Translations under genes and position numbers: made by a program | Assembly (NCBI GenBank): GCA_035250005.1 | Contig: DATFFM010000184.1 | Span: forward strand, 14,687 to 78,686 | Length of the DNA stretch: 64,000 nt | Direction: 5' to 3' | Source of the DNA: Vicinamibacterales bacterium | GTDB taxonomy: Bacteria; Acidobacteriota; Vicinamibacteria; Vicinamibacterales; 2-12-FULL-66-21 | Shown: positions 1 through 64,000 of the stretch, piece by piece | Position numbering within the stretch: position 1 is the stretch's first letter | How the letters are laid out: each line of letters opens with the position of its first letter | Notes under the pieces: generated by a model | What the model saw: the letters and a program-made list of their open reading frames with translations, nothing else | What the model was told of the DNA's origin: nothing | Databases searched by the model: none

Positions 1-393
1 ACCTTGTCAGGCTGCGCGGCCACGCTCGATCGATTCGGTCATGCGGTGGAGCAAATAGATGGGGTGGACGTGCTCCACCTCCCGCCGTTCACCACTCTCC
101 TGATCCGGACCCTGAACTCCGTGTACCGCATGGTCATCACCGGCGGAGGGGAAGTCTGCCTGCAGGGCGGCGTCTTTTTTCCCGAGCCGACGTCGGCCTG
201 CCTCGAGGGGGCCAGCGTCGGGGGAAGCATCGTGAGAGCCGGCTGGATCGGCGTCGGCATGCGGGTAGAAATTCGCTCGGCCGGCCAGCGTATCTCGACC
301 TCACCGGTCCGCACCATTACAACAGTGCCAGCGTCGACTCCCTCGTGCACGGGCTCGCCGTCCGGCTCGACACCCGAACCATGCACCGGCTGA
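1..393 (+). CDS. hypothetical protein, probably 5'-truncated by the window edge
   Basis: Frame 1 is open from base 1 to the TGA at 391-393. Third-position G/C bias is typical of the coding regions here. No recognisable motif. Confidence 0.35.
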   Translation, partial: TLSGCAATLDRFGHAVEQIDGVDVLHLPPFTTLLIRTLNSVYRMVITGGGEVCLQGGVFFPEPTSACLEGASVGGSIVRAGWIGVGMRVEIRSAGQRISTSPVRTITTVPASTPSCTGSPSGSTPEPCTG

Positions 394-1073
394 GAGACCG
401 GGCGACTCATCGCCTCGCTCTGATACTCGCCGGCGCAGCCTGGATCGCGGCGGCCGCACTGACGGCAGCCGAGGTTCCCGAAGACACGATTACGGTTCGC
501 GTCTATCAGGCGGCCGGCCTTCCCTCCTCGCTCGAGCAACAGGCCCTGGCCGAAGCCGAAGTCGTACTGCGGACGGCGCTCGTGGACGTGCGCTGGAGAA
601 GATGCAGCGGGCCGAATCGGTCTTCAGTCTGCGACCAGCCCTTGAGACCATGCGAACTCTTGCTGCGGATCGCACGCGAGGGAACCGCTCGCCAGAACAG
701 GTCGGCCACACTGGGCGACGCCCGCGTCATTCGCCGCGCAGGCTGCGGCGTGCTGGCCTCCGTGTACGTCGATCACGTCGCGTCACTGGCGAAGGCGGCA
801 GGGGCCGAGATCGCAGTGCTTCTCGGCCGCGTCGCCGCACACGAATTAGGGCACCTGATCATGAACACCTCGGCGCACACACGCCGTGGACTGATGCGGC
901 CGAACTGGACGCTGGAGGAGATTCGACAGAATCACGCCGCAGACTGGACGTTCACAAAAGCGGATATCGCGACGATGCGTCGACCAGGCGTCAGATTGCG
1001 TGCCCCGTCAGCCGCCGACCTCTCAACCGGCAGGTGTTCCTCTCCGCAGGACGCCGTCGATGTCCCGCAGTAA
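381..1073 (+). CDS. putative secreted HExxH zinc-metalloprotease-like protein
   Basis: Hydrophobic N-terminal segment LALILAGAAWIAAAALTAAE. HELGH motif within RVAAHELGHLIMNT. Start placed at the internal ATG at 381. The 3' end overlaps the convergent regulator gene. Confidence 0.5.
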   Translation: MHRLRDRATHRLALILAGAAWIAAAALTAAEVPEDTITVRVYQAAGLPSSLEQQALAEAEVVLRTALVDVRWRRCSGPNRSSVCDQPLRPCELLLRIAREGTARQNRSATLGDARVIRRAGCGVLASVYVDHVASLAKAAGAEIAVLLGRVAAHELGHLIMNTSAHTRRGLMRPNWTLEEIRQNHAADWTFTKADIATMRRPGVRLRAPSAADLSTGRCSSPQDAVDVPQ

Positions 1074-3392
1074 CGCATCGATGGAGATACTGCGCCCGGC
1101 CGCATAGGCGCGCGCCCAGCGTGCCGGTCCCAGACGAGCGCGGACGTCGCGTTCCGCCTGCTCTCGGAGATCGTCCAGCGATTTATCGACCACTGTCGCG
1201 CCCGTGCGCTCGGTGACGGCGTCCCGGGCCCCCAGGATGCGCGCCGCCCACGCGTCGTCCCCCTCCAGCACTGCCGCCGCGGCGAGAGGGACCAACGCGT
1301 AGACGAAGGCGAACTTGTCATGGAGCTCCCGGACGTGCGCGAGGCTTTCACGCACCACCGCGATCGCCCCGCTGGCGTGCCCGCGGCGCACGGCGAGGAT
1401 GGCGCGGACATTCAGCGTGAGCGCCATGAACCATGGGCCAGTGTGCCGAAGCACCGAGGTGGCCTCATCGAGCAGGCGTTCCGCGTGCGCGGATTCGCCG
1501 GTCGTCAGCACGACCGCCGCCATCCCGGTCAGTGAATTCCCGAGCCCCCAGGGGAGCGCGAGGGCCCGAAACCTCTCAACCGCCTGGCCGAAGCGCTCGC
1601 TGGCCGCGTCGATATTGCCGCCGGCGTACTCGACGTGGCCCAGCAGATTCTGGGTCAGCGCCATCTCCATCTCCATGTTGCCGGTGTCGTTTGCCAGTGC
1701 CAGGGCGCGGGTCAGCGCGGCTCGAGCCTGCGCCAGTTCGGCTCGCGTGTACAACATCGCACCCGCTCCGAGGAGCATCTTCGCTTCGACCGATGGCGGC
1801 AGAGAAGGACCATGCAGGATCTGTTGATACCAGCGGAGGCCCTCGGCCGCGTGGCCACGAATGACCCAGAAGAAGAACAGGCTCCACGCGATGCTGGACG
1901 CTTCGGCGGAACGGCCGCGATCGATGAGCCAGGTCATGGCGCCGCGGTAGCTTTCGAGATCCTCACGCGTGCGGTCGAGCCATTCGATCTGCGAGAGCCC
2001 GCGCAGCCCCTCGGCGGCCTGGGAGGCTTCAGCGGTGGCGTAGCGCACCAGCCCCTCCATGGCGTCGTCGCGCTCACCCGCAGCGATGAGCTCAAGGGCC
2101 GCGTAGGCCCGAACGGTTTCGAGCATCTGGTAGAGCGGACACGTCGCCACCCCTGAGTTCTCGGCCCGCACGAGAAGGCTCTTGTCGATAAGAGCAGCGG
2201 TCGCGGCGAGCGCTTCGTCGATGCTCTCCACGCGACTATCGCCGCCGGCGAGGACCGCCGAGGCGGCGTCGAGCGGAAAGAGGCCCGGCAACGCGCCGAA
2301 GCGGCGGAAGGCGCACTGCTCGTCCGGTGCGAGCAGCCCATAACTCCACGCGACGGTCGCGTTCATCGTCCGCTGGCGTTCGGGCAGATCGCGGGCGCCG
2401 ACGGTCGAGAACAGCACATCGTGGGTGAGCCGGCGAAGCAGATTCTCCACCGTCAACACTTTCATCCACGGGGCGGCCAGCTCGAGCGCCAGCGGCAATG
2501 CGTCGAGCCGCCGGCAGATCGCGGTTACCGTGGGGGCGTTCTCGGAGGTCAGACGAAAGTCCGGTTGCACCTCTCGAACCCGTTCCACGAACAGCTGCAC
2601 CGCGGGAGCGAGTGCCGGATCGGCTGGCGCCATCGACTCCGAGTCGCTTTCGAGAGCCAGGGGGCCGACGGCGTACTCCCGCTCGCCACGTACGTGGAGC
2701 GGCGCGCGGCTGGTGACCAGCACTCTGAGCGGTGCGACCCACGCCAGGAGGTCAGCGATCAGGGGCGCGGCGTCCAGGACCTGTTCGAAATTGTCGACCA
2801 CCAGCAGCCTGCTCTGGTCGTGACACGCGGCGCGTGCCCGCCTTGGCAAATCGACCGCGGTGACGTCCGCCAACCCGAGAGCCTCGGCGATCGCCGCGGC
2901 GACGAACCCGGCATCCCTAACCGGGGCCAGCGACACAAACGCCACGCGGGTCGCGCCTTCTTCGGCGATCGCCCGTGCGAGCTCCAGCGCCAGGCGGGTC
3001 TTTCCGACGCCGCCCGGGCCGGTCAGGGTGATGAAGCGCACGGAAGGATCAGCGAGCCAGTGCCGCAGCATCTGCACGTCGGCATCGCGCCCCAGAAGGG
3101 GCGTGAGAGGCAGAGGGAGGGAGACGCGGGTCAGTTCATCGATCGCCGCGGCACGCGCGGGCGCCCGCGCGCTGCCGACAAACGCGTCGCGTGATGAACC
3201 GGCCAGGTCCAGTGCGGCAGACAGCGCCCGCACGGTCTCGACCTGGGGCCGGCGCCGCTGCCCGCGCTCCAGGGCGCTGATCGCGTGGACCGACAGGCCC
3301 GCAATCGTTGCCAGCTCCTCCTGGGTGTACCCGGCGGCCTGGCGGAGCGCTTTGAGCTGCGCCCCAAAGGTTCTCGGAGCGCCGACTGTCAT
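1023..3392 (-). CDS. XRE-type HTH + STAND/NB-ARC-like P-loop NTPase + TPR-like repeat protein
   Basis: N-terminal HTH (LKALRQAAGYTQEELATIAGLSVHAISALERG). Walker A is LTGPGGVGKTRLA and the Walker B-like segment is SRLLVVDNFEQV. The C-terminal ~350 aa are helical and repeat-rich (TPR-like). Confidence 0.85.
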   Translation of the reverse strand: MTVGAPRTFGAQLKALRQAAGYTQEELATIAGLSVHAISALERGQRRRPQVETVRALSAALDLAGSSRDAFVGSARAPARAAAIDELTRVSLPLPLTPLLGRDADVQMLRHWLADPSVRFITLTGPGGVGKTRLALELARAIAEEGATRVAFVSLAPVRDAGFVAAAIAEALGLADVTAVDLPRRARAACHDQSRLLVVDNFEQVLDAAPLIADLLAWVAPLRVLVTSRAPLHVRGEREYAVGPLALESDSESMAPADPALAPAVQLFVERVREVQPDFRLTSENAPTVTAICRRLDALPLALELAAPWMKVLTVENLLRRLTHDVLFSTVGARDLPERQRTMNATVAWSYGLLAPDEQCAFRRFGALPGLFPLDAASAVLAGGDSRVESIDEALAATAALIDKSLLVRAENSGVATCPLYQMLETVRAYAALELIAAGERDDAMEGLVRYATAEASQAAEGLRGLSQIEWLDRTREDLESYRGAMTWLIDRGRSAEASSIAWSLFFFWVIRGHAAEGLRWYQQILHGPSLPPSVEAKMLLGAGAMLYTRAELAQARAALTRALALANDTGNMEMEMALTQNLLGHVEYAGGNIDAASERFGQAVERFRALALPWGLGNSLTGMAAVVLTTGESAHAERLLDEATSVLRHTGPWFMALTLNVRAILAVRRGHASGAIAVVRESLAHVRELHDKFAFVYALVPLAAAAVLEGDDAWAARILGARDAVTERTGATVVDKSLDDLREQAERDVRARLGPARWARAYAAGRSISIDALLRDIDGVLRRGTPAG

Positions 3393-3410
3393 GACTCGCT
3401 CATCTTACGC

Positions 3411-3435
3411 CACCCGTACGGAGGGCGTACGGGTG
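3411..3435. promoter_or_regulatory. perfect 10-bp inverted repeat (CACCCGTACG-N5-CGTACGGGTG), candidate operator
   Basis: Read directly from the sequence. It lies in the 96-bp divergent region between the HTH-STAND gene (start 3392) and the cupredoxin gene (ATG 3489). Confidence 0.3.
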
Positions 3436-3488
3436 ATGTGCGGGCGCTGTAGGTGGTCTCCAGTCCGGCCACGTTTCACACTCGCCAC

Positions 3489-3884
3489 ATGACCGACCCC
3501 TCGACGGTGACCACGTTGGCTACGAGCGCGGCAGGATTCCTTGGCCGGGTGCTCCTGGCACTTCCTTTTGTCGTCGCGCTGGCGCTCGAAGCCGGCCCGA
3601 CCCGAACCATCGACGTCACGCTCTCACGCTACGCCTTCTCGCCCGAACGCATCGAGGTCCGGGTTGGCGAGGTGGTGCGGCTGAACATCGTCTCGGCCGA
3701 CGGCGCGCATGGATTTCAGGTGAAGGAGCTCGGGCTGAACGCGCCAATCCCGGCTGGCGGGAAGCCGGTGACGATCGAGCTGACGCCCAGGGAGGCCGGC
3801 ACGTTCAGGATCAGGTGCTCCGAGTATTGCGGACGCGGACATGGCCGCATGACGGCCACGTTGATCGTAACGCCAGGCACGTAA
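3489..3884 (+). CDS. membrane-anchored cupredoxin-domain protein with a CuA-type ligand motif
   Basis: N-terminal hydrophobic helix (FLGRVLLALPFVVALAL). The motif CSEYCGRGHGRM equals C-x3-C-x3-H-x2-M, with an upstream His in DGAHGF, as in COX subunit II/NosZ CuA domains. ATG at 3489 is preferred over the GTG at 3453. Confidence 0.75.
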   Translation: MTDPSTVTTLATSAAGFLGRVLLALPFVVALALEAGPTRTIDVTLSRYAFSPERIEVRVGEVVRLNIVSADGAHGFQVKELGLNAPIPAGGKPVTIELTPREAGTFRIRCSEYCGRGHGRMTATLIVTPGT

Positions 3885-3890
3885 ACGCAG

Positions 3891-4736
3891 ATGAGAGGGA
3901 AGCAATTCATGTTCTTCGTCACACACCGCTCGATCGTCTTCTCGGCCGCCGCGCTGCTCGTCATGACGTCCTCTGTCGCCGGACAGGAGACGCAACCCGC
4001 CATCCACGATGATGCAGAGGTGGTGCTGGCGGAGCCGGACTTCCGCGTTCTCAACCTCCCGTCCACGTTGAGGCTCCCGCGCCACGGATCGAGCTTCCAG
4101 CTCACCCATCGGTTCGACGGCAATCTTCGGCAGGGCAGCTTCAACGAGAATGCCGGCAATCTGTTCGGGCTCGATCAGGGAGCCGTGGTCGGTTTCGAGT
4201 ACCGGTTCGGTATCGCGCGACATCTGCAGGCCGCCATTTACCGGACGGCGATCGACCAGACGTTCCAGTTCTACGGCAAGTTCGACGCCGTGCGCCAGCA
4301 CGGTTCGATCCCGGTGTCGCTCTCGGCGCTCGCCTCAATCGAAGGTGTCGACAATTTCCAGGACCGGTATTCGCCCGCGCTGGGCCTGGTGGCTTCCCGG
4401 ACGGTGAGCGACCGGCTCGCCCTGTACGCCACGCCGGTGTGGGTTCACAACACGGCCGGGATCCTGAACATCGATCGCGACACGTTCTTCGTGGGCATCG
4501 GCGGCCGCGTGCGAGTGAGCTCCACCGTCTACCTCGTGGCCGAGGCCGCTCCCCGTGCCGGCGGCTACCGCCCCGACAAGGCCGCCTACGGGTTCGCCAT
4601 CGAGAAACGGGCCGGCGGTCACCTGTTTCAACTCAACGTCAACAACGGCCAGGGAACGACCTTCGGACAGATCGCGCGCGGCGGCCTCCCGGACAGTCTG
4701 TACCTCGGCTTCAACCTCGCGCGGAAATTCTTCTGA
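3891..4736 (+). CDS. putative outer-membrane beta-barrel protein
   Basis: Signal peptide (IVFSAAALLVMTSSVAGQ). Alternating hydrophobic pattern throughout. C-terminal aromatic residues (LARKFF). Confidence 0.6.
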   Translation: MRGKQFMFFVTHRSIVFSAAALLVMTSSVAGQETQPAIHDDAEVVLAEPDFRVLNLPSTLRLPRHGSSFQLTHRFDGNLRQGSFNENAGNLFGLDQGAVVGFEYRFGIARHLQAAIYRTAIDQTFQFYGKFDAVRQHGSIPVSLSALASIEGVDNFQDRYSPALGLVASRTVSDRLALYATPVWVHNTAGILNIDRDTFFVGIGGRVRVSSTVYLVAEAAPRAGGYRPDKAAYGFAIEKRAGGHLFQLNVNNGQGTTFGQIARGGLPDSLYLGFNLARKFF

Positions 4737-4762
4737 GCGAATACCCAGGAAGGCAGCAGAGC

Positions 4763-5314
4763 ATGAATCGATTTTCAGTCTTCGTCGTCGGTCTCGGCGT
4801 TCTCGCGGCCGGGTGCGGGAGCTCATCCCCCTCCGCACCGTCGCAGGGAACCATCACCACTTCCACATTCACGGTGCCTCTCTCGCCGGCCAACGAGGTG
4901 CCCGCCATCACCAATGCCGATGCGGCCGCCACCGGCACGGCCATCATTGCCCTGACGGTCACCAGGGATGATGCCGGCACCATCACGTCCGCAACCGCGA
5001 ACTTCCAGATCAGCGTTGCCGGATTTCCGGCCGGGACGACGGTGACCGACGCGCATATCCACAACGGGGCAGCGGGCAGCAATGCCGGCGTCGCCGTCAA
5101 CACCACGCTGACATCGGGGGAGCTGGCGATCACCAACGGCAGCGGCTCGGTCACCAAGAACGGGATCAACGTGCCGGCCGACAGAGCCGCGGCGATCCTC
5201 GGCAACCGCGCGGGGCACTACTTCAACGTCCACACGGCGCGTAATCCGGACGGGGCGATCCGAGGTCAGCTTTCGGATGGAACCTTCGATCCGGGCACGC
5301 AGGTTCCGTACTAG
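4763..5314 (+). CDS. CHRD-domain lipoprotein
   Basis: Lipobox LAAGCGSS. CHRD-like signature: LSPANEVP...GTAIIALTV...DAHIHNGAAGSNAGV...YFNVHTARNPDGAIRGQL. Internal ATG at 4763 within ORF 4439-5314; the upstream part of that ORF is Arg-rich junk. Confidence 0.75.
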   Translation: MNRFSVFVVGLGVLAAGCGSSSPSAPSQGTITTSTFTVPLSPANEVPAITNADAAATGTAIIALTVTRDDAGTITSATANFQISVAGFPAGTTVTDAHIHNGAAGSNAGVAVNTTLTSGELAITNGSGSVTKNGINVPADRAAAILGNRAGHYFNVHTARNPDGAIRGQLSDGTFDPGTQVPY

Positions 5315-5371
5315 CGGCACGCGATCCGCCGCAATCACAACACAACATTTCAACAGAGGATACAACCCAAC

Positions 5372-6199
5372 ATGACTCAGGTGAAGTTTGTTCCGCGTTT
5401 CAGTCTCTCCGCATTGTCCGTCGGTGTCGCGCTCGCGTTGCTGAGCGTCGTCCTGGTCCCGGCACACCCGACACAGGCGGCGCTCGTCGAAGCCGGTCAG
5501 GGCCCTCAGCTCCTCATCGGACTCGATGATGACAACCAGGCGAACGCCTTGATTCAGGCTGGCGCTGTCGCAAATCAATCGCTCAACCGCACCGACATTC
5601 TCGACGGCGGCCCTGGCAATGACGTCATCTTTGGATTGAACGGCAACGATGTCATGGATGGTGGCCCCGGTGACGACATCATCCTTGGCGGGCCGGACGG
5701 CGGGGCGGCACCGGGCGGTCCACCCAACAGCGACGTCATGTTGGGCGGACCGGGCGACGACGTGAATCTCTGGGCGCCTGGCGATGGCAGCGAGGCCTTT
5801 ATCGGAGGGCCAGGGGTCGACGCGATCATTTTCGGCGCGACCGATCGCGAGGCTGTTGCCGATCCGGCGACCGGTGTCCGGCTTCCGGCCCTGTCCTTTG
5901 GTGTTCCCGGGTTCCCCCAGGGCATCACCACCGCGGACGTGAGTGGGCTCGGAAACTTCTGCACGGTGGAGGCCAGCCCGTCCGCCGGGTATCAGTTTCT
6001 CGTGCGGTTCCGCTCGGCTGCGACGGGGAACATCGTCGTCACGGTGCGGGTGACGGATGTCGAGCAGGTCTTCTGCACGAGCCAGAGCGGCGCTTCAATC
6101 GCCTTCGCCGATCTGACGGTTCCCGCGCCGGCTTTCGACGTGGTCAGCCTGCCGGAGGTCCAGAGCCTGAACCCGCTCGTCGGCGCGATGATCCGGTAG
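5372..6199 (+). CDS. secreted RTX-like calcium-binding repeat protein
   Basis: Signal peptide, then repeated GGxGxD-type nonapeptides (DGGPGNDVIFGLNGNDVMDGGPGDDIILGGPDGG...LGGPGDDV...IGGPGVDAI). Confidence 0.7.
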   Translation: MTQVKFVPRFSLSALSVGVALALLSVVLVPAHPTQAALVEAGQGPQLLIGLDDDNQANALIQAGAVANQSLNRTDILDGGPGNDVIFGLNGNDVMDGGPGDDIILGGPDGGAAPGGPPNSDVMLGGPGDDVNLWAPGDGSEAFIGGPGVDAIIFGATDREAVADPATGVRLPALSFGVPGFPQGITTADVSGLGNFCTVEASPSAGYQFLVRFRSAATGNIVVTVRVTDVEQVFCTSQSGASIAFADLTVPAPAFDVVSLPEVQSLNPLVGAMIR

Positions 6200-6223
6200 C
6201 CGGACGCAAGCCGATGAAGGTCG

Positions 6224-6617
6224 ATGTCGTTGTGGCCTTCTTCATGGCCTTCGTGTGCTTCGTGCTCCTGGTACCTATACGTGCCGCGCGGCGGGAATGC
6301 CGACTGGACGAGCTGACGGGTGGATCACCAGGGACACGAAGAACACGAAGGGCACGACGGGAGACCACTACGCCAAGCGGCTGAGACTACGAGTCCAGCG
6401 ACTGGTTTTGACTTTTGAAAAAATGTCGTTGTGACCTTCTTCGTGGCCTTCGTGTGCTTCGTGCTCCTGGTGCCTATACGTGCCGCGCGGCGGGGACGCC
6501 GACTGGACGGGCTGACGGGTGGATCACCAGGGACACGAAGGGTACGAAGGGAGACCACCACGCCAGGCGGGTCGGACTACGAGTCAGCAGCGACTGATGT
6601 CTTCTTTTGAAAAAAAA
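6224..6617. repeat. two tandem ~195-199-bp units, each with an internal long imperfect hairpin
   Basis: Unit 1 is 6224-6422 and unit 2 is 6423-6617. They align by eye over their full length with scattered substitutions and one 9-nt indel. Left arm: GGCCTTCGTGTGCTTCGTGCTCCTGGT. Right arm: CACCAGGGACACGAAG(AACACGAAG)GG. Each unit ends in TTTTGAAAAA. Confidence 0.85.
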
Positions 6618-6629
6618 TGGTCGTCCTGG

Positions 6630-7355
6630 ATGTCCATGCGCTTCATCGTGACGGGCCTCTGCGTTATCGCGGTGGCGGCTGTCACGGCCGTGATCTGGTG
6701 GCGTTGGGCCAACGTCGGCCCGGTCCAGCGCGGCGCCGATCTGGCTCTGGCCCAGGGCTGTCTGGGCTGCCACGGAGGGCCTGGCGTGTCTCCGCTGCTC
6801 CCACGCCCCTTCGCGGATCTCGACGACGTCGACCCGGTCACGCTGCGGGAGTGGATTCTCGACGGCATGCCGTCGCGCGTGCGGCAGGACCCCGAGCTCC
6901 GTGAGGCGCTCGCGTCCGCGGCTATACGGATGCCGGCCTGGCGGGGGCGCATCTCTGATGCCCAGGTCGACGATCTCGTGGCCTACGTGCGCGCGTCGGC
7001 CGGCGCCGACGTGCCGGAAGATCCGGTCGCCCGGAAAGGACACGCCGTCGCTGGACGGCTCGGCTGCTTTCGCTGCCACGGCCCGGGCGGGCGCGGCGCG
7101 GGCAGCAATCCGGGGAGCCTCAAAGGCTACATCCCGCCGTGGGACGGCCGCGATTTCGCGGAGCTGGTCGCGGACGAGGGGGAGCTGAGAGAGTGGATCC
7201 TCGATGGCCGTCCGAAACGGCTGCAAGCCAACCGGCTGGCTCGCTTCTTCCTCGATCGTCAGTCGATTCGGATGCCAGCCTTTCGCGGGGAGGTCACCGA
7301 GGAGGAGCTGCGGGCGCTCGAGGCCTATATCGGCTGGCTGCGGGCGCCGGTGTGA
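6630..7355 (+). CDS. membrane-anchored dihaem c-type cytochrome
   Basis: Two CxxCH motifs (GCLGCHG, GCFRCHG), each followed by an RMPA(W/F)RG Met-ligand region. N-terminal TM helix. ATG at 6630 chosen; the upstream part of the ORF lies inside the repeat. Confidence 0.8.
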   Translation: MSMRFIVTGLCVIAVAAVTAVIWWRWANVGPVQRGADLALAQGCLGCHGGPGVSPLLPRPFADLDDVDPVTLREWILDGMPSRVRQDPELREALASAAIRMPAWRGRISDAQVDDLVAYVRASAGADVPEDPVARKGHAVAGRLGCFRCHGPGGRGAGSNPGSLKGYIPPWDGRDFAELVADEGELREWILDGRPKRLQANRLARFFLDRQSIRMPAFRGEVTEEELRALEAYIGWLRAPV

Positions 7356-7439
7356 GCTTCAGCTGCGCGCCGACGGCCTGATCCTCGGGCACGAACTGAC
7401 TATTTTGTGGACTCGGCCGGTTGTCCTTCCGTGGTGAAC

Positions 7440-8000
7440 ATGAAGAAACGTCTTCGGGTCCTGGCGATCTCCGGAAGCCTCCGCCGGGGATCCTCGAACA
7501 GTGCGCTGGTCGAAACCGTGGCCCGGCTCAGTCCGCAGACCGTGGTCGTGTCGATATCCCACGACCTCGCGGAGTTGCCTCACTTCAATCCGGATCTCGA
7601 AGGCGAAACCACGCCCGCGGCGGTCACCAGGTTTCGGGCCAGTCTGCAGGCGTGCGAGGTGGTTCTGATTTCGAGCCCGGAGTACGCCCACGGCGTGCCC
7701 GGCGTGCTGAAGAACGCGCTGGACTGGGTCGTCGCCAGTGGTGAACTGATCGACAAACCGATCGCCTTGATCAACGCGTCTGCTCGGGCCACCCATGCAT
7801 GGACGTCGCTTCGAGAGACGCTGAGCGTGATGTCGGCAAACGTGATCGTTCCGGCATCGATCACGGTTCCGCTCGACGGCCGATCGCTGGATGCGGAGGG
7901 GATCCTCGGCGACCCGGAACTGTCGACCACTCTCAGGTCCGCTCTCGAAGCACTCGTCCGCGCGGGCCTCGACGCGCGCACCATCGCACCGTCGCGGTGA
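7440..8000 (+). CDS. NAD(P)H-dependent FMN reductase family oxidoreductase
   Basis: Matches this family by recognition: LRVLAISGSLRRGSSNS...VVLISSPEYAHGVPGVLKNALDW. Confidence 0.8.
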   Translation: MKKRLRVLAISGSLRRGSSNSALVETVARLSPQTVVVSISHDLAELPHFNPDLEGETTPAAVTRFRASLQACEVVLISSPEYAHGVPGVLKNALDWVVASGELIDKPIALINASARATHAWTSLRETLSVMSANVIVPASITVPLDGRSLDAEGILGDPELSTTLRSALEALVRAGLDARTIAPSR

Positions 8001-8080
8001 TTTGCGGCGGCGGCGTCTCTTTGCAGCTGGGCGCGCCTGCAATGTCGCGGCCGCTCCGCACGGCTTGTCATAGGATACCG

Positions 8081-9049
8081 ATGGCTGAAATCTCGGGGGC
8101 CAACGTGACAGGCAAACGTTCAACGCCGTGGGCGACCGCCGCTCTCCTTCTCGTCCTGTTGCCGGCCGCGGCACCGGTCGCGCAGACCGTCCGTGTGCCT
8201 GGGACCTCGGTGGCGCTGGCGCCGCCTCCCGGATTCTCCCCGTCGTCGCGCTTTCCCGGCTTCGAGCACGCCGACCTCCAGGCCTCGATCATGGTGACTG
8301 AAGTTCCCGGCCCCTTCGCCCAGCTCACCGGGGGCATGACCGCCGCCGGGCTGGCGACCAGAGGGATGACGCTGATCTCGAGGTCCACACCGCAGATCCC
8401 CGGCAAGCGTGCCCTCCTGCTCCACGTATCGCAGTCGGCGGGCGGAACCGACTTTCTGAAATGGATGCTCGTCGCCGGGGACGCCAAAGCGTCCGTGATG
8501 ATCGTCGCGACCTTCCCGAAATCGGCGGAGGGGCAATTGAGCGGAGCCCTCGAGGCTTCGCTGCTGTCCGCAGTGCTGGGCGCCACGCCTCCGAAGGATC
8601 ACTTCGAAGGATTGCCGTTTCGCATCTCCCCAACCCCCGCGCTCAAGATCGCAGGACGGATGAGCAACCTGCTGGTTTTGAGCGAGTCCGGCAACATCGA
8701 GCCACAGGGGCCGCAGGCGGCGGTGTTCGTGGTGGGCAGTTCTCTGGCGCCGGTGGCCCTCACGGATCTGAAGGCGTTCGCGGCAACGCGCGCACGACAG
8801 ACGAAGCAGCTGAAAGGTCTCCGCATCACCCAGGAAGGGCCGACGACGATCGACGGGATCGCGGCGCACGAGCTCCTCGCCGAAGGGACCGACGTCGCGA
8901 CCGGCAGAGCCGTCACGCTGTATCAGGTCGTGCTGCCGGACAGCGGCGGATACATATTGATGCAGGGGATGGTGGCCTCCACCCGCGCGGCGGCGCTGGT
9001 CCCGGAGTTCCGGCGCGTGGCTGACACGTTCCGAAGACTCGCGCGATGA
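8081..9049 (+). CDS. hypothetical secreted protein (two similar halves)
   Basis: Signal peptide ATAALLLVLLPAAAPVAQ. ATG at 8081 inside ORF 7799-9049. No catalytic motif recognised. Confidence 0.55.
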   Translation: MAEISGANVTGKRSTPWATAALLLVLLPAAAPVAQTVRVPGTSVALAPPPGFSPSSRFPGFEHADLQASIMVTEVPGPFAQLTGGMTAAGLATRGMTLISRSTPQIPGKRALLLHVSQSAGGTDFLKWMLVAGDAKASVMIVATFPKSAEGQLSGALEASLLSAVLGATPPKDHFEGLPFRISPTPALKIAGRMSNLLVLSESGNIEPQGPQAAVFVVGSSLAPVALTDLKAFAATRARQTKQLKGLRITQEGPTTIDGIAAHELLAEGTDVATGRAVTLYQVVLPDSGGYILMQGMVASTRAAALVPEFRRVADTFRRLAR

Positions 9050-9136
9050 ACTCGGGCGTCACAGCGCACGCTCCGGAGACGCGAAACTCATGCGGGAGAT
9101 GCGTCCGGTGACCGGTGGTGCAGGCCGCCTTCTCGC

Positions 9137-10165
9137 CTACGGCGTGATCACCGCCCGCCCGGAGACCTCCCCCTGCTTGACGCGGCCGTACACCTCGTTG
9201 ATCTTGTCCAGCGGCCAGAACTCGAGCGGGATCGAGGTCAGCCTGCCGCTTTCGGCCAGGCTGAGGACCTCGCGCAGCTCGCGGGTATTCCCCCACCACG
9301 AGACCGACAACGACACCTCCGGTTTCGCCGATTCGAGCGCCTTCAGGTGAGCGGTGCCGCCCGCGAGACCGATCTGCACGACCTGCCCGGCCGGACGCGC
9401 GCTCGCGAGCGCCTGCTTCAGCGTGCTGTCGGTCCCGACGAAGTCGAACGCCGCCGACACGCCGACGCCGCGCGCCAGCTCCATGATCCTGGCGCTCACG
9501 TCCGGGTCGCGGCCGTTGATCAGGTGCGTCGCGCCGGCCTCCTGCGCCGTCTTCAGCTTGCGGTCGTCGAGGTCCACCGCGATGATGTCGGCGCCGGTCA
9601 GCAGCCGCAGGATCTTGACGCCGAACTGCCCGAGCGCGCCGCACCCGATGACCAGCACCGGATAATCGGGCCTGATGGCCGGCAGCGCGCGCGTGATCGC
9701 ACGGTATGGTGTCAGCGCCGCGTCGGTGAGCGGCGCGGCGACCTTCGGCTCCAGCGTCTTCAACGGCACGAGGTACCGTTCGTGGGGCACGAGCAGGTAC
9801 TCGGCGTAGCCGCCCTCGTGCTGCGACAGCCCGACCCACTGCATCGTCGGGCACAGGTTCTCCTCGCCCGCAATGCAGTAATCGCAGAAGCCGTCCCCCC
9901 AGCCGCCGTAGACCGCGACGCGGTCCCCTTCCTTGACCGCCGTCACGCCGCCGCCGATGGCCGCCACCGTGCCGGCGTTCTCGTGGCCCAGCGTGAGCGG
10001 CATCCGCGGCAGGACCTGGATCTCACCGGAGATGATGTGCAGGTCGCTGTGGCAGAACCCGGCCCCTTCGACCCGGATGACCACCTGGCCCGGGCCCGGC
10101 GTCGGGCGCGGAACCTCGTCGATGATGAGAGGCTTGCCGTATTCGTGCAATCGTGCGGCTCGCAT
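9137..10165 (-). CDS. zinc-dependent alcohol dehydrogenase family oxidoreductase
   Basis: GFCHSDLH catalytic-zinc motif. Structural-zinc Cys cluster (GDGFCDYCIAGEENLC). Rossmann motif VIGCGALG. Confidence 0.9.
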   Translation of the reverse strand: MRAARLHEYGKPLIIDEVPRPTPGPGQVVIRVEGAGFCHSDLHIISGEIQVLPRMPLTLGHENAGTVAAIGGGVTAVKEGDRVAVYGGWGDGFCDYCIAGEENLCPTMQWVGLSQHEGGYAEYLLVPHERYLVPLKTLEPKVAAPLTDAALTPYRAITRALPAIRPDYPVLVIGCGALGQFGVKILRLLTGADIIAVDLDDRKLKTAQEAGATHLINGRDPDVSARIMELARGVGVSAAFDFVGTDSTLKQALASARPAGQVVQIGLAGGTAHLKALESAKPEVSLSVSWWGNTRELREVLSLAESGRLTSIPLEFWPLDKINEVYGRVKQGEVSGRAVITP

Positions 10166-10236
10166 CAGATTCTCCTCCCCAGATTACAGCCGGAAGACCT
10201 GATGGCCGACGACCTCCGGAAGCGGGACGCCGGAAC

Positions 10237-12153
10237 CTAGAACCTGGAACCCAGACGCCCGCGGTGCAGGCAGCGCAGCCGTTCGGCGAGCGCACCGGGA
10301 TCGTCAGTGAAACAGCGCGCGTACGCCTTCGGGGCAGCCTCGACGTACTCGTGGAACAGCGCCTCGCGCCTCGCGCTCATCACGTTCTTCGCGATCACGT
10401 AGCGGATCACGCCCGACAGGCTGAGGATGATAGTGGACCCGCCGTAGAACCACCGCCCCTTCGCTTTGCGCCGCTGCACGATCTCGGCGACGAGATCCTC
10501 GTTGAACGTGCCGTCGGGCCCGACGCGGCGGACCTCCCTGACCGACTCGACGACCGGGCGCTCGATCTTCTTCGACGCGCTCGGCGTGGCCAGGCCGAAG
10601 TACACAAGGTGCCCCGGCAGGGTGACGTACGCGCCGACGAGTTGCGCGCGGCGGCGCTGCTGGGCCTGCTCGGTCAACTGCGGGCGGTTCTTCAGAATCG
10701 ACCGCAGGACCTGCGGCAGGTCCGCGTCCCGTTCACGACGGGAGAGGCCGGGGATGCGCGGCAGCCGGCGTTCGGGGCCCCGCCAGAGCAGCGCCCCCTC
10801 GCTGAGGTCGAGCACCCCTTCGACCTGAACGCCGTGCCGGCGAAACGCCCGCACCATCGCTTCTCGATACCCCCACTCGTCGTCGGGGATCAGGTCGTAG
10901 TCCGCGGTGAGCAGCGCGCGGAGGTACTCGCCGAAACGGAGATCGACCGGCGGACAGTAGTCGACGGCGCGGATGACGAGAGTCATGAACTGATCGGCGA
11001 TCCGCACCGCCTGCGCCGCCAGGAGATCGACCATCGCGTGCGGCAGACGTGCGCCGTCTGCCGGCGCGAGGCTCCGCAGCTGTTCCGTCTTCTTGTCGAA
11101 CACCGTCCGGAACGCATCGAATACCGCGCGCAGCAGGATGGCGCCCATGTCGTGCGCTTCGAGGCCGGGCTTGTACTGGTCCTTCTTCGGGACCGGCGCG
11201 TCGAGGTCGCCCGGGGTCAGAAACGCCGTGCGCAGCGGGGTCTCGCCATCGCCCGTGGTCTCGCCGAACTGGCGCGCGAGATCCACCAGCAGACGGGAGG
11301 TGATCGCTCCCCTGGCGTCCGCGATCGCCCGTCCGACCAGCTCGCGATAGCTGAATCGCTGGAGCAGCGCGATCAGATCCGCGAAGCCTTCGTGAAAGCC
11401 GTCCACGTCGGCGTTGGTCGGGAGCATGAACCGCGCGCGCATGCCGTCGAGCAGCGCGTGCGTCATCTCGTGGACGACGACATCATGGGACAGCGACGTG
11501 AAGACGATCGCTCCCGGCTGGTTGAGCCGCTGTGCGCGCCGGTTGGCGCGGGTGTAGCCGAACCGGACCGCCCCGAGATCGGGATCGTAATAGGCGTTGT
11601 CTTCCTCGAACGCGTGCGGATGCACGTGCAGCTTGACCACCGGCCGGTCCCCGATGCGATCGTCGGCGTGGGACGGAAACGAGAACTGCGGGTGCCGCCC
11701 GAGCGCCTGGCGGAAGCGGTGATACGTCACCGTCGTCAACGCGTAGGTCATCTGCTGGGCGAAGCGCGGATCGATGGTCGAGGGGCGGAGGCCCGCCGTC
11801 ATCACGACCGCGAGGTCGTCGAGCTCGACCGGCTCGTAGGCCTCCTTCGTCGTGTCGTTCACGTCCCGGACGGCGATCACCGATCCGACCGGGCCTTCTT
11901 CGAGCGGTTCGTAGGGCACGGCCAGTTCGGTGACCGCCGCGCTGGCCGTCGGCGTCGCCGGGTCCTGCGTGAACACCCGCAGCTTCCGGTGCGGGGGCAG
12001 CTGGATCGGCGAGGCCTGCGCTCCTTCGTCGGCCTGCCCCGGCCGCTTCGCCGCCGATTTCTGCTGCTCACGCAGAACGATGAACGGCTCGGCCGACTCC
12101 TTACGCTCGACCCGCGGGCCGAGCTCGTAGTGGACGGGCGGTGGCTTCGGCAC
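10237..12153 (-). CDS. thermolysin-like (M4-type gluzincin) metalloprotease without signal peptide
   Basis: EDNAYYDP...VRFGY...SHDVVVHEMTHALLDG...DGFHEGFADL parallels the thermolysin layout NAFW..YGDG..DVVAHELTHAV..NEAISD. GTG start at 12153, 2 nt after the upstream stop. No N-terminal hydrophobic segment. Confidence 0.8.
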   Translation of the reverse strand: MPKPPPVHYELGPRVERKESAEPFIVLREQQKSAAKRPGQADEGAQASPIQLPPHRKLRVFTQDPATPTASAAVTELAVPYEPLEEGPVGSVIAVRDVNDTTKEAYEPVELDDLAVVMTAGLRPSTIDPRFAQQMTYALTTVTYHRFRQALGRHPQFSFPSHADDRIGDRPVVKLHVHPHAFEEDNAYYDPDLGAVRFGYTRANRRAQRLNQPGAIVFTSLSHDVVVHEMTHALLDGMRARFMLPTNADVDGFHEGFADLIALLQRFSYRELVGRAIADARGAITSRLLVDLARQFGETTGDGETPLRTAFLTPGDLDAPVPKKDQYKPGLEAHDMGAILLRAVFDAFRTVFDKKTEQLRSLAPADGARLPHAMVDLLAAQAVRIADQFMTLVIRAVDYCPPVDLRFGEYLRALLTADYDLIPDDEWGYREAMVRAFRRHGVQVEGVLDLSEGALLWRGPERRLPRIPGLSRRERDADLPQVLRSILKNRPQLTEQAQQRRRAQLVGAYVTLPGHLVYFGLATPSASKKIERPVVESVREVRRVGPDGTFNEDLVAEIVQRRKAKGRWFYGGSTIILSLSGVIRYVIAKNVMSARREALFHEYVEAAPKAYARCFTDDPGALAERLRCLHRGRLGSRF

Positions 12154-12155
12154 GC

Positions 12156-15044
12156 TCAGCGATCCACCCGGGCCCTGAGCAGCTGCACGGCCGCCTCGAG
12201 ATGTGCGAGCAGTTGCGCATCAATGCTCGACAATGCCATGGGTTCTGACAGCGTGGCCGCAGACGGCACGGCCGCAGACGGCACGGCGGCGGCGCCCGAC
12301 AGCAGCGGGCGGCGCGCCATCCCGGCTGCAGCCGGCAGCATGAGGGGATGCTGCCGTTTCTTTGCCGCGACGATCTTCGCCACCTGTTTGATGAAGGCCT
12401 CGTTCGTGTCGCCGCGCCTGACCGCCTCGGCCAGAAAGGCGGTGGCGGCGCCGGTGAAGTCCCCCTGCCCCTTCGACTCCCACGCGAACTCGTTGTCGCG
12501 GCAGGCCGCGAGATGGATCACTCCGGGCGCCGACGACGGGAGCGCGCGCGACCGGGCCCGTGCGCTGCGATATTCGCGCGCGGCACCGAGCAGGTCGGGC
12601 GGCATGAAGCGCGCGCGGTCGGTGGCGGTCTCCACGCCGCGCACCGCCGGGGCGAATCGGCTGTTCGTGCCGCAGTGACAGCAATCCATGAACAGCGTCA
12701 GCGTGACGCCGGCCGGCAGCCCCTCCAGCGCGGTCGCGAACACGTCGTCCCGCAGCAGCATCAGCTCGCCTTCGCGGTAGTCGACCGGCACGAATGCCTC
12801 GTCGAAACCGTCCGCTTCGTCGCCGCTGTCGTCGGCGAGCTGTGTACCGTGACCCGCGTACTGAAACACGAGTACGTCGCCGGCCGACGCGCCGGCGAGC
12901 AGATCGCGCAGGCCATTCTGGATCCGGCGGTTGGTGGCCTGCTTGTTGCGAAGGTAGCGGACCTCGAATCCCAGCTCCGCCAGCACGCGCCCCCAGGCAT
13001 TGGCGTCGTTGACGCACCCGTCGAGCGGGCGGTCCGGATAGTCGTCGATGCCGATGCACAGCGCGACGCGGCGGCCGCGGTCCTGGCGCTCGCCCTCCTC
13101 GTCGCCGGGCTGGTCTTGGGCTGGCGGTGGACCGTCCGGATACGCGCGCCCGGGTTGCGACGCGCCCACGAGTGCGCCCGGCCGCATGGGCAGCGGCTCG
13201 AACGTCCGCGGCAGGGGCGGAAACGGGAAGTCGGCCTCCCCCAGCCCGGTCTGATCGTCGACGCCGAGTATCCGTCGGAGCGCCGCCGACATGGTCTTGG
13301 GATCGTTGTCGAAGGCGCCGTGCGCGAGCGCTCTCGTCAACGGATTCTCTTGCTTGTCGCGGGTGAATGAGAACTGGATCTCCGCCACCGGCGTCGCGCC
13401 GGGCACCGGGCGCCCCTCATCGTCTAGACCGTAGAACGCGCGCAGCTTGTCGTCCTTGCGGATGGACCGCTGCAGGCCGACAATGGGCCGCCGCTTGAGG
13501 CCTTCGAACGCGTGCGAGATGAAGTACAGCAGCGACTTGCGGTAGATCTTGAAGCAGTCGTCCTGCTCCTCTGCGTCTTCTTCCATCGTGAAGCAGGTGT
13601 GCCGGGCGATCTTCTTCGCCTCGATGAGCGGCAGGAGGTTCTCGACGAACAGCTCGGTGCGCGCGGCGGGCGCGAACAGCGAGAGCGTCTCGATCCGCGC
13701 GGCGCCGAGCTGGAGGAGCGCCGGCAGCAGATGCGCGTGGAAGATCGCGCCGGCGCTGTGCCCGATCGCGTGCAGCGTGACCTGCGTCGCCGCCGGGTCG
13801 GTCTTCAGAAACGCCGCCAGCTTCGACGCAAACAGATACGCGCCGCCCGGGAACCCTTCACCGAGATCCGCTGACGACGCACGGCGCGCGTTGCTTTTCA
13901 TCTCGGACCAGATGAACGTGCCCGGCCCCTTCGCGGCGAGCTCGATTGCGGCGTCGCTCGTCCAGTCGAAGAAGTCCCTCGCTCCGAAGAGCCGCTGGCG
14001 AAGCGTCTCGAGCAGGCCCGTCTCCCACACGAAGAAGACCGGGTAGACGCCTTTGGGCAGCCACCACCGGTACATCGTCTTCGCGTAGGCGAGGGCGTCC
14101 GCCTCGCCGACCAGCCCGCCGTGCGCGTACAACAGGATCCGCAGCGACGGATCGGCCGACGCCCGGTCGCGGATCGCGTCGATGATCCCGTCGAGATCCA
14201 TCGGCGACGTGGTGAACTCGCCGCCGGCCTCCGACAGCTCGCCCCGGCTCAGATTGACCACGTGCGGCTTCAGCTCGGTCCAGTCCTCGCCGCGGGCGGC
14301 GGACGGATCGGCGAGCAGCCGGGAGAAATCACGGCTGTACTGCCGCTGCGACCGCGCCACGCGGCTTCGCGTCTGCCGTTCCACCTCACGCGCGCCGGCG
14401 GCGTGTTCCGGCACCGTCGCGTTCGCCTGCTCGGTGTCGGGCACGGTGATCGCCGAAGGGTAGGTCGCGGGAGCGCCGGCGAGAAACTCCCGGGGAAACA
14501 CCCCGGCTGCCGGCGCTCGCCGGCCGATCTCCTTCGTCACGCGCGTCTCGAAGAGCGCCCGGTCGAACCCGCTGCCGGGGCACGTCTTCTGATTGTTGTT
14601 GAGCTCGCGATGAAACTTGATGTCGGCGAGCTGGAGCTTGAAGGTCTTCAGCAGATGCCCCACGACCGCCGCGGCGCTGTCGCGCTGCGCGCCGTCGAAG
14701 GGATCGTGGCCGGTGTCGAAGTTCCCGACGATCTCGATCATGAACGGGCCGGCCGCCGCCGTACCGTTGTGCCCCTTCGAGCTGGCGGGTGACAGGTTCC
14801 AGTTCCTTCCGGTCCAGAGGCCTCCCTGCGGGTCGATGGTCAGGTGCTGCGCGATGTCGCTCCACCCCTGCGAGAGATGAAAGCGGCGCATCGCCTCGAT
14901 CGTCTCGAGACCGCGGAAGTCGGCGCGCTCCGGCTTCCATGTGTGGTGCACGTGCACGGCGTCGATCGTGCGCACGAGCACGGACGCGTCGGGCAGCAGC
15001 AGACGGAACTGCACGACAGTGAGGCGCCGTATCGGTTCTGGCAT
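12156..15044 (-). CDS. multidomain protein: Amidase_2/PGRP (T7-lysozyme-like) + alpha/beta serine hydrolase (GHSAG) + caspase-like peptidase C14 (metacaspase)
   Basis: - Amidase domain (~14562-14978): VHVHHT...FHLSQGWSDIAQHLTID...FHRELNNNQKTCPGSGFD, with the His/His/Cys zinc triad of T7 lysozyme.
- Hydrolase domain (~13302-14159): LLYAHGG...HAIGHSAG.
- Caspase domain (~12342-13073): VALCIGIDDY...GCVNDA...FQYAGHG...DEADGFDEAF...LFMDCCHCG.
- Start set at the ATG at 15044, preceded by GGAGG 7 nt upstream.
- No signal peptide or TM segment. Confidence 0.85.
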   Translation of the reverse strand: MPEPIRRLTVVQFRLLLPDASVLVRTIDAVHVHHTWKPERADFRGLETIEAMRRFHLSQGWSDIAQHLTIDPQGGLWTGRNWNLSPASSKGHNGTAAAGPFMIEIVGNFDTGHDPFDGAQRDSAAAVVGHLLKTFKLQLADIKFHRELNNNQKTCPGSGFDRALFETRVTKEIGRRAPAAGVFPREFLAGAPATYPSAITVPDTEQANATVPEHAAGAREVERQTRSRVARSQRQYSRDFSRLLADPSAARGEDWTELKPHVVNLSRGELSEAGGEFTTSPMDLDGIIDAIRDRASADPSLRILLYAHGGLVGEADALAYAKTMYRWWLPKGVYPVFFVWETGLLETLRQRLFGARDFFDWTSDAAIELAAKGPGTFIWSEMKSNARRASSADLGEGFPGGAYLFASKLAAFLKTDPAATQVTLHAIGHSAGAIFHAHLLPALLQLGAARIETLSLFAPAARTELFVENLLPLIEAKKIARHTCFTMEEDAEEQDDCFKIYRKSLLYFISHAFEGLKRRPIVGLQRSIRKDDKLRAFYGLDDEGRPVPGATPVAEIQFSFTRDKQENPLTRALAHGAFDNDPKTMSAALRRILGVDDQTGLGEADFPFPPLPRTFEPLPMRPGALVGASQPGRAYPDGPPPAQDQPGDEEGERQDRGRRVALCIGIDDYPDRPLDGCVNDANAWGRVLAELGFEVRYLRNKQATNRRIQNGLRDLLAGASAGDVLVFQYAGHGTQLADDSGDEADGFDEAFVPVDYREGELMLLRDDVFATALEGLPAGVTLTLFMDCCHCGTNSRFAPAVRGVETATDRARFMPPDLLGAAREYRSARARSRALPSSAPGVIHLAACRDNEFAWESKGQGDFTGAATAFLAEAVRRGDTNEAFIKQVAKIVAAKKRQHPLMLPAAAGMARRPLLSGAAAVPSAAVPSAATLSEPMALSSIDAQLLAHLEAAVQLLRARVDR

Positions 15045-15172
15045 GATCGGCCTCCGGGCTGAAGCGAGGAAGGTCATGCTGTCGAACCCGATCCTGCTTT
15101 GCAATAGGCAACTTTTACAGGCCAGCGGGTTGGCTGCCCGGCCAATCGGCTGGCCGGTGTATAACTCCCCGC

Positions 15173-16048
15173 ATGGCGCGAGGCTTCGCATTGCTCGCCG
15201 CTTTGACCATGCTGCCGCCGCAGGCCCCGGCGCAGGAGAAGGCCACGTTCCGCAGCGGCGTGCAGACGGTGATGCTCCACGCCACCGTCCGCAGCGACGA
15301 CGGGCATCTCGTGCCGGATCTCACCCGCGACGACTTCGAGGTCCGCGACGAAGGGCAGCCGGTCGAGATCACCGTCTTTTCCAGTGATCCCCAACCGATC
15401 ACCGTCGTTCTGCTCCTCGACATGAGCGGCAGCATGGAGCGCCACTTTCTTCGCGTCCGCGACTCGACGAGGCATTTCATCGACGCGCTGCAGCCGGGCG
15501 ACCGGGCGCGGATCGGCTCATTCGGCGTCGAGGTGGCGCTGAGCCCCTGGCTGACGAGCGACAAGCGCATCCTCCACCGTGTCGTCAGCGAGGAATTGTG
15601 GCCGGGGGGCGGCACGCCGCTGTGGAACAGCGTCTACGGCGCCATGCAGTCTCTCGATCGCGAAAGCGGGCGGCGGGTCATCCTGGCGCTGACCGACGGG
15701 ATCGGAAACATGGATCTCCCGGGGCTCGAGGGTTCGTCGCGCCAGGCGCGCGACAAGGCCGAGGATGACGGGTTCATGGTGTACGCGATCGGCGTCGAGG
15801 GCTCTCCCCTCGACGCCAGCATCACGAGCCTCGCGGAGCGCACCGGCGGCGGCTTCTTCAAGCTGGAGACGGGGGCCGACCTCTCGCGCACGTTTCTTCG
15901 CGTCGTCGAGGAACTGCGTCATCAGTACGTCATCGGCTTTGCGCCGCCGAAGGCGGACGGCAAGATGCACGACGTCGACGTGAAGGTGAAGAAGCCGCGG
16001 ATGACCGCACGGGCCCGCAAGAACTATCGCGCACCGGGCGGCAGGTGA
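15173..16048 (+). CDS. VWA-domain protein (acidobacterial VWFA-related type)
   Basis: Signal peptide. N-terminal FRSGVQTVMLHATVRS...DFEVRDEGQPVEI module. MIDAS-type motif LLLDMSGSM. C-terminal region HDVDVKVKKPRMTARARKNY. Confidence 0.85.
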   Translation: MARGFALLAALTMLPPQAPAQEKATFRSGVQTVMLHATVRSDDGHLVPDLTRDDFEVRDEGQPVEITVFSSDPQPITVVLLLDMSGSMERHFLRVRDSTRHFIDALQPGDRARIGSFGVEVALSPWLTSDKRILHRVVSEELWPGGGTPLWNSVYGAMQSLDRESGRRVILALTDGIGNMDLPGLEGSSRQARDKAEDDGFMVYAIGVEGSPLDASITSLAERTGGGFFKLETGADLSRTFLRVVEELRHQYVIGFAPPKADGKMHDVDVKVKKPRMTARARKNYRAPGGR

Positions 16049-16935
16049 TGCGCGCGGCAGCCTGCGCGACGTTGCTGGCGATTGCCGCCGGTCTGCCCCA
16101 CGCCGGTGGTCGCCCGGCCGTGCCCCGCGTCACGGTCCATGCGTGGGTGGAGAACGAGCGCGGCCTGCCGGCATCGGATCTCCAGCTCGAAGAGTTCGAG
16201 GTCCTCGTCGACCGCGCCGCGGTACCGCTGGAAGCTGTCGTCCCGCGCAGAGCGATGTCGGTGGTGGTGCTCCTCGATACCAGCCGAACGGTCCCGTGGA
16301 GCACGCAGACGCTCCCTCGGCACCTGGGCCAGTTCGCGGCCGCGCTCCCGCCAGATGACAGGCTCATGCTCGCAACCGTGGGCGGGCGATCGACCGCTCT
16401 TCCGTTTCAGCCCGCGAAGCACGATCTGCAAAGCGCCATCCGCCAGGCGCTGAACCATGAAGAGGGCTACGGCAACACGCCGATCTGGGACGCCCTGCAC
16501 GACGCGGTCACGCTCCTCGCCAGGGAGCCGCCGCCGCGGGCGGTCCTGCTGCTGACCGACGGACGAGCGACCGGGAACCGCTACGGCCTGGCGGAGTCAG
16601 CCGACCACGCGATGGCGAACGACGTGTCGGTGACCGTCGTGGCGAAGCACATCGGACGACAGATCCTCCAGGGGGAGAAGACCGCTGTGCTGGTTCAGCC
16701 CTGGGCGCCGCTTGAGGCAGTGACCCGGTATACAGGCGGGCAGTTCTTCACCTACCCCGAGCGGCAGGAGGAGGCGGCGGTCACGCTGTTCCAGGGGGCC
16801 GCGGCCTCGCTCCGCGGCCTGCACGCGTTCGGCTTCACCCCCGTGCAGCGGAACGGCGCAGCGCATCGACTCGAGATCCGTTCGAAGCGGCCCGGCCGCA
16901 TCGTGCACGCGCCCCTCGCATTTGTCGCACGCTGA
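16045..16935 (+). CDS. VWA-related paralogue (degenerate MIDAS)
   Basis: Same layout as the upstream gene (LQLEEFEVLVDRAAVPLE, VVLLDTSRT, LLLTDGRATGN). Its start overlaps the upstream stop (16045-16048). Confidence 0.75.
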   Translation: MMRAAACATLLAIAAGLPHAGGRPAVPRVTVHAWVENERGLPASDLQLEEFEVLVDRAAVPLEAVVPRRAMSVVVLLDTSRTVPWSTQTLPRHLGQFAAALPPDDRLMLATVGGRSTALPFQPAKHDLQSAIRQALNHEEGYGNTPIWDALHDAVTLLAREPPPRAVLLLTDGRATGNRYGLAESADHAMANDVSVTVVAKHIGRQILQGEKTAVLVQPWAPLEAVTRYTGGQFFTYPERQEEAAVTLFQGAAASLRGLHAFGFTPVQRNGAAHRLEIRSKRPGRIVHAPLAFVAR

Positions 16936-17063
16936 GTTAACTCCTGCCCCCTTGCCGTCGTATACAGCAACGGCGCCCTCATCGTGCGGGCGCGGCACAT
17001 AAATCAGCCGCCCGCACCAACCGTCCGAGCGCGGTGCTCGTCTACACGTAGCGGGCGGAGGCT

Positions 17064-17137
17064 GGGGTCAGATCTCGATTTTTCGGTCCCGCGGCGTGAA
17101 AACGCCGCGGAGTTTCGAAAAATCGAGATCTGACCCC
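17064..17137. repeat. 74-bp nested palindromic element (GGGGTCAGATCTCGATTTTTCG arms), intergenic copy
   Basis: Perfect 22-nt outer arms plus an inner GC stem (CCCGCGGCG-TGAAAA-CGCCGCGG). The arms are identical to those of the copy at 31915-31989. Confidence 0.9.
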
Positions 17138-17148
17138 AAACGATCCAG

Positions 17149-18033
17149 ATGCGCGGATTCGAACAACTCGCAGTGGTGTTGTGCGTTTGTGGGACGGTGG
17201 CGTTCGCGCAGCCGCCCGACGAACGGGCCGCGAAGGTGCTCGCCGACGCGCGCGCCGCCCTCGGCGGCGAAGCGAACCTGTCGGCGATCAAAAGCTTCAC
17301 CACCACCGGACGCACCCGCCGCGTCCAGGGTGAGAACCTGGTGCCCATCGAATTCGAGATGCTGGTCGAGCTCCCCGATAAATACCTGCGCAAGGACGAG
17401 ATCCCCGCGCAGGAAAGCGATCCGACGACCATCGGGTTCAACGGCGACGCGCTGCTGCAGATCCCGCCGCCGGCGCCCCCCACGCCACGACCCGGCATGC
17501 CGGCGCCGCCGCCCGGCCAGTTCGAAGCCATGCTCCAGCAGCGCACGCTGACCGCCCGGCAGGACTTCGCGCGATTGATGCTCGGCATGTTCGCCACGTC
17601 CTTTCAGGCGTACCCCCTGACCTTCAAGTACGTCGGCCAGGCCGAAGCGCCGCAGGGCAAGGCCAACGTGCTCGAGGCCACCGGCGCGAGCAACTTCAAG
17701 ATCCGCTTCTTCATCGACATCCAGACGAATCTGCCGATCATGGTGTCGTGGACGACGCCTGCCCGGCCGATGCCGGCGGGTCGCGGCGGACCGGGTGCTC
17801 CCTCCAGCCCCGGTGCCGCCGTACCGCCGGCCGCACCTCCCGCACCGCCGGCCGCGCCACCGTCGCCGCCGGAACAGCGTCTCTACTTCGCCGACTACCG
17901 CGACGTGGACGGCATCAAGCTCCCGTTCCGGCTGCGCCGTGGCGTGGGCGTGAACACCACCGAAGAGACCACCTTCGATCGTTTTCGCCTCAACCAGAAA
18001 ATCGATCCGCGCAGATTCGAGGTCAGGAAATGA
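17149..18033 (+). CDS. hypothetical secreted protein with proline-rich inserts
   Basis: Signal peptide LAVVLCVCGTVAFAQ. Pro/Ala-rich low-complexity tracts. Overlaps the next gene by ATGA. Confidence 0.6.
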   Translation: MRGFEQLAVVLCVCGTVAFAQPPDERAAKVLADARAALGGEANLSAIKSFTTTGRTRRVQGENLVPIEFEMLVELPDKYLRKDEIPAQESDPTTIGFNGDALLQIPPPAPPTPRPGMPAPPPGQFEAMLQQRTLTARQDFARLMLGMFATSFQAYPLTFKYVGQAEAPQGKANVLEATGASNFKIRFFIDIQTNLPIMVSWTTPARPMPAGRGGPGAPSSPGAAVPPAAPPAPPAAPPSPPEQRLYFADYRDVDGIKLPFRLRRGVGVNTTEETTFDRFRLNQKIDPRRFEVRK

Positions 18034-20669
18034 AACGTCCATCCACCCTGGTGTGCGGTGCGCTCGCGCTGCTGGTCTCCGCATTCGGATCGACCACGGC
18101 CTACGCACAGCCGCGCCCCGCGAAGCTGCTGCTCACGGTCGTGGACCAGACCGGCGCCGTCATCCCCAACGCCGTCGTGACGGCGACACGCGCCGACGAT
18201 CCGGCCAGAACGCCGATCGGGCCGGTGAAGACCATCGACACCGGGCTCGCGACGCTCGAGGGGCTGGCACCGGGGATCTACGAGATCCGGGCGGAGTTCC
18301 CGGGGTTCGAGCCGCGGGTGATGAAAGAGGTCAGGCTGCGCGCGGGTGACAACCGGCAGGTGGCGATTCTGGCGATCCAGGGGGTGCAGGACGAGATCAC
18401 CGTCGGCCGCGACCGGCAGGCGGCGGCGGCGGACCCGAAGTCCACCTTCGGCACCACGCTCACGCGCGAGCAGATCGAGGCGCTGTCGGACGATCCCGAC
18501 GAGATGCGCCGCCAGATCATGGACATGGCGCCCGAGGCCGTTCTGCGCATCGACAGCTTCGAAGGGGGGCAGCTCCCGCCGAAGGCGCAGATCAAGTCGA
18601 TCCACATCACGCGGGACCAGTACGCAGCCGAGAGCCACTACGCCGGCGCCCACTTCATCGACATCATCACGCAGCCCGGCATGGGCCCGATCCGCGGCGG
18701 CACGAACTTCCGCTTCCGCGACCGATCGCTGAATGCCACCAACCCGCAGACCAATTTCAAGGGGCCCGAGCAGTCGCGCAACTACGGGATCAACTTCGGC
18801 GGCACGCTCATCAAGGGCAAGAGCTCGTTCGCGCTCTCGATCAACGGCGGCGGCTTCTACGATGCCCCGACGATCGTCAGCCAGGGCCCCGAGGGGCGGC
18901 GCATCGAAACACTCCCGATCAAGCGCCGCCGCGACAACGTCTATGCCTACGGCAACTTCGACTACGCGCTGACCAAAGACCAGACCCTCCGAATGAGCTT
19001 CGACACGTCGTCCTTCAGCAGCGACAACCAGGGCATCGGACAGTTCGACGAACGCGAGCGCGGCTACGCCACGAGTGAGACCGGCACGACCGTGCGCATC
19101 CAGGAGGCCGGGCCGCTCGGGCGGCGCTTCTTCATCAACACCCGGCTGCAGCTGCACTATCAGCGCAGCGATCGGGAGTCTGACGTGGAGCTGCCGACGA
19201 TCAGGATCGTCGATGCCCGCACCACCGGCGGCGCCCAGCAGAGCGGCGGACGCCGCGGCCGTGGGCTGAACCTCATGTCGGATCTCGACTACGTCCGCGG
19301 GATCCACTCCTTGCGCACCGGCATCGACATCAACGGCAGCTGGTACGAGTCCAACGAAGACTCCAATTATCTCGGCACCTACACGTTCGAGAGCATCGAC
19401 GACTTCCTCGCGGGGAGGCCCCGCAGCTACACCAGGCGCATCGGCGATCCGAACATCAAGTACCACAACGTGCTGGGCGCCGTGTACCTGCAGGACGACA
19501 TCCGCGTTCGCAAGAACCTGACGCTCAGCCCGGGGATCCGCTACGAGCTCCAGACGCATCTCGACGACTTCAACAGCTTCGCCCCCCGCTTCGGCGTCAA
19601 CTGGGCCCCCTTCAAGAGCGGCAAAACGACCATTCGGGCGAGCTGGGGGATCTTCTACGACTGGTTCAGCACCGGGACGTACGAGCAGACGCTGCGCGTG
19701 GACGGCTTCAGGCAGCAGGAGCTGAACATCCTCGATCCCACCTATCCGGACCCGGGCGATACCGGGATCGTCAACGCCACCAATCGATACCTGATGGGCG
19801 ATGACCTCGGCCTGGTCCGGACGAACCGGCTGAGCGCCGGTGTCTCGCAGACCATCACCCCGCGCATCCGCGTGAGCGCGACCTACGCCAACACCCGCTA
19901 CCATGGATTGCTTCGCGGGGAGAACCTCAATGCCCCGGTCAGCGGTCTGCGGCCGGACCCGCGCTTCTCCAATGTCATCCAGATCCGGGACGATGCGGAG
20001 TCGCGGACGAACCAGCTGTCGTCGAGCATGAGCATCAGCCTGGCGACGCCCGGGCCCGCGGCGCAGCAGGCGCGTTTCAACCTGCGCCGCGGCTCGGTGA
20101 ACATGGGGTACACGCTCGCCAGGCAGCGCAGCAACTCGGACGGCGCCTTCAGCATCCCGTTCAGCGGCAGCCCTGCCGGGGAGTGGGGTCCGGCCAACAA
20201 CGACATCCGCCATCGGCTCAACGTCGGCTTGAACAGCCAGGCGCTGAAGAACATGAACATGTTCGTGTCGATGACCTACACGTCGGCCACGCCCTACACG
20301 ATCCGCACCGGGACCGACGACAACGGCGACCTCGTCTTCAACGACCGTCCGGCGGGAGTCGGCCGCAATACCGAGCGCGGCGAGGCGCTCATGAACGTCA
20401 ACGCCAACGCCTCCTATTCGATTCCGTTCGGCACGCGGAAAGTCGACGCCCCGCAGGGCATCATGATCCGTGACGGGATGGTGATGGCCGGCGCGCCCGG
20501 CGCCGCTCAGTCACGCTACCGGATCTCGCTGGGTCTGAGCGTGCAGAACCTGACCAACCGTGTGAACCACACCGGCTGGAACGGCACGATGACCTCGCCG
20601 TTCTTCCGGCAGTCCACGAACGTCGGTGCGCCGCGGAAGATCGACATGAGCGTGTCCTTCTCGTTCTGA
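18030..20669 (+). CDS. CarboxypepD_reg-domain TonB-dependent-receptor-like outer-membrane barrel
   Basis: Signal peptide. N-terminal LLLTVVDQTGAVIPNAVVTATR...YEIRAEFPGFEP (carboxypeptidase-regulatory-like fold). Long beta-rich body ending ...IDMSVSFSF. ATG at 18030 inside ORF 17748-20669. Confidence 0.8.
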   Translation: MKRPSTLVCGALALLVSAFGSTTAYAQPRPAKLLLTVVDQTGAVIPNAVVTATRADDPARTPIGPVKTIDTGLATLEGLAPGIYEIRAEFPGFEPRVMKEVRLRAGDNRQVAILAIQGVQDEITVGRDRQAAAADPKSTFGTTLTREQIEALSDDPDEMRRQIMDMAPEAVLRIDSFEGGQLPPKAQIKSIHITRDQYAAESHYAGAHFIDIITQPGMGPIRGGTNFRFRDRSLNATNPQTNFKGPEQSRNYGINFGGTLIKGKSSFALSINGGGFYDAPTIVSQGPEGRRIETLPIKRRRDNVYAYGNFDYALTKDQTLRMSFDTSSFSSDNQGIGQFDERERGYATSETGTTVRIQEAGPLGRRFFINTRLQLHYQRSDRESDVELPTIRIVDARTTGGAQQSGGRRGRGLNLMSDLDYVRGIHSLRTGIDINGSWYESNEDSNYLGTYTFESIDDFLAGRPRSYTRRIGDPNIKYHNVLGAVYLQDDIRVRKNLTLSPGIRYELQTHLDDFNSFAPRFGVNWAPFKSGKTTIRASWGIFYDWFSTGTYEQTLRVDGFRQQELNILDPTYPDPGDTGIVNATNRYLMGDDLGLVRTNRLSAGVSQTITPRIRVSATYANTRYHGLLRGENLNAPVSGLRPDPRFSNVIQIRDDAESRTNQLSSSMSISLATPGPAAQQARFNLRRGSVNMGYTLARQRSNSDGAFSIPFSGSPAGEWGPANNDIRHRLNVGLNSQALKNMNMFVSMTYTSATPYTIRTGTDDNGDLVFNDRPAGVGRNTERGEALMNVNANASYSIPFGTRKVDAPQGIMIRDGMVMAGAPGAAQSRYRISLGLSVQNLTNRVNHTGWNGTMTSPFFRQSTNVGAPRKIDMSVSFSF

Positions 20670-20676
20670 CGATCGG

Positions 20677-20765
20677 CAACTTCAAATCTCACACTTCACA
20701 CTCCAGACGGCGCTCTCTTCGTGGCTTCTTTGGCGTTTGGAATTTGAAGTTTGAAGTTGAAGTTG
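20677..20765. repeat. imperfect long hairpin of short A/T-containing repeats filling a convergent gap
   Basis: Left arm CAACTTCAAATCTCACACTTCACACTCCA. Right arm TGGAATTTGAAGTTTGAAGTTGAAGTTG. The hairpin lies inside the 96-nt convergent gap (20670-20765), starting 7 nt after the TGA at 20667-20669 and abutting the reverse-strand stop at 20766-20768. Confidence 0.7.
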
Positions 20766-22583
20766 TCACCATCCAACCTTCTTGCCGCGATTCTGTTCGT
20801 CCAGCCACTTCTTGAGCGGCTCGAAGTACTCGGCCATGGCGGTGGCGTCCATCTGACGCTGGCCGGTGAGCGCTTCGAGTGCGTCGGGCCATGGTTTCGA
20901 GGCGCCGATCGCCATCATGGCGTTGAGTCGCTTGCCGGCCTCCTTGTTGCCGTAGATCGAGCAGCGGTGGAGCGGGGCCGTACATCGGGCTGCCTTCGCA
21001 AGCGCGCGGTGGAACTGATATTCGAGGATGTGCGCGAGGAAGTAACGCGTGTAGGGCGTATTGGCCGGCACGTGGTACTTCGCGCCCGGATCGAAGAACT
21101 CCTCGCCGCGGGCTGCCGGTGGCGCAACACCCTGGTATTTCAGCTTCAAGTCCCACCAGGCCTGGTTGTAGTTCTGTGGCGTGATCTGCCCCGAGAACAC
21201 CTGCCAGCGCCACTGGTCCACCAGCAGCCCGAACGGCAGGAAGGCGAGCCGCTCGAGCGCACCACGCAGCAGCAGGCCGGTGTCGGCCGATGCGTCGGGC
21301 GCCTTGTCGAGCAGATCGATCTTCACCAGGTATTCGGGGGTCACCGAGAGTGCGAGCACGTCCCCGAGGGCCTCGTGGAACCCGTCGTTCGCGCTGTCGC
21401 GGAAGATCACCGGCTGCTTGTTATAGGCGCGCTGGTAGTAGTTGTGTCCGAGCTCGTGGTGGATCGTCGAGAAGTCCTCCGCCGTCTGGTCGATGCACAT
21501 CTTGATCCGCAGGTCGTCGACGCTGTCGATGTTCCAGGCGCTCGCGTGGCAGACCACTTCACGGTCGCGCGGCTTGACGAACAACGAACGCTCCCAGAAG
21601 GTCTTCGGCAGCGGATCGAAGCCGAGCGATGAGAAGAAGCGCTCGCCGATCCGCACCATCTCCAGCGGGTCGATCTTCTTCGCCTTCAGGTTGTCGGTGA
21701 GCGAGAAGGCCTGCTGTTCACCGGCGGGCGCCACGATCTCGTAGATATTCGACCAGTCCTGCTGCCAGAGATTGCCGAGCAGGTGCGCGGGGATCGGCCC
21801 GTTTTCGGGGACGACGTCGCCGTACTTCTCGCGCAGCTTCGTCCGCGTGTAGGTGTGCAGTGAGAGGTACAGCGGCCGCAACTGTTCCCAGAGCCGATCC
21901 AGCTCCTTTGCGAACGCATCCGCCGGCATGTCGTACTTGCCGCGCCACATCGCGCCCGTGTCGGTGAAGCCGAGGACCTTCGCCCCCTTGTTCGAGAGTG
22001 CGGCGAACCGCGCGTAGTCCTGCTTCATCGGCACGGAGATCGTGTGCCAGCCTTCCCAGACCTCCTGGAGCCGCTTCGGGTCCCGGTTCTCGGCGAGGAT
22101 CTCGCTGATCTGCTCGATGTCGAGGCAGTCCTTTTCAGACGGGCAGTACTTGCCGCTGCCGTAGACCCCCTCCATCGACGTGATCAGCCGCGTCAGCTCC
22201 TGCGCCTCCTTCGGATCCGGCGGTGACGCCATCGTCAGTGAAGTCTTGAGGAGATACAGCTGCCGGCGTTCGGCGGGTGAGACCTGGACCTTGTCGAAGC
22301 GGACGGCTGCCGTCGCGAAGTGCGTCTGCGCGTTGACCAGCGCCTCGTTGGCCTGCGCCGCCATGATCTCGGTATCGGGCGTGATGTACGTGGACTGCGT
22401 CCATCCGGCCCGGCTCTCGGCGGTCCCAAGCTCCAGCAGGACTCGATTGGCTTCGTCGAGGAAAGCCTTGACGCCTGCCGGCGTGGCCGGATGTTTCGTC
22501 GTGGCCGGCGCCGACTGAGCGGAGAGGACGATCGCGGAGGCGAGGAGGATTCCTGAGGCGGCGGCCGAAACGAAGCGCGTCAT
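20766..22583 (-). CDS. M2-family (angiotensin-converting-enzyme-like) peptidyl-dipeptidase
   Basis: Signal peptide. HHELGHNYY zinc motif with a downstream FHEALGD glutamate. Length and overall pattern typical of bacterial ACE homologues. Confidence 0.9.
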
Positions 22584-23521
22584 TTAGTCATCTTACCGGC
22601 CTTCGGCAGGTCGTTGAAATCCGGCATGTACGTCTTGAGGCCCTTGGCCGGCGTGTTCTTCGAGTAGCCGGCCACCAGCTGTGCGTTGTAGCGAGCGGGG
22701 AAGAAATCAAACGGATCCCGTGGGTCGGCATCGATGAGTTGCAGATCCGCATCGCGCATCGTCAGCTTTCCAAAGGTGATGTTGCCGCCGCCGAAGTAGA
22801 CGTAGTTGCGCGCGCCGGGCGAGGGGAGGACCAGCGGCGCCGGACGGCCCCTGGCCGGATCATCGAACGTCTGCACCAGCCGGTCCCCCTCGACCACGAC
22901 GCGGGTCAACCGGCCCACTATCCTTGGCGGCGGCAGGACCTCGCCGGCCGCAATGACGATGTCGTTGTCCTGCACGTCCACGCCGCGACGCTTCTTGATG
23001 TCGATGACGTCGTCCAGCTCCAGGCCGAACAGGTCGAGCAGCCCCTTCGCGGGCACTCCGACCGCCTTCATCGATTCGACGTGCAGCCGCATCTGCCCGT
23101 CGGCCGTCGTCGACAGGCTGGCCGTGGTCGAAAATGGAATCGTCAGACCTTTGCGCAGCTTGCCCTTCATTTTCAAACGCGAACCATCCGCTTCGACGGT
23201 CAGCTCTTTCAGCGGTGATCCTTCATAGCCGAAGACGTGGCGGTTCATCAGGTTCTGCAGGCTGCTCATCTTCATCGAGATACGTGCGGTCTGCAGGTGC
23301 AGTACATAAGAGCGCTGGTCGTCGAAGACGGGAGGCGACCCCTCGGACCGGCTGACCATCACGCCCCGGAGCCGGCTGACGTCGAGAATGATTCCATCGT
23401 CGACGTGGAGCCGCACATTCTTCATTTCCAGCTGCACACCGGTCTGGGTCGAAGTGAGCCTGGAGTTGCCTGCGGGGAGCAGCAGCAACGCGGTGCAAAG
23501 CAGCACAGCCTTGGGCGCCAT
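22580..23521 (-). CDS. hypothetical secreted protein
   Basis: Signal peptide MAPKAVLLCTALLLLPAG (ATG at 23521 preferred to the TTG at 23539). The stop overlaps the start of the M2 peptidase gene (ATGA at 22580-22583). Confidence 0.6.
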   Translation of the reverse strand: MAPKAVLLCTALLLLPAGNSRLTSTQTGVQLEMKNVRLHVDDGIILDVSRLRGVMVSRSEGSPPVFDDQRSYVLHLQTARISMKMSSLQNLMNRHVFGYEGSPLKELTVEADGSRLKMKGKLRKGLTIPFSTTASLSTTADGQMRLHVESMKAVGVPAKGLLDLFGLELDDVIDIKKRRGVDVQDNDIVIAAGEVLPPPRIVGRLTRVVVEGDRLVQTFDDPARGRPAPLVLPSPGARNYVYFGGGNITFGKLTMRDADLQLIDADPRDPFDFFPARYNAQLVAGYSKNTPAKGLKTYMPDFNDLPKAGKMTK

Positions 23522-23662
23522 CACACGTAACGACCGCAATCAGTGTGCCGATGGATGCCGGGGCTTTCGGACTGATCACCAGCTCGGCGTTGCGCAGTTG
23601 TTCGTGATCCGTAATGCCTTACCACCAAGGGCGAGTGCGAATCGATGAGCTGGCCGGCGCGC

Positions 23663-24358
23663 CTACCAGCCCGCACCCCTGCCCTGTCGCTTGAGCGCGA
23701 TGCGCCCTTGCGGATCGACGGCATTCGCCAGGACGAACTGGAACCGCCGCTGAAAATCGGTCGGGCCGACGGCGATCCCGCGGAGGTTCTCGACGCGATA
23801 CACGGTCGTGTCCCAGAACCAGTGACGCCCGGCCGGTTTCAGGTCGTAGCGATAGGTGAGCGTGTCGCCCTGCGCCCCGTGGAAGAACACCTTCAGCTCT
23901 TTCACGCTTTCGTGCTTGCCCCGGTCTGACCTGAGATCCACGGGTTGGCGGAGGCGGAACCACGTCACCCAGTTGCCCGCCTCGATCTCGCGGACGTTCT
24001 CCCATGGGATGACGGCCTCCGGCCGAACCGCCGGATCGAGACAGCCCCTCAGCGCGTCGTCGGGGGCCGCAAAGGCCCCGCTGCGGTAGACGCGCAGCGC
24101 CGCGCGATCGAACGCGAAGACCCAGGTGCTTCGCGCGTCGACGTTGTACTCGGTGGCGCTCCAGCCAATCGCCCCGCCGTTCGCCATGACGTGCCGCCAT
24201 GCGTCGATCGCTTCGGCGCCGTCGACGGCCGCGATGATGTTGAAGCGCGCCGTCTCCGCCTGATCACGGACGGCGCGCGCATCGCACACCGCCTCTGCCG
24301 CGAACGCCGCGGCGGGCGTGACGAGAAACAGGCTCAGAGCGACTGGAATGCGGCACAT
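23663..24358 (-). CDS. hypothetical secreted protein
   Basis: Signal peptide IPVALSLFLVTPAAAFAAE. Coding-type codon bias. No motif recognised. Confidence 0.55.
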   Translation of the reverse strand: MCRIPVALSLFLVTPAAAFAAEAVCDARAVRDQAETARFNIIAAVDGAEAIDAWRHVMANGGAIGWSATEYNVDARSTWVFAFDRAALRVYRSGAFAAPDDALRGCLDPAVRPEAVIPWENVREIEAGNWVTWFRLRQPVDLRSDRGKHESVKELKVFFHGAQGDTLTYRYDLKPAGRHWFWDTTVYRVENLRGIAVGPTDFQRRFQFVLANAVDPQGRIALKRQGRGAGW

Positions 24359-24470
24359 GTTGCACCTCTGTGAGGTGCCTGGGGCAGGATCCGTGCCACG
24401 GATGAGGTAAGGAAGTTGGCCGGAAAAATGACGGCAACCCGGTCCGGCAGTGCCAACTGTCCTCGTCGGG

Positions 24471-24986
24471 CTATGCGCTCTGACCGGGCCGCCGGACCTT
24501 CAGGTGTTCCACGTGCCGCTGACGGACAGCAATGTAATCAGCGTGCTCCAGCTTCAGCTCACTGGCGACGCGGCGGACTTCGTTGTCTTCCAGAGTAAGG
24601 ATCGGCGAGTCGGCGGCGGCAATCGCGAAGAGGCAGTCGAGCAGCGCCAGCTTCTCGTCGCGAGAGGCGACGCGCTCGAACTCGCGGGCGATCAGGTAGT
24701 CGTCGGTGCCGCGGGAATGGCCGGCGTCGCGCGCGATCCGGACGATCAGCGCCGCCTGCTCGGCGTCTACGCCGGCGCGCTCGGCCACGATCTGCTCCAT
24801 CAACTGCGCCTCCGCGTCCGACACGTGATGATCGGCCTTGGCCGCGCGAGTCAGGATGTAGGCGAAGCACGCGAGGTACCGCGCGCGTTCAGGACCGTGC
24901 GCCTCGAGCGCCTGTTCGATCTCGCGAAGCCGGTTGTCATCCGGCTCCGGTTCACTCGCGAGGCCGAGCCATTGGAGGATGGACAT
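24471..24986 (-). CDS. TerB-family (tellurite-resistance-like) protein
   Basis: Helical protein with the TerB-like pattern AKADHHVSDAEAQLMEQIV...LLDCLFAIAAADSPILTLEDNEVRRVA. ATG at 24986; the ORF part upstream of it is translation of the palindrome. Confidence 0.7.
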   Translation of the reverse strand: MSILQWLGLASEPEPDDNRLREIEQALEAHGPERARYLACFAYILTRAAKADHHVSDAEAQLMEQIVAERAGVDAEQAALIVRIARDAGHSRGTDDYLIAREFERVASRDEKLALLDCLFAIAAADSPILTLEDNEVRRVASELKLEHADYIAVRQRHVEHLKVRRPGQSA

Positions 24987-25029
24987 GTGTCTGAGTGTAC
25001 CTGAGCGGCGACGGGTGCATGTGAGCGGC

Positions 25030-25174
25030 GAAGGGTGCACGTGCCAGGTGCAGGGTGCAGGGTGCGGTGCGGTGCACGTGCAGAGCAGTCCGTGCTGAGC
25101 AGTAGCGCACCTTGCACCTTGCAGCACGTGCACAGCACCGCACCTGCACCTTGCACCCGGCACGTGCACCCTTC
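25030..25174. repeat. ~145-bp imperfect palindrome built from GGTGCAG/GGTGCGG/GTGCACG short repeats
   Basis: Left arm 25030-25081 (GAAGGGTGCACGTGCCAGGTGCAGGGTGCAGGGTGCGGTGCGGTGCACGTGC). Right arm 25124-25174 is its near reverse complement. It lies between divergent start codons at 24986 and 25204. Confidence 0.85.
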
Positions 25175-25203
25175 ACGCCTCCAGTGGTACGCTGCCCTCT
25201 TCC

Positions 25204-26841
25204 ATGATCAGCTTCAACCGCATCAACAAGCAGTACGGCCGCCAGATCCTCTTCGTCGACGCCTCCTTCCAGCTGAATCCCGGTGAGAAAGTCGGTCTCG
25301 TCGGCCCCAACGGCGCCGGTAAGACCACACTCTTCCGCATGATCGTGGGCGAAGAGTCGGTGGACGACGGCGAGGTGTCGGTCCCGAAGAAGCTGACGAT
25401 CGGCTACTTCAGGCAGGACGTGGAGGAGATGTCCGGGCGCTCCGTCATCGACGAGGCGATCGCCGGCAGCGGCCGCGTCGGCGACCTTCATCACGAGCTC
25501 GAGGCGCTGAACCACGCGATGGCGGATCCCGGGCGCGCCGGCGAGATGGACCGGATCCTCGATCGGTTCGGCCACGTGCAGGAGGAGTACGAGCACCTCG
25601 GCGGGTATGCCCTCGAGAGCCAGGCGCGCGAGGTGCTGCACGGCCTCGGTTTCGCCGACGATCAGATCGACGGCGACGTCGGGGCCCTCTCGGGCGGATG
25701 GAAGATGCGGGTCGCGATGGCGCGCGTGCTGCTCGGGCGGCCAGACGTCCTGCTCATGGACGAGCCGACGAACCACCTCGACATCGAGTCGATCATCTGG
25801 CTCGAAGACTTCCTGAAGACGATGACCAGCTCGCTGCTCATGACGTCGCACGACCGCGATTTCATGAACCGGATCGTCTCGAAGATCGCCGAGATCGACG
25901 GCGGCGAGATCACGACCTACTCCGGCAACTACGACTTCTACGAGCGCGAGCGCGCGATCCGGGAGACCAACAAGGAAGCCGCCTACGCGCGGCAGCAGGC
26001 CATGCTCGCCAAGGAACAGCGCTTCATCGACCGCTTCAAAGCGCAGGCCGCCAAGGCGCCGCAGGTCCAGAGCCGCATCAAGGCGCTCGAGAAGATCGAG
26101 AAAGTGGAGCCGCCGAAGAAGCGCAAGGTGGTGGATTTCGACTTCCGCCAGCCCGCGCGGTCGGGCGAGCAGGTGGCCGTCGTCGAAGACGTGCACAAGG
26201 CGTACGGACGGCGGGTCGTGTACGACGGGTTGAGCCTCACCATCCGCCGCGGCGAGCGGTGGTGCGTCATGGGGCGCAACGGCGCCGGCAAGAGCACGCT
26301 GCTGAAGATGATCGCCGGCGCGGTCGCACCAGACTCGGGCAGGATCGAGGTCGGCGCGAGCGTGAAGATGGGCTACTTCGCGCAGCAGGCGCTGGACCTG
26401 CTCACCGCCGACCTCACCGTGTGGGAGCAGTTCGAGCAGGACTTTCCGCACGAGTCCATCGGGATGCTGCGCAACCTGCTCGGCGCCTTCCAGTTCTCAG
26501 GCGACGACGTGGAGAAGAAGGTCCGGGCGCTCTCCGGGGGGGAGAAGACGCGGCTGGTCATGGCGCGGATGCTGCTCCATCCGCCGAACTTTCTCGTGCT
26601 CGACGAGCCGACCAACCACCTCGATCTGGCAACGAAGGAGATGCTGGTCAAGGCGCTCGGTGATTTCGAGGGAACGATGCTGTTCGTGTCGCACGACCGG
26701 GCGTTCCTGCGCGGGCTCAGCAACCGCGTCCTCGAGCTCGGCGGCGAGAGCGGTGTCGATGCGCAGCCGCACGCATATCCAGGCTCGTACGTCGAGTACG
26801 TGCAGCGGACCGGTCACGAGGCGCCGGGGGTGCACGCGTAG
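25204..26841 (+). CDS. ABC-F family ATPase (two ABC domains, no TM domain)
   Basis: Two Walker A motifs (GPNGAGKTT, GRNGAGKST), two LSGG signatures (LSGGWKMR, LSGGEKTR), and a linker with KEAAYARQQAMLAKEQRFIDRF. Confidence 0.92.
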   Translation: MISFNRINKQYGRQILFVDASFQLNPGEKVGLVGPNGAGKTTLFRMIVGEESVDDGEVSVPKKLTIGYFRQDVEEMSGRSVIDEAIAGSGRVGDLHHELEALNHAMADPGRAGEMDRILDRFGHVQEEYEHLGGYALESQAREVLHGLGFADDQIDGDVGALSGGWKMRVAMARVLLGRPDVLLMDEPTNHLDIESIIWLEDFLKTMTSSLLMTSHDRDFMNRIVSKIAEIDGGEITTYSGNYDFYERERAIRETNKEAAYARQQAMLAKEQRFIDRFKAQAAKAPQVQSRIKALEKIEKVEPPKKRKVVDFDFRQPARSGEQVAVVEDVHKAYGRRVVYDGLSLTIRRGERWCVMGRNGAGKSTLLKMIAGAVAPDSGRIEVGASVKMGYFAQQALDLLTADLTVWEQFEQDFPHESIGMLRNLLGAFQFSGDDVEKKVRALSGGEKTRLVMARMLLHPPNFLVLDEPTNHLDLATKEMLVKALGDFEGTMLFVSHDRAFLRGLSNRVLELGGESGVDAQPHAYPGSYVEYVQRTGHEAPGVHA

Positions 26842-26938
26842 GAAAACGGGGACACTCAACTTTACGGTAACTGTTGATCCCGGTTCGTGCGGTCGGCCGG
26901 GATCATCAGTTACCGTAAAGTTGAGTGTCCCCGTTTCC
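26841..26938. repeat. ~98-bp near-perfect nested palindrome bridging two convergent genes
   Basis: Arms GAAAACGGGGACACTCAACTTTACGGTAACTG / CAGTTACCGTAAAGTTGAGTGTCCCCGTTTC (1-nt indel). Inner inverted repeat GATCCCGG...CCGGGATC. It starts at the last base of the ABC-F TAG and contains the last 11 codons and the stop of mug. Confidence 0.9.
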
Positions 26939-27493
26939 CCCAAGCGCCCGGAACGCCGCCAGCATCTCGGCGTAACTGAAATTCGCGTTACGGCCGCTCG
27001 GGTTCGGCAGCACGTGGACACGGGCGCCGTGGATCGTCACGGGCTGCCGGCCCGGACAGGCAACGCCCTTCAAAGCCGCCCTCGCCTCCGGATCGAGCTC
27101 CAGCAGCGGCAGGATCGCGCGCCATAGCGTCACGCCCACGAGCGCGACGACCTCGGGCTTGTAGCGGCGGATCTTGCGCTCGAGCATCTTCCACCCCGCG
27201 ACGTATTCGGACGGCGAGAGGGCGTCGATCCCCGGCGTCGGTCTCGCCACGAGATTCGTGATCCCGTAGCCGAACTCCGGCAGCCGCTCGTCGTCCGCGT
27301 ACGTGATCGGCTCGGGGACGAGCCCCGCCTCCCACAGCAGCTTCCAGAACCGGTTCGAGAATCCGGCGAAGTGGTGCCCGGTCTGCGCCGAGCGCACGCC
27401 CGGATTGATCCCGACGAACAGCACGCGCACGCCGGGCCCGATCCGGTCCTTGAGCCGGAGGTGCTCCCATGTGCGGCTATCATGTCGGGTCAT
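26906..27493 (-). CDS. mug: G/U mismatch-specific DNA glycosylase (Mug/TDG family)
   Basis: RVLFVGINPGVRSAQTGHHFAGFSNRFWKLL...NLVARPT...LPNPSGRN, characteristic of family-2 UDG. ATG at 27493; an alternative TTG lies at 27526. Confidence 0.85.
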   Translation of the reverse strand: MTRHDSRTWEHLRLKDRIGPGVRVLFVGINPGVRSAQTGHHFAGFSNRFWKLLWEAGLVPEPITYADDERLPEFGYGITNLVARPTPGIDALSPSEYVAGWKMLERKIRRYKPEVVALVGVTLWRAILPLLELDPEARAALKGVACPGRQPVTIHGARVHVLPNPSGRNANFSYAEMLAAFRALGGNGDTQLYGN

Positions 27494-27899
27494 GAGCAAC
27501 TGGCTGTTCAAGGAAGAGCCGACCAACTACAGCTACGACGACCTCGTCCGCGACGGCCGGACGTCGTGGACCGGCGTGAGGAACCCGCTCGCGCAGAAAC
27601 ACCTCCGCGCGGTGAAGAAGGGGGACCGGATCTTCTTCTATCACACCGGCAGCGAGAAGGCCGTGATCGGGATCGCGAAGGCCGATGCGCCGGCCTACCC
27701 GGATCCGGCCGACAAGAGCGGCAAGCTGTACGCCGTGGACGTCGTGCCGGTCAGAAAGCTGAAATCTCCGGTGACGCTCGCGGCGATCAAGGCCGACACG
27801 TTCTTCGCCGCCTTCCCGTTGACGCGGATGCCGAGGCTGTCGGTCATGCCGGTCGACGAGGCCACCTGGGAGCGGATCGTGAAGATGAGCGGGGCGTAG
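27492..27899 (+). CDS. EVE (PUA-like, DUF55) domain protein
   Basis: MSNWLFKEEP...WTGVRNPLAQKHLRAVKKGDRIFFYHTG...VIGIAKA is typical of EVE/thymocyte-nuclear-protein-like domains. ATG at 27492 inside ORF 27303-27899. Confidence 0.85.
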   Translation: MSNWLFKEEPTNYSYDDLVRDGRTSWTGVRNPLAQKHLRAVKKGDRIFFYHTGSEKAVIGIAKADAPAYPDPADKSGKLYAVDVVPVRKLKSPVTLAAIKADTFFAAFPLTRMPRLSVMPVDEATWERIVKMSGA

Positions 27900-27912
27900 A
27901 GACGAACCGTGA

Positions 27913-29817
27913 CTACGACGCCGGCTTCAGCAGCAGGAAGCCGAGCGGCGGCAGATTCAACCGCAGCGATTGGTCGTGGCCGTGTGACGCGATCGGCTCG
28001 GTGAACACGACCCCCTGGTTCCCGAGGTTGCCGCCGCCGTAGGCGTCGCTGTCGCTGTTGATCAGCTCGTCGAACGCTCCCGCCACCGGAACCCCGATGC
28101 GATAGCCGTCGCGCGGCACCGGGGTGAAATTCAGGATGGCGACGACGAGCGCTCCGCTCTTCGCACGGCGCATGAACGAGACGACGCTGTTCTCGTTGTC
28201 GTTGCAGTCGATCCACCGGAACCCGGCGGGATCGTAATCCAGCTCGTGCAGCGCCGGCTCCGCGCCGTACACGCGATTGAGGTCCCCCACGAACTGCTTC
28301 AAACCGGCGTGCAGCGGCCGCTCCAGCAGGTGCCAGTCGACGCTGCGGTCGTGGTTCCACTCACGCCCCTGCCCGAACTCGCAGCCCATGAACATCAGCT
28401 TCTTGCCCGGATGGGCGTACATGAAGCCGTAGAGGCAGCGCAGCGTCGCCGCCTTCTGCCAGTCGTCGCCCGGGACCTTGCCGAACATCGATCCCTTGCC
28501 GTGCACCACCTCGTCGTGAGAGAACGGCAGGATGAAGTTCTCGCTGAACGCGTACAGCAGCGAGAACGTGATGTGGTTGTGGTGCCAGCGGCGGTGGATG
28601 GGATCCTGCTTGATGTACTCGAGGATGTCGTTCATCCAGCCCATGTTCCACTTGTAGGTGAAACCCAGACCGCCCACGTAGGTCGGACGGCTGACCGACG
28701 GCCATGACGTGGACTCTTCGGCAATCGTGATCGAGCCGGGGTGTTCGGCGTGCGTGAGCGTATTGAGCTGCCGCAGAAACGCGATCGCATCGAGGTTCTC
28801 GCGCCCGCCGAAGCGGTTGGGGATCCACTGCCCCTCCTGCCTCGAGTAATCGAGGTAGAGCATCGACGCGACCGCGTCCACGCGAAGGCCGTCCACGTGG
28901 TACTCCTCGAGCCAGTAGAGCGCGTTGGCGAGGAGGAAGTTGCGGACCTCGTTGCGGCCGTAGTTGAAGATCAGCGTGCCCCAGTCGCGGTGCTCTCCCT
29001 GCCGCGGATCCGCATGCTCGTAGAGCGCGGTGCCGTCGAACTGCGCCAGCGCGTACGCGTCCTTGGGAAAGTGTCCAGGCACCCAGTCGAGGATCACGCC
29101 GATGCCGTGCCGGTGGCACTCGTCGACCAGCGCCTTGAAATCCTGCGGCCTGCCGAACCGGCTCGTCGGCGCGTAGAAGCCCGTCACCTGGTAGCCCCAC
29201 GATCCCGAGAACGGATGCTCCATCACCGGCAGCAGCTCGATATGCGTGAAGCCCATCTCCTTCACATAGGGGATCAGCCGCTCGCCGATCTCGGCGTAGG
29301 TGAGATACCGGTCGCCTTCTTCGGGGACTCGCGCCCAGGATCCGAGGTGCACTTCGTACGTGGCCATCGGGCGATGGAACCACGAATCGCACGCGGCGCG
29401 GTGCCGCATCCACTCCTGGTCATTCCAGACATAGTCGGGGTGGCAGACGATGGACGCCGTCGCCGGCGGCAGCTCGAACGCCAGGCCGTACGGATCCGAT
29501 TTCAACAACAGCGCCCCCTGGCGGGTGTGGATCTCGTACTTGTAGCGCTGCCCTTCTTTCGCCGCGGGGACGAATGCCGCCCACACGCCGGTCGCTCCGA
29601 GCGGCTGCATCGGATGCTTCCGGCCGTCCCATGCGTTGAAGTCGCCGACGACGCTGACGCGGTCGCCGTTGGGGGCCCAGAGGGCGAAGTGCACCCCGGT
29701 CTCGCCGTCGAGCGTCAGGACGTGGGCGCCCAGCTTGTCGTAGATGCGGGTGTGGTTGCCCTCGCCAAAAAGGTAGAGGTCGTAGTCTGAGATGACCCGG
29801 TTGTGGGTCTTGCTCAC
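27913..29817 (-). CDS. glgB: 1,4-alpha-glucan branching enzyme
   Basis: GH13 branching-enzyme blocks: [59 protein letters not shown]. The GTG start at 29817 overlaps the upstream stop (GTGA). Confidence 0.92.
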
Positions 29818-30332
29818 CGTGCCGTCAGCCACGTGGCGCGCTCCGCTTCGTCGGGGTGGTCGCCGGGCCCGTTGATCGACGTGACACGGGCGGCGTGGTA
29901 GCCGGGACACCAGCCCGAGAGGCCCGAGAGCGCGGTGACGGCTCCGCCGATGCGCAGCGGCCATTTCAGGGCGCGCGGCGCGCCGCTGCCCGCCAGGACC
30001 AGCGCCATGCCGACCGCCGCCCGGATCGCGCGCTCGGTGTCGCCGACGTTCTGAATCGCGAGACGCGCCTTCACATCCTCCCGCGTGAGCATCTCGAGCT
30101 CCACGAGCGCGCCGGTGAGGGTATCGTTGTCGGGCTCGACCAGCGCACTGCCGCCGACACCGAGGTCGATGGTCGGGGTCCGGCGGGCGCCGTAATTCAA
30201 CGCCTTGGCGCGTTCCAGCGCGCCGGCGTCCTCGTCGATATTGAAGTAGCGATGCACGACACCGAGCCGCCGGAGGTGCCGCCGTGACCGTCGCGTATCC
30301 TCACACCAGTCGGCGCCATAGACAGTGATCAT
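29814..30332 (-). CDS. glutaredoxin-like domain fused to a DUF2892/YgaP-like membrane domain
   Basis: [13 protein letters not shown] (thioredoxin-fold N-terminus). C-terminal hydrophobic hairpin with [14 protein letters not shown] at 30332; the upstream part of the ORF is translation of the heptamer array. Confidence 0.7.
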
Positions 30333-30339
30333 GGGAACT

Positions 30340-30395
30340 CTGAATGCTGAACTCTGAACTCTGAACTCTGAATGCTGAACTCTGAAAGCTGACTG
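30340..30395. repeat. tandem heptanucleotide array CTGAAYK x8
   Basis: CTGAATG CTGAACT CTGAACT CTGAACT CTGAATG CTGAACT CTGAAAG CTGACTG read directly from the sequence. It lies between the stop at 30413 and the start at 30332 of two reverse-strand genes. Confidence 0.9.
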
Positions 30396-30412
30396 CCGAA
30401 CGGGCCCTGATG

Positions 30413-30985
30413 TCAACCGGCCAGCAGGAGGCTGCCGGCCACGAAGACGAGCGAGACAAGAAGCAGCCAGGGGGCGGTGGCGACGAGGCTCGAGCTGCCT
30501 GCCGGCGGCGGTTCGGTGGCGCTCGCCCAGACGGCGACCTGCTGCCACGCGGCGAACACGCAGCCAAGCGTGCCGAGCGCCATCGCCCAGCCGATCGTCA
30601 GCAGCACCGCGGATGTGCCCAGCCGCATGCCGCCGATCCAGGCCGCGAGCACGCTCGACATCAGCAGCACCAGGCCGGCGAAGATCGAGATGAGCTTGAT
30701 CTGCATGAGCGCGCGGTCGGCCGCCTGCCGCCGCAGCTCCGCCTGCAGCGCCCGCTCGGCCCGCGACCGTTCGGCCTCGATCGTCTCACGCTCGAGGTCC
30801 ATTCTGGTCCGGTCGCGGTCGAAGGCTTCCTTCAACGCCGCGACCACGACGCCGGCGAGGCGATGTTCGAGCGAGCCGGCGCCGGCCTGGCTCACATCCG
30901 TGGCTGGCGGACGAAGGAACTGCGCCCCCACCTGCGCCAGCGTGGTGACGGTGCCGACAATCTTCATCCACTGCCCGGCGGCCAT
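30413..30985 (-). CDS. hypothetical membrane protein (N-terminal coiled-coil-like region, 3 C-terminal TM helices)
   Basis: Charged helical stretch DRDRTRMDLERETIEAERSRAERALQAELRRQAADR, followed by hydrophobic helices. Coding-type codon bias. Confidence 0.5.
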   Translation of the reverse strand: MAAGQWMKIVGTVTTLAQVGAQFLRPPATDVSQAGAGSLEHRLAGVVVAALKEAFDRDRTRMDLERETIEAERSRAERALQAELRRQAADRALMQIKLISIFAGLVLLMSSVLAAWIGGMRLGTSAVLLTIGWAMALGTLGCVFAAWQQVAVWASATEPPPAGSSSLVATAPWLLLVSLVFVAGSLLLAG

Positions 30986-30994
30986 GACGTCAGT

Positions 30995-31267
30995 TTACGT
31001 CAGGCGGCGTTGAGCAAGGATGGCGTCGATGTGCGCGCAGACCAGGCCCGGCAGATCGTCGAGCGGGCCGTACAGAGTGAAGACCTTTCGAAAGCGGGGT
31101 CCGGTGATGGCGAGGTCCCATCCCTTGCCTGATTGCGAGCGGAAGATCGCCAGCTTCCAGCTTTCGAACGAGGGACGCCAGCGCTTGATCGTTGCGCGCA
31201 CCGAGTCGGCCAGCGCAGCACGGGTGGCGGCGTCGAGAACTTGCGGGCAGCTGATGGTGACAGGCAT
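30995..31267 (-). CDS. hypothetical small protein
   Basis: 90-aa ORF with coding-type codon bias, immediately upstream of 30413-30985 on the same strand. Confidence 0.4.
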   Translation of the reverse strand: MPVTISCPQVLDAATRAALADSVRATIKRWRPSFESWKLAIFRSQSGKGWDLAITGPRFRKVFTLYGPLDDLPGLVCAHIDAILAQRRLT

Positions 31268-31338
31268 GTTGAACCGGTACCGTAACGCCGGCCGGCCCGG
31301 AGCTTCAAGCTAAGCCGTATCCGCGTTAAGCTCGAATC

Positions 31339-32631
31339 ATGGGCCGCACCTATAGGTGGATCGTGTTGCTGGTCGCGGCGGCGGCGATGGTCGGATCGCT
31401 CCCCGGCCGCACGCAGGGGCTGGGGCTCGTCACCGAGCCGCTCCTGGCGGAGCTCGGGATCGATCGCGTCAGCTACGCGGCCTTGAACTTCTGGGCGACG
31501 GTGATCGGATCCGGGGGCGCGCTGGGCATCGGCTACGCGGTGGACCGTCTGGGCAGCCGGATCGTGCTCACCAGCGTCCTGTTCGCGCTCGGTGCGGTCG
31601 TGTGCCTGATGAGTCTTTCGAGCTCATATGCGGCGCTCGCGGTCTGGATCACGTTGACGCGCGCGCTCGGGCAGAGCGCCCTGTCGGTGGTCTCCCTGGC
31701 AATCGTCGGGCACTGGTTCCTGCGGCGCATCGACAAGGCGATGGCGGTCTACAGCGTCGTCATCAGCATCGGATTCATGGCCGCGTTCCCGCTGGTGGGG
31801 TTCTCGGTGCAGGCTTGGGGCTGGCGCGCCGCCTGGATGGGAGTCGGGCTTGCCGTCGCCGCCGTCCTGGCGCCGCTCGCCTTCCTCATCGTCCGCCGAA
31901 GCCCGGAGGCGGTTGGGGTCAGATCTCGATTTTTCGAGTCCGGGCATGAGAAAGCACCGCCCGGACTCGAAAAATCGAGATCTGACCCCAAGGCTGCCAA
32001 CGCGCTGGCAGGCTACACCTGGACGGCGGCGCTTGCGATGCCGTCGTTCTGGGTCTTTGCGATCGGGACGGCGCTCTACGGCCTCGTGGCCTCGGGCATC
32101 GGGCTGTTCAACGAATCCATCCTGGCGGAGCGCGGGTTCGGCCCGGACGTCTACTACCAGACCCTCGCCGTCACCGCGATGACCGCACTCGCCGGCAACT
32201 TCCTCGGCGGATGGCTCTCGGCGCGCATCGCGCTCGGGCGGCTGATGGCCGTATCGCAGTTCATCCTGGCCGCGGGCGTCTTCGCGCTCCCCTTCGTCGG
32301 CACCATGGCCCACGTGCTGGCCTGGGCGGTCGCCATGGGCCTCGGCGGCGGACTGGTGATGGTGCTCTTCTTCAGTGTGTGGGGACGGGTCTTCGGACGC
32401 CTGCACCTGGGGCGCATCCAGGGAGTCGCACAGGCGCTGACGGTGCTCGCATCGGCCGTGGGCCCACTAATGGTGGCCTGGTGCCTCGAGTGGACCGGGA
32501 GCTACACCGCCGTGTTCCAGATCCTGTCCGCGGTGATCGGAGCGGCCGCGCTCGCCGCCCTGCTCGTGTCGCTGCCGGACGCACCTCCGGTCCTGAACAC
32601 GCTGAACCCCACCGGCGACACGGCCGGCTGA
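31339..32631 (+). CDS. MFS transporter carrying an in-frame palindromic-element insertion in the central loop
   Basis: About 12 hydrophobic helices in a 6+6 arrangement, with the MFS-like motif GYAVDRLGSR after TM2. The central loop contains the 25 codons encoded by the element at 31915-31989. Confidence 0.85.
   Translation: MGRTYRWIVLLVAAAAMVGSLPGRTQGLGLVTEPLLAELGIDRVSYAALNFWATVIGSGGALGIGYAVDRLGSRIVLTSVLFALGAVVCLMSLSSSYAALAVWITLTRALGQSALSVVSLAIVGHWFLRRIDKAMAVYSVVISIGFMAAFPLVGFSVQAWGWRAAWMGVGLAVAAVLAPLAFLIVRRSPEAVGVRSRFFESGHEKAPPGLEKSRSDPKAANALAGYTWTAALAMPSFWVFAIGTALYGLVASGIGLFNESILAERGFGPDVYYQTLAVTAMTALAGNFLGGWLSARIALGRLMAVSQFILAAGVFALPFVGTMAHVLAWAVAMGLGGGLVMVLFFSVWGRVFGRLHLGRIQGVAQALTVLASAVGPLMVAWCLEWTGSYTAVFQILSAVIGAAALAALLVSLPDAPPVLNTLNPTGDTAG
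31915..31989. repeat. 75-bp nested palindromic element inserted in frame inside the MFS gene
   Basis: Outer arms GGGGTCAGATCTCGATTTTTCG / CGAAAAATCGAGATCTGACCCC are identical to the copy at 17064-17137. The inner stem differs (TCCGGGC...GCCCGGA). 75 nt equals 25 codons with no stop; it translates as GVRSRFFESGHEKAPPGLEKSRSDP. Confidence 0.9.
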
Positions 32632-33131
32632 TGCCCGCCCTCTACCTCACGATCTGGATCGCGCTCCTGCTGTTCGCCGCGGCGGAGACGGGGCGTGCGT
32701 TCGCCGTTCGTGGATCGACACCCCCCGGATGGGCATGGTGGGCCTTCACGCTCGGGCTCGCGCTCGCCCTCATCCACACCCTGCTCTCCTTTCACATCGT
32801 CCACGACTGGGACCATGCGGATGCCGTGCGCAGCACGGCGCTCCAGACGCAGGCGACGTACGGCGTGCCGGCAGGATGGGGCGTCTACGTGAACTACGCG
32901 TTCTTCGCGGTGTGGCTCGCGGACGCCTGGTGGTGGCGCGCCGCTCCGCGCGCGGTCCGGCCTCCGGCCGTGACCTGGACGCTGCGCGCTTTCTACATGA
33001 TCGTCATCTTCAACGCCGCCGTGGTATTCGCCATCGGTCCCAGACGGATCCTCGGGCTCGTGCTCGTCAGCTGGCTCGCCCGTGTGTGGGGGCAGCCGGC
33101 TACGACAGCCCCTTCTTCACCGCGTCGATGA
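32631..33131 (+). CDS. hypothetical integral membrane protein
   Basis: Four or five hydrophobic helices. The ATG at 32631 overlaps the MFS stop (TGATG). Confidence 0.55.
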   Translation: MPALYLTIWIALLLFAAAETGRAFAVRGSTPPGWAWWAFTLGLALALIHTLLSFHIVHDWDHADAVRSTALQTQATYGVPAGWGVYVNYAFFAVWLADAWWWRAAPRAVRPPAVTWTLRAFYMIVIFNAAVVFAIGPRRILGLVLVSWLARVWGQPATTAPSSPRR

Positions 33132-33495
33132 TCATCTGCAGGTCGTACGGCTTGCCGATGATCTCGAGGACCGGCACATCGGGCTTCGCGATCTGCTCCA
33201 CCCGAGCCGGGTTCGTGCTCGTGATCACGAACTTTCGGTTCTGGGTGGCTGGCAGCGCCCGCAGATGCTGCAGGAACAACCAGCTGCGGTCGTACGGAGG
33301 GGGGACGTCGTAGATGATGACTTGCGGGTCGTGCTCCTCGAGAAAGCCCCCGAAGTCCAGCTGACCTCGTCGAAGGTCGGCGACGTGCGCGCTGACGGCG
33401 ACGATGCCTTCGGATTCGATCATCACCCGAAGCATCTCGACCGTATCGTCGTTGGTGTTGAGAATCGCAACCACAGGCGGCCTCGGACCATTCAT
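33100..33495 (-). CDS. stand-alone response-regulator receiver domain protein
   Basis: CheY-like landmarks in order: NTNDDT (acidic pair), VIIYDV (phospho-Asp position), ITSTN (Thr/Ser), IGKPYD (Lys-Pro). Confidence 0.65.
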   Translation of the reverse strand: MNGPRPPVVAILNTNDDTVEMLRVMIESEGIVAVSAHVADLRRGQLDFGGFLEEHDPQVIIYDVPPPYDRSWLFLQHLRALPATQNRKFVITSTNPARVEQIAKPDVPVLEIIGKPYDLQMIIDAVKKGLS

Positions 33496-33521
33496 GGCCG
33501 CCAGGGATGCAAGCGGCAGCC

Positions 33522-33803
33522 CTACTCCGGGGGCAGCTTCATCGAGGCCATCCGGGGCTTCGGCGTGTCCTGAAGCTGTTCATCCTCGCTTCTGGCCGGC
33601 TGTCGGTACCCGCACGACGGCCCGTCGCACACCCACGCCGGCGTGCTTTTCGCCACACCTTCGCCTACCGTCAGGCGGTAGCGCTCGTTGAATTCGACGG
33701 TGTTTTTGCGGCACTTCGGGCACACGGCGATGTCGCCGTTGGAGGGCCGGTCGGGCCCCCGACGCTCGCGCATCGGTTGATGAACGTTCACCCCGGGCAC
33801 CAT
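33522..33803 (-). CDS. small zinc-ribbon protein (start uncertain)
   Basis: CPKC...x25...CDGPSC four-Cys pattern. Alternative starts at 33773 and 33896. No clear SD. Confidence 0.4.
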   Translation of the reverse strand: MVPGVNVHQPMRERRGPDRPSNGDIAVCPKCRKNTVEFNERYRLTVGEGVAKSTPAWVCDGPSCGYRQPARSEDEQLQDTPKPRMASMKLPPE

Positions 33804-33909
33804 GAAAAAAAAGGAGAGCCTGGAGAATACTCCGCCTTGAGCTCGGCCGCAATGGTCCCGCGAAATATATTTTTGGCTTGATTCGGACGGCTGCATCGTG
33901 CGCCAGAAT

Positions 33910-34782
33910 TCACTCCATCGGGCGATTCTGAAAGGACATGCTGAGCCCCTCCGCGATGCCGCGAATGAGGTCGTCCACGCGGTCGCGCCGCCCTTCGAAG
34001 TCACGAACGGAGGATTTGAGATCGGTCCGGCCATCGACGATGCGGGTGCGCACGCGTACGATGTCGCCGTCGCCGAAGACGCTGCCCTCGATCACCTGCG
34101 CCGCACCCAGCAGCTCCGCGATCTCGCGCAACGGCTTGCGCGCGCCGCCAAATTGCAGTGCGGTCGTCCGCGAGACGACGCCGACCACATTGATGCGCGC
34201 AAGCTCGGTGGTAACGCCGTCGGTGATGCGCGCCGCCAGCATTTCGTCGGCACCGCCGGCCGCATAGTGCGTGAAGGGCAGGACGGCAACGCGCAGGCCG
34301 GTCGAGGGGCGTGCGGATGTTTGTTCAGCAGGGCCCCAGAGCGCGATCCCCGGCACGGCGACAATGGCGAGCAGGAGGACCGCGACTGGCCACCTGAAGC
34401 GGAACGCTCCGCGCGGGCTGGCGGGAGTCGGCGCGGGCAGCGCGGCTTCCCTGATCTCGAACTGCGGTACGTAACCGCCGCGGGGGATGCGCACGATGAC
34501 GCGGTCGCCAACCCCTTCGCCACTGTAGTACTCGTCCACCTTCGCCCGGAGGCGGCCGGCTTCGACCCGGACGATGGAGTCGATGCGCGGGTCGTATTGC
34601 GCGTCGCGCTCGAAGACGTCGACGCCGATCGCGTATTCCTTGAGCTGCCCGGCCTCGCCGGCAAGCGCGCGATCGACCACATACCGGAGAAATGTCCGGA
34701 GCCGCGGCGTCGTGGCGAACGGCTGGCTCGCGAGCATTCGCTCGAGCTGGTCCCTGACCTCCTCGGCGGACGGCGGCTGCAT
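33910..34782 (-). CDS. membrane-anchored winged-helix (CadC/OmpR-like) N-terminal domain protein with a TolB-N-like periplasmic domain
   Basis: - N-terminus: LERMLASQPFATTPRLRTFLRYVVDRAL...LKEYAIGVDVFERD...VRVEAGRLRAKVDEYY...VRIPRGGYVPQF.
- One TM helix (WPVAVLLLAIVAVPGIALW).
- Periplasmic part: VAVLPF...ITDGVTTELAR.
- ATG at 34782. Confidence 0.6.
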   Translation of the reverse strand: MQPPSAEEVRDQLERMLASQPFATTPRLRTFLRYVVDRALAGEAGQLKEYAIGVDVFERDAQYDPRIDSIVRVEAGRLRAKVDEYYSGEGVGDRVIVRIPRGGYVPQFEIREAALPAPTPASPRGAFRFRWPVAVLLLAIVAVPGIALWGPAEQTSARPSTGLRVAVLPFTHYAAGGADEMLAARITDGVTTELARINVVGVVSRTTALQFGGARKPLREIAELLGAAQVIEGSVFGDGDIVRVRTRIVDGRTDLKSSVRDFEGRRDRVDDLIRGIAEGLSMSFQNRPME

Positions 34783-34939
34783 GCCCACAGTATGAACCCG
34801 CTCGAGGGCCGGAGCACGCCCCGGGTGCGGCGGTCCTGGCCGCAAGTAACGGTTACGTCGCGGCAAGTTACTCCCTCTTGAGCGCGCCGGGTGCGAGACT
34901 TCAGGCCTGTGCCCGTCACGTGCGGGCTGGGGGGTTGAC

Positions 34940-36100
34940 ATGTTCAAGCAGAGCCTGGGAGTTGTGCTCGCGATCCTGATTGCCGCCGCCGCGGCGGACG
35001 CCATTCCTGACGTTCGGAGCGAGCTCGCCGTTCACGAATGGGGCACCTTCACCACGGTGGCGGGGGAGGACGGCCGTGCGGTGGCCTGGCGGCCACTCGA
35101 TGGTCCCGTCGATCTGCCGTGCTTTGTCGAGCGCGCGGATCTGCCGCCGAAGCTTTCGTTCGTGACAACCGTCAGAATGGAAACGCCGGTGATCTATTTT
35201 TACGCGCCTCGGCCGCTCACGGTGGATGTGACCGTCGGCTTCAGGCAGGGAGTCGTGACCGAGTTCTTTCCGCGCCCCACCTCAATCCGCGAAGGCCGTC
35301 CAGATCTGCTCGGCCGGCCGGCGATGAGTCGTCTCGAATGGAACGGGATACAGCTGTTGCCGGGCGCGGCCGTGGATTTTCCCTCCGACGAGGCACCCAA
35401 CCACTACTACGCCGCCAGGGCGGCAGACGCGACGCCTCTACAGGTCGGCACGCAAAGAGAAGGCTTCCTGTTTTATCGAGGTGTCGGCGGCTTCGAGCTG
35501 CCGCTGCGGGCAACGGTCAATCCACATCGGGCCTTCAACATCACGAATGCCGGACTCGATCCGATGCCGGCGCTCATGGTCTTCGAAAACCGCGCAGGGC
35601 GCATCGGCTTTCGGACGAGCACGTCACCGGGCAGGCAGGTCACGATCCCGCCCCTCACGCTCGACAGCGGCATTGCCTCGGTCCGTGCGGCGCTTGTCGG
35701 CATGCTGGTCGCCGAGGGTCTGTACCTGCGGGAAGCAGAGGCGATGGTCGAGACGTGGAGCGGCTCCTGGTTCGAGGAAGGGGCACGGGTGTTCTATGTC
35801 GTGCCGAGACCGCTCGTCGATCACACGCTGCCGTTGAACATTCAGCCGGTGCCGGGGGTGGTCGAGCGCGTATTTGTCGGACGGCTGGAGGTCGCGACCC
35901 CGCAGCTGCTCGACGATCTCAGGGAAGCGTTCGCGGCACGCGATCACGAGACGCTGGCGGCGCATGGACGATTCCTCGAGCCCTTCGGTCGGCGGGTTCT
36001 CGACAGAGGTCTGCCGGCGGACGAACGCGCACAGATCCTCGCGGCATTGGCCGCCCCGATGAAGGGACCGCAGGCATACGGCTGCGCGATCGATCCCTAA
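34940..36100 (+). CDS. hypothetical secreted protein
   Basis: Signal peptide GVVLAILIAAAAADA. Coding-type codon bias. The stop TAA at 36098-36100 lies inside the first CCCTAAT repeat. Confidence 0.6.
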   Translation: MFKQSLGVVLAILIAAAAADAIPDVRSELAVHEWGTFTTVAGEDGRAVAWRPLDGPVDLPCFVERADLPPKLSFVTTVRMETPVIYFYAPRPLTVDVTVGFRQGVVTEFFPRPTSIREGRPDLLGRPAMSRLEWNGIQLLPGAAVDFPSDEAPNHYYAARAADATPLQVGTQREGFLFYRGVGGFELPLRATVNPHRAFNITNAGLDPMPALMVFENRAGRIGFRTSTSPGRQVTIPPLTLDSGIASVRAALVGMLVAEGLYLREAEAMVETWSGSWFEEGARVFYVVPRPLVDHTLPLNIQPVPGVVERVFVGRLEVATPQLLDDLREAFAARDHETLAAHGRFLEPFGRRVLDRGLPADERAQILAALAAPMKGPQAYGCAIDP

Positions 36101-36232
36101 TCCCTAATCCCTAATCCCTAATCCCTAATCCCTCATCTTCAGTCCGATCCCGAATCCCGAGTCCCGAATCGCAAGCCGATTGGGAACCCGGGATTAGGGA
36201 TTAAGGATTAGGGATTAAGGATTAGGGATTCG
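36095..36232. repeat. heptamer-repeat hairpin: (CCCTAAT)x5-CCCTCAT ... (GATTAGG/GATTAAG)x5
   Basis: Read directly from the sequence. There is an inner second hairpin (TCCCGAATCG-CAAGC-CGATTGGGA). It sits between a forward gene stop and the 3' end of the reverse-strand tRNA-Ser. Confidence 0.9.
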
Positions 36233-36246
36233 ACGCTGTGTGAGGA

Positions 36247-36337
36247 TGGCGGAGAGGGAGGGATTCGAACCCCCGTGCCGGTTACCCGACAAGACGCTTT
36301 CGAGGCGCCCCCGTTACGACCACTTCGGTACCTCTCC
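36247..36337 (-). tRNA. tRNA-Ser (anticodon CGA), encoded CCA
   Basis: The reverse complement folds as a cloverleaf. Acceptor GGAGAGG/CCTCTCC, anticodon stem GGCGC/GCGTC with loop CTCGAAA, long variable arm, T-loop TTCGAAT, 3' GCCA. Confidence 0.9.
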
Positions 36338-36429
36338 GTTTATTACTACGCTCGGTGGGGCCGTTGCCGATTCCCCACCTCCAGGCTTCGCTCCGATGAT
36401 CCACCAGCTTCGGCCGCTCGCTGTAGCTC

Positions 36430-36876
36430 CTAGCTCCTGTCTTCCGTCTGCCGTCTCGAGCGGAAGAACTCTTGTATCGCCTCGCGGCATTCCGCTTCGA
36501 GCACGCCGCCCGTGGCTTCCATCCGGTGGTTCAGCGACGGATGCTCGTGGGCCCGCATGGCCGATTCGATGGCCCCGGCCTTCGGTTCGGTCGTGCCGTA
36601 GACGACCCGTGCGATTCTCGCGTGGATCATCGCCCCGACGCACATCTGGCACGGCTCGATGGTGACGTAGAGGGTCGCGCCGGTCAGACGGTAGTTCCCG
36701 ATCCGCTGTGCCGCCTTGCGCAAGGCCACGATCTCCGCGTGCGCGGTCGGATCGTTCGAGCCGATCGGCCGGTTGAACCCTTCGCCGATCACGACGCCGT
36801 CGAGCACCACCACCGCGCCGACCGGCACCTCATCCAGGCGCCGCGCCTCCTTGCCGAGTTCCAGCGCGGCACGCAT
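36430..36876 (-). CDS. tadA: tRNA adenosine(34) deaminase
   Basis: CDA zinc motifs HAEIVAL and TIEPCQMCVGA. VPVGAVVV...GEGFN N-terminal block. ATG at 36876 inside ORF 36430-37020. Confidence 0.9.
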   Translation of the reverse strand: MRAALELGKEARRLDEVPVGAVVVLDGVVIGEGFNRPIGSNDPTAHAEIVALRKAAQRIGNYRLTGATLYVTIEPCQMCVGAMIHARIARVVYGTTEPKAGAIESAMRAHEHPSLNHRMEATGGVLEAECREAIQEFFRSRRQTEDRS

Positions 36877-37000
36877 GAGGTCTTCGTCGGCTCGTCCGCC
36901 TGAGGACAAGAAGTAATCGTAACACGCTGGAAAACCAGCGCCAACCGGCCCAACGCTCGAGGTAAGCCGCCCTGGCCCGACGTGTGCACTCGCGCGGATC

Positions 37001-37495
37001 GTGAAAAAGGGAACGTCCAACCTCGACCTCGATGAGAACCGCGACTTCCAGCAAAAGGAGTGGCACTTTCAGCGGGCGGGCTGGTGTGTGCTCATGGCGT
37101 TCGTCGTTGCGGCGGCCCTCGGCCTCTTCGGAAGCGGGCCTCTCAGCCACGCGCGGACGGCCGAACCCGGCGCGCCGCTCTGGGTCGAGTACGACCGGTT
37201 CGTCCGGCTCGGCAAGACCTCCCGGCTCGTGATCCACGTGACCGCGCCGGCCGGACGCCTTCAGCTCCGAATGAACCGGACGTTCTTCGAGGTCAACCGG
37301 ATCCAGCACGTCACGCCGGAGCCGTCGGCCATGGAGATCGGCGCGGCCGACGTCGACCTCCGGTTCGACACGCAGGCCGGCGGCCCGTTCACCGTCATCC
37401 TGGACGTCGAGCCGCTCAGGGGTGGCCGCTTGCCGGCCTCGATCACCACGAGCGGCGGGGCGACCGCGACGTTCCGGCAGTTTGCCTACTTCTAG
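37001..37495 (+). CDS. hypothetical membrane protein
   Basis: One TM helix (WCVLMAFVVAAALGLFG). GTG start. Immediately precedes the DUF421 gene. Confidence 0.5.
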   Translation: MKKGTSNLDLDENRDFQQKEWHFQRAGWCVLMAFVVAAALGLFGSGPLSHARTAEPGAPLWVEYDRFVRLGKTSRLVIHVTAPAGRLQLRMNRTFFEVNRIQHVTPEPSAMEIGAADVDLRFDTQAGGPFTVILDVEPLRGGRLPASITTSGGATATFRQFAYF

Positions 37496-37504
37496 AGGTC
37501 AGCC

Positions 37505-37951
37505 ATGGACTCAGTTCTTCGCGCGGTCGCCATCTATGGTTTCCTCCTCCTCCTTTTCCGGATCACGGGTAAACGGTCCCTCGCGCAGATCACGGCCTTC
37601 GACTTCGTGCTGCTGCTGATCATCGGCGAGGCGACGCAGCAGGCACTGCTCGGCAACGACTTCTCGATCATCAACGCCTGCATCGTGATCGCCACGCTGA
37701 TGTTCCTGGAGCTGGTGCTCTCGCTGGTCAAGGAATGGTGGCCGAAGCTCGATCCGATCCTCGACAGCGTGCCGCTGATCATCGTGGATCACGGCAAACT
37801 GCTCCAGGACCGCATCGCCCACGAGCGCATCGACCTGAGCGACGTGCTCGCCGCCGCGCGCGAGCATCACGGGCTCGAGCGCCTCGAGCAGATCAAGTAC
37901 GCCGTCCTCGAGAGAAGCGGCGGCATCTCCATCGTCCCCGCGGAGAAGTAG
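37505..37951 (+). CDS. DUF421 (YetF-like) membrane protein
   Basis: The N-terminus AIYGFLLLLFRITGKRSLAQITAFDFVLLLIIGE is characteristic of DUF421. Confidence 0.75.
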   Translation: MDSVLRAVAIYGFLLLLFRITGKRSLAQITAFDFVLLLIIGEATQQALLGNDFSIINACIVIATLMFLELVLSLVKEWWPKLDPILDSVPLIIVDHGKLLQDRIAHERIDLSDVLAAAREHHGLERLEQIKYAVLERSGGISIVPAEK

Positions 37952-38079
37952 TGCGACCGCATGGGCCGGCCGAAGACGGAGCTCGAGGCGAGCCTCACCA
38001 GAGGCGTCGTGGAGGTTCTTCTATAAAACACGCGGCGTTCGAGTGCGAGGCGGGTAACCAGGTGGGCGGACGGCGAGGA

Positions 38080-39144
38080 TCACCGAGGGGGAGGCACCAG
38101 CACTTCAGGCGCGTTTCCGCTGCGCGCGGCATACGCGGTACTGACCTCATCCGCGATGTCTTGTCCGGTCCCGGCGATGGCGGCGATCACGACGGCTCCC
38201 CCGAACCCCCCTCCCGTCATTCGCGCGCCGAAGACGTGCCGGTGCGACTCCGCAAGCCTCACCAAAAGATCGACGGCAGCAACCGACACCTCGTAGTCGT
38301 CGCGCAGCGACGCATGCGACGCGCTGAACAACTGTCCGAGCTGTGGCAGATTCCCGTGGAGCAGCGCCTGCCGCGCGTCGAGGACTCGGCTGTTCTCGGT
38401 CACCACGTGCCTGGCGCGGCGCGCCAGCAACGCGGGGAGCATCTCGATCCTCGGCAGCGCCTCCAGCGGGATGTCGCGCAGCCGCTGCACACCGAGCTGC
38501 CGGGCGGCCGCCTCGGATTCACGCCGCCGCGCCACGTAATCTCCGCCCGCATGCTGGTGCGCGATGCCGGAGCTGATCACCACCAGCTCGAGCCCGGCCG
38601 GCAGCGGAATCCGTTCGAACTGCAGCGATCGCGTATCGAGAAACAGCGCCTCGCGTTCTTGCCCGAGACTCGAGGCCATCTGGTCCATGATCCCCACCGG
38701 GGCACCGACGAATTCCACCTCCGCCTGCTGCGCGGTCCGGGCCAGCATCACGTCCGGCAGCGGCAGGTCGAAGGCGGCGCGCAGCGCCCGCAGCGTGGCG
38801 ACCTCGAGCGCGGCGCTGGACGAGAGGCCGCTGCCGACCGGCACCGACGAATCGAGGCGCAGGTCGAATCCCCCGATGTCGAAGCCGTTCCGTGCGAGCA
38901 CCCACGTGAGCCCCCGCACGTAATCACCCCAGTCCTGCTCCGGGCGTTCCTGACCGAGCTCGAACTCGATCGGATGGGGACCGGCCTGGCGGCTCCAGGC
39001 GCGGACGCGCCTGTCGTCGCGCGTGGCCAGCAGCGCCTCGGTACGCTGCGGCACCGCGCAGGGCATCACGTAGCCGTCGTGATAGTCGGTATGCTCGCCA
39101 ATGAGATTGACGCGCCCGGGCGCCTCCGCGCGGACCTCACGCAT
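38080..39144 (-). CDS. galK: galactokinase
   Basis: GRVNLIGEHTDY galactokinase signature and the GHMP ATP motif PVGSGLSSSAALEVA. Confidence 0.9.
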   Translation of the reverse strand: MREVRAEAPGRVNLIGEHTDYHDGYVMPCAVPQRTEALLATRDDRRVRAWSRQAGPHPIEFELGQERPEQDWGDYVRGLTWVLARNGFDIGGFDLRLDSSVPVGSGLSSSAALEVATLRALRAAFDLPLPDVMLARTAQQAEVEFVGAPVGIMDQMASSLGQEREALFLDTRSLQFERIPLPAGLELVVISSGIAHQHAGGDYVARRRESEAAARQLGVQRLRDIPLEALPRIEMLPALLARRARHVVTENSRVLDARQALLHGNLPQLGQLFSASHASLRDDYEVSVAAVDLLVRLAESHRHVFGARMTGGGFGGAVVIAAIAGTGQDIADEVSTAYAARSGNAPEVLVPPPR

Positions 39145-39229
39145 CGATGTCCACGCTGAGCTGCGGAAGACGCACGGTCATTCAGTTCGCGTTCAGGCGG
39201 CGTGGGCTCCGGGGGGACGCGGATGGGAT

Positions 39230-39436
39230 CTAGTCGGCCGGTTTGACGTTCTCCGCACGGGGCCCTTTCGGCCCGCGCCCGACGTCGAAGCTCACGCGCT
39301 GACCTTCGCGCAACTGGTCGAACGGCGTACCAGTGCAGCTGGACGAGTGAAAGAAGTATTCCTCATCGCCGCCGGCGGCAATGAACCCGAACCCCTTGTC
39401 CCCCACCAGTCTCTTGATCGTGCCTTCAGTCGCCAT
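39230..39436 (-). CDS. cold-shock domain protein
   Basis: GTIKRLVGDKGFGFI (RNP1-like KGFGFI) and FFH (RNP2-like). 68 aa from the ATG at 39436. Confidence 0.9.
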   Translation of the reverse strand: MATEGTIKRLVGDKGFGFIAAGGDEEYFFHSSSCTGTPFDQLREGQRVSFDVGRGPKGPRAENVKPAD

Positions 39437-39537
39437 CGTCGTATCTCCCGCCGAACTCATGAACAGACGCTTCGGATCAACCTGCAGAACGTGCAAAGTG
39501 TAGTCCACGCCGACCGAACTCAGAGCCCATCCATTCG

Positions 39538-39801
39538 TCAGCCCGGCCGCCAGCCTCCGGCGTTCAGCCGCTGTTCCAGTTCCTCCAGCGTTCGAATGGC
39601 GTCGTCCACGCTCGAGAAGTCGTCCTCCTCGATCGAGACCGGCGGCTCTCCGTCCCTCTCGGTGGTTCTCCACAGCTCCACGCCCTGAGGGACTACGCGG
39701 AGCTTGTAGATGCGAAGCTCGTCCCCCTTCCGGTATCGGAACAGCTCCTTGAACCCGGCCGCGGAGGCCGAGGGGTTTGACTTCGCGTCGTTATCGGCCA
39801 A
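39538..39801 (-). CDS. hypothetical small acidic protein
   Basis: 87-aa ORF with coding-type codon bias, upstream of the cold-shock gene on the same strand. Confidence 0.4.
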   Translation of the reverse strand: MADNDAKSNPSASAAGFKELFRYRKGDELRIYKLRVVPQGVELWRTTERDGEPPVSIEEDDFSSVDDAIRTLEELEQRLNAGGWRPG

Positions 39802-40190
39802 TTGACCTGCTACCTCTCAGGCTATTCTCTGATGGGTCGAGGCGTGGTGGCGTCTCGAATTTGGGCCCTTCCGTGTGTTCCGTGCATTAGTTGCGAGCGT
39901 GCCCGCCCAAGCAACCAGCCTCGCGGTGGCCGGCGTCGGCATGGACGAACCGTTCGGCCGAGCCATCGCCGCAGGGTAGCGGACAGGCTTCGGCGGAGGC
40001 CTGTCAGTTCCTCGGCGCCTCTCGCCGAAGCCTTGGCGGAGGCGGAGGCGTCGCAGAGCTGACGTGCCTTTGGCGTCTTCCGACCCGCGTACCAGACGCG
40101 CGGCCCGACAGCAGCGTCATTTGCCGCGGCGGCGCGTTCGATCTACCCCCATGCGAGAACCGGAAGCGCCCGAATTCGGAAGGATGCCTG

Positions 40191-40325
40191 TTGAATCGTA
40201 AGAAGACACTGACGATACTCGCCCTGCTTGCACTCGCGGCGCTGTACTTTCTGCCGAAGATGATACAGGGCGGTCTGGAGGGCTACAGAAGAGGCGCCGA
40301 GATACGGCGGCAGCAGGGGCGTTAG
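40191..40325 (+). CDS. possible 44-aa single-TM small protein (TTG start)
   Basis: GGAAGGA lies 7 nt upstream of the TTG. The sequence LNRKKTLTILALLALAALYFLPKM has a positive-inside N-terminus followed by one hydrophobic helix. Weak evidence only. Confidence 0.25.
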   Translation: MNRKKTLTILALLALAALYFLPKMIQGGLEGYRRGAEIRRQQGR

Positions 40326-40337
40326 TTCATCCGATTG

Positions 40338-42737
40338 TCATTCCATGCGAAGCGCTACCAGCGGATCGACCAGCGTCGCGCGCCGCGCCGGAAGGTACGC
40401 CGCCAGCAACGTGGCGGCTGCGAGCACCAGGATGGACACTACGAGCGTCACCGGGTCGACGGGAAACACGCCGACGAACATCCCCGACAGCGCGTAGGTC
40501 ACCGCAAGGGTGGGGACGATGCCCCAGGCGACACCGCGGCCGGCCAAGCTGAGCCCGTCACGAACGAACAGCTGCAGAACGTCCGCGCGCGCGGCGCCGA
40601 GCGCCATCCGCACGCCGATCTCTCGCGTTCGAAGAGTCACGCCGTAGGCCGTCAGTCCATAGAGCCCTAACCCGGCCAGCCCAAGCGCCAGGAGCCCGCA
40701 GATCGTCAACAGTTTCGACAGCGCGCGTTCGCCGTCCAGCCGTTCGGCCACATAGGCGCGCAGCGGGCGGGACGAGTAGAGCGGCAGGCCGCGATCGATC
40801 CCCCGGACGATCCCCTCGATCTCCTGAATCACCTGCGACGCTGGACGCGAAGACGCCGCCAGGATCACGACTTCGCCGGGTTCGCCCGAATGCGGCAGCC
40901 AGGCCGCGGACCACGGACGCTCGGTGAATTCGTCGATCTGCACGTCCCTCGCGATGCCGACGACCGTACGGAAGGGGCCCTGAGGGCCCTCGATGGAAAA
41001 CCGTTGACCGATCGCGTCTCCCCCGGGCCACATGCGGCGCGCCATCGTCTCGCTGATGATGACGGCGTCGGCCCCCGGACGGAGATCGGCGGCCGTGAAG
41101 TCCCGCCCCCGGACGATCGGGATCCGCAATGTCGTGAAGAACTCGGTCCACACGGAGTTGACCGACACCCGCTCGCGGTACTCGTCGGGCTCGGCCGGGC
41201 GATCCGGCAGCGAGGCGCGAAACACGAAGACGCGGCCGCCGAACGGGACGAGCTGGGCCAGCGTCGCGGCCTCGACTCCGGGCAGGGCCCTGACGCCGTC
41301 GATCGCGCGATCGTAGAACGCGGCGGCACGGCCGGCGTCGTAATTCTGCAGCCGCAGATCGGTCGAGACCGCCACACGGCCTTGGTACTCGAAGCCGACC
41401 GGCACCCCCCAGGCAGCCGAGAGGCCGCGGATGAGTATGCCCGCCGACGCCAGCATCACGAGCGACATGGCCAGTTGACCGACGACGAGCACGCGCTGGA
41501 GTCGCGAGCTCGAGGCGTCGGCGCCGGGTTCGGAACGAAGCGCCGGCAGGAGAGGCAGACGGGCGGCCCGAAGGGCTGGCGTGAGCCCGAACGCCAGCCC
41601 CGCAAGCAGCGAGACGAGCACGGTGAACACCCCGACGCGCCAGTCCGGGATCGGATCGACGGTTGCCGGAATCTCTGCGAAACGAACGATCGCATCGACG
41701 CCCCACATCGCTGCGAGCAATCCGCACAGGCCGGCTGCGAGCGCGAGGACGAGGCTTTCCGAGAGGAGCTGGCGCGTGAGCGCGCCGCGCGTCGCGCCGA
41801 GGGCGAGGCGGATGCCGATCTCGCGCTGCCGGGACGCGGCACGCGACAGCAGCAGGGCGGCGACATTGGCGCAGGCGATCAGCAGCACGCAGAGCGTGAC
41901 GCCGAGCACCAGCACGGCCATCGGCGCGGCCTGGCCTCTGGTCTGTTCGTCGGTGCCGGAGTGCTTCCTGACTTGGAGTTGAAATCCCTCGTGCGTGACG
42001 GGAGCAGACTTCGCGATCTGTTGTGCGACATCCGACAACACCCTGCGTGCGTCGTCCCCGTCTGCACCGGTCGGCAGCCTGCCGATGACCGCCAACCACC
42101 AGTGATCCCGGGTGAGCGCGTTGCGCACGGCCGGGAGCGCGACCGCGTGCATGCCGAGCGGGATCCAGAGATCGGAAGGTTCCAGGTGGTTCGCGCCGTT
42201 GAACCCCTCCGGGGCGACGCCGATGATGGTGAAGGGGCGGCCGTTGATCTTCACCGATCCGCCGACTGCGGCGTCGGCTCTGCCGAACACCCGTTGCCAC
42301 AAGTCGTACGAGATCACGGCAACCGGTTCGCGCTCGTCCCGCGCCGCGAACGTGCGTCCCTGTACGGGCTGCACGCCGAGCACATCGAACATGTTGGTCG
42401 TCACGATCTGGCCGTTCGTACGAACGGCCGTCTCTGCGACGCTCAATCCAAGCAGCACCGGGGCGAACGCGAAGGCATCCGCCAGCGCGTCGCGGCGCGC
42501 GCGCACCTCCTCGAAATCGGGATAGGTGAGGTTGCCGCGGGGGCCGTCGGGCCGGGTCGACGACGAGAGAATGGCGACAAGGCTCCCTGGATCCTGGACC
42601 GGCAGCGGCCGGAAGAGAATGGCGTTGAAAATGGCGAACAACGCGACGTTCAGACCGATCCCGACGGCCAGCGTACCGATCGCGATCAGCGAGAAGAGCG
42701 GCTGTTTGAAGACGGAACGGATCGCATAACGCATCAT
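40338..42737 (-). CDS. duplicated MacB/FtsX-type ABC permease (acidobacterial duplicated orphan permease type)
   Basis: Typical N-terminus MRYAIRSVFKQPLFSLIAIGTLAVGIGLNVALF...FRPLPV. Two MacB_PCD + FtsX halves, each with the REIGIR(L/M)ALGA motif. Confidence 0.9.
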   Translation of the reverse strand: MMRYAIRSVFKQPLFSLIAIGTLAVGIGLNVALFAIFNAILFRPLPVQDPGSLVAILSSSTRPDGPRGNLTYPDFEEVRARRDALADAFAFAPVLLGLSVAETAVRTNGQIVTTNMFDVLGVQPVQGRTFAARDEREPVAVISYDLWQRVFGRADAAVGGSVKINGRPFTIIGVAPEGFNGANHLEPSDLWIPLGMHAVALPAVRNALTRDHWWLAVIGRLPTGADGDDARRVLSDVAQQIAKSAPVTHEGFQLQVRKHSGTDEQTRGQAAPMAVLVLGVTLCVLLIACANVAALLLSRAASRQREIGIRLALGATRGALTRQLLSESLVLALAAGLCGLLAAMWGVDAIVRFAEIPATVDPIPDWRVGVFTVLVSLLAGLAFGLTPALRAARLPLLPALRSEPGADASSSRLQRVLVVGQLAMSLVMLASAGILIRGLSAAWGVPVGFEYQGRVAVSTDLRLQNYDAGRAAAFYDRAIDGVRALPGVEAATLAQLVPFGGRVFVFRASLPDRPAEPDEYRERVSVNSVWTEFFTTLRIPIVRGRDFTAADLRPGADAVIISETMARRMWPGGDAIGQRFSIEGPQGPFRTVVGIARDVQIDEFTERPWSAAWLPHSGEPGEVVILAASSRPASQVIQEIEGIVRGIDRGLPLYSSRPLRAYVAERLDGERALSKLLTICGLLALGLAGLGLYGLTAYGVTLRTREIGVRMALGAARADVLQLFVRDGLSLAGRGVAWGIVPTLAVTYALSGMFVGVFPVDPVTLVVSILVLAAATLLAAYLPARRATLVDPLVALRME

Positions 42738-43046
42738 GGGCTCCCCGCCGCATCAAGCGAGGATCGCGCCAGACACCTCTGCTGCTGCAACTGTCTGGCG
42801 GATTGACAGTTACGACAGCGGATGAGAAAGCGTCGAGCAGCGGACTGTCCGGTATCGCCCAGCGCAATCCCGGGGACGCCCCGTGCAGATCGCCGGCATG
42901 ACCGGTCGCAGCGCGCCCGCCCGCACCGTGTCGCACGCACGCCCGTGTCGTTGACACCCGGTTGACGAGGGACTAAGCTCAGCCGTTCAATCCGCCACCG
43001 TCGTTCTGACGGAAGGAAACCCGCGTTTTCAAGAATTGAGGACTCC

Positions 43047-43391
43047 GTGCACAGAAGAACCATTGTTCTGTCTTGCGTACTTGCGTGTGCAGTTGCGGCG
43101 GGCGCCGCCGCCACGATCGTGTCGGCGGAGCCAGCCGGCATCACGGCATCGAGCATCGTTGACGCAGATGAACCGGTCTTTCTCCAGGCGTACTGCTTTG
43201 TGCCGAACCGGACGGAGCTGGCCCTCAAGCGCGAGGAATGCGATCTGCTAGCTGAAGACGGCGGGTTTCAGCATGGCGTTCTCCGTCCCCGCAACGCCAA
43301 CGACGAGGAAGTACTCGTAAAGTGTCCGTTCGTCGGCGAAGGTGAAAAACCGGCCGAGAAGTACATGTGCCTTGGGGTTGGACAGCCGTAA
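43047..43391 (+). CDS. hypothetical small secreted Cys-containing protein
   Basis: Signal peptide IVLSCVLACAVAAGAAA. GTG start. Candidate promoter TTGACA-17-TAAGCT at 42951-42979. Confidence 0.45.
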   Translation: MHRRTIVLSCVLACAVAAGAAATIVSAEPAGITASSIVDADEPVFLQAYCFVPNRTELALKREECDLLAEDGGFQHGVLRPRNANDEEVLVKCPFVGEGEKPAEKYMCLGVGQP

Positions 43392-43480
43392 CGTTTCGTA
43401 AGTAAACAACGACCGAGAGAGGCGACGGCAGCAAGACAGGGCACCCCGTCAGGCGAAGGGTGTCCTTTCTTGCTGAAGAT

Positions 43481-43557
43481 TGGCGCGCCCTGCATGACTC
43501 GAACATGCGACCTCCTGGTTCGTAGCCAGACGCTCTATCCAACTGAGCTAAGGGCGC
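43481..43557 (-). tRNA. tRNA-Arg (anticodon ACG), encoded CCA
   Basis: Reverse complement is GCGCCCTTAGCTCAGTTGGATAGAGCGTCTGGCTACGAACCAGGAGGTCGCATGTTCGAGTCATGCAGGGCGCGCCA. It forms a perfect cloverleaf with anticodon loop CTACGAA. Confidence 0.92.
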
Positions 43558-43611
43558 GTAGGGCCGGACGAGGCTGCTCGGAAGGCACCCCGGCCGTGGT
43601 GTGAAACAACG

Positions 43612-43640
43612 ATTATATGCCACCGGCTGGCTGGGTTCAA
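43612..43640 (-). promoter_or_regulatory. sigma-70-type promoter for tRNA-Arg (TTGAAC-17 bp-TATAAT)
   Basis: On the reverse strand the -35 TTGAAC is at 43640-43635 and the -10 TATAAT is at 43617-43612, with a 17-bp spacer. It lies about 50 nt upstream of the mature tRNA 5' end. Confidence 0.5.
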
Positions 43641-43773
43641 ACGTTCAAATACCGAACGACTCTGGCAGACGAACTACTGAGTGAGTGCGGACCCGCGCGG
43701 CTGGGGACGACGGCGGGAAGAGCGACGGGCACATCGCCCCACAGACCGGAGACCTCGACGAGCCGAGGCTGCC

Positions 43774-45615
43774 TCAGCGCAACCCGCCGCGCGTCGCTGA
43801 CGGGATCGTTGTCGCCGCGGCCCGATCAAGCCCGGCACCCACCTTCGCATACCCTGGCAGCTCGATCGGCAGCCGCCCGCCGATCGCGATCTCTCCAGCC
43901 AGCGCCTTCACCGCCGACGCTTCCGCGCGGTCGTAGAAGTCGTAGGTCAGCATCACCGCCGGCAGGTCCGGCATGTACATCGTCACGTAGGGATTGCCGA
44001 AGAAGACCGTCACGAACGGACGGCTGCCGCGGCTGAAGCCGTTCAGGAGCCGCTGCAGCGGCTCGGCGAGGTCCATGCGGCCGCTGGCGGAGCCCGCGCG
44101 CACGAAGATGGACGCGATGACCACGTCGTAGCGCGGCGCCATCGCGCGCACCAGCTCGAGCTCGGCGGGCGTCGTGCGGTCCGACAGCTCAATGGACGTC
44201 ACGTTCGGCCACCGCTTCCGCAGCTCGGGGATGAACGTGCGGCTCGGCGCCGCGATCCGCCAGCCCGACGGAAAGTCGAGCACCGAGAGATACAGCACCT
44301 GCGCGTCCCGCGGCGCCTTCAGCGGCACCTGGTTCCGCGTGTCCTTCAGCAGCGTGATCGACCGCTCGCTCACCTGGTCGGCCACCGCCTGGTTCTTCCG
44401 CGTCCCGACGACGGTGGAGATCTGGTCGAGATTGACCATCTTGTTGCGGTGCAGCCCGGCCCGCGCCTTGGCGCGCAGGATCCGCTGGACGGAGGCATTG
44501 ACCTGCGACTCCGGGATTTCTCCCGCCTTCACCGCATCGACGATCCCCTTGAACGCCGCCGCGTCGTCGGGCGAATGGAGGACCACGTCGTTGCCGGCCT
44601 TGACGGCGCGCACCGCCGCCTCGGACGGCGAGTAGATCGCCGCGACCCCGGCCATGCCCATGGAGTCGGTGTAGATCAGGCCGTCGAACCCGAGGTCCTT
44701 GCGCAGCAGCCCCTGCACGATCGGCGCGCTCAGCGTCGTCGGCGTCTTCGGCGTCGGATCGAGCTCCGGCAGCTCGATGTGCGCGGTCATGACCGCGTCG
44801 GCGCCGGCCGCGACGCCGGCACGGAACGGCACCAGCTCCATCTGCTCGAGCCGCGCCCGTGGATGCTTGATGATCGGCAGCCCCAGGTGGGAGTCCACGT
44901 CGGTGTCGCCGTGGCCGGGGAAGTGCTTCAGCGTGGCCGACACGCCGGCCGCCTGCATGCCGCGGATGTAGGCGGACGCCAGACGCCCCACCATCTGCGG
45001 ATCCTCGCCATAGGACCGCGTGTTGATGACCGGGTTGCGCGGATTGTTGTTCACGTCCACGACCGGCGCGAAGTTGACGTGCACGCCGAGCGCCCTGGCC
45101 TCTTCGCCCGTGACCCGCCCGGCCTCCTGAGCGAGCCGCTCGTCACGCGCCGCGCCGAACGCCATCAGCCGCGGGAACGCCGTGGCGCCGGCAATCCGGA
45201 ACCCGACGCCCGCTTCGAAATCGGCGGTGTTCAGCAGGGGCACCGGCGCGATCGCCTGCAGCCGGTTGACGATCGACGCCGCCTCCAGCGGCTGACCGAG
45301 CGTCACCGCGCCGTAGGTGGGATTGAGCAGGACGTTGGGGACGCGCTCGGAGCCGCCGAACAGATGAAACCCGCCGACCTTGTACTCGTGGACCGCTCTC
45401 ACCAGCTCGTCGAACTCCGCAGAGTCGGTGCTCAGGAAGGTCGTCGAAAAGGACGGCACGATCATCTGCCCGACCTTCTCCTCGACGCTCATCTTCTTCA
45501 GGGTGTCCTGCACCCACTTCTCGGCGCGGTTGTCGAGCGCCCGCGGCGGCTGAGCCGTCACCAGCCCGGTCACGATCGCCAATGCCCCGAGCGTCGGCAG
45601 CAGTCTGTAAAGCAT
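43774..45615 (-). CDS. glycoside hydrolase family 3 (beta-N-acetylhexosaminidase/beta-glucosidase-like), secreted
   Basis: Signal peptide. GH3 blocks: KHFPGHGDTDVDSH, SDSMGMAG-type nucleophile region (YTDSMGMAG), and a C-terminal alpha/beta sandwich domain. Confidence 0.9.
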   Translation of the reverse strand: MLYRLLPTLGALAIVTGLVTAQPPRALDNRAEKWVQDTLKKMSVEEKVGQMIVPSFSTTFLSTDSAEFDELVRAVHEYKVGGFHLFGGSERVPNVLLNPTYGAVTLGQPLEAASIVNRLQAIAPVPLLNTADFEAGVGFRIAGATAFPRLMAFGAARDERLAQEAGRVTGEEARALGVHVNFAPVVDVNNNPRNPVINTRSYGEDPQMVGRLASAYIRGMQAAGVSATLKHFPGHGDTDVDSHLGLPIIKHPRARLEQMELVPFRAGVAAGADAVMTAHIELPELDPTPKTPTTLSAPIVQGLLRKDLGFDGLIYTDSMGMAGVAAIYSPSEAAVRAVKAGNDVVLHSPDDAAAFKGIVDAVKAGEIPESQVNASVQRILRAKARAGLHRNKMVNLDQISTVVGTRKNQAVADQVSERSITLLKDTRNQVPLKAPRDAQVLYLSVLDFPSGWRIAAPSRTFIPELRKRWPNVTSIELSDRTTPAELELVRAMAPRYDVVIASIFVRAGSASGRMDLAEPLQRLLNGFSRGSRPFVTVFFGNPYVTMYMPDLPAVMLTYDFYDRAEASAVKALAGEIAIGGRLPIELPGYAKVGAGLDRAAATTIPSATRGGLR

Positions 45616-45677
45616 CCGGTCATCCTACCAGCATTGATCAGCGGGCGGGCCGCAGGCCCCACCCATATAATCAGCCT

Positions 45678-46175
45678 GTGTCGATCGAACAGCATCGGAA
45701 GGCGGCGCTGGCGTCGGTTCGCTGTTTCGTGCTCACGATCAGCGATACCCGCACCGAGGCGGACGACATCAGCGGAGACACGATCGTCGGGCTGCTCGGG
45801 GCGAACGGTCACGAGGTCAGATTGCGCGCTCTCGTGAAAGACGACCCGGCCGCGGTGCAGCACGCCCTGCGCGCGAACCTGGGAGTGGCGCAGGTGGTGA
45901 TCACGACCGGCGGCACCGGCATCACGTCGCGCGACAGCACCTACGAGGCGATGTCGCGGCTCCTCGACAAGCGGCTGGACGGCTTCGGCGAGCTGTTCCG
46001 GATGCTGAGCTTCCAGGAGGTCGGCTCCGCCGCCATGCTGTCACGCGCCTGCGCCGGCACGATCGGCCGCACCGCGGTCTTCTCGCTGCCGGGTTCCGAG
46101 CATGCCGTCCGCCTGGCGATGACCAGGCTGATCCTGCCAGAACTCGGCCATGTCGTCCGGGAGTTGAGTCGATGA
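45678..46175 (+). CDS. moaB: MoaB/Mog-family molybdenum cofactor biosynthesis protein
   Basis: VITTGGTGITSRD and SLPGSEHAV blocks. GTG start at 45678, preceded by TATAAT 7 nt upstream. Confidence 0.85.
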   Translation: MSIEQHRKAALASVRCFVLTISDTRTEADDISGDTIVGLLGANGHEVRLRALVKDDPAAVQHALRANLGVAQVVITTGGTGITSRDSTYEAMSRLLDKRLDGFGELFRMLSFQEVGSAAMLSRACAGTIGRTAVFSLPGSEHAVRLAMTRLILPELGHVVRELSR

Positions 46176-46194
46176 CGGTGCAGGGGCTAGGGCG

Positions 46195-47412
46195 ATGAGG
46201 ACGATGCGGCCGATCCGCGAGACGCTGCCGATGGACGAAGCGCTCGCGCTGGTTAACGAAGCAGCGCGGCCGACGACCCGAACCGAGCGGGTGTCGGTCC
46301 GCGAGGCGACCGGACGCGTGATCGCGGCCGCCGCGGTCGCGGCGGTGGATGTGCCCCCCTTCGACCGGGCCGCCATGGACGGCTACGCGGTCATCGCCTC
46401 GGATACGTTCGGCGCCGGCCGATACGAGCCGAAGCTGCTGCGCTGCATCGAGAAGGTCTATACCGGCGAAGTCCCGACACGGTCGCTCTCGCCCGGCGAG
46501 TGCATCGAGATCGCCACCGGCGCGCCGATGCCGGGCGGCGCCGACGCCGTGGTGATGGTCGAGGAGACCGAAAAAGCCGATGCCGACGGCGTCCGCATCT
46601 TCACCCCGGTGTACCCGCGGCAGCACGTGGGCCGCCGGGCGGCCGACATCGCGGTGGGCCAGGCGCTGCTCTCGGACGGCGCCGTCCTGAACGCGAGTCG
46701 CATCGGCGCGCTCGCCGCCGTCGGCGTGATCGAGGTGGAGGTCTACGCCCGGCCGAGGGTCGCGGTGCTCTCCACCGGCAACGAGATCATCGAGCCGGGC
46801 AGGCCGCTCGGGCCTGGACAGATCTACGACATCAACCAGTTCACGATCACGTCGATCGTCTCGTCGCATGGCGGCGTCGCCATCGCGCACCCGCCCGCGC
46901 CCGACAACCTCAAGGACCTCGTGACCGCCATCCGGAGCGCCGCCGATGCCGACATCGTCGTGTTCTCGGGCGGCAGCTCGGTCGGCGAGCGCGATCTGAT
47001 CCTCGATGCGATCCGCCAGATCGGCGAAGTGATCTTCCACGGGATCGCGGTGAAGCCGGGCAAGCCCACGGTCTTCGGCCAGGTGGACGGGACGCCGGTG
47101 TTCGGGATGCCCGGATACCCGACCTCGTGTCTCTCCAACGCGTACATGCTGCTCGTGCCGATGCTCCGCCGGATCGCCCGGCTGCCGGAATACACGCCGC
47201 GCACCGTCACGGCGCCGCTCGCGCGGCGGATCGTCTCGACAACGGGGCGGCACCAGTTCTATACCGTCCGGCTCGCCGGCGGCTCGGCCGTCCCGGCCTT
47301 CAAGGCCTCCGGCGACATCACGAGCATGTCGCTCGCGGACGGCTACATCGAGATCCCGGCGCAGACCGATATCGTCGAGGCCGGCGAAATGGTGGAAGTG
47401 AAGCTGTTCTGA
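46195..47412 (+). CDS. moeA: molybdopterin molybdotransferase
   Basis: MoeA blocks: PPFDRAAMDGYAV, VLSTGNEI, FSGGSSVGERD, GIAVKPGKP, GMPGYPTS. Confidence 0.9.
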   Translation: MRTMRPIRETLPMDEALALVNEAARPTTRTERVSVREATGRVIAAAAVAAVDVPPFDRAAMDGYAVIASDTFGAGRYEPKLLRCIEKVYTGEVPTRSLSPGECIEIATGAPMPGGADAVVMVEETEKADADGVRIFTPVYPRQHVGRRAADIAVGQALLSDGAVLNASRIGALAAVGVIEVEVYARPRVAVLSTGNEIIEPGRPLGPGQIYDINQFTITSIVSSHGGVAIAHPPAPDNLKDLVTAIRSAADADIVVFSGGSSVGERDLILDAIRQIGEVIFHGIAVKPGKPTVFGQVDGTPVFGMPGYPTSCLSNAYMLLVPMLRRIARLPEYTPRTVTAPLARRIVSTTGRHQFYTVRLAGGSAVPAFKASGDITSMSLADGYIEIPAQTDIVEAGEMVEVKLF

Positions 47413-47427
47413 CCCGGTGACACGTCA

Positions 47428-47910
47428 ATGTCTCACGCATCGCCGCTGACCACCGCTCCGCCGTTCGAGCTGCCGACGCAGAAGGGGGAGATGCGCTCGC
47501 TTGCCGGGTTCCTTGCGAACGGGACGGTGCTGCTGGCCTTTCACCGCGGCACCTGGTGACCGAATTGCCGAAGCCGGTTCGGTGAGCTGGCACGACACGC
47601 GAAAACCTATGACGCGCTCGGCGCGCAGGTGGTGGCGGTCGTGGCGCAGAAGTCCGAGGCCGTCCGGCGCTACGTCGAGGAGACGGGGCTGCCCTTCAAC
47701 ATCCTGGTGGATGAGTCGCGTGACGTGCTGAGGGCCTACGGCGTGTGGCACCGGATCGGGCTCGACGCGTTGAACATCGCCAGACCGGCACTCTTCCTCG
47801 TGGACCGAGCCAGCCGGATCCGCTTCTCGTTCGTCGCGGACCGGCAGCACGAGTTCCCGGGGCACGACGAGATCCTCGCCGCCATCGAGACACTGAACGC
47901 GCAGCCATGA
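47428..47910 (+). CDS. peroxiredoxin-like (AhpC/TSA, WCPxC-type) thiol oxidoreductase with in-frame TGA (candidate selenocysteine) at 47557-47559
   Basis: - The ATG at 47428 opens a 43-codon frame ending ...VLLAFHRGTW.
- TGA follows, then PNCRSRFGELARH..., in frame with track ORF 47629-47910.
- The motif reads W-[TGA]-P-N-C, where homologues have WCPxC.
- A hairpin follows directly after the TGA. Confidence 0.7.
47560..47582 (+). promoter_or_regulatory. candidate bacterial SECIS-like hairpin
   Basis: CCGAAUUG-CCGAAGC-CGGUUCGG: an 8-bp stem (two G-U pairs) and a 7-nt loop containing G, starting at the first nucleotide after the UGA. Confidence 0.4.
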
Positions 47911-48674
47911 TCGAGACCCACGACCTCCGGCGGGATTACGGCAAGACCACCGCTCTCCACGACTTGACGCTGCGCGTGAACCCGGGCGAGATCCTCGGCT
48001 TTCTTGGGCCCAACGGCGCCGGCAAATCCACCACGGTGAAGATCCTCGCCGGGATGCTCAAGCCGACGGCGGGCCGCGCCACGGTGGCGGGCTTCGATGT
48101 CGCGACCCAGGCCGTCGAGGTCAAGCGCCGCATGGGATACGTACCTGAGGCTGCCGTCCTTTACGACGCGCTCACGGCGCGTGAATACCTGCAGCTGGTC
48201 GCCTCGCTGCATCACCAGCCGTTCGACGAGGCCCGCCGGCGGATCGGCGAGCTGCTCGAGCAGCTGGATCTCTCGGCGGCCATGGACCAGCGCCTGGGGG
48301 AATTCTCGAAGGGCATGCGGCAGAAGGTCCTCATCGCCTCTGCGCTGCTGCACCGCCCGGACGTGGTCTTTCTCGACGAGCCCTTGACCGGGCTCGACGC
48401 CAACGCCGCGCTCATCGTCAAGGAGCTGATCCGCAGCCTCGCGGCACAGGGGCGAACCATCTTTTTCTGCTCCCATGTGCTCGAGGTCGTCGAGCGCATA
48501 TGCGCCCGGATCGTCATCATCGACAAGGGGCGGGTGGTGGCGGACGGCACCTCCGGCGACATCGCCGCCAACACGGGGACGACCTCGCTCGAAGCGGCGT
48601 TCATCGCGCTCACCGGCAGCCGCGACACCGCCCAGGTCACGCAGGACCTCCTTCGTTCGTTCGGCGACCGATGA
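47907..48674 (+). CDS. ABC transporter ATP-binding protein (ABC-2/DrrA-like)
   Basis: Walker A GPNGAGKST, signature FSKGMRQK, Walker B VVFLDEP. The ATG overlaps the upstream stop (ATGA at 47907-47910). Confidence 0.9.
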   Translation: MIETHDLRRDYGKTTALHDLTLRVNPGEILGFLGPNGAGKSTTVKILAGMLKPTAGRATVAGFDVATQAVEVKRRMGYVPEAAVLYDALTAREYLQLVASLHHQPFDEARRRIGELLEQLDLSAAMDQRLGEFSKGMRQKVLIASALLHRPDVVFLDEPLTGLDANAALIVKELIRSLAAQGRTIFFCSHVLEVVERICARIVIIDKGRVVADGTSGDIAANTGTTSLEAAFIALTGSRDTAQVTQDLLRSFGDR

Positions 48675-50284
48675 CAGGCCTGCTCGCGGCCGCCGGCATC
48701 GACCCGGTTCAGTGGCGCTCGCTGACAGTGGCCTACCTGCGCATGGATCTGCGGCGCGGCGGCGGCGCCTTGCGGAAGGACTCGCAGAAGAGCGCGTCGG
48801 CGCTGTCGCTGGCCGGTCTGCTGGTGGGTGCGGCGATCAATTCCGTGGTGATCGCGCTGCTCGTGTTTCTCATCCGCGACCCGTTGACCGCCGCGGTCGG
48901 CATGGTGACGATGGCGACCATGACCATCTCGATGCTGCTGTTGCTCGACTTCACCGGCTCGGTGATTTCTGCCGAGGATTACTGGGTCATTGCACCGCGT
49001 CCGGTGACGTCCCGCACCTACTTCGCCGCGCGGCTGTCGGCCGTGCTCGTCTACGTCATCGGTTTCTCACTGGTCCTGTCATTCATGCCCGGGCTCGTCT
49101 TCCTCGCGTGGCATCGCCTGGGCGTCGGGGCGTTCGCCGGAGCACTCGCCGCGACCGTGCTGTCGGCGGTCGCCGGCTCCGCCGTCGTCATCGCCGCGTA
49201 TACCTACCTGATCGCGCGGATTGCACCGTCGCGTCTCGTGCGCGTCATGAGCGGCGTCCACCTCTTCGCCTCCGTCCTGTCGATGGCGGGGTTCCTCGTC
49301 GTGATGAAAGGCTTCGAGAACGCGACCGTCCGCGAGTATTCGCTCGGCGATCTGGCGTGGATCTGGTACGTGCCGGTGACATGGTTCGCGGCCATCGTGC
49401 CGGTCCTGGGCGGGACCGGCAGTGGGCGCGAGATGCTGGCCGCGGCCGGCGCCACGCTCCTGACCCCGATCCTCCTGTCGCTCGCGTGCGGCCGTATCAC
49501 GCTGGAGTTTGCGTCGCACCTGTCGGAGGCCACGTCATCCGGGCCTGCCAGAAGTCGCAGAACCATCGAGCGGATCCCGGGCTTCTCCCGGGGAGAAGCC
49601 TACGCCGTGGCTACCCTCGTGCGCGCCCAGTTCCGCAACGACTTGCGGTTCCGGCTCGGGATTCTCGGGATCCTCCCGATGACGGCGTTCTATCTGTTCC
49701 TCGGGTGGGACGAGGGGCTGTGGACGGATCCGTTTGCCGTCAGGGCCAAAGGCGGCGGGGCGCCCGTGTACATGGCGCTCGCGTTCTTGCCGATGATCCT
49801 CCACAGCGCACTCCAGGTGTCGGACCACTGGCGGGCGTCGTGGATCTTTCTGGCGACGCCGGCGGATCCCGCCCGGCTGCTGGTCGCGACGAAGAATTTC
49901 GTGGCGATCTTCGTGCTCGGCTCGTATCTGCTTCTGATGGCGGGCTTCTGGACGATGTTCTACGAGCGCGTCTGGCACGCGCTGGTCCATGCGCTGTTCG
50001 TGGGCGCGGGCGCGCACATGCTGCTGCAGGCCTCCGTCATCCTGAGCCCCGGGCTGCCGTTCGCGAAAGAGCCGAAGCGCACGGAGCAGTCCGGCCGGTT
50101 GTTCTTCCTGCTGTTCGTCGGGATGCTCTTCACGTCGCTCGGCCCGGCGCTCCTCCCGTTCGTCTACAGCAGCGCGGCACGCACGATCGCGCTGGCGGCC
50201 GTGCTGGCGGCGGTCACCGCCGTTCTCGAACGGACGCTGCACCGCCGCGCACGGGCCTTCACCGCGGAGCTCGAAATGGCGTAG
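48671..50284 (+). CDS. polytopic membrane protein, probable permease partner of the ABC ATPase
   Basis: More than 10 hydrophobic helices. The ATG at 48671 overlaps the ATPase stop (ATGA). No conserved motif recognised. Confidence 0.65.
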   Translation: MTGLLAAAGIDPVQWRSLTVAYLRMDLRRGGGALRKDSQKSASALSLAGLLVGAAINSVVIALLVFLIRDPLTAAVGMVTMATMTISMLLLLDFTGSVISAEDYWVIAPRPVTSRTYFAARLSAVLVYVIGFSLVLSFMPGLVFLAWHRLGVGAFAGALAATVLSAVAGSAVVIAAYTYLIARIAPSRLVRVMSGVHLFASVLSMAGFLVVMKGFENATVREYSLGDLAWIWYVPVTWFAAIVPVLGGTGSGREMLAAAGATLLTPILLSLACGRITLEFASHLSEATSSGPARSRRTIERIPGFSRGEAYAVATLVRAQFRNDLRFRLGILGILPMTAFYLFLGWDEGLWTDPFAVRAKGGGAPVYMALAFLPMILHSALQVSDHWRASWIFLATPADPARLLVATKNFVAIFVLGSYLLLMAGFWTMFYERVWHALVHALFVGAGAHMLLQASVILSPGLPFAKEPKRTEQSGRLFFLLFVGMLFTSLGPALLPFVYSSAARTIALAAVLAAVTAVLERTLHRRARAFTAELEMA

Positions 50285-50290
50285 CGGGGG

Positions 50291-50890
50291 CTACTTGAAC
50301 CGCTTGTTCACCGCATCCCAGTTGACGACGTTCCACCACGCCGTGATGTAGTCGGGGCGGCGGTTCTGGTACTTCAGGTAATAGGCATGCTCCCAGACGT
50401 CGAGGCCGAGGATCGGCTTCTTGCCCTCCATCAGCGGGCTGTCCTGGTTCGCGGTGCTCTCGATCACCAGCTTGCCGCCGGCGTCCAGCAGCCAGGCCCA
50501 GCCGCTGCCGAAGCGGGTCGTCGCGGCCTTGGCGAACTGCTCCTTGAAGCTGTCGAAGGTGTTGAACGACGACTTGATCGCGTCGCCGATCGCGCCGGTC
50601 GGCTGGCCGCCCTTGCCGGGGCCCATGATCTCCCAGAACAGCGTGTGGTTGACGTGGCCGCCGCCGTTGTTGCGGACCGCCGTCCTGATGTCTTCGGGCA
50701 CGCTGTTGATCCCCTTGATCAGGTCCGCCGCGCTCTTCTGCTGAAGGTCGGGATGCTTCTCGATCGCGGCGTTGAGGTTGTTCACGTACGCCGCGTGATG
50801 CTTATCGTGATGGATCCGCATCGTCTGTTCGTCGATGTGCGGCTCCAGCGCGTTGTAGTCATACGGAAGCGGCGGGACTTCATGAGCCAT
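50291..50890 (-). CDS. Fe/Mn superoxide dismutase
   Basis: [22 protein letters not shown] and [18 protein letters not shown] signature. Confidence 0.95.
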
Positions 50891-50916
50891 CTCTGCTGTC
50901 TCCTTCTGTCGTCATT

Positions 50917-51009
50917 GGGGTCAGAGCTTGAATTTGTCGGGTCCTGAGAAATCATGCCAGCAATCTTGGCACCAAAAAAATGGCGGCGACAAATTCAAGC
51001 TCTGACCCC
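50917..51009. repeat. 93-bp palindromic element with GGGGTCAGA termini (variant arms GGGGTCAGAGCTTGAATTTGTCG)
   Basis: Perfect 23-nt arms. It shares the terminal TTGGGGTCAGA...TCTGACCCCAA with the copies at 17064 and 31915. Its right arm encodes the last four codons (GVRA) and the TGA of nadA. Confidence 0.9.
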
Positions 51010-52155
51010 CAACATCCGATCCAGCGCCAGCCGGGCGCCGCGCTTCTGATCCTCCGGGACGATGATCTGGTTGTGGATCGTGCCCTCGACCAGCCCCTCG
51101 AGGATCCACAGCAGGTGGTTGGGCGACACCCGGAACATCGTCGAGCACAGGCAGCCGAACGGATCGAGCGTCACGATCCTCTTGTCGGGTGCGAATTCGT
51201 TCGTGAGCCGGTTCACGAGGTGGACCTCGGTGGCCACCGCCCAGGTCGTGCCCGGCGGGCTGTTCTTCACGGCGTTGATGATGTACTCCGTGGAGCCGCT
51301 GTCATCGGACGCCTGCACCACGTCGAGCGTGCACTCCGGATGCGCGATGACCTTGCCCTCCGGATACTGCTTGCGGAACGCGTCGATCTGCTGGGTGGTG
51401 AAGCGCGTGTGAACCGAGCAGTGCCCCTTCCACAGGATCAGTCGGGCCTTCTGCAGCTGCTCCGCGGCGACGCCGCCCCACATCTCGTGGGGATCCCATA
51501 CAACCATCTCCGCGAGCGGGACACCCATCTTCCAGCCGGTATTGCGGCCCAGGTGCTGATCGGGCAGCATCAGCAGCTTCTCCCCGCGCTCCCACGCCCA
51601 CGTCATGACGGCGGCGGCGTTGGTCGAGGTGCAGACGATCCCGCCGTGGGCGCCCACGAACGCTTTGATGGCGGCGGACGAATTGATGTAGGTGACCGGG
51701 ACGATGCCCTGGCGTCCGTTCTCGACGGCGTCGGTGCGGATGCCCATCTGCTCGAGCTCGCGCCACGCGATCTCGAGCTGATCGGGCGCTGCCATGTCGG
51801 CCATGGAGCAGCCGGCCGCAAGGTCCGGCAGCACGACCTTCTGGTGCGGCGCCCGCAGGATGTCGGCGCTCTCGGCCATGAAATGGACGCCGCAGAAGAC
51901 GATGAATTCGGCCTCGTGCTTCGTGGCCGCGGCGCGCGCGAGCTTGAGCGAGTCGCCGGTGAAGTCGGCGAACTTGATGACCTCATCGCGCTGATAGTGA
52001 TGGCCCAGGATCACGACGCGGCTGCCGAGCGCCCGCTTGGCAGCCGCGATCCGCTCGTCCATCTCGTCGTCCGACAGACGCAGGTATTTCTCCGGGAGCG
52101 GCTGGCGCTCGCCGATGCTCTCCTTTTCGACCTGGTTCAGTAATTTGATGTCCAT
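50995..52155 (-). CDS. nadA: quinolinate synthase
   Basis: NadA blocks: ILGHHYQRDEVIKFADFTGDSLKLA, CGVHFMAESADIL, AGCSMADM, AHPEC, CSTM. Confidence 0.92.
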   Translation of the reverse strand: MDIKLLNQVEKESIGERQPLPEKYLRLSDDEMDERIAAAKRALGSRVVILGHHYQRDEVIKFADFTGDSLKLARAAATKHEAEFIVFCGVHFMAESADILRAPHQKVVLPDLAAGCSMADMAAPDQLEIAWRELEQMGIRTDAVENGRQGIVPVTYINSSAAIKAFVGAHGGIVCTSTNAAAVMTWAWERGEKLLMLPDQHLGRNTGWKMGVPLAEMVVWDPHEMWGGVAAEQLQKARLILWKGHCSVHTRFTTQQIDAFRKQYPEGKVIAHPECTLDVVQASDDSGSTEYIINAVKNSPPGTTWAVATEVHLVNRLTNEFAPDKRIVTLDPFGCLCSTMFRVSPNHLLWILEGLVEGTIHNQIIVPEDQKRGARLALDRMLGVRA

Positions 52156-53288
52156 GGTGTCGCGGCGGCGTGAACCTCATCCGGTTCATTCGGACCGGTG
52201 ACCACGTTGTACAGGGTATCGCGCTCGACGGGTTCGCGCCCGGCGGCGCGGATGAGTCGACGGATTGCCGCGGTGCTCAGGGTCTCGGGCGTGCGGGCGC
52301 CCGCCATGTGGTAGATCTTCTCCTCCTGCACCGTGCCGTCGAGGTCGTCGGCGCCGAACCAGAGCGCCTGCTGGGCGACGTCGACTCCGGTCGCGATCCA
52401 GAACGCCTTGACGTGCGGGATGTTGTCGAGCATCAGCCGCGACACGGCGTGCACGCGCAGCGTGTCGGTCGCGGTCGGCGGCGGCAGCTTGCGCATCTGG
52501 TTGTTGTCGGGATGGAACGCGAGCGGGATGAACGCCTGAAAGCCGCCGGTCTCGTCCTGGAGCGCCCGGGCGCGCAGCATATGGTCCACGCGCTCGGCGT
52601 ACGTCTCGATGTGCCCGTAGAGCATCGTGACGTTCGTCCGCAATCCCATCCCGTGCGCGAGCCGGTGGATGGAGAGGTAACGGTCGGCGTCCGCCTTGTC
52701 GTGCGCGATCTTCTTGCGGACGCGCGGCGCGAAGATCTCCGCTCCACCGCCCGGCAGCGAGTCCAGGCCCGCCTCTTTCAGCCGCTCGAGCACCTCGCGG
52801 TCGGTCATCTGGTAGATGTCGGAGAAGAACGCGATCTCGACCGCCGTGAAGCACTTGAGATGGATGCCGGGCCGCAGCTGCTTCAGGCCGCGCAGCATAT
52901 CGGTGTAGTACTCGAACGGCAGGTCGGGATGCAGGCCGTTCACGACATGCACCTCGGTGAGCGGCTGGTGAGCACGCTGGCGAACCTTGTCGAAGACCTG
53001 CTCGAGCGACAGCGTGTAGGCCGAGGGGGAGTCGGGGGTCAGGCGCGCGAACGAACAGAACAGACAGCTTGCGACGCAGACGTTCGTCGCCTCGAGCCGG
53101 ATGTTGAAGTTGTAGTAGGTCAGCTTGCCGTGGCGCCGTTCGCGCTCCCGGTTGGCGAGGTGGCCGACGGCCAGAAGATCCGGGCACTCGAACAGCCGCA
53201 CGCCCTCGTCGAAGGTCAGGCGGTGCCCCGCCTGCACCTTCGCGGCGATGTCGGCGAGGCCGGCCGCCGCGATCCGGCGTTCGATCAC
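52137..53288 (-). CDS. radical-SAM futalosine-pathway enzyme (MqnE/MqnC family)
   Basis: CVASCLFCSF CxxxCxxC cluster. N-terminal IAAKVQAGHRLTFDEGVRLF and overall CofH/MqnE-like pattern. The GTG start at 53288 overlaps the upstream stop (GTGA). Confidence 0.8.
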   Translation of the reverse strand: MIERRIAAAGLADIAAKVQAGHRLTFDEGVRLFECPDLLAVGHLANRERERRHGKLTYYNFNIRLEATNVCVASCLFCSFARLTPDSPSAYTLSLEQVFDKVRQRAHQPLTEVHVVNGLHPDLPFEYYTDMLRGLKQLRPGIHLKCFTAVEIAFFSDIYQMTDREVLERLKEAGLDSLPGGGAEIFAPRVRKKIAHDKADADRYLSIHRLAHGMGLRTNVTMLYGHIETYAERVDHMLRARALQDETGGFQAFIPLAFHPDNNQMRKLPPPTATDTLRVHAVSRLMLDNIPHVKAFWIATGVDVAQQALWFGADDLDGTVQEEKIYHMAGARTPETLSTAAIRRLIRAAGREPVERDTLYNVVTGPNEPDEVHAAATPWTSNY

Positions 53289-53785
53289 GCGACACCCATG
53301 ATCTGCAGCCGCAGCGTGCGGGCGCGCGGGCCGTCGAGCTCCGCCGCGAGCACGCGCTGCCACTGGCCGAGAACGATCTCGCCGCCGCTGACCTGGAGCG
53401 TCAGGCTGTGGCCGAGCAGCATCGCGCGAAGGTGCGCATCCGCGTTGCGGCGGTCGCAGTCGGACTCTGCGGGATCGTTGTGCATCCAGTCGGTATCGCG
53501 ATCGATGATCTGCTCGAGCACGCGCTTGATGTCGGCGTGCAGCGCCCGCTGCGCCTCGTTGATGAACACCGCGCAGGTCGTGTGCAGCGACCACACGCTC
53601 AACACACCTTCACGCACCCCGGCGCCCGCGACGAACGCCGCCAGCGGCCCGGTCAGGTCCACCAGTTCGACCCGCTCGCGGGTCTGAATCGTGACCGTGT
53701 CGGCGTGGACCACCAGCGATCCGGCTGACGAGGATGGGCCCTGCACCGGCGTGCGGCGTACCGTCACTGTCGAGGTCTTGCTCAT
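53285..53785 (-). CDS. YjbQ/UPF0047 family protein (secondary thiamine-phosphate synthase-like)
   Basis: LHTTCAVFINEA...NADAHLRAMLLGHS...GQWQRV is typical of UPF0047. ATG at 53785. Confidence 0.8.
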   Translation of the reverse strand: MSKTSTVTVRRTPVQGPSSSAGSLVVHADTVTIQTRERVELVDLTGPLAAFVAGAGVREGVLSVWSLHTTCAVFINEAQRALHADIKRVLEQIIDRDTDWMHNDPAESDCDRRNADAHLRAMLLGHSLTLQVSGGEIVLGQWQRVLAAELDGPRARTLRLQIMGVA

Positions 53786-53853
53786 CAACTTTTATTTTAG
53801 GTGATATTCTCGTCAGGCAACTGACGAGGAGCCGGCTCGCACGAACCGGCTCC

Positions 53854-54035
53854 GCCCGGCGGTCATGGAAGTGGGTGCAATGCCCACGCGGTGCCGCCAC
53901 TGTAAGCAGGGAGTGCGTTCCCTCGTCTGCGCTCACGTTCGGTGAGCTCAGGCGGCAGAAGCCACTGTGCAGCAATGCATGGGAAGGCAGGGAACGCCGA
54001 ACAGACCTGCGAGCCAGGATACCTGGCTGCCGGGC
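53854..54035 (+). promoter_or_regulatory. cobalamin (B12) riboswitch aptamer
   Basis: - GGAAGTGGGTGCAATGCCCACGCGGTGCCGCCACTGTAAGC matches the conserved core.
- AGCCACTG...GGGAAGGC box present.
- B12-box-like GAGCCAGGATACCTGGC present.
- P1 candidate GCCCGGC (53854-53860) pairs with GCCGGGC (54029-54035).
- It sits upstream of a btuB-like receptor. Confidence 0.75.
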
Positions 54036-54157
54036 TGGTCTCGCCCAAGCCGCCATTGACGGCGGCCGGCGGACCTGTCTCGCCGAAGCCGCGGTTTGTC
54101 GCGGCGAAGGCGGACCGTCCTTTTCCACGGCGCGTTACACGCCGCAAAGGAGCCCGC

Positions 54158-56386
54158 GTGATCAGCCACTCCGTCCGTCTGCTCGTTCTGCTCTTCAGCT
54201 TCCTCTTTCTCCCGGCCTCGACTTACGCGGCCTCGTTGACCGCGCGGGTGGTCGATCCCGATGGACGCGCGGTGCCGGGCGCCACCGTCATCCTGATCGG
54301 CGACGGTCAGCCGCTTCGCACCGCGGTCACCAACATCCGCGGCGAGTTCACGATCGAGGCGCCCGACACCGGCCGGTTCGACCTGCGCGTCGCGCTGGCC
54401 GGCTTCCGCGGCGAGGTGTCGGTCGAGGCGCAGCCGCAGCCGCGCGACCTCGGTGACATCCGCCTGACGATCAGTGCGGTCGCCGAATCCGTTCTCGTCT
54501 CGGCCGCGCAGGTCGAGATTCCTCTTTCGAGGGCCTCGTCGACCGTCACCGTCATTACCGGCGCGCAGCTGGAGGCGCGGCAGATCCACTCCCTTGCCGA
54601 CGCGCTCCGGACCGTGCCCGGCCTCGCCGTGTCGGCAACCGGCGGACCGGGCGCGCTCACAGGCGTGTTCCCCCGCGGAGGCGAGTCGAACTTCACGCTC
54701 GTATTCGTGGACGATGTGCCGGTCACGGCGTTCGGCGGCGAGTTCAACTTCGCGCATCTGTCGACCGAGAATGTGGATCGCGTCGAGATCGTTCGCGGTC
54801 CGCAGAGCGCGCTCTTCGGATCGAATGCGATCGGCGCCGTCGTCCGGGTCGTGACCCGGAAGGGTGGATCGCCGGCGGTCGCCGGCGGTGTCGAAGCGGG
54901 GGGATACGGCGGCTTTCGCGCTCACGCCGCCACGTCCGGGTCCGCCCGGCGGCTCGAGTGGGGCGCCTCGGGCGAGCGGCTGACGAGCGACGGGTACAAC
55001 GGCCGCCGGACCGCGGCCGGGCTCATGGTGGAAAACGACGACTACGCACGCGCCTCTGGTGCGGTCTCGGCCGGGTGGCGTGATGATCGCTTCACGCTGC
55101 GCGCGCAGCTGCGGCATGCTACCGATGAGCGCGGTACGCCGGGCCCCTTCGGCTCGAATCCGGTCGGCGCCTACACGGCCATCGACACGGTGTCACGCGG
55201 CCAGAACGAACAGACGATCGCCTCGCTTTCGGCCGCGGTCCCATTCGGCGGCCGGGTGCGTGCATTCCTGCAGACCGGTTATCACCGGCTCGAAAGCGAT
55301 TTCGCGAGCCCGTTCGGCGAGTCTGAATCGAGCTCGAGGCGCTGGTCGGGCCGCGCACAAGTGGACTTCCCCGCCGGGCGCGCAGTCGAGATGTCGGCCG
55401 GCGCCGAACTGCAGCGCGAGCGCGCCGGCAGTACGTTCATCACCGGCGGGCCGGCGTTCGAACCCGTGCCCGTGAAACGGACGATTGCCGGGTACTTCGC
55501 CGAAGCGCGCTGGACGGCTGCGCAGCGGGTCTTCGTGACCGGCGGATTGCGCGTGGACGACATCCGGCGCGAGGCGTTCGATGCGCTTCCCGATGACGAC
55601 GTCGTGTCGGTCAATCCGAGGGCGGCGATCGCCTGGGTGGTCAATGACGACGCGTCGACGCCCACCAGGCTGCGGGCGTCGGCCGCGACCGGGATCCGGC
55701 CGCCGGGAGCGTTTGAGATCGCGTTCACCGACAATCCCTCCCTGAAGCCGGAGCGCAGCCGCAGCGCCGAAGCGGGCATCGAGCAGACGTTTGCGGGCGG
55801 GCGGGCGGCGATCGAAGCGGTCGCGTTCGTCAATCAGTACGACGACCTGATCGTTGCCGTCGGATCGTTCCGTGAGTCGAGCCGGTACACGACCGACAAC
55901 ATCTCCAACGCGCGCGCGCGCGGACTGGAGCTCGGGCTGAGCGCAGGCCGGCGGCTGGAGGCACGGGCCCCGATCGACCTCCGCGGACGAATCGCCTACA
56001 CGTGGCTCGACTCCGAGGTCCTGGCGGTGGACCGCGACGACGAGGCGCCGCCGCCGTTCACCGTCGGCCAGCCGCTGCTCCGCCGTCCGCGGCACCAGGT
56101 CTCCGCCGAGGTCACCGCAACGTCCGGTCCGCTCAGCGCCTTCGTCAGCGGCGGCGGGCGGAGCCGGGTGCTCGACGTCGAGCCGTCCACGGGGACCTTC
56201 GGCGGGCTCCACGACGCCAGCGGCTTCAGCGTCTGGAACGCCGGCGCGTCGTGGCGCATCCGCAGAATCGGCGAGCTGTACGCGCGGGTCGAGAACCTGC
56301 TCGACAAGAGCTACGAAGAAGCGCTCGGCTTCCCGGCGCTCGGGCGCCGCGCGACAGTGGGGCTGCGGGTTGCTGCAGGCCGCTGA
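54158..56386 (+). CDS. TonB-dependent receptor (BtuB-like) with N-terminal CarboxypepD_reg domain
   Basis: GTG at 54158 with AAAGGAG upstream. Signal peptide. Plug domain (TVITGAQLEARQIHSLADALRTVPGLAV, RVEIVRGPQSALFGSNA). C-terminal barrel. Downstream of the B12 riboswitch. Confidence 0.85.
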   Translation: MISHSVRLLVLLFSFLFLPASTYAASLTARVVDPDGRAVPGATVILIGDGQPLRTAVTNIRGEFTIEAPDTGRFDLRVALAGFRGEVSVEAQPQPRDLGDIRLTISAVAESVLVSAAQVEIPLSRASSTVTVITGAQLEARQIHSLADALRTVPGLAVSATGGPGALTGVFPRGGESNFTLVFVDDVPVTAFGGEFNFAHLSTENVDRVEIVRGPQSALFGSNAIGAVVRVVTRKGGSPAVAGGVEAGGYGGFRAHAATSGSARRLEWGASGERLTSDGYNGRRTAAGLMVENDDYARASGAVSAGWRDDRFTLRAQLRHATDERGTPGPFGSNPVGAYTAIDTVSRGQNEQTIASLSAAVPFGGRVRAFLQTGYHRLESDFASPFGESESSSRRWSGRAQVDFPAGRAVEMSAGAELQRERAGSTFITGGPAFEPVPVKRTIAGYFAEARWTAAQRVFVTGGLRVDDIRREAFDALPDDDVVSVNPRAAIAWVVNDDASTPTRLRASAATGIRPPGAFEIAFTDNPSLKPERSRSAEAGIEQTFAGGRAAIEAVAFVNQYDDLIVAVGSFRESSRYTTDNISNARARGLELGLSAGRRLEARAPIDLRGRIAYTWLDSEVLAVDRDDEAPPPFTVGQPLLRRPRHQVSAEVTATSGPLSAFVSGGGRSRVLDVEPSTGTFGGLHDASGFSVWNAGASWRIRRIGELYARVENLLDKSYEEALGFPALGRRATVGLRVAAGR

Positions 56387-57194
56387 GGTCACGTTCGGCT
56401 ACACCGAGGCGCCGGTCGTGCGCGACGTGTCGCTGGAGGTGCCGGCGGGCGGCTTCGTGGGCATCATCGGTCCGAACGGCTCGGGCAAGACGACGCTGCT
56501 GCGGTTGCTCGCCGGCACGCGAAAGCCGCAGCGGGGCGCCATCTTTCTCGACGGCGCCCCGCTCGGCTCCATCCGGCGCGCAGAGGTAGCGCGCCGGATG
56601 GCGGTCGTGCCGCAGGAGACGCACCTCGCATTCGACTACAGCGTGCTCGAAGTGGTGCTGATGGGCCGTTATCCGCACCTCGGCGCCTTCGAGATCGAGG
56701 GCCCGCGCGACATCGAGCTGGCGCGGACGGCGCTGGCGGCGACCGGAACCGGTGCGCTCGAGGCGCGCGACTTCACCACGCTCAGCGGCGGTGAGAAGCA
56801 GCGCGTGATCATCGCCGCCGCGCTGGCGCAGATCTCCGCTTCCGAGAGGACTGCCGAGCAGCCGGCGATCCTGCTCCTCGACGAACCGACCGCTGCGCTG
56901 GACCTCAAGTACCAGCTGGAGACCGCATCGCTGCTGCGGACGCTCCACCACGCACACGCGCTGTCGGTCGTCGTGTCTACTCACGACCTGAATTTCGCCG
57001 CCTCCCTCTGCACGACCCTCGTGCTGCTCAGAGGCGGACAGGTGCTCGCCGCCGGCCCGGTCACCGACGTCCTGACGCCTGCGAGAATCCGTGACCTGTA
57101 CGGCGTCGACGCAGAGGTCACGCGCCACCCCCGGACCGGTCACCTGACGGTCGTGGCGCTGAGCGCTTGCGGCCCGCACGAGGCGACGGAGTGA
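56370..57194 (+). CDS. ABC ATP-binding protein (FecE/BtuD-type)
   Basis: Walker A GPNGSGKTT, LSGGEKQR, LLLDEPTAALD. The TTG start overlaps the receptor 3' end. Confidence 0.9.
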   Translation: MLQAAEVTFGYTEAPVVRDVSLEVPAGGFVGIIGPNGSGKTTLLRLLAGTRKPQRGAIFLDGAPLGSIRRAEVARRMAVVPQETHLAFDYSVLEVVLMGRYPHLGAFEIEGPRDIELARTALAATGTGALEARDFTTLSGGEKQRVIIAAALAQISASERTAEQPAILLLDEPTAALDLKYQLETASLLRTLHHAHALSVVVSTHDLNFAASLCTTLVLLRGGQVLAAGPVTDVLTPARIRDLYGVDAEVTRHPRTGHLTVVALSACGPHEATE

Positions 57195-58216
57195 CGCAGC
57201 GCGACGCGAATGCCCGCACCGTGGGCCGGCGGCTGACGCTGACGCTGGTGATCTTCGGTGGTCTTACGCTGGCCGCGATCCTCGGAGCGCCGCTGATCGG
57301 GTCCACGCCGATCAGCCTGACCCGCGTCTTCGATCGATCGATCCCCTTCGCCGACAATACGGACGCGCAGATCTTCTTCGTCGCCCGCCTGCCGCGCACC
57401 CTGGCCGGCGCACTGGTCGGCGCGATGCTGGCGAGCGCCGGCGTCGTGTTCCAGGGGCTGCTTCGCAACCCTCTGGCGACGCCGTTCACGCTGGGCGTGT
57501 CGGCGGGAGCAGCGCTCGGCGCGATGCTCGCGATCACGTTCGGATGGTCGCTGGCCTGGCTGGGAGCTCCGGCGGCACCGCTGGCGAGCTTCGCCGGATC
57601 GCTGATGGCGGTCGCGATCGTCTACGCGCTGGCGACCGCACGGCACCACGGGCTCTCGACCAACGTGCTGCTGCTCGCCGGCGTCACGATGAACGCGTTC
57701 TTTTCGGCGCTCATCCTGTTCGTCCAGTACTTCGCGGATTTCTCGGAAACCTTCCGGATCCTCCGGTGGCTGATGGGAGACCTCGACATCAGCAGCTACC
57801 AGCCGCTCGTGACCGCGCTGCCGCTGGTCGCCATATCCTTTGCCGTGTTCGCATGGCTCGCCCGGCCGCTCAACCTGCTGAACCTCGGCGCCGATGCCGC
57901 CGAAGCCCGCGGGCTCGACGTCCTGCGCGCGCAGCGGGCGGCGTTTCTCAGCGCGTCGCTGGCGACCGGCGCCGCGGTATCGGTCGGCGGGCCGGTGGGG
58001 TTCGTCGGGATCGTCGTGCCGCACCTGGTCCGCCTGCTCGTCGGCGCGGACCACCGGATCGTGCTCCCGGCGTCGGCGCTGTTCGGCGCCGCGTTCCTGA
58101 TCGGCTGCGACGCCCTCGCGCGGACCGTGATGTCGCCGCTGGAGCTTCCGGTAGGCGTGATCACGGCGCTCATCGGAGGCCCGTTCTTTCTCTGGTTGCT
58201 GGTGAGGCGGACATGA
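57191..58216 (+). CDS. FecCD/BtuC-family ABC permease
   Basis: Blocks: RLPRTLAGALVGAMLASAGVVFQGLLRNPLATPFTLGVS, and a C-terminal GVITALIGGPFFLWLL. A GTG at 57191 (GTGA overlap) or the track start at 57167 are both possible. Confidence 0.9.
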   Translation: MTQRDANARTVGRRLTLTLVIFGGLTLAAILGAPLIGSTPISLTRVFDRSIPFADNTDAQIFFVARLPRTLAGALVGAMLASAGVVFQGLLRNPLATPFTLGVSAGAALGAMLAITFGWSLAWLGAPAAPLASFAGSLMAVAIVYALATARHHGLSTNVLLLAGVTMNAFFSALILFVQYFADFSETFRILRWLMGDLDISSYQPLVTALPLVAISFAVFAWLARPLNLLNLGADAAEARGLDVLRAQRAAFLSASLATGAAVSVGGPVGFVGIVVPHLVRLLVGADHRIVLPASALFGAAFLIGCDALARTVMSPLELPVGVITALIGGPFFLWLLVRRT

Positions 58217-59088
58217 TGGCCACCAGGCATCGTCGTTTTCTCCTCTCCGTGTTTCTGGTGCTGCTCCCGTGGCTGGTGGCCGGGCCGCCACTGCGAGGGC
58301 AGGATCATCCTCGGCGCATCGTCTCCCTGATCCCGGCGGTGACCGAGATGCTGTTCGCGCTGGGTGCGGGCGATCGCGTGGTCGCGGTCAGCAGCTTCGA
58401 CAGATATCCTCCTGAAGTCGAGAAGCTGCAGCGGGTTGGGGCGCTCCTCGATCCCGACCTGGAACGGATCCTGTCGCTGCGGCCGGATCTCGTGGCGATC
58501 TACGGCAGTCAGGTGGACCTGCGCCGGCAGCTGGATCGGGCACAGGTGCCGGTGTTCGTCTACAGTCATGCCGGGCTTGCCGATGTCACGACAACGCTTC
58601 TCCAGGTCGGCGACCGTGTCGGGCAGCGCGAGCGTGCGCGGCAGCTGGCCGGCGCGATCGAGGCGGGCCTGGCAGAGACCCGGCAGCGGGTCGCGTCGAG
58701 GCCGCGCCCGCGGACGCTGGTCGTCTTCGGCCGGGAGAGCTTCACGCTGCGGGGGATCTACGCCAGCGGCGGCTACGGCTTCATCCACGACATGGTGACG
58801 GCGGCCGGCGGCGACAACATCTTCGGCGACGTGAAGCGCGAGGCCGTCCAGGCGACCACCGAGCTGATCCTCGCGCGGCGTCCCGATGTCATCCTCGAGT
58901 TGCGCGCCGATCCGCTCTCGCTTTCGGACGCGAAGAGGGAGGTCGCGACCTGGGGCCAGCTGGGATCGGTGCCCGCCGTCCGTAACAGCCGCGTCCACAT
59001 CATCCAGGATGCACGGACGGTGATCCCAGGGCCCCGCGTCGCCGAAGGGGTCGAGCTCATCGCCGGTGTCCTCCACGGGGCGCGATGA
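58213..59088 (+). CDS. periplasmic substrate-binding protein (BtuF/FhuD-like)
   Basis: Signal peptide. RIVSLIPAVTEMLFALGAGDRVVAVS...LRPDLV pattern. ATGA overlap with the permease stop. Confidence 0.85.
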   Translation: MMATRHRRFLLSVFLVLLPWLVAGPPLRGQDHPRRIVSLIPAVTEMLFALGAGDRVVAVSSFDRYPPEVEKLQRVGALLDPDLERILSLRPDLVAIYGSQVDLRRQLDRAQVPVFVYSHAGLADVTTTLLQVGDRVGQRERARQLAGAIEAGLAETRQRVASRPRPRTLVVFGRESFTLRGIYASGGYGFIHDMVTAAGGDNIFGDVKREAVQATTELILARRPDVILELRADPLSLSDAKREVATWGQLGSVPAVRNSRVHIIQDARTVIPGPRVAEGVELIAGVLHGAR

Positions 59089-59768
59089 AGGTCCTGGTCT
59101 CGTGGAGCAGCGGCAAGGACAGCGCGTGGGTGCTGCACGTGCTGCAGCGCGAGCTGCCCGGCGGCGCCGCCGCGCTGTTGACGACCGTGAGCGAGGCGCA
59201 CGACCGTGTCGCGATGCATGGCGTGCGGACGAGCGTGCTGCGGGCGCAGGCCGATGCCGCTGGCCTGCCGCTGATCACCGTCCTCCTGCCGTCGCCCTGT
59301 TCGAATGAGGTCTACGAGGACCGCATGCGCGCGGTCGTGGAGCAGGCCGTCGCGGCGGGCTTCACGCACGTGGCCTTCGGAGACCTGTTCCTCGAGGATG
59401 TCAGGAAATACCGGGAGGACCGGCTGCACGCGACCGGCCTCCAGCCACTGTTCCCCCTGTGGGGACGGCCAACGGCCGTCCTCGCGCGCGAGATGATTGC
59501 GGGCGGGCTCGAGGCCAGGGTGACCTGCGTCGACCCGCGCCTGGTCCCTGCGGATCTCGCCGGCCGCCTGTTCGACCCGAACCTGCTGGAGGCGCTGCCT
59601 CGCGGCGTGGATCCGTGCGGCGAGCGCGGGGAATTTCACACCTGCGTGGTTGCCGGCCCGATGCTGTCTCGAAGGATCGAGGTCACCCTGGGCGAGATCG
59701 TGGAGCGAGACAGCTTCGTGTTCGCCGACCTCGCGCTGCAACCGCCATTGGCTGGCATAATCCGGTGA
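59085..59768 (+). CDS. Dph6-related ATP pyrophosphatase (DUF71/MJ0570-like adenine-nucleotide alpha-hydrolase)
   Basis: MKVLVSWSSGKDS PP-loop (SGGKDS-like). AFGDLFLEDVRKYRE. GERGEFHTCV C-terminal block. ATGA overlap with the upstream stop. Confidence 0.75.
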   Translation: MKVLVSWSSGKDSAWVLHVLQRELPGGAAALLTTVSEAHDRVAMHGVRTSVLRAQADAAGLPLITVLLPSPCSNEVYEDRMRAVVEQAVAAGFTHVAFGDLFLEDVRKYREDRLHATGLQPLFPLWGRPTAVLAREMIAGGLEARVTCVDPRLVPADLAGRLFDPNLLEALPRGVDPCGERGEFHTCVVAGPMLSRRIEVTLGEIVERDSFVFADLALQPPLAGIIR

Positions 59769-59769
59769 C

Positions 59770-60309
59770 ATGTCGCGGCGCCCTGTGTATCTGCTGCCGG
59801 CGGCGCTGATCGCTGCGGCTGCGCTGTACTTTGCGAGCGGCCGCGGCGACGAGGCGCTCGTGGCCGACCTGATCGCGCAGTTCGACGACGCGAAGAAGCA
59901 GCCCGACACGGCCTTCGAGAGGGCGGACGTGACGGTTGATGGCGTCACCAAGCGCTCGATCGTCGCCCGCGGGCCGACCCGTCTGACAACCCACGTCACC
60001 GTGCCGAAACATGCCGTCTTTCGAACCTCGCTCACGCTCGACCCGGGCGTCTGGAACGAGCCTGGAGACGGCGTGCTGTTTTTCGTCGGTGTATCGGACG
60101 GCCGTTCCTTTCAGACGAGGGCCTCGGTGACGCTCGACGCGTTCGGCCGGCCGGCCGACCGGCATTGGCGCGACATCTCGGTGAATCTCGAGGAGTTCGC
60201 CGGCCTGACGATCAGCATCGTGTTGAATACCCGCGCGGGCGCTGCCGAGAACGCAACCGCACAGAACGATGTCGCCGTCTGGGGCGCGCCGATGATCGTC
60301 GCCCGATGA
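59770..60309 (+). CDS. hypothetical membrane-anchored/secreted protein
   Basis: N-terminal hydrophobic helix VYLLPAALIAAAALYFA. The start is 1 nt after the upstream stop. Confidence 0.5.
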   Translation: MSRRPVYLLPAALIAAAALYFASGRGDEALVADLIAQFDDAKKQPDTAFERADVTVDGVTKRSIVARGPTRLTTHVTVPKHAVFRTSLTLDPGVWNEPGDGVLFFVGVSDGRSFQTRASVTLDAFGRPADRHWRDISVNLEEFAGLTISIVLNTRAGAAENATAQNDVAVWGAPMIVAR

Positions 60310-62123
60310 CGGTGCCTCGGGTGCACACGGCGCGAGCCTTTACGGCAGTCGCCGTGATCGTGGCGGCGGCGGGTGCGCTGCTCGTCTACGGCGGACAGAT
60401 CGACACCGGTCTGTATTACGACGACTACCATTTTCTGCGCCCGGTGCACGAGCTCGAGCTGCGCCGCGTGTGGTTCGGCTCCTGGGACCCTACCGGCATC
60501 GAATCCCCGTTCTTCCGCCCGATCACCGCCTGGCTGTTCGCGCTGAGATTCTGGGCCTTCGGCCTGAACACACTCGCGCTGCATGCGGTCAGCATCGCCG
60601 GCCACGTTCTGTGCGCCGCGTGCGTCGGGTGGCTGCTGCGCCGGGAAGGGGCGCCGACCGGCGTCAGCCTCATGGGCGCGTGGCTCTACGCGGTTCATCC
60701 TCTCTTTCCTTATGCGCAGGTCAGCTGGCTGACGAACCAGATGCACCTGGCCGAATCCCTGGTTGTCATTCTGGCGCTGCTGACGTGGCAAAGCGTACGG
60801 GATCGCCCGGCTCGCTGGTCGGTTGCCCTTCTCCCGCTGGCAGTCACGGCCTTTCTGATCAAGGAGGATGCCGTAATGCTGCTCCCAATCCTTCTTGCTC
60901 TGACGATGCAGCGAGGCTGGCTCGTCGACTCGACGCAGTGGAAGCGCGTCGTGATGATGCTCCCCGTCGTCACGCTCGCGCTCGCAACGCTGATCGGTTT
61001 CCGGCATCAGCGGCTGGGGCAGCTGGGAGGCTACGGTGTGCCAGGCCTGGAGCAGGCGCAGGCGCAGTTCTGGAAGGGTCTCGACGCCGCGCTCCTGCTC
61101 TGGCCCACCCGCACGCCGTGGCAGGCAGTCGCCGGCCTGATCGCGATCAGCGCTCTGGCTGTCGCGCTCGCCCGGGGGAATTGGAAGGGAAATAAAGTCG
61201 TCGCGCTGATCTGGTGCGCAGCGATCGTCATTCTGTCAACCAGACTGCCTGCCCTGTTCCTGGGGATCGCATACCCGCTCATCGCCTGGCAGGGGATCGC
61301 CGGCGGTGTCGTCATCGCCGCCACCCTTACGGGTGCCGGCGTGGCGGCGACACGACAGCTCCACCAGCCAGTGCTGATCATGATGACCGGGCTGGTCATC
61401 ACGCTCGGCTTCAACCTGCCGTTCGCTCTCGTGTCCAAGCGCGAGCAGTATCACCTCGTTGCGCTCGGCGCCGTCCTGCTGCTGGCGGGCAGCGTCGATG
61501 CTCTTCGAACGGCCGCGGGCAGGGTGTCGCGATACGTGCTCCCGGTCGCAGTGCTGGCGTCGCTGCCATTGGCACTGCTGGCGCGAACTCAGGCGGCGGC
61601 TTTCCAGCCGTGCGCGCCGGGCGTGTTGAGCACCGACGGCGAAGCATCCGGCTGGTGGGCGCTCCCGGGCGAGATTCGAGCCTGGCTGCCGCAAAAGAAG
61701 CAGCGGTGCGAGGCCGGGCTTTCTCCATCCAGCATTGCGGAACTGCCTGTCGTTTCGTGGGGACTGTACGACGAGGAACGGGGAGCTGACGGGGAGCCGT
61801 ACCGGTGGACCAGCGACCGGGTCGTTCTGCTGCTGCGGCCTGACGCCCGGTCGGTGGCATTCGCGTTCCGCAGCCCCGATGCGAGCCGGTCCGCGCCTGT
61901 TCGCATCAGGGTGCGTGGCGGGTCGAGGACCGCCGAGCTCACGCTGGATTCGATCGACTGGCAGTACATGACGGTCCGGCTGTCCGGCGGCGCGCTCACG
62001 ACGCTGCGGTCGGCGCATCGGGTGGACGTCAGCATTACCCCCTGGTTCGTGCCGGCCGTCCGAGACCCCCGCAACGCCGACCTGCGGAGGTTAGGCGTCC
62101 ACTTCAGGATGGTCGAGAACTGA
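60306..62123 (+). CDS. polytopic GT-C-like membrane glycosyltransferase candidate
   Basis: More than 10 TM helices. Acidic first-loop motif YYDDYHF, as in GT-C (PMT/ArnT-like) enzymes. Soluble C-terminal domain. ATGA overlap with the upstream stop. Confidence 0.55.
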   Translation: MTVPRVHTARAFTAVAVIVAAAGALLVYGGQIDTGLYYDDYHFLRPVHELELRRVWFGSWDPTGIESPFFRPITAWLFALRFWAFGLNTLALHAVSIAGHVLCAACVGWLLRREGAPTGVSLMGAWLYAVHPLFPYAQVSWLTNQMHLAESLVVILALLTWQSVRDRPARWSVALLPLAVTAFLIKEDAVMLLPILLALTMQRGWLVDSTQWKRVVMMLPVVTLALATLIGFRHQRLGQLGGYGVPGLEQAQAQFWKGLDAALLLWPTRTPWQAVAGLIAISALAVALARGNWKGNKVVALIWCAAIVILSTRLPALFLGIAYPLIAWQGIAGGVVIAATLTGAGVAATRQLHQPVLIMMTGLVITLGFNLPFALVSKREQYHLVALGAVLLLAGSVDALRTAAGRVSRYVLPVAVLASLPLALLARTQAAAFQPCAPGVLSTDGEASGWWALPGEIRAWLPQKKQRCEAGLSPSSIAELPVVSWGLYDEERGADGEPYRWTSDRVVLLLRPDARSVAFAFRSPDASRSAPVRIRVRGGSRTAELTLDSIDWQYMTVRLSGGALTTLRSAHRVDVSITPWFVPAVRDPRNADLRRLGVHFRMVEN

Positions 62124-62128
62124 GGTTT

Positions 62129-62968
62129 TCAGGTCGCGAACACGACCGGCACGGGCTGCGGGATCAGCCCCTTGTCGAACGCCTCGGCCATCAGCCGCTC
62201 GACCGCCGCGCGGCCGCGCTCCCCGTAGCCCAGCGTCAGGTCGTTCACATACATCCCGACGAACTTGTCGGTCTTGGCGCGATCCAGCCCGCGTCCGAAC
62301 TGCTCCGCGTAGTCAACCGCGGCCTGCCGGTGCGACAGCGCGTACGCAATGCTGTCGTGCAGCATCTTCGACACTTTGTGGATCATGTCGGGACCGAGAT
62401 CGCGCCGGATGATGTTCCCGCCCAGCGGCAGCGGGAGCCCGCCGGTGCGCTCGCTCCACCACTCGCCGAGGTCCACGATCTTGCGGAGCCCTTCGTCCTG
62501 GTACGTCAGCTGCCCTTCGTGGATCAGGAGGCCGGCGTCCGCTTTGCCGTCGATGACGGCCTGCTGGATCTGGTCGAACGGCACGACGACATACTCGAAG
62601 TCAGGCTCGTAGAGACGGAGCGTGAGGTAGGCCGTCGTCAACGTGCCCGGAATTGCGATTCGGCTGCCCTTGACCTCTCGCGGGCCGTCGCCGGTCCGCG
62701 AGACGACGATCGGCCCGTAGTTGTCCCCCATGCTCGCGCCGTGCGCGAGCAGCGCGTACTTGTCGGCCAGGTGGGCGTAGGCATGAAACGAAACCGCGGT
62801 GACCTCGTACGTGCCGTCGAACGCGGCGCGGTTCAGCGTTTCGATGTCGGCGAGCACCTGGTCCACGACGATGCCGCCGGTGTCGACGTTGTGGCTCGCC
62901 AGCCCATAGAACATGAACGCGTCGTCGGAGTCGGGGCTGTGCGCAACGGTGATGCGGATGTCGGACAT
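62129..62968 (-). CDS. MqnA/MqnD-family menaquinone (futalosine pathway) biosynthesis protein
   Basis: Periplasmic-binding-protein-like fold signature ITVAHSPDSDDAFMFYGL...TAVSFHAYAHL...LLIHEGQLTY. Confidence 0.75.
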   Translation of the reverse strand: MSDIRITVAHSPDSDDAFMFYGLASHNVDTGGIVVDQVLADIETLNRAAFDGTYEVTAVSFHAYAHLADKYALLAHGASMGDNYGPIVVSRTGDGPREVKGSRIAIPGTLTTAYLTLRLYEPDFEYVVVPFDQIQQAVIDGKADAGLLIHEGQLTYQDEGLRKIVDLGEWWSERTGGLPLPLGGNIIRRDLGPDMIHKVSKMLHDSIAYALSHRQAAVDYAEQFGRGLDRAKTDKFVGMYVNDLTLGYGERGRAAVERLMAEAFDKGLIPQPVPVVFAT

Positions 62969-63001
62969 GAGAAATCGGCTCGCTTGGAAAAAGCCATCCT
63001 A

Positions 63002-63766
63002 TCAGAGCGCCGCGAGAAAACGCTCCACGCCGACGGGCCCATCCAGCCGGGTGCTCGCGCTCACACGGTCGGACGCGGCGATCGGCAGGCCGGAGGCTTC
63101 CACCGCGGCGAACGCATCCTGATCGGTGACGTCGTCGCCGATATAGACCACGAACGCGTCGCCGTGCCGCGCTTTCACGCGGTCCACGATCCAGGCGACG
63201 GCGTCCCCCTTGTTCCAGTCGATGTTCGGGAGCAGTTCGAGCACATACGATCCGCGCATCACGCGGAGGCGCCCGTTCTCGACGAAGGGCGCCACGACAT
63301 CGGCAAACCGCTCGACGCCCGCCCGCTGGCCGTCGGTGTCGGCCTCCCTGAAGTGCAGAACGACCGAGGCCCCTTTGTTTTCGACGAACACGCCCCTCAG
63401 ACCGGCTGCGGCCTCACGCAGCTTTGCGGTGACCTGCGCGATGTCGCCCGCCGCCGCATCCAGGTCGGGATGCACGTACCGCTCGCCCAGACCCTCGATC
63501 TCGAGGCCGTGCAGGCCGGCCACGATGATGCCGTCGAGCGCGCAGCGGGCCCGGACGTCTTCGAGCCGGCGCCCGCTGACGATCCCGATCGTTGCGCGCG
63601 GCTGCAGCTGCCGCAGGATGGCTCGCCGCGAGTCCGGGAGCTGCACCGCCTGCGGGTCAGCCTGGAACTCGACCAGGGTGCCGTCGAAATCCAGCAGCAG
63701 CAGGAGGTGCTTGCCTCGGGCGCGCCGGCGCACCTCCTCGGACAACGGCCGTTCAGTATCGTGCAT
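63002..63766 (-). CDS. otsB: trehalose-phosphatase (HAD superfamily)
   Basis: LLLLDFDGTLV motif I. GIVSGR motif II. YIGDDVTDQDAF motif III/IV. Confidence 0.85.
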   Translation of the reverse strand: MHDTERPLSEEVRRRARGKHLLLLLDFDGTLVEFQADPQAVQLPDSRRAILRQLQPRATIGIVSGRRLEDVRARCALDGIIVAGLHGLEIEGLGERYVHPDLDAAAGDIAQVTAKLREAAAGLRGVFVENKGASVVLHFREADTDGQRAGVERFADVVAPFVENGRLRVMRGSYVLELLPNIDWNKGDAVAWIVDRVKARHGDAFVVYIGDDVTDQDAFAAVEASGLPIAASDRVSASTRLDGPVGVERFLAAL

Positions 63767-64000
63767 CGCTGTGCGCAGACGCCTGGCGGGAAACGGGAAA
63801 GGGAGAGACGGGCCGCGCGACCTCCGGCCCGCGGATCAGTCGAGGCCGCGGCGTCACCCGCTCGAGCCCTTCGAGGATGTCGGATGCCCACACGAACACG
63901 TCGTGTCCCGCGACAATGCGGCGCATCGCGCGCATGCGCCGCCGCCGCTCGTCGGCCGGCATGCCGATCGCCTGGTCGATCGCGGAGGCGAAGCCGTCGA
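63753..64000 (-). CDS. otsA: trehalose-6-phosphate synthase, C-terminal fragment (5' end beyond the window)
   Basis: The frame is open to the window edge. The tail ...AIDQAIGMPADERRRRMRAMRRIVAGHDVFVWASDIL matches the OtsA C-terminal pattern. It overlaps the otsB start. Confidence 0.7.
   Translation of the reverse strand, partial: DGFASAIDQAIGMPADERRRRMRAMRRIVAGHDVFVWASDILEGLERVTPRPRLIRGPEVARPVSPFPVSRQASAHSDARY

What the first reader, a model, noticed from the sequence alone, without database searches (positions are those of the whole stretch)
10237..12158. Thermolysin-like protease without a secretion signal, translationally coupled to the amidase-hydrolase-caspase gene
The downstream ORF starts at a GTG only 2 nt after the stop of the caspase-fusion gene.

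It carries the M4-type layout: NAYYD...RFGY...DVVVHEMTHALLD...HEGFAD. Thermolysin-family enzymes are normally secreted pre-pro-proteins. This one instead has a ~180-aa non-hydrophobic N-terminal region and no signal peptide.

Two different proteases (Cys and metallo) in one tight operon suggests a proteolytic cascade, or an activator/substrate relationship, rather than nutrient proteolysis.
Basis: partly seen in the sequence, partly recalled or inferred. Interest (0 to 1): 0.6.

Follow-up and report, generated by a model that had tools for sequence, protein, structure and literature searches.

The report
Cytoplasmic thermolysin-like protease paired with metacaspase
The gene encodes a non-secreted zinc protease of an unannotated but very widespread family. 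It almost always sits next to a second destructive enzyme (here a cell-wall amidase–esterase–metacaspase fusion), which makes the pair a strong candidate for an undescribed bacterial self-destruction or anti-phage module.

Summary
ORF 10237-12153 (-) starts at a GTG 2 nt after the TGA of the Amidase_2–α/β-hydrolase–metacaspase gene. It carries NAYYD…HEMTH…HEGFAD and has no signal peptide or TM segment.

It is thermolysin-like only at fold and active-site level. The sole significant PDB fold match is vibriolysin (M4). hhalign pairs HExxH/E255/D259 with thermolysin H142-H146/E166/D170. It fails the Pfam M4 cut-off and matches no Pfam, NCBIfam, PADLOC or PDB sequence model.

The family is large: 4,524 clusters at 50% identity and at least 529 species across about 10 phyla, with every catalytic residue invariant.

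The pairing is near-obligate in both directions. About 55 of 84 loci found through the protease have the caspase fusion directly upstream, at -17 to +23 nt in 53 of 56. Of 67 loci found through the partner, 64 have the protease downstream.

In other clades the partner is CHAT, S8 (fused), M43, astacin, M10, patatin or an MBL hydrolase. Fusions to Amidase_2, CHAP, GH19 and PG_binding_1 also occur. Plasmid copies lie beside CBASS, Hachiman-like, SIR2 and restriction genes.

Best reading: a conflict module in which the constant protease controls variable lytic effectors by cleavage. No cleavage, trigger or phenotype is shown.

The parts
10237..12153 (-). Gene for a 638-aa cytoplasmic zinc endopeptidase of an unannotated thermolysin-like (gluzincin) family. 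GTG start at 12151-12153; stop at 10237-10239.
   Evidence: ORF and translation. Same product in NCBI (P0001). AF2 pLDDT 83.4, pTM 0.88. Foldseek hit to vibriolysin 3nqz_B, E 2.6e-5. No Pfam, NCBIfam or PADLOC hit.
12154..12158 (-). Gene junction: TGA stop of the partner gene (12156-12158) plus a 2-nt spacer (GC) before the GTG start. This layout allows translational coupling.
   Evidence: Sequence. The homologous junction measures -17 to +23 nt in 53 of 56 loci, including ATGA/GTGA overlaps and TAGATG.
11458..11472 (-). HEMTH (residues 228-232): zinc-binding HExxH with the catalytic Glu.
   Evidence: Invariant in 83 of 83 sequences. hhalign aligns it to thermolysin H142-E143-xx-H146.
11377..11391 (-). 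E255-G-F-A-D259: third zinc ligand Glu and the Asp of the ExxxD gluzincin motif.
   Evidence: Invariant in 83 of 83 sequences. Aligned to thermolysin E166/D170.
11584..11598 (-). NAYYD (residues 186-190). Probable counterpart of the thermolysin N112-A113-F-W substrate-binding edge strand.
   Evidence: N186 in 81 of 83, A187 in 78 of 83 and Y189 in 80 of 83 sequences. Lies in a β-strand of the model. A sub-threshold Pfam M4 match covers residues 183-235. The correspondence to N112-A113 is inferred.
10942..10962 (-). DYCPPVD (residues 398-404): a family-specific, nearly invariant motif in the helical C-lobe, with no thermolysin counterpart known to me.
   Evidence: Served as a search pattern that recovered 529 species genomes.
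10261..10566 (-). C-terminal extra domain (residues ~530-631): a four-stranded sheet plus helices, absent from thermolysin. It is joined by a variable, partly low-confidence linker (~460-500). Candidate regulatory or sensor domain.
   Evidence: AF2 secondary structure and pLDDT. Linker variability. Only weak NTF2/OCP-CTD-like fold hits, E>1.
12156..15044 (-). Partner gene, 962 aa: Amidase_2 (PGRP/T7-lysozyme type) – α/β-hydrolase – metacaspase.
   Evidence: Pfam Amidase_2 1.1e-12 and Peptidase_C14 2.5e-29. Start site from alignment, SD sequence and the NCBI product. AF2 pLDDT 80.9. Foldseek top hits are metacaspases.
14574..14972 (-). Amidase_2 domain of the partner (residues ~25-157 of the 962-aa protein). 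The His/His/Cys zinc ligands and the Lys are conserved.
13245..14282 (-). Middle α/β-hydrolase-like domain of the partner (residues ~255-600). Invariant G428-H-S430-x-G432 nucleophile elbow sits between a strand and a helix.
   Evidence: Alignment invariants. β-α-β pattern in the model. A related partner hits DUF7379 and PGAP1-like. No PDB sequence match.
12342..13073 (-). Metacaspase domain of the partner (residues ~658-901). His732/Cys789 dyad intact. A disordered loop (791-801) follows the catalytic Cys.

Best explanation
**What it is (shown).** The ORF encodes a cytoplasmic, catalytically competent zinc endopeptidase from a large uncharacterised family. The family has a thermolysin-like fold and the HExxH + ExxxD active site. 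It is the constant core of a compact, horizontally mobile cassette.

**This window (shown).** The protease is tightly juxtaposed with a three-enzyme partner, a layout compatible with translational coupling. The partner combines a peptidoglycan amidase, an α/β-hydrolase (esterase or lipase type) and a metacaspase.

**Proposed mechanism (inferred).**
- The pair is a conflict module of the programmed-cell-death or abortive-infection kind.
- The metalloprotease controls its partner by limited proteolysis. The likely cut sites are the partner's disordered linkers (residues ~236-251 and 614-655) or the loop after the caspase Cys (791-801).
- Cleavage would release or activate envelope-destroying enzymes.
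- In sister cassettes the same protease would license other pro-enzymes: patatin phospholipase, MBL-fold hydrolase, subtilase or metzincins.

**Unknown.** The trigger is not identified. The extra C-terminal domain, the variable N-terminal segment, or dimerisation are candidate control points. Dimerisation is suggested by natural tandem forms that carry one dead copy.
For: **Enzyme**
- The AF2 model is confident. The only significant PDB fold match is M4 vibriolysin.
- hhalign pairs HExxH/E255/D259 with thermolysin's zinc site.
- Catalytic residues plus R308 are invariant in 83 of 83 sequences and H334 in 82 of 83, whatever the partner.
- No signal peptide or TM segment in the protease. The partner-protease N-termini inspected also lack an obvious signal peptide.

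**Pairing**
- A caspase gene lies directly upstream in 3 of 3 distant metagenomic relatives and in about 55 of 84 loci.
- The junction is -17 to +23 nt in 53 of 56 loci.
- Reciprocally, 64 of 67 loci chosen through the partner carry the protease downstream.
- Pairwise distances of the two proteins correlate, r=0.63.

**Modularity**
- Partner types form clades nested within the caspase type. They are S8 fusion + MBL, M43 + a small ORF, astacin, M10, CHAT, patatin + MBL, AAA + MBL, and tandem dead/active copies + MBL.
- Several partner sets contain no protease at all. In those the metalloprotease cannot be their substrate, which favours the direction metalloprotease to partner.

**Cell-envelope theme**
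- Fusions or neighbours include Amidase_2, CHAP, GH19, GH25, 'cell wall hydrolase', PG_binding_1, patatin and GDPD.

**Defence context**
- Plasmid copies lie next to CBASS, ImmA/IrrE-HTH, DUF1837 + helicase (Hachiman-like), SIR2, restriction, DUF3800 and IS/Tn elements.

**Precedent**
- MBL pro-nucleases are activated by partner proteases in Hachiman, AVAST and canu systems (PMC12799240).
Against: - No experiment and no cleavage site: the direction and even the existence of proteolytic control are inferred.
- Caspase-type cassettes on chromosomes, including this window, sit among ordinary metabolic genes rather than obvious defence islands.
- PADLOC has no model for the protease.
- The defence-island evidence comes from a handful of plasmid loci of other subtypes and was not tested statistically.
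- One close relative (P0035, 58% identical) has no caspase neighbour, and 3 of 67 partner genes lack the protease.
- The amidase, esterase and caspase all look catalytically intact without obvious gating insertions that I could verify.
- Peptidoglycan hydrolases without an export route are odd effectors for a cytoplasmic system unless the membrane is breached first.
Confidence: 0.5

Rival explanations
1. The direction is reversed. The metalloprotease is the executioner zymogen, and the partner protease (metacaspase, CHAT, S8 or metzincin) activates it by cleavage, as caspase-like proteases activate bacterial gasdermins.
For: - One constant protein with protease partners from several catalytic classes mirrors the gasdermin logic.
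- The protein has flexible segments that could be cut: 296-309, 473-480 and the linker to the C-terminal domain.
- Metacaspases are Arg/Lys-specific (my own knowledge), and the 460-500 linker is Arg-rich.
Against: - Cassettes whose only partners are non-proteases exist: patatin + MBL, AAA + MBL, and tandem copies + MBL.
- R308 in the flexible loop is invariant whatever the partner type, so it is more likely catalytic, the counterpart of thermolysin R203 by spacing.
Confidence: 0.15
2. It is an offensive toxin cocktail used against other bacteria or eukaryotes. Amidase, esterase, caspase and metalloprotease would be exported by a non-classical route: T6SS, eCIS, vesicles or lysis of a subpopulation.
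For: - The associated domains are typical of antibacterial effectors and endolysins and lack signal peptides: Amidase_2, CHAP, GH19, GH25, PG_binding_1, patatin and a DUF2235 neighbour.
- Intracellular M4 protealysin with its operon inhibitor has been proposed as such an effector (PMC9505478).
- A conserved ORF of about 110 aa in the M43 cassettes could be an immunity protein or inhibitor.
Against: - No conserved immunity gene and no secretion-system, VgrG, PAAR or Rhs neighbour in the caspase-type loci. The downstream gene varies.
- Plasmid copies sit among anti-phage systems rather than secretion clusters.
Confidence: 0.15
3. It has a housekeeping or developmental role. Candidates are cytoplasmic turnover of peptidoglycan fragments and peptides (AmpD-like amidase plus peptidases), or regulated autolysis during development or biofilm formation, unrelated to phage.
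For: - A weak AmpD-like hit for the amidase.
- Chromosomal caspase-type loci lie among metabolic genes.
- Asplund-Samuelsson et al. 2012 proposed a programmed-cell-death or autolysis role for Amidase_2-metacaspase fusions (PMC3501461).
Against: - The distribution is patchy and HGT-like: 529 of 185,579 species across about 10 phyla, and on conjugative plasmids.
- Partner swapping among unrelated hydrolases and defence-island neighbours are not what a recycling pathway shows.
Confidence: 0.1
4. It is an ordinary secreted nutrient or virulence thermolysin whose signal peptide was missed because the start codon is wrong.
For: M4-family enzymes are usually secreted pre-pro-proteins (general knowledge).
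Against: - No in-frame start exists upstream of the GTG.
- Homologues share the same short hydrophilic N-terminus.
- No FTP/PepSY propeptide or M4 Pfam hit.
- The hydropathy maximum is far below a signal or TM segment.
Confidence: 0.02

Closest known systems
Thermolysin / vibriolysin family (MEROPS M4, clan MA(E) gluzincins)
   Same: - HExxH plus a downstream ExxxD third ligand, aligned to thermolysin H142/E143/H146/E166/D170.
- An NAxY/W strand before the HExxH helix.
- The only significant PDB fold match is vibriolysin MCP-02.
- Invariant Arg and His at thermolysin-like spacing: R308 to H334 is 26 residues, against 28 for R203 to H231 (inference).
   Different: - Below the Pfam M4 and M4_C cut-offs, and no PDB sequence match even with a family profile.
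- About 12% identity to the fold match.
- No signal peptide and no FTP/PepSY propeptide.
- About 50 extra N-terminal residues, a family-specific DYCPPVD motif and an extra C-terminal domain of about 100 aa.
- Cytoplasmic and operon-linked to other hydrolases.
Protealysin-like proteases with the emfourin (M4in) inhibitor operon (Serratia proteamaculans)
   Same: A thermolysin-type protease made without a signal peptide and described as intracellular. It is encoded in a two-gene operon with a protein that controls it, and a role in conflict has been proposed (PMC9505478).
   Different: - Protealysin is a bona fide M4 member by sequence. This family is not.
- The partner here is a large multi-enzyme protein, not a small inhibitor.
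- No emfourin hit for the ~110-aa ORFs of the M43-type cassettes.
Protease / pro-enzyme effector pairs of antiviral systems (HamMAB, Avs1, Lamassu, canu CanABC; Tuck et al. 2025)
   Same: - A protease gene adjacent to an MBL-fold hydrolase that needs cleavage to become active, acquired modularly and found in defence islands.
- Many cassettes of this family are protease + MBL with gaps of 2-14 nt.
- Two of them lie directly upstream of DUF1837 + helicase genes.
   Different: - The proteases there are trypsin-like or caspase-like. A thermolysin-like metalloprotease is not mentioned in that paper's main text.
- The window's cassette has no MBL gene. Its putative pro-enzyme would be the amidase–esterase–metacaspase protein.
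- Homology of these MBL proteins to HamM/CanC was not tested.
Secreted protease cascades headed by an M4 enzyme (aureolysin→SspA→SspB; LasB→LasA; gelE–sprE with AtlA autolysin processing). Recalled from my own knowledge, not checked here.
   Same: An M4-type metalloprotease activates other protease or peptidoglycan-hydrolase zymogens, sometimes from the same operon.
   Different: Those systems are extracellular and belong to M4 proper. This one is cytoplasmic and only M4-like.
Lit protease of prophage e14 (zinc metalloprotease abortive-infection system). Recalled from my own knowledge.
   Same: A cytoplasmic HExxH metalloprotease acting as a phage-triggered suicide enzyme.
   Different: Unrelated family, a single gene, and a known target (EF-Tu). 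No partner hydrolase.
Bacterial gasdermin systems (caspase-like, CHAT, S8 or trypsin protease + gasdermin)
   Same: One constant protein coupled to interchangeable proteases of several classes, with lytic cell death as the predicted outcome.
   Different: No gasdermin is present. The constant protein is itself an intact protease, and some partner sets contain no protease.

Membership tests
Peptidase family M4 (thermolysin) | HExxH zinc-binding / catalytic motif | tested here: met
   HEMTH at residues 228-232, invariant in 83 of 83 sequences.
Peptidase family M4 (thermolysin) | Third zinc ligand Glu within ExxxD, about 20-25 residues after HExxH | tested here: met
   E255 and D259 are invariant. 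hhalign aligns them to thermolysin E166/D170 (prob 68%, E 4.7e-5).
Peptidase family M4 (thermolysin) | Sequence membership: Pfam PF01447/PF02868 above the gathering score, or profile match to solved M4 sequences | tested here: not met
   PF01447 scores 11.9 bits against a cut-off of 22.4 (E 0.31), and M4_C is not reported. A family profile against PDB sequences gives 0 hits at E<=10. No NCBIfam hit.
Peptidase family M4 (thermolysin) | Two-lobe thermolysin fold | tested here: inconclusive
Peptidase family M4 (thermolysin) | Pre-pro organisation: signal peptide plus FTP/PepSY propeptide | tested here: not met
   No hydrophobic N-terminal segment, no propeptide domains, and no upstream start codon.
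Peptidase family M4 (thermolysin) | Transition-state residues equivalent to His231, Tyr157 and Arg203 | tested here: inconclusive
   R308 is invariant and H334 nearly so (82 of 83), at thermolysin-like spacing. The model coordinates could not be inspected, so the equivalence is an inference.
Protealysin-like proteases + emfourin operon | Intracellular M4 enzyme with a short propeptide and an adjacent small inhibitor gene | tested here: not met
   It lacks a signal peptide but is not M4 by sequence. The downstream gene is a Zn-ADH and the upstream one is the 962-aa partner. The small ORFs of M43-type cassettes have no Pfam hit.
Protease-activated pro-enzyme defence modules (HamMAB / Avs / canu type) | Protease gene adjacent to an MBL-fold pro-nuclease gene | tested here: not met
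   There is no MBL gene in this cassette. The feature is met in sister cassettes of the same protease family, but homology of those MBLs to HamM/CanC was not tested.
Protease-activated pro-enzyme defence modules (HamMAB / Avs / canu type) | Location in defence islands or on mobile elements | tested here: inconclusive
   Neighbours in the window are VWA, ADH and an HTH-AAA-TPR protein about 7 kb away. Plasmid-borne relatives clearly lie among CBASS, Hachiman-like, SIR2 and RM genes. No statistical enrichment test was run.
Protease-activated pro-enzyme defence modules (HamMAB / Avs / canu type) | Site-specific cleavage that activates the partner; protection against phage | not testable with these tools
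   Needs biochemistry and phage assays.
Metacaspase (C14B), for the partner protein | Caspase-hemoglobinase fold with a His-Cys dyad | tested here: met
   Pfam C14 at 103 bits. H732 and C789 are invariant. PDB profile hits to GSU0716, Mca1, TbMCA2 and AtMC4/9. Foldseek top hits are AtMC9, AtMC4 and GSU0716.
Amidase_2 / PGRP / T7 lysozyme, for the partner protein | Zn-binding His, His and Cys plus the catalytic Lys | tested here: met
   Pfam 48.8 bits. Invariant H31/H33, H145 and C155, with K153 nearly invariant. PDB hits to PGRPs and T7 lysozyme.

The most novel reading that the evidence does not exclude
This thermolysin-like protease family is the signature component of a widespread, so far undescribed class of bacterial immune or programmed-death systems.

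- A cytoplasmic metalloprotease senses infection or damage and then proteolytically licenses interchangeable lytic effectors.
- The commonest version, the one in this window, would be a 'PGRP-type amidase – lipase – metacaspase' suicide protein.
- That would be a bacterial module coupling a peptidoglycan-recognition fold to a caspase under the control of a second protease.
Probability: 0.35. Interest if true: 0.85.

Novelty: new variant of a known kind. Interest (0 to 1): 0.7.

Why it matters
**Scale of the gap.** The family is large: 4,524 clusters at 50% identity, at least 529 species across many phyla, and 39 plasmid records. All catalytic residues are invariant. Yet it has no Pfam, NCBIfam, PHROG, PADLOC or PDB counterpart and is annotated 'hypothetical protein'.

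**What a confirmed model would add.**
- A metalloprotease class joining the trypsin-like and caspase-like proteases now known to activate pro-enzyme effectors in bacterial immunity.
- An explanation for the long-noted but unexplained Amidase_2–metacaspase fusions.
- A two-gene, all-enzymatic cell-lysis module for study and engineering.

**What is useful regardless.** Even if the defence reading is wrong, defining a new cytoplasmic thermolysin-like family with an obligate hydrolase partner is useful for protease classification (MEROPS) and genome annotation.

Tried and rejected
- **Family libraries.** Pfam, NCBIfam, PADLOC and PHROGs on the protease gave no significant family. The weak hits to DUF4344, DUF7739 and OlsG were rejected as noise.
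- **PDB sequence search** with the family profile: nothing at E<=10.
- **False 'unk' family.** I first took a conserved 'unk' ORF family upstream of some homologues to be a new partner. Its R/H/P-rich translation and GC3 profile showed it was an out-of-frame artefact. The real genes are an M43 peptidase plus a ~110-aa ORF.
- **ADH as a third gene.** The Zn-ADH 72 nt downstream was considered and rejected, because downstream genes differ in all relatives.
- **VWA as part of the module.** The divergent VWA gene was rejected because it is not conserved. Its apparent overlap disappears with the corrected partner start.
- **R308 loop as a metacaspase cleavage site.** Rejected, because R308 is invariant also in cassettes without a caspase.
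- **Promoter/terminator scan.** Nothing above the shuffled expectation.
- **Literature.** Eight full-text searches found no description of this family or cassette. Only the 2012 note on Amidase_2-metacaspase fusions and the 2025 protease/pro-nuclease paper bear on it. The library is incomplete, so prior description elsewhere cannot be excluded.
- **C1-peptidase + α/β-hydrolase proteins on plasmids.** These share the partner's middle domain but have no metalloprotease neighbour.
Full report
**1. What is in the sequence**

The window is high-GC (about 67%). By exact protein matches it comes from a Vicinamibacterales (Acidobacteriota) MAG.

On the minus strand, ORF 10237-12153 (638 aa) begins with GTG at 12151-12153. 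The preceding gene ends with TGA at 12156-12158, so the gap is 2 nt. GTG is the first possible start after the previous in-frame stop, and NCBI annotates the same 638-aa product.

A hydropathy scan finds no signal-peptide-like or transmembrane segment.

The upstream gene is best started at ATG 15044. That gives 962 aa, has GGAGG 6 nt upstream, and is identical to NCBI's 'caspase family protein'. This start also removes the apparent overlap with the divergent VWA gene. A Zn-alcohol dehydrogenase lies 72 nt downstream but is not conserved next to relatives.

**2. What the protein is**

No curated library recognises it:
- Pfam's best hits are Peptidase_M4 at 11.9 bits (cut-off 22.4) and DUF4344. 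NCBIfam, PADLOC and PHROGs give nothing meaningful.
- A 32-sequence family profile finds no PDB sequence at E<=10.

The family itself is large and tightly conserved:
- More than 1,264 hits in the 90%-identity clusters, all 'hypothetical'.
- 4,524 clusters at 50% identity with E<=1e-3, and 1,229 with E<=1e-30.
- At least 529 species genomes from Acidobacteriota, Pseudomonadota, Gemmatimonadota, Planctomycetota, Verrucomicrobiota, Bacteroidota, Chlorobiota, Armatimonadota and Nitrospirota.
- 39 plasmid records.

An AlphaFold2 model built on the family alignment is confident (pLDDT 83.4, pTM 0.88). Its only significant PDB fold match is the M4 enzyme vibriolysin MCP-02 (E 2.6e-5, TM 0.58 over the target, 12% identity).

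hhalign against thermolysin (sequence verified) aligns HEMTH 228-232 with H142-H146, E255 with E166 and D259 with D170. Independent viral relatives give the same sub-threshold M4 and M4_C Pfam hits.

H228, E229, H232, E255, D259, R308 and C400 are invariant in 83 sequences, and H334 in 82 of 83. The R308 to H334 spacing (26 residues) resembles thermolysin R203 to H231 (28 residues); that equivalence is an inference.

So this is a catalytically competent gluzincin with a thermolysin-like fold, but not an M4 member by sequence criteria. Features absent from thermolysin:
- a variable ~50-aa N-terminal segment;
- a DYCPPVD motif;
- a ~100-aa C-terminal β/α domain behind a variable linker.

**3. 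The neighbour relationship**

*Starting from the protease.* Three distant relatives (48-56% identity) on megabase contigs each have a Peptidase_C14 gene directly upstream, with otherwise unrelated neighbours.
- Among 84 loci, about 55 have the caspase gene upstream on the same strand.
- Nearly all of these share the same Amidase_2 – middle domain – caspase architecture, in Pseudomonas, Polaromonas, Aurantimonas, Longimicrobium and others.
- The stop-to-start distance is -17 to +23 nt in 53 of 56 loci, often ATGA/GTGA overlaps or TAGATG.

*Starting from the partner.* Eighty metagenomic loci were retrieved through partner-specific motifs. Of the 67 with enough downstream sequence, 64 carry the protease gene immediately downstream.

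Pairwise distances of the two proteins correlate, r=0.63. The refutation criterion 'not conserved as neighbours' is therefore clearly not met.

**4. The partner is interchangeable and the protease is the constant**

In loci without a caspase, the neighbour is one of the following:

| Partner arrangement |
|---|
| TPR-CHAT protein |
| S8 subtilase fused N-terminally in the same ORF, followed by an MBL-fold hydrolase |
| M43 metzincin plus a conserved ~110-aa ORF |
| Astacin-like metzincin downstream (Bradyrhizobium, Methylobacterium) |
| M10-like metzincin |
| Patatin-like phospholipase upstream plus MBL hydrolase downstream (Rhizobium, Agrobacterium plasmids) |
| SMC-like AAA ATPase upstream plus MBL downstream (Hymenobacter) |
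| Tandem duplication with a dead N-terminal copy (HExxH replaced by ARQAT or HSVTH), followed by MBL |

Direct fusions also occur: Amidase_2 + protease, protease + PG_binding_1 + CHAP, protease + PG_binding_1 + GH19-like, and S8 + protease + GDPD. GH25, 'cell wall hydrolase' and amidase genes appear as neighbours.

The N-termini of the partner proteases and fusion proteins I inspected show no obvious signal peptide, and their catalytic motifs are intact.

In a tree of the protease, each partner type forms a clade nested within caspase-type sequences. Swaps were therefore few and then stably inherited.

**5. Genomic setting**

Plasmid-borne cassettes lie among recognised anti-phage genes:
- CBASS cyclase + SAVED effector, ImmA/IrrE-HTH, AAA + HNH;
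- DUF1837 + DEAD-box helicase (Hachiman-like), DUF3800, TcmP, restriction endonuclease;
- two SIR2 genes, DUF2235, IS5/Tn3, integrases, WYL and MPN.

Caspase-type cassettes on chromosomes, including this window, have unremarkable and variable surroundings. One close relative has no caspase neighbour.

**6. The partner protein**

All three enzyme domains look active:
- *Amidase.* The zinc ligands and the Lys are conserved.
- *Middle domain.* A GHSxG nucleophile elbow sits between a strand and a helix of a β-α-β domain.
- *Caspase.* The His732/Cys789 dyad is intact and of metacaspase type.

Its model has disordered segments at 236-251 and 614-655 (interdomain linkers), 791-801 (just after the catalytic Cys, where caspase-family enzymes are commonly processed) and 920-938.

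Asplund-Samuelsson et al. (2012) recorded four Amidase_2-metacaspase proteins and suggested a cell-death role. In the passages I retrieved they do not mention a metalloprotease neighbour.

**7. How it most likely works**

*Shown.* The protein is an intact cytoplasmic thermolysin-like protease. It pairs near-obligately and tightly with an amidase–hydrolase–metacaspase protein. The protease core is constant while the hydrolase partners vary, with a strong cell-envelope theme. Some subtypes are associated with defence islands.

*Inferred.* The cassette is a conflict module of the abortive-infection or programmed-death type, in which one component controls the other by limited proteolysis. I favour the metalloprotease acting on its partner, because several partner sets contain no protease at all (patatin + MBL, AAA + MBL, tandem + MBL).

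This matches the recently demonstrated principle that MBL pro-nucleases in Hachiman, AVAST and canu systems are unlocked by an adjacent protease (PMC12799240). [quoted passage not shown]

In this window the predicted outcome is release or activation of an esterase/lipase, a peptidoglycan amidase and a metacaspase. Together these could breach the membrane and wall from within.

The trigger is unknown. The natural dead/active tandem forms suggest regulation through dimerisation.

*Rivals.* These are the reverse direction (protease as gasdermin-like executioner zymogen), an exported antibacterial toxin cocktail, a housekeeping or developmental autolysis role, and a mis-annotated secreted protease. 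The last is effectively excluded.

**8. Comparison with known systems, and novelty**

By fold and chemistry it works like thermolysin, but it fails M4 sequence membership and lacks the pre-pro organisation.

The nearest intracellular precedent is protealysin with its operon-encoded inhibitor emfourin (PMC9505478). That enzyme is a true M4 member with a small inhibitor partner.

By system logic it resembles protease/pro-enzyme defence pairs and, more loosely, caspase-gasdermin systems and the M4-headed secreted cascades (aureolysin, LasB, GelE; the last group from my own knowledge).

I found no description of this family or cassette in eight full-text searches. The library is incomplete, so prior description elsewhere cannot be ruled out.

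I rate it a new variant of a known kind: a new protease family in a known clan, and a new protease class and effector set within the known theme of protease-controlled conflict modules.

**9. Verdict**

- The mechanism is plausible but untested.
- Interest is 0.7, because a large, invariant-site, unannotated enzyme family with a near-obligate partner and defence-island relatives is directly testable with two-gene constructs.

Noticed in passing
L085-L092 (IMG/VR contigs), match at ~6001-6700 of each locus: Eight phage or viral contigs (34-55% GC, up to 390 kb) encode distant homologues (25-32% identity over the catalytic core) of this protease, 470-600 aa long. Motifs NAYYDR, VVAHExGHAILD and AFHEAFAD are present. 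Several carry a Cys-rich C-terminal tail (…PWKPENNAGC…). There is no PHROG and only sub-threshold Pfam M4/M4_C hits. The role in phages is unknown.
   Followed up: partly
P0121, P0127; L093:2733-6062, L094:695-4099: Natural tandem duplications of the protease module. The N-terminal copy has lost the HExxH (ARQAT or HSVTH) while the C-terminal copy is intact. Each is followed 2-3 nt later by an MBL-fold hydrolase gene. This suggests a pseudo-enzyme/enzyme heterodimer.
   Followed up: partly
L062:5638-5982, L078:4281-4616, L063:2431-2772: In M43-type cassettes, a conserved ~110-aa ORF (…WVHVFEEDT..GAVYRP…PLSRRPRERL…) sits between the M43 peptidase and the thermolysin-like gene. It has no Pfam hit and could be an inhibitor or adaptor.
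   Followed up: partly
L178:6815-15087 and L179:6839-15184 (Agrobacterium and Rhizobium plasmids): The patatin – thermolysin-like protease – MBL hydrolase genes are followed within ~115-130 nt by DUF1837 + DEAD/DEAH helicase (Hachiman-like). This may be a five-gene composite analogous to HamMAB, with a metalloprotease in place of a trypsin-like domain.
   Followed up: no
window 15173-16048 (+): A VWA-domain gene is transcribed divergently from the partner gene. The mechanical 1011-aa ORF (start 15191) overlaps it. The supported start at 15044 does not. The VWA gene is not conserved next to relatives.
   Followed up: yes
window 1023-3404 (-): A 793-aa protein with HTH_31/HTH_3 + AAA/NB-ARC/NACHT-like NTPase + TPR domains, resembling a STAND-type regulator or sensor, about 7 kb from the cassette.
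   Followed up: no
window 20766-22583 (-): A full-length bacterial homologue of angiotensin-converting enzyme (Peptidase_M2, 740 bits). The two ORFs downstream of it (22580-23539 and 23663-24499) have no Pfam hit.
   Followed up: no
L184:6035-7972, L185:6197-8155 (Eleftheria and Sinorhizobium plasmids): The partner's middle α/β-hydrolase domain also occurs fused to a C1 (papain-like) peptidase in ~645-aa proteins that have no thermolysin-like neighbour.
   Followed up: partly
P0376, P0321 (relatives of the partner protein): Some Amidase_2–caspase partners carry an additional Trypsin (PF00089) or CHAT (PF12770) domain, according to the precomputed Pfam annotation.
   Followed up: no
L181:10001-11920: A close relative of the protease (58% identity over the aligned region) has no caspase gene upstream; AMP-binding fragments precede it. 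Conversely, three partner genes (L118, L124, L148) lack the protease downstream. These exceptions to the pairing are unexplained.
   Followed up: partly
window 5372-6199 (+), 3891-4736 (+), 17748-20669 (+): An RTX calcium-binding repeat protein, a DUF5777 membrane β-barrel, and a CarboxypepD_reg + outer-membrane β-barrel protein lie in the wider neighbourhood. No link to the cassette was seen.
   Followed up: no

Follow-up and report, generated by a model that had tools for sequence, protein, structure and literature searches.

An in-frame palindromic repeat in an MFS transporter gene of a Vicinamibacterales genome, a probable terminal inverted repeat dimer of a TIRYT/RAYT system

A hairpin-forming repeat was identified within the reading frame of an MFS transporter gene in a 64,000-nucleotide stretch of Vicinamibacterales DNA (hereafter the window). 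The repeat, designated element B, is a genuine and clear-cut example of the in-frame repeat read-through already described in other bacteria. Its arms recur in related genomes as the terminal inverted repeats (TIRs) of a unit of about 1.09 kb encoding a single tyrosine transposase of about 295 aa, of the Y1 (HUH) type with a C-terminal HTH. Element B is very probably a non-autonomous TIR dimer, that is, a REPIN-like doublet with inverted arms of 22–23 nt and a unique spacer, belonging to a TIRYT/RAYT system.

Hairpin elements in the window

The features described below are listed in Table 1. The stem of element B is 33 bp long and 100% complementary, positions 31913–31945 pairing with 31959–31991 around a loop of 13 nt. 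The extent of 75 nt given in the initial annotation is correct for the core (31915–31989), and the full perfect hairpin is slightly longer (31913–31991), giving a size of 75–79 nt. The folding z-scores were -14.4 as DNA and -14.9 as RNA, none of 200 shuffled sequences folded equally well, and the hairpin on mRNA was calculated to be -65.8 kcal/mol.

Table 1. Positions of the repeat elements and associated genes in the window
Feature	Position	Strand	Identified by	Remarks
Element A	17063..17138	.	exact match and palindrome search	intergenic; arms identical to those of element B
Host gene	31339..32631	+		12-helix MFS transporter, 430 aa, intact ORF, GC3 0.88
Element B	31913..31991	.	palindrome search, folding	hairpin in frame within the MFS gene
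Element B, left arm (TIR)	31915..31936	+	exact-match search	GGGGTCAGATCTCGATTTTTCG
Element B, unique interior	31937..31967	.		9-bp inner stem AGTCCGGGC/GCCCGGACT, 13-nt loop
Element B, right arm (TIR)	31968..31989	-		exact reverse complement of left arm
Element C	50917..51009	.		diverged family member; arms GGGGTCAGAGCTTGAATTTGTCG
nadA	50995..52155	-		quinolinate synthase; GC3 0.91

The 22-nt arm has exactly four exact matches in the window, at 17064, 17116 (minus strand), 31915 and 31968 (minus strand), against about 0.01 expected by chance, and these matches bore out the proposed identity of the arms with those of an intergenic copy at 17064–17137. By direct reading, the self-complementarity of the arm is confined to the 6-bp AGATCT and its head is GGGG; five of its six frames are free of stop codons. 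The intergenic copy, element A, has a VWA-domain gene (16045–16935, plus strand) and an ORF (17149–18033, plus strand) as neighbours, and its interior, CCGCGGCG TGAAAA CGCCGCGG, differs from that of element B. The inner stem is a perfect 9 bp in element B and 8 bp with an asymmetric junction in element A. That these stems differ and yet stay self-complementary holds for the two copies, but as an argument for selection on the hairpin it does not extend to the family in general: about half of 73 family members extend the stem beyond the arms by only 0–1 bp.

The count of two copies in the initial annotation had missed a third family member, element C. This element lies between nadA and the gene for Fe/Mn superoxide dismutase, both on the minus strand, and has an interior of 47 nt without a strong inner stem. 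Direct reading indicated that its right arm supplies the last four codons of nadA (GVRA) and the TGA stop. GGGGTCAG opens each of the three window copies as well as the family consensus; it forms the head of the left arm of element B and agrees with the TIRYT motif GGGGWSAS given in PMC3733652 and PMC6006769.

Repeat family and transposase unit in related genomes

Repetition of the arm outside the window, on which the initial interpretation depended, was evident from a genome scan, by which at least 93 arm-bearing loci were detected, almost all in Acidobacteriota/Vicinamibacterales MAGs. Left and right arms at these loci were mostly paired at 39–105 nt, and some were nested or clustered. Among the matches listed, several well assembled MAGs carried 7–11 loci each, and the family layout consisted of conserved arms of about 23 nt with variable interiors of 2–59 nt. 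The interiors of the window copies were found nowhere else in about 1 Mb of related loci, and that of element B was absent from every other fetched family member. Because the spacer is unique to each copy, simple copying and pasting of a single master element does not account for the copies. The interiors were also considered as deletion derivatives of a full unit. This was rejected because the interiors of short copies in the MAG of locus L004 show no match to the subterminal part of the unit there, and because the window interiors do not recur in the related loci, although such deletions do happen, as L119 shows. Direct repeats indicative of target-site duplication flanked none of 68 short elements and none of seven full units. 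Element lengths with remainders of 0, 1 and 2 after division by three were in the family-wide ratio 34:15:25, a figure given no weight here because copies within subfamilies are not independent. In the fetched MAG contigs, arms were frequently located at contig ends (for instance L017, L046, L047 and L088).

A RAYT/IS200-like enzyme, suggested beforehand as a candidate mobiliser, was indeed found between the arms in related genomes. The order in locus L004 is arm, 172 nt, ORF and arm, and the ORF scored 43.6 bits with Pfam Y1_Tnp (above the cutoff of 23) and 75.2 bits with NCBIfam NF047646 (REP-associated tyrosine transposase), just below the cutoff of 80. A homologue with 49% identity is likewise bracketed by arms in L030, and both ORFs terminate at a TGA within the arm. 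In an independent test, transposase loci were chosen by protein only and the arms were sought afterwards. The left arm was located 180–230 nt upstream in all seven close relatives (at least 52% identity) among these loci, and the right arm overlapped the 3' end of the transposase gene in every close relative whose contig extends that far; around transposase relatives of 45% identity or less, the arms were absent. Both arms were present in L004, L030, L097–L100 and L119, and the left arm only in L101 and L115, of which the contigs are cut; in all nine cases, no gene other than that of the Y1/HUH tyrosine transposase was found between the arms. The unit in L119 measures 583 nt, having lost internal sequence, and bears the same arms. 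Two transposase genes were counted among the at least 93 arm-bearing loci listed, and flanking genes were common to five to six transposase loci, across lineages. The transposase gene was not found in the 64-kb window, and the idea that element A marks a place from which a transposase unit was lost was rejected, the genes flanking such units having no counterpart in the window.

The transposase proteins are about 295–302 aa in length. The HUH motif (H70/H72) and the catalytic Y129 within YIxxNP were invariant among the transposases aligned, and a C-terminal block GYTLxEIxxxxGRSPxT was conserved. C-terminal Pfam matches to HTH_23/28/38 and the name 'RayT' were frequent among the relatives, and a weak match resembling sigma-70 region 4 was detected. 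The sole relative in PDB was E. coli TnpA-REP (4er8, E=0.0015), for which a profile search was needed, as single-sequence phmmer against PDB gave no match. Judged by its sequence features, the transposase is a TIRYT of TnpA-REP subclass 2.1.

TIRYTs were described as TIR-flanked RAYT-like genes with dispersed TIR dimers, including a distinct group in Acidobacteria (Di Nocera, De Gregorio & Rocco 2013; PMC3733652), and the TIRtron/TIRYT families are the counterpart of TnpA-REP subclass 2.1 in the scheme of Quentin et al. (2018; PMC6006769). In both the published and the present systems, a RAYT-like Y1 transposase that exceeds classical RAYTs in length and has a C-terminal HTH is flanked by terminal inverted repeats instead of REP hairpins (here in related genomes), the downstream TIR overlaps the 3' end of the gene, and TIR copies are dispersed, mostly as inverted dimers. 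The TIR head found here fits the published motif, and the known Acidobacteria group (Koribacter/Terriglobus) is likened to the present family by features. The two differ in that Vicinamibacterales and the present arm sequence are absent from the accessible parts of PMC3733652 and PMC6006769, where intragenic copies are reported for GTAG/CGTC REPs and not for TIRYT-type TIR dimers. A previously uncharacterised repeat family in Vicinamibacterales, a major and mostly uncultured soil lineage, is herewith linked to its likely mobilising enzyme. The little-studied TIRYT class now also takes in a deletion intermediate, dispersed TIR dimers in the hundreds and copies read in frame in housekeeping genes, UvrA and MeaB among them.

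In-frame copies and the loop of the host transporter

The share of copies in frame within genes, proposed initially as a check, was 7 of 74 family members, or about 9%, among the matches listed, counting copies read through in real genes. The hosts are the MFS gene of the window and six further genes in other genomes, including those for UvrA, an ABC ATPase, MeaB, an aminotransferase/kynureninase and a PSD-family protein. The copy in UvrA (L071) forms a clean insert of about 21 aa in comparison with PDB 2r6f.

The product of the MFS ORF matched Pfam MFS_1 (E=5e-28), is identical to a deposited NCBI protein of 430 aa, annotated as an MFS transporter and belonging to a Vicinamibacterales MAG, and shares 73–83% identity with 29 aligned orthologues. 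As described initially, the 75 nt of element B are a multiple of three and contain no stop codon in the frame of the ORF (31339–32631), which remains open; they code for residues 193–217 (G193–P217). In the AlphaFold model, all 12 helices are predicted, and residues 188–223 form the sole long unstructured stretch of low confidence between the two helix bundles. Residues 193–217 fall within this linker, in agreement with the placement of the repeat in the central loop between the helix halves. GC3 was 0.55 over the entire 31-codon loop against 0.88 for the gene, and 0.88–0.92 on either side of element B.

The loop between TM6 and TM7 is hypervariable, 31 aa long in the window protein and 14–48 aa in orthologues, some of which carry repeats of other types there. 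The 25 residues of element B, the recurrence of which in orthologues would have spoken for an ordinary loop, were absent from the loops of all 106 other orthologues parsed. A clean insertion of 25 residues, as first proposed, was not confirmed, because the G(L/M)xxD motif following 'PE' is kept in all 106 of the other parsed orthologues and is missing in the window protein alone. To judge from this alignment, the conserved G(L/M)xxD codons were deleted or overwritten when the element inserted; since the nearest orthologue is only 83% identical, the insertion and the loss of the motif are not reconstructible base by base. The direct joining of the MFS sequence ...CCGGAGGCG to a loop of the G(L/M)xxD type would mark an empty allele. 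All remaining invariant residues of the alignment are retained. Residues 193–217 are a passenger peptide of no demonstrated function, and the transporter, from its predicted structure and retained residues, is plausibly still functional.

A 30-position profile made from the translations of both window palindromes gave no match at E≤0.001 among 1.84 billion representatives, a search that, with about 14 informative residues, is underpowered and no measure of absence. The loop peptides DVRS, GGVRP, GSDP and SSDP were considered as decayed element termini, and this was ruled out by the DNA of L181–L184. GGGGTCA at the loop site was common to only L177 (strong) and L094 (weak) among the orthologue loops checked. 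A second hairpin family, GGCCGGCTGAAGCCGGCC, was observed in orthologue loops and is not present in the window.

A joint reading of the loop and of the family, which we regard as tentative and rather doubtful, is that the codons after 'PDG' are a recurrent, possibly targeted landing site for unrelated hairpin and tandem repeats, and that the arms are paired de novo. Repeat colonisation and decay, rather than point mutation, may then lie behind most of the 14–48-aa variation in loop length. The unique spacers and the nested L-L-R-R arrangements may reflect arms joined anew, unlike REPINs replicated whole, and such pairing could arise where an arm inserts into an existing hairpin or beside one, or through fold-back synthesis. 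If true, the landing site would offer a natural system for following how selfish hairpin DNA makes the linkers of membrane proteins vary in length.

Loss of the motif in 1 of 107 parsed orthologues, the window protein alone, can also be taken as a sign that the insertion of element B together with the G(L/M)xxD loss inactivated or impaired the transporter, the ORF being open only because the event is recent, as in a nascent pseudogene. Arms that are perfectly paired and 100% identical to another copy suggest a young event, and the hairpin on the mRNA is very stable. We consider this unlikely, however, as the ORF is open with high GC3 on both sides of the repeat, 12 of 12 helices are predicted, all other invariant residues are retained, the loop tolerates a wide range of lengths and other repeats in orthologues, and the same repeat family is read in frame in UvrA, MeaB and the ABC ATPase elsewhere.

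Comparison with other repeat systems and remaining explanations

The present family shares several features with REPIN-RAYT systems (Bertels & Rainey 2011; Nunvar 2010; Ton-Hoang 2012). Its inverted doublets fold into long hairpins, its cognate HUH/Y1 transposase is bracketed by these repeats and apparently occupies a fixed syntenic site, and its short elements are non-autonomous. The family differs from classical REPs and REPINs in that the single arm lacks a palindromic structure of its own and a GTAG/GTGG (or CGTC) head, and from REPIN-RAYT systems in that the spacers are copy-specific and not family-conserved, the score with the NCBIfam RAYT model falls just short of its cutoff (75.2 vs 80), and the enzyme has an extra C-terminal HTH domain.

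The Rickettsia palindromic elements (RPEs; Ogata et al. 2000), to which the repeat was first compared, resemble it in behaviour; no shared family is claimed, since size and host differ. Palindromes read in frame, adding about 20–30 residues at tolerant sites, are common to RPEs, to the intragenic REPs of Opitutus, Thauera, Stenotrophomonas and other bacteria treated in PMC3733652, and to the present elements. In the literature as in the present family (L071), uvrA is a host, and repeat ends give stop codons to adjacent genes. RPEs are set apart by size and host (100–150 bp in Rickettsia vs 39–105 nt here); a Y1 transposase is tied to the present elements, whereas no transposase is mentioned for RPEs in the accessible text, and the in-frame fraction here is small. 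The suggestion that such insertion was novel for GC-rich genomes was overstated, as PMC3733652 reports intragenic REPs read in frame in several bacteria, GC-rich ones among them, with uvrA and other repair genes as notable hosts.

In analogy to IS200/IS605 TnpA and E. coli TnpA-REP, which cut and rejoin single-stranded hairpin DNA, the TIRYT enzyme would presumably act in trans to disperse the arms of the TIR dimer. Most copies lie between genes, the MFS copy being among the about 9% in coding DNA. A coding copy would persist when its length keeps the frame, the arm frame lacks a stop and the site tolerates insertion; the tolerant site for the MFS copy is the disordered cytoplasmic TM6–TM7 linker.

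Selection of the hairpins by the host, as functional structures in RNA or DNA, is a very unlikely alternative. On that view they would stabilise mRNA at its 3' end, terminate transcription or bind proteins, and the MFS copy would be regulatory, for example through translational pausing between the transporter halves. The stems are extremely stable, elements A and C are situated at gene 3' ends with element C providing the nadA stop codon, and classical REPs are reported as 3'-UTR elements; however, the element occurs in the loop of only 1 of 107 orthologues, the interiors are unique and often unpaired, no T run follows the stem, the family tracks the transposase gene, and survival in a hypervariable linker needs no selected role in the CDS.

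A classical MITE, that is, an internally deleted derivative of a DDE-type IS moving by cut-and-paste through its terminal inverted repeats, is a most unlikely origin. The bacterial MITEs Correia/NEMIS, Nezha, RUP and ERIC are also short, TIR-bounded, stable hairpins with occasional ORF fusion. The small size of the present elements, their terminal inverted repeats of 22–23 nt, their variable interiors and the existence of a transposase unit that has kept these arms but lost internal sequence (L119) would fit such an origin. MITEs have target-site duplications and an origin from DDE insertion sequences, and neither is seen here: short elements and full units are without target-site duplication, and the gene between the arms is that of the Y1/HUH enzyme in 9 of 9 cases. 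Moreover, the transposase gene appears syntenic and not scattered, and the interiors of short copies are unlike the subterminal sequence of the full unit in the same MAG. IS200/IS605 elements differ as well, having subterminal hairpins without TIRs, a TnpA of about 130–150 aa and scattered copies, compared with TIRs, about 295 aa and syntenic loci here.

An assembly or binning artefact, in which the repeat was collapsed or mis-joined into the MFS gene of a MAG, is extremely unlikely: arms at contig ends (L017, L046, L047, L088) do indicate that the repeat disturbs assemblies, but the sequence on either side of the repeat aligns collinearly to one and the same orthologous gene with the frame kept, the gene order downstream agrees with the orthologue contigs, the deposited protein is identical, and in-frame family copies are present in other genes of independent assemblies. 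Two cautions follow for users of such genomes, namely that repeats of the present family also break assemblies, and that translated repeats account for segments such as GVRSRF...KSRSDP, GSDLDF...ENRDLTP and GRLKPA...AGFSRP in proteins from GC-rich soil bacteria.

Hairpin elements in the window and the MFS linker

A total of four occurrences of the 22-nt arm GGGGTCAGATCTCGATTTTTCG were identified in the window, against about 0.01 matches expected by chance, and were arranged as two inverted pairs, one intergenic (copy A) and the other inside an MFS transporter gene (copy B). The copy B palindrome folded with z-scores of -14.4 (DNA) and -14.9 (RNA). A third, diverged member (copy C) was detected by a repeat finder, and its arm supplies the end of nadA. 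The arm head GGGGTCAGA occurs seven times, against 0.43 expected, in this window of 64-71% G+C from a Vicinamibacterales (Acidobacteriota) MAG. The arms, their inverted pairing and the palindrome in the MFS gene are as described in the initial annotation, and its core reading, an in-frame palindromic repeat, was right, the feature being real and well defined. None of the interiors of copies A, B and C was found again in about 1 Mb from related loci.

Positions of the elements and other features in the window and in related loci (L-numbers)
Feature	Position	Description
Copy A	17063-17138	intergenic; arms at 17064 and 17116
Copy B	31913-31991	perfect palindrome, stem 33 bp, loop 13 nt; arms at 31915 and 31968
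MFS gene	31339-32631 (+)	430 aa
Copy C	50917-51009	arms GGGGTCAGAGCTTGAATTTGTCG, interior 47 nt
nadA end	50995-51009	last four codons (GVRA) and TGA stop from copy C arm
Second long hairpin	26841-26939	arms 43 nt, 95% complementary
ABC-F-type ATPase gene	25204-26841 (+)	
UDG-superfamily gene	27526-26906 (-)	
Heptamer-array hairpin	36093-36230	intergenic; ATCCCTA x6.4, ~55 nt, inverted GGGATTA x5.9
Repeated hairpin	6235-6555	intergenic; ~115-nt unit twice, direct copies ~200 nt apart
Short tandem units	25000-25185	intergenic; inverted GGTGCA(G/C)G arrays
Short tandem units	20677-20759	intergenic; CAACTTCAAA / TTTGAAGTTG arms
Short tandem units	30335-30401	intergenic; GAACTCT(GAATGCT) tandem
Cobalamin riboswitch	53844-54044 (+)	67 bits; ordinary feature
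tRNA gene	43484-43557 (-)	ordinary feature
Deleted transposase unit	L119, 1026-1608	583 nt, arms intact
Nested/clustered arms	L053, 2400-2582 and 6699-6922	
Nested/clustered arms	L072, 5474-5685	
Nested/clustered arms	L036, 1067-1284	
13-nt palindrome by full element	L045, 7660-7700	
13-nt palindrome by full element	L085, 4967-4990	

The MFS gene product has the same sequence as an 'MFS transporter' at NCBI, encoded on a 95-kb contig, and 30 orthologues (73-83% identity) aligned with it from end to end except for the stretch from 'RRSPEA' to 'LAGYTW'. An AlphaFold model made from the orthologue alignment contains twelve long helices, and its sole long unstructured, low-confidence stretch, residues 188-223, is the central linker between TM6 and TM7, within which residues 193-217 are encoded by copy B. 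Loop lengths of orthologues ranged from 14 to 48 aa (n = 107 parsed loops), and, as expected for the proposed insertion, the 25 residues of the element were present in no other orthologue among these 107. All parsed loops start with (I/V/M/A)G(L/M)x(P/T/A)D except that of the window protein, in which VG is followed directly by the element. Since about five conserved codons are gone, the event was not the clean 25-residue addition initially supposed. The window loop has a GC3 of 0.55, lower than that of the whole gene (0.88) or of the loop in the closest orthologue (0.95), which fits a non-coding origin. We infer that transporter function continued after the insertion; a nascent pseudogene, set beside both the lost codons and the otherwise complete alignment, is unlikely.

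The loop DNA was compared in 12 orthologues. The window loop carries a dimer of terminal inverted repeats (TIRs), while the L177 loop carries a nested, GGGTCAGACCC-based palindrome (GGGGTCAGACCCGGG...CCCGGGTCTGAC, z = -6.7), starting in frame at the G codon of PDG with the same G-V-R frame. In the L094 loop, GGGGTCAACCCACCGGACCC is located two codons past PDG. A different in-frame hairpin, GGCCGGCTGAAGCCGGCC/GGCCGGCTTCAGCCGGCC, translated as GRLKPA...AGFSRP, is found in L095 and L096, the latter with what looks like a decayed copy beside a newer one of the same family. L179 and L180 contain small CCGCCTTCGCT/AGCGAAGGCGG-type palindromes and tandem repeats, and no repeats were recognisable in the loop DNA of L178 and L181-L184. 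At least four distinct kinds of repeat DNA are thus tolerated in frame by the linker, which accumulates them repeatedly.

The repeat family and its in-frame copies

By scanning one genome per species with the pattern GGGGTCAGANCTNGANTTTN{0,1}TCG, at least 93 loci were identified. Among the matches listed, nearly all are in Acidobacteriota/Vicinamibacterales MAGs, several well assembled genomes carry 7-11 loci each, and the elements consist of a pair of inverted arms of about 23 nt with an interior of 2-59 nt (total 39-105 nt), about half of them lacking stem extension past the arms. The self-complementary interiors of copies A and B are, therefore, not a family rule: the initial observation that the inner stems differ and yet remain self-complementary holds for these two copies but not family-wide. 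A selected RNA structure, to which the folding of copy B might point and the unextended half of the family does not, is a very improbable explanation.

Some elements are nested or clustered. Across the clusters of L053, L072 and L036 together, left (L) and right (R) arms are found as L-L-R-R, as L-L-L-R-R-R-R and as one L with four R after it, which suggests insertion into existing interiors or local amplification. The flanks are complementary at 3.7 matches per 10 nt, against 2.7 ± 0.16 in shuffled pairings, with T/C enriched at -1 and A/G at +1. No target-site duplication was visible at short elements or full transposase units. At four loci (L017, L046, L047, L088) arms lie within 40 nt of contig ends, and many MAG contigs stop inside an arm; evidently, short-read assemblies of these genomes are broken by the family. 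The 13-nt palindrome GGGGTCAGACCCC, with head and tail as in the family termini, occurs six times in 0.7 Mb of related loci and in places adjoins full elements.

Seven of the 74 simple elements (9%; matches listed) lie within long ORFs whose GC3 is of coding type on either side of the element. Besides copy B, in-frame copies were identified in UvrA (L071; clean insert of ~21 residues relative to PDB 2r6f), an ABC ATPase (L042; within the ABC_tran domain), MeaB GTPase (L038), a class-V aminotransferase/kynureninase (L074), a PSD-family protein (L065) and a putative membrane protein (L007). The arm is read in all three frames (left, GVRSRF, GSDLDF and GQISIF; right, KSRSDP and ENRDLTP), and of the six arm frames five are free of stop codons.

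Associated Y1 transposase and comparison with known systems

The suggested search for a RAYT/IS200-605-like enzyme was productive, a Y1 transposase being located between the arms in related genomes. In L004, inverted arms 1,078 bp apart enclose a single ORF that matches Pfam Y1_Tnp above the cutoff of 23 (43.6 bits). In NCBIfam the ORF matched 'REP-associated tyrosine transposase' best, at 75.2 bits, under the cutoff of 80. A 49%-identical homologue in another Vicinamibacterales MAG (L030) is likewise bracketed by arms, and both ORFs extend into the right arm, of which the own TGA is the stop codon. As an independent test, metagenome contigs were searched with the protein alignment only. In all close relatives (at least 52% identity: L097-L101, L115, L119) the left arm is located 180-230 nt upstream, and the right arm overlaps the ORF end wherever the contig permits; these arms are absent from relatives at 45% identity or less. 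In the internally deleted unit of L119, an out-of-frame junction links the N-terminal ~95 codons to the C-terminal HTH end; this unit is an intermediate between the full transposase unit and the short elements. Flanking genes are common to the transposase units (60-87% identity), indicating that the transposase probably resides at a fixed chromosomal site. No transposase gene of this type was found within the 64-kb window. In the transposase, the HUH histidines and the catalytic tyrosine in YIxxNP are invariant, and among solved structures the sole match of the family profile was E. coli TnpA-REP (4er8). The enzyme has more than 4,000 relatives, many of them called RayT by JGI and many with C-terminal HTH_23/28/38 matches.

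In Di Nocera et al. (2013; PMC3733652), TIRYTs in 'TIRtrons' are RAYT-like genes flanked by TIRs, not REPs; the motif GGGGWSAS is common to many TIRs, some TIRs overlap the gene 3' end, some are dispersed families arranged as dimers, and Acidobacteria contain a sharply defined TIRYT group. TIRYTs correspond to TnpA-REP subclass 2.1, defined by the C-terminal HTH, in Quentin et al. (2018; PMC6006769). All these features are shared by the present system, in which the arms begin with GGGGTCAG. An in-frame palindromic repeat is a kind of feature already known: PMC3733652 also describes, for several species, REPs wholly inside ORFs, frequently dimers that encode 20-30 residues, with uvrA and further repair genes as notable hosts, as well as stop codons donated by REP ends, and relates these cases to Rickettsia RPEs; further in-frame repeat fusions are included in the Delihas review. 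No mention of this family, or of Vicinamibacterales repeats, was found in the literature searched.

Most probably, copy B is one of the TIR dimers belonging to a TIRYT/RAYT system; it would have entered a permissive linker, where it persists as a passenger peptide. The transposase would mobilise the arms through single-stranded DNA, a route proposed by analogy with IS200/IS605 TnpA and TnpA-REP. A DDE-type MITE, with inverted arms in its favour and the Y1 enzyme between such arms against it, is still less probable than a selected RNA structure, and an assembly artefact, given in-frame copies of the family in other genes of independent assemblies, is the least credible explanation of the hairpin.

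Other hairpins in the window

The second long hairpin belongs to a different sequence family and is located exactly between the convergent stops of the ABC-F-type ATPase and UDG-superfamily genes; its arms contain GGGGACAC, which fits the TIRYT motif GGGGWSAS as well. No ORF spans the heptamer-array hairpin. Each ~115-nt unit of the repeated hairpin has arms of short TTCGTG / CACGAAG arrays. With the further structures of short tandem units added, hairpins of simple repeats seem abundant in the intergenic DNA of this genome.

Follow-up and report, generated by a model that had tools for sequence, protein, structure and literature searches.

A conserved in-frame UGA and downstream hairpin point to a selenoprotein clade of Prx-like oxidoreductases in soil Acidobacteriota

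Introduction

Proteins of pfam00578 with a UxxC or UxxU motif constitute a predicted bacterial selenoprotein family, the 'Prx-like thiol:disulfide oxidoreductase' (PMC9312934; PMC1794560), with members predicted in Geobacter, Syntrophus, Desulfotalea and others (Zhang and Gladyshev; PMC1794560, PMC9312934). A sequence-only reading of the locus described here had cited as precedent the replacement of Cys by selenocysteine (Sec) in the UxxC motif of Prx-like oxidoreductases elsewhere, and this family is indeed listed (PMC9312934, PMC1794560). Sec-using Acidobacteria have already been documented, and a literature search on Vicinamibacter and selenocysteine found nothing relevant.

Here, we analyse a 64-kb stretch of Vicinamibacterales DNA (the window) for which the sequence-only reading had proposed a selenoprotein gene that ORF calling divides, Sec taking the place of the first Cys in a WCPxC motif. 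Comparative data now lend this proposal strong support. Positions 47428–47910 very probably form one gene, prxU, encoding a cytoplasmic thioredoxin-fold Prx-like oxidoreductase of 160 residues, with UGA decoded as Sec via a SECIS element at 47573–47591. Both the kind of protein and the recoding mechanism are already well known; the clade is new, and its sequences suggest that it is a widespread branch of the Prx-like thiol:disulfide oxidoreductase family.

Results

Reading frame of prxU

The prxU frame (47428–47910, + strand; 160 codons including Sec44) is open from the ATG at 47428 to the terminal TGA at 47908–47910, and its sole in-frame interruption is the TGA at 47557–47559, as had been described previously. 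The translation around this codon reads ...LLAFHRGTW*PNCRSRFGEL.... Pfam AhpC-TSA (PF00578) matches residues 9–133 in a single stretch across the TGA (E 6e-26), which argues for one protein rather than two; both halves thus belong to one family, and the earlier view of a continuous AhpC/TSA-type protein holds. In the public gene call for the source contig, prxU is split into products of 43 and 89 amino acids.

Conservation of the TGA codon

Alignment with Cys homologues places the TGA column at the invariant Cys44 of FHRGTW-C-PNC-R in 19 of 19 sequences, confirming its assignment to the first redox-active Cys. An exact-pattern scan, using a 27-nt degenerate pattern against 596 Gb, identified at least 119 species-level genomes with HRGTW-TGA-PNC, nearly all of them Vicinamibacterales/Acidobacteriota, against a chance expectation that we calculate as ~0.1–0.2 matches. 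With the same pattern and TGH at the codon, the first 120 metagenome matches comprised 109 TGA and 11 TGY forms, so orthologues from both sources share the codon. All sequences compared are of metagenome or MAG origin. The eight nearest relatives of the window protein (74–81% identity) all carry TGA and the hairpin is conserved, the opposite of the TGC codon and unconserved hairpin that a recent lesion would predict. The base following UGA is C in 210/210 sequences.

Selection acts on both sides of the codon. No further stop is present in the 34 + 90 flanking codons of 206 of the 229 Sec-type sequences, and NG86 dN/dS is 0.31 upstream and 0.30 downstream of the TGA, indicating purifying selection on both halves. 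These data bear directly on the idea that the TGA is a nonsense mutation, a pseudogene lesion or an assembly error, with only the 47629–47910 fragment, or nothing, expressed. The split of prxU by gene callers and the lack of Sec machinery in the DNA examined would fit such a lesion, but the same TGA in at least 119 independent species genomes and 109 metagenome contigs, a dN/dS of ~0.3 on either side and its presence in all the closest relatives effectively refute it, and we consider it scarcely credible. General reassignment of TGA to a sense codon in this lineage has nothing in its favour beyond the in-frame TGA itself. It is refuted by TGA serving as the stop codon of moeA, prxU and the ABC gene within the window, and of the gene preceding prxU in 112 of the 158 related loci, and by 47557–47559 being the only coding-like in-frame TGA in 64 kb; its probability is negligible. 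A scan of the related loci for further such codons likewise yielded nothing convincing. More than 200 related sequences from soil Acidobacteria share this TGA along with a conserved RNA hairpin.

A conserved hairpin downstream of the UGA

A probable SECIS hairpin was located at 47573–47591 (+ strand) on the basis of pair counts, shuffles and codon skew. It begins 13 nt after the UGA and consists of a 5' arm at 47573–47580 (GCCGGUUC), a GGU loop at 47581–47583 and a 3' arm at 47584–47591 (GAGCUGGC), forming eight pairs of which two are G-U/U-G. All eight pairs are present in 140/208 Sec sequences and in none of 10 Cys controls, a control set that is small (10–13 sequences); one Cys orthologue (L244) does retain the hairpin, which is hence not strictly exclusive to Sec forms. 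At this position 93.2% of cells are paired, compared with 15–47% when the structure is slid along the alignment, and 0/500 shuffles score as high. Changes at the C21–G29 pair (numbered with the U of UGA as 0) are compensatory in 12/12 cases.

Codon usage within the hairpin departs from the background of the same genes: GGT accounts for 77% vs 8%, GAA for 79% vs 33%, CGG for 95% vs 24% and GCA for 54% vs 7%. GGT, GAA and CTG co-occur in this region, with GAA accompanied by CTG in 131/131 cases. Fourteen divergent sequences encoding different peptides all have a hairpin at equal distance, and in their alignment 95% of cells are paired with a covariation score of 0.363 (0/500 shuffles as high). 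Across the set, the loop is found in one of several registers, with GGU at 24–26 (134/210), GUU at 20–22 (50/210) or AGUU at 28–31. Taken from sequence comparison, 47573–47591 is most likely the functional hairpin.

The folding energy of 47573–47591 is -11.8 kcal/mol, and mean energies are -11.8 kcal/mol for Sec forms vs -6.3 for Cys forms. Relative to synonymous-codon shuffles, the window hairpin has z = -1.04 with 20% of shuffles equally stable, and across sequences the hairpins are only modestly more stable than their shuffles (mean z = -0.9). A GC-rich sequence prone to hairpins is imposed by the RRRFGELA peptide itself. RNAalifold applied to 150 mixed sequences returned a trivial 3-bp structure and did not recover 47573–47591, while subsets and RIBOSUM scoring gave inconsistent answers; explicit pair counts were therefore used instead. 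No SECIS was recognised by Rfam, whether with gathering thresholds or with E ≤ 10; the matches obtained, such as ROSE_3, are attributable to chance.

The hairpin originally noticed starts at the first base after the TGA (47560–47582, + strand; CCGAA...UUCGG) and is mutually exclusive with 47573–47591. This fold can be drawn as described, at -10.9 kcal/mol, but it is not the conserved element, and folding of 47550–47620 (71 nt) gave z = -0.77, not beyond chance. It had also been cautioned that the loop lies closer to the UGA than in fdhF; the GGU loop of 47573–47591 is instead 3 nt further away than the GGUC loop of fdhF, which lifts this caution.

The upstream fold could nonetheless be considered as the SECIS in place of 47573–47591, given that it is the minimum-free-energy fold for many of the sequences, is the structure favoured by RNAalifold with RIBOSUM scoring, has 88.6% of cells paired and would allow U26 to pair with the A of the UGA. 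Against this, it is fully formed in only 93/208 sequences and is devoid of covariation, with 458/500 shuffles matching its percentage of paired cells and 392/500 its covariation score. Its central pair coincides with the third position of a Pro codon that is G, C or A as in background usage, leaving it unpaired in 55/150 sequences, and the preferences for GAA, CTG and GCA are not explained by this structure. Divergent subfamilies lack it, yet possess the downstream hairpin. When UGA occupies the A site, the first 10–12 nt on its 3' side lie within the ribosome, and the 5' arm of 47560–47582 would fall inside. We thus judge this fold unlikely to be the SECIS, and retain 47573–47591 as the candidate element.

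Sec machinery and the identity of the inserted residue

The window, 77 kb of the 79-kb source contig and 1.4 Mb of related loci yielded no selA, selB, selD or tRNA-Sec gene; these cover a tiny fraction of each genome, and the result says little either way. This comprises an ARAGORN search for tRNA-Sec across the window and 240 loci, and tblastn of E. coli SelA, SelB and SelD against the 1.4 Mb; the 15 kb of source contig beyond the window likewise contain no sel genes. A 91-nt tRNA at 36247–36337 was considered as tRNA-Sec and rejected, as it is an ordinary tRNA-Ser(CGA).

Recoding of the UGA need not deliver Sec, or Sec only. Vargas-Rodriguez et al. reportedly described, in 2018, a tRNA(Sec)-like tRNA(Cys) ('tRNAReC') mechanism in other bacteria, and Cys could be inserted via such a SelB-delivered tRNA or, under selenium shortage, as Cys formed from thiophosphate on tRNA(Sec). 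Sec and Cys interconvert frequently in the prxU family, with ~10 changes on the tree including one large derived Cys clade of 105 members; Cys is thus functionally tolerated, and the Cys orthologue L244 keeps what would be a fossil hairpin. However, SelB and a SECIS would be needed all the same, and no tRNAReC-like tRNA was seen by ARAGORN in the window and 240 loci, which cover a minimal part of the genome. The long maintenance of TGA over TGY (109 vs 11 in the first 120 matches), together with the single large Cys clade, suggests that the TGA form offers something beyond Cys. Insertion of Cys is accordingly regarded as improbable, and Sec as the probable residue at position 44.

Genomic neighbourhood

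On the + strand, prxU is preceded by moaB (molybdenum cofactor biosynthesis protein B; 45678–46175) and moeA (molybdopterin molybdenumtransferase, by Pfam match; 46195–47412), with the moeA stop 15 nt before the prxU start. The prxU start overlaps the moeA stop or lies ≤20 nt away in 115/158 loci, and of the 107 loci with a MoeA match, 106 have it next to prxU in the same orientation. Downstream in the window are a DrrA-like ABC ATPase (47907–48674, +) and a 537-residue putative membrane protein, its presumed partner, which has no Pfam or NCBIfam family (48671–50284, +), followed by a convergent sodA-type Fe/Mn superoxide dismutase (50291–50890, -). The sodA gene was found in 88 loci, and in most genomes directly follows prxU.

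The sequence-only reading had placed prxU first in an overlapping three-gene operon with the ATPase and the membrane protein. The ATGA overlaps at 47907, with the prxU stop, and at 48671 are real; the conserved unit is instead moaB-moeA-prxU. Apart from the window, just one other genome has the ATPase directly after prxU; the ABC/membrane pair is a lineage-specific insertion into a conserved context of moaB-moeA-prxU plus convergent sodA. This arrangement suggests that prxU serves in redox protection or in defence against oxidative stress. A promoter and terminator scan of 45400–51200 gave no signal above shuffles.

Fold and active site

The predicted active site is U44-P-N-C47, with Sec at the N-terminal Cys position of a thioredoxin-like CxxC motif and the resolving Cys47 encoded by TGC at 47566–47568 (+ strand). 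Sequence matches in the PDB are to BCP and ResA with active sites aligned, Cys47 corresponding to the peroxidatic Cys of BCP and to Cys77 of ResA. In the peroxiredoxin alignment, Sec44 occupies the Thr/Ser position of T/SxxCp and Thr42 is displaced, indicating that this is not a canonical Prx active site; phmmer alignment to 2cx3 shows the same departure from PxxxT/SxxCp, with Sec44 at the Ser position and Cys47 at Cp. When aligned with A. pernix BCP, the near-invariant Arg119 (ARP motif) falls one position away from the BCP Arg.

An AlphaFold model of the closest Cys homologue, the orthologue P0001 (pLDDT 89), predicts a helix beginning at residue 45. The model suggests a Prx fold, its top PDB neighbours being Bcp4, BcpB and PrxQ (TM 0.76–0.85). 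The protein is without signal or anchor sequence.

Discussion

By analogy with E. coli fdhF, UGA 47557–47559 would be decoded by SelB carrying Sec-tRNA(Sec), recruited by the in-gene SECIS with its 8-bp stem and GGU loop 13 nt 3' of the UGA. With UGA in the A site, the competing 47560–47582 fold would be melted because the first 10–12 nt after the UGA are inside the ribosome, and the downstream hairpin would then be presented at the mRNA entrance. Family chemistry suggests that the U44 selenolate, located at the helix alpha1 N-cap, attacks its substrate, either a peroxide or an oxidised thiol, that Cys47 resolves the intermediate to form a selenenylsulfide, and that a thioredoxin-type reductant recycles the enzyme. 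We infer Sec insertion itself, SelB binding and the nature of the substrate; the conservation and selection of the TGA codon, the hairpin, the fold and the synteny are described directly above.

Two further ideas, taken together, are put forward as speculative and rather doubtful. The prxU SECIS may have drifted among at least three mutually exclusive registers (GGU, GUU and AGUU) within a conserved coding sequence, and the position of prxU as the last gene of its unit would imply a selenium-dependent redox step that is dedicated to protecting or serving Mo-cofactor assembly, for example by keeping the molybdopterin dithiolene reduced, rather than a generic peroxidase. Irrespective of function, the set of more than 200 sequences shows a bacterial SECIS co-evolving with its host protein, and may help to refine models of bacterial SECIS elements, which at present fail to detect 47573–47591.

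Vicinamibacteria are a dominant soil bacterial class, and nearly all sampled members end a presumably translationally coupled moaB-moeA-prxU unit with this probable selenoprotein gene. If the Sec assignment is true, a dominant soil lineage needs selenium for part of its redox defence, which bears on soil selenium ecology. Most sampled Vicinamibacterales have prxU, but MAG annotation, taking the TGA for a stop, systematically divides or misses the gene; protein databases therefore show Cys forms only, although the Sec form is ~10:1 commoner among the sampled pattern matches.

With the known Prx-like thiol:disulfide oxidoreductase selenoproteins, the prxU clade shares the AhpC/TSA domain, Sec as first residue of UxxC, the existence of Cys homologues and a hairpin after the UGA, as well as prediction by comparative genomics alone. 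In contrast to those proteins, known from anaerobic Deltaproteobacteria or Clostridia, it stems from aerobic-soil Vicinamibacterales/Acidobacteriota. It further differs in an invariant FHRGTW-U-PNC-R and a fixed moaB-moeA-prxU/sodA context.

The E. coli fdhF SECIS is likewise an in-gene hairpin just 3' of a UGA-C, with an apical loop that opens with GGU. In prxU, 10–13 nt separate the UGA from the presented stem, vs ~11 nt in fdhF, and the loop starts at 24 (GGU) vs 21 (GGUC, 21–24) from the U of UGA. The 47573–47591 hairpin thus has the apical-loop G-U ~20–25 nt from this U that typifies E. coli-type elements. Unlike fdhF, the GGU-loop (class I) hairpin of prxU has a perfect 8-bp stem, a 3-nt loop and no bulged U; it is a candidate SelB site.

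At the protein level, PrxQ/BCP proteins (A. pernix 2cx3 and S. solfataricus Bcp4, 3hjp) are the best neighbours by sequence (E 3e-12) and by predicted structure (TM 0.76–0.85), but the T/S of T/SxxCp is replaced by Sec in prxU, creating a thioredoxin-like UxxC. The ResA/TlpA-type proteins (B. subtilis ResA, 1su9/3c71) match the motif residue for residue (GTWCPHC vs GTWUPNC) and share the N-terminal nucleophile; ResA is, however, membrane-anchored and extracytoplasmic and functions in cytochrome c maturation, and the prxU fold is closer to PrxQ. The best NCBIfam match is the SelL-related redox protein NF040769, at 59.2 bits and hence below the 120 cut-off. SelL has a Prx-like2-type fold and a CxxC-type motif in common with prxU, while eukaryotic SelL contains two Sec residues, in UxxU, and prxU one. 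Finally, PrxU of Eubacterium acidaminophilum (NF040737) is also a Sec-containing member of the AhpC/TSA superfamily, to which prxU scores 17 bits vs a cut-off of 270; its Sec is the peroxidatic residue (TxxU), whereas the Sec described here is placed three residues upstream.

An in-frame TGA in prxU marks a conserved recoding site

The prxU gene (47428-47910, + strand, 160 codons) reads as one frame from the ATG at 47428 to the TGA at 47908-47910, interrupted once by the TGA at 47557-47559 (codon 44; ...VLLAFHRGTW*PNCRSRFGEL..., the asterisk marking the TGA). With Cys substituted for the stop, the product gives an unbroken match to Pfam AhpC-TSA over residues 9-133 (E 6e-26), with further matches to Redoxin and AhpC-TSA_2. 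Among 5.8 billion proteins searched, 1,031 are homologous to it; the best matches (64-77% identity, ~160 aa) are from Vicinamibacterales/Acidobacteriota, and alignment with 19 Cys homologues places the TGA at the invariant Cys of FHRGTW-C-PNC-R. Public gene calls on the source contig, ENA ERZ27257128 k141_1741019 (78,969 bp), cut prxU into 43 aa and 89 aa. Hence, frame, Pfam match, Cys column and split gene calls agree that the sequence-only reading was correct in proposing a single AhpC/TSA-type protein with TGA at the redox-active Cys, split by ORF calling.

A degenerate pattern for H-R-G-T-W-TGA-P-N-C was scanned against one genome per species (596 Gb) and found in at least 119 genomes, compared to a calculated ~0.1-0.2 chance matches. 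Among the matches listed, almost all genomes are MAGs with a Vicinamibacterales, Vicinamibacteria, Acidobacteria gp6 or Acidobacteriota label, and the loci whose translation was listed have an intact Prx-like frame interrupted only by this TGA. TGA is also the codon in each of the eight relatives closest to the window protein (74-81% identity), the nearest Cys form (TGC or TGT at codon 44) being less similar to it than these. Metagenome contigs were scanned with the same pattern, allowing TGH at the codon; the first 120 matches contain 109 TGA, 6 TGT and 5 TGC, the Sec form (TGA) being about ten times commoner than the Cys form among them. Only Cys forms are found in protein databases because Sec forms are split.

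No extra stop occurs within the 34 upstream and 90 downstream codons in 206/229 TGA-bearing sequences. NG86 dN/dS is 0.31 before and 0.30 after the TGA in a set of 154 unique ungapped sequences with pairwise amino-acid identities of 44-98%, and third codon positions hold most of the variation on both sides. The TGA conservation and the dN/dS of ~0.3 on either side exclude a pseudogene or an assembly error. General reassignment of TGA is also excluded, as TGA remains an ordinary stop in the window (ending moeA, prxU and the ABC gene) and no other coding-like in-frame TGA was found in these 64 kb; TGA furthermore ends the gene upstream of prxU in 112/158 related loci. Judged from sequence, the TGA at 47557-47559 is a conserved recoding site at the catalytic Cys position, the signature of selenocysteine.

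A conserved hairpin follows the TGA

The hairpin proposed to begin directly after the TGA (47560-47582) can form (-10.9 kcal/mol), but the local fold around the TGA is not significant (z = -0.77). This hairpin is complete in only 93/208 unique Sec sequences and displays no covariation, its value being matched by 458/500 shuffles of a 150-sequence alignment. Its central pair depends on the last base of the Pro codon, with usage (CCG 63%, CCC 28%, CCA 7%) at the background of 60/27/7. These results speak against it as the functional element.

A second hairpin, the probable SECIS, spans positions 16-34 (numbered from the U of UGA as 0), with the sequence GCC(G/A)GUUC-GGU-GAACUGGC; in the window it corresponds to 47573-47591, GCCGGUUC-GGU-GAGCUGGC (-11.8 kcal/mol). 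All eight pairs are present in 140/208 Sec sequences and in 0/10 Cys controls. Overall, 93.2% of cells are paired, compared to 15-47% with the 3' arm slid, and the covariation score is 0.114 (≤0.052 for slid versions), values reached by 0/500 shuffles. Replacement of Phe TTC by Leu CTC is always accompanied by Glu GAG, giving C21-G29 in 12/12 cases, which is a compensatory change. Synonymous sites in the hairpin are far from usage elsewhere in the same genes: Gly GGT accounts for 77% against a background of 8%, Glu GAA for 79% against 33%, Arg CGG for 95% against 24%, Leu CTG for 84% against 51% and Ala GCA for 54% against 7%. Cys forms have GGC/GGG, GAG and GCG at these codons. The apical GGU starts at position 24, compared to 21 for the GGUC of E. 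coli fdhF, which removes the earlier concern that the loop lies too close to the UGA.

By itself, folding stability supports the hairpin only weakly. Mean energies are -11.8 kcal/mol for Sec forms and -6.3 kcal/mol for Cys forms (Mann-Whitney p = 3e-4; just 9 Cys sequences), and shuffling of synonymous codons gives a mean z of only -0.9 (-1.04 for the window's own hairpin). RNAalifold missed the hairpin when run on the mixed alignment, and Rfam gave no match to it.

Mutual information reveals two linked codon states, and 210 unique sequences were sorted by hairpin class. Class I (8/8 pairs, loop GGU; 134/210) links GGT-GAA-CTG, CTG occurring with GAA in 131/131. Class II (50/210) combines GGC with GAC or GAG and has a GUU loop at positions 20-22; in its FGDLA subgroup the rare Arg codon CGT is found in 23/23, its U14 pairing with A28. 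A further 8/210 have 8/8 pairs with loop GGC, and 4/210 are of unclear class. The remaining 14/210 have a divergent peptide after PNC (e.g. RRIAQLRD), and all 14 form a 6-8 bp hairpin at positions ~20-39 with differing stems (UCGCGC/GCGCGA, CUGGCAC/GUGCCGG, CCUGGCC/GGCCGGG). In an alignment of ten of these, pairing extends to 95% of cells and the covariation score is 0.363 (≤0.081 slid), a level that 0/500 shuffles attain.

Directly 3' of the hairpin (alignment 35-37, window 47592-47594), the last base of the Ala codon is A in 54% of sequences (background 7%) and covaries with hairpin class. Neither hairpin model fully accounts for this A, for which U9 is a possible partner in a lower stem.

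Decoding of the UGA

No tRNA-Sec was detected in the window or 240 related loci, no SelA, SelB or SelD in 1.4 Mb of related loci, and no sel genes in the other 15 kb of the source contig, samples far too small to mean absence. Decoding of the UGA as Cys rather than Sec, via a tRNAReC-type route, would be an unlikely alternative.

A long tRNA found by ARAGORN at 36247-36337 (- strand, 91 nt) was rejected as tRNA-Sec and is tRNA-Ser(CGA); it scores 50 bits with RF00005 when searched alone and is missing from the whole-window Rfam gathering-threshold run because speed filters dropped it. Some 5-10 kb beyond the window end, the source contig (L248, 1703-22467) holds a Suf cluster for Fe-S assembly (SufBD, SufS-like, NifU, Rrf2 regulator) together with a second cysteine-desulfurase-like gene of the Aminotran_5 type, which could encode a selenocysteine lyase or a CsdA-type enzyme.

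Sec and Cys forms are orthologues

Cys forms share the moaB-moeA-prx-sodA-nadA context of the Sec forms, to which they are orthologous. One related locus (L244:3001-3477, ENA ERZ1700618 contig_EHDLDABF_68342) has TGC with an intact class I hairpin and GGT-GAA-CTG, apparently a fossil SECIS after a recent Sec-to-Cys change. A similar case, L230, belongs to the FGDLA subgroup and has one stem base altered. The hairpin is lost in the large RRKF Cys clade. An NJ tree of 311 unique sequences, indicative only given pattern-based sampling and a crude, quick method, contains one pure Cys clade of 105 and about 10 state changes, with Sec at the midpoint root.

Gene context of prxU

In 106/107 loci with a MoeA hit, prxU is directly preceded by moaB and moeA on its own strand. 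The prxU start overlaps the moeA stop or lies ≤20 nt away in 115/158 loci, 58 of these with -1 or -4 overlaps. In 88 loci a convergent sodA follows the prxU TGA by a few hundred bases to a few kb, mostly within about 1.2 kb.

The three-gene operon described earlier is present in the window, with ATGA overlaps at 47907 and 48671, but is not conserved: only there and in L075 is prxU directly followed by genes for a DrrA-like ABC ATPase and for a 537-aa protein without Pfam or NCBIfam family (77% and 48% identity, respectively). This pair (47907-50284, + strand) sits between prxU and sodA, is translationally coupled to prxU through the overlaps, and occurs in 1 other of about 100 related genomes.

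Two MAG loci labelled Bifidobacteriaceae (L012, CAYUPN010000163.1) and Actinomycetes (L095, CAWKDP010000012.1) carry, at 50-85% identity, the complete moaB-moeA-prxU-sodA-nadA synteny of the Vicinamibacterales type; these labels are probably binning errors. Elsewhere in the window, a cobalamin riboswitch (RF00174, 67 bits; 53844-54044, + strand) precedes a TonB-dependent receptor and FecCD/ABC/periplasmic-binding-protein operon, which looks like a B12 uptake locus.

Relation to known selenoproteins

The PDB sequence neighbours of the prxU product are PrxQ/BCP (2cx3, E 3e-12) and ResA. GTWCPHC of a ResA variant aligns with GTWUPNC, and in the BCP alignment Sec44 falls on the Ser/Thr of T/SxxCp and Cys47 on the peroxidatic Cys. 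Modelled with AlphaFold, the closest Cys orthologue has a Prx-type thioredoxin fold (pLDDT 89, pTM 0.88), with helix alpha1 beginning at residue 45, thus placing residue 44 at its N-cap. Its Foldseek neighbours are Bcp4, BcpB and PrxQ (TM 0.76-0.85), followed by ResA. The best NCBIfam model, 'SelL-related redox protein', scores 59 bits (cut-off 120), and the clade falls outside the curated models. Acidobacteria are on record as Sec users, with 3 families in 2006 (PMC1794560) and Occallatibacter reported in 2025; our literature search found nothing on selenocysteine in Vicinamibacteria. Given that Prx-like thiol:disulfide oxidoreductase selenoproteins have been known since 2005-2006, mainly from Deltaproteobacteria (PMC1794560, PMC9312934), the prxU group is a new, large clade of an already known selenoprotein kind.
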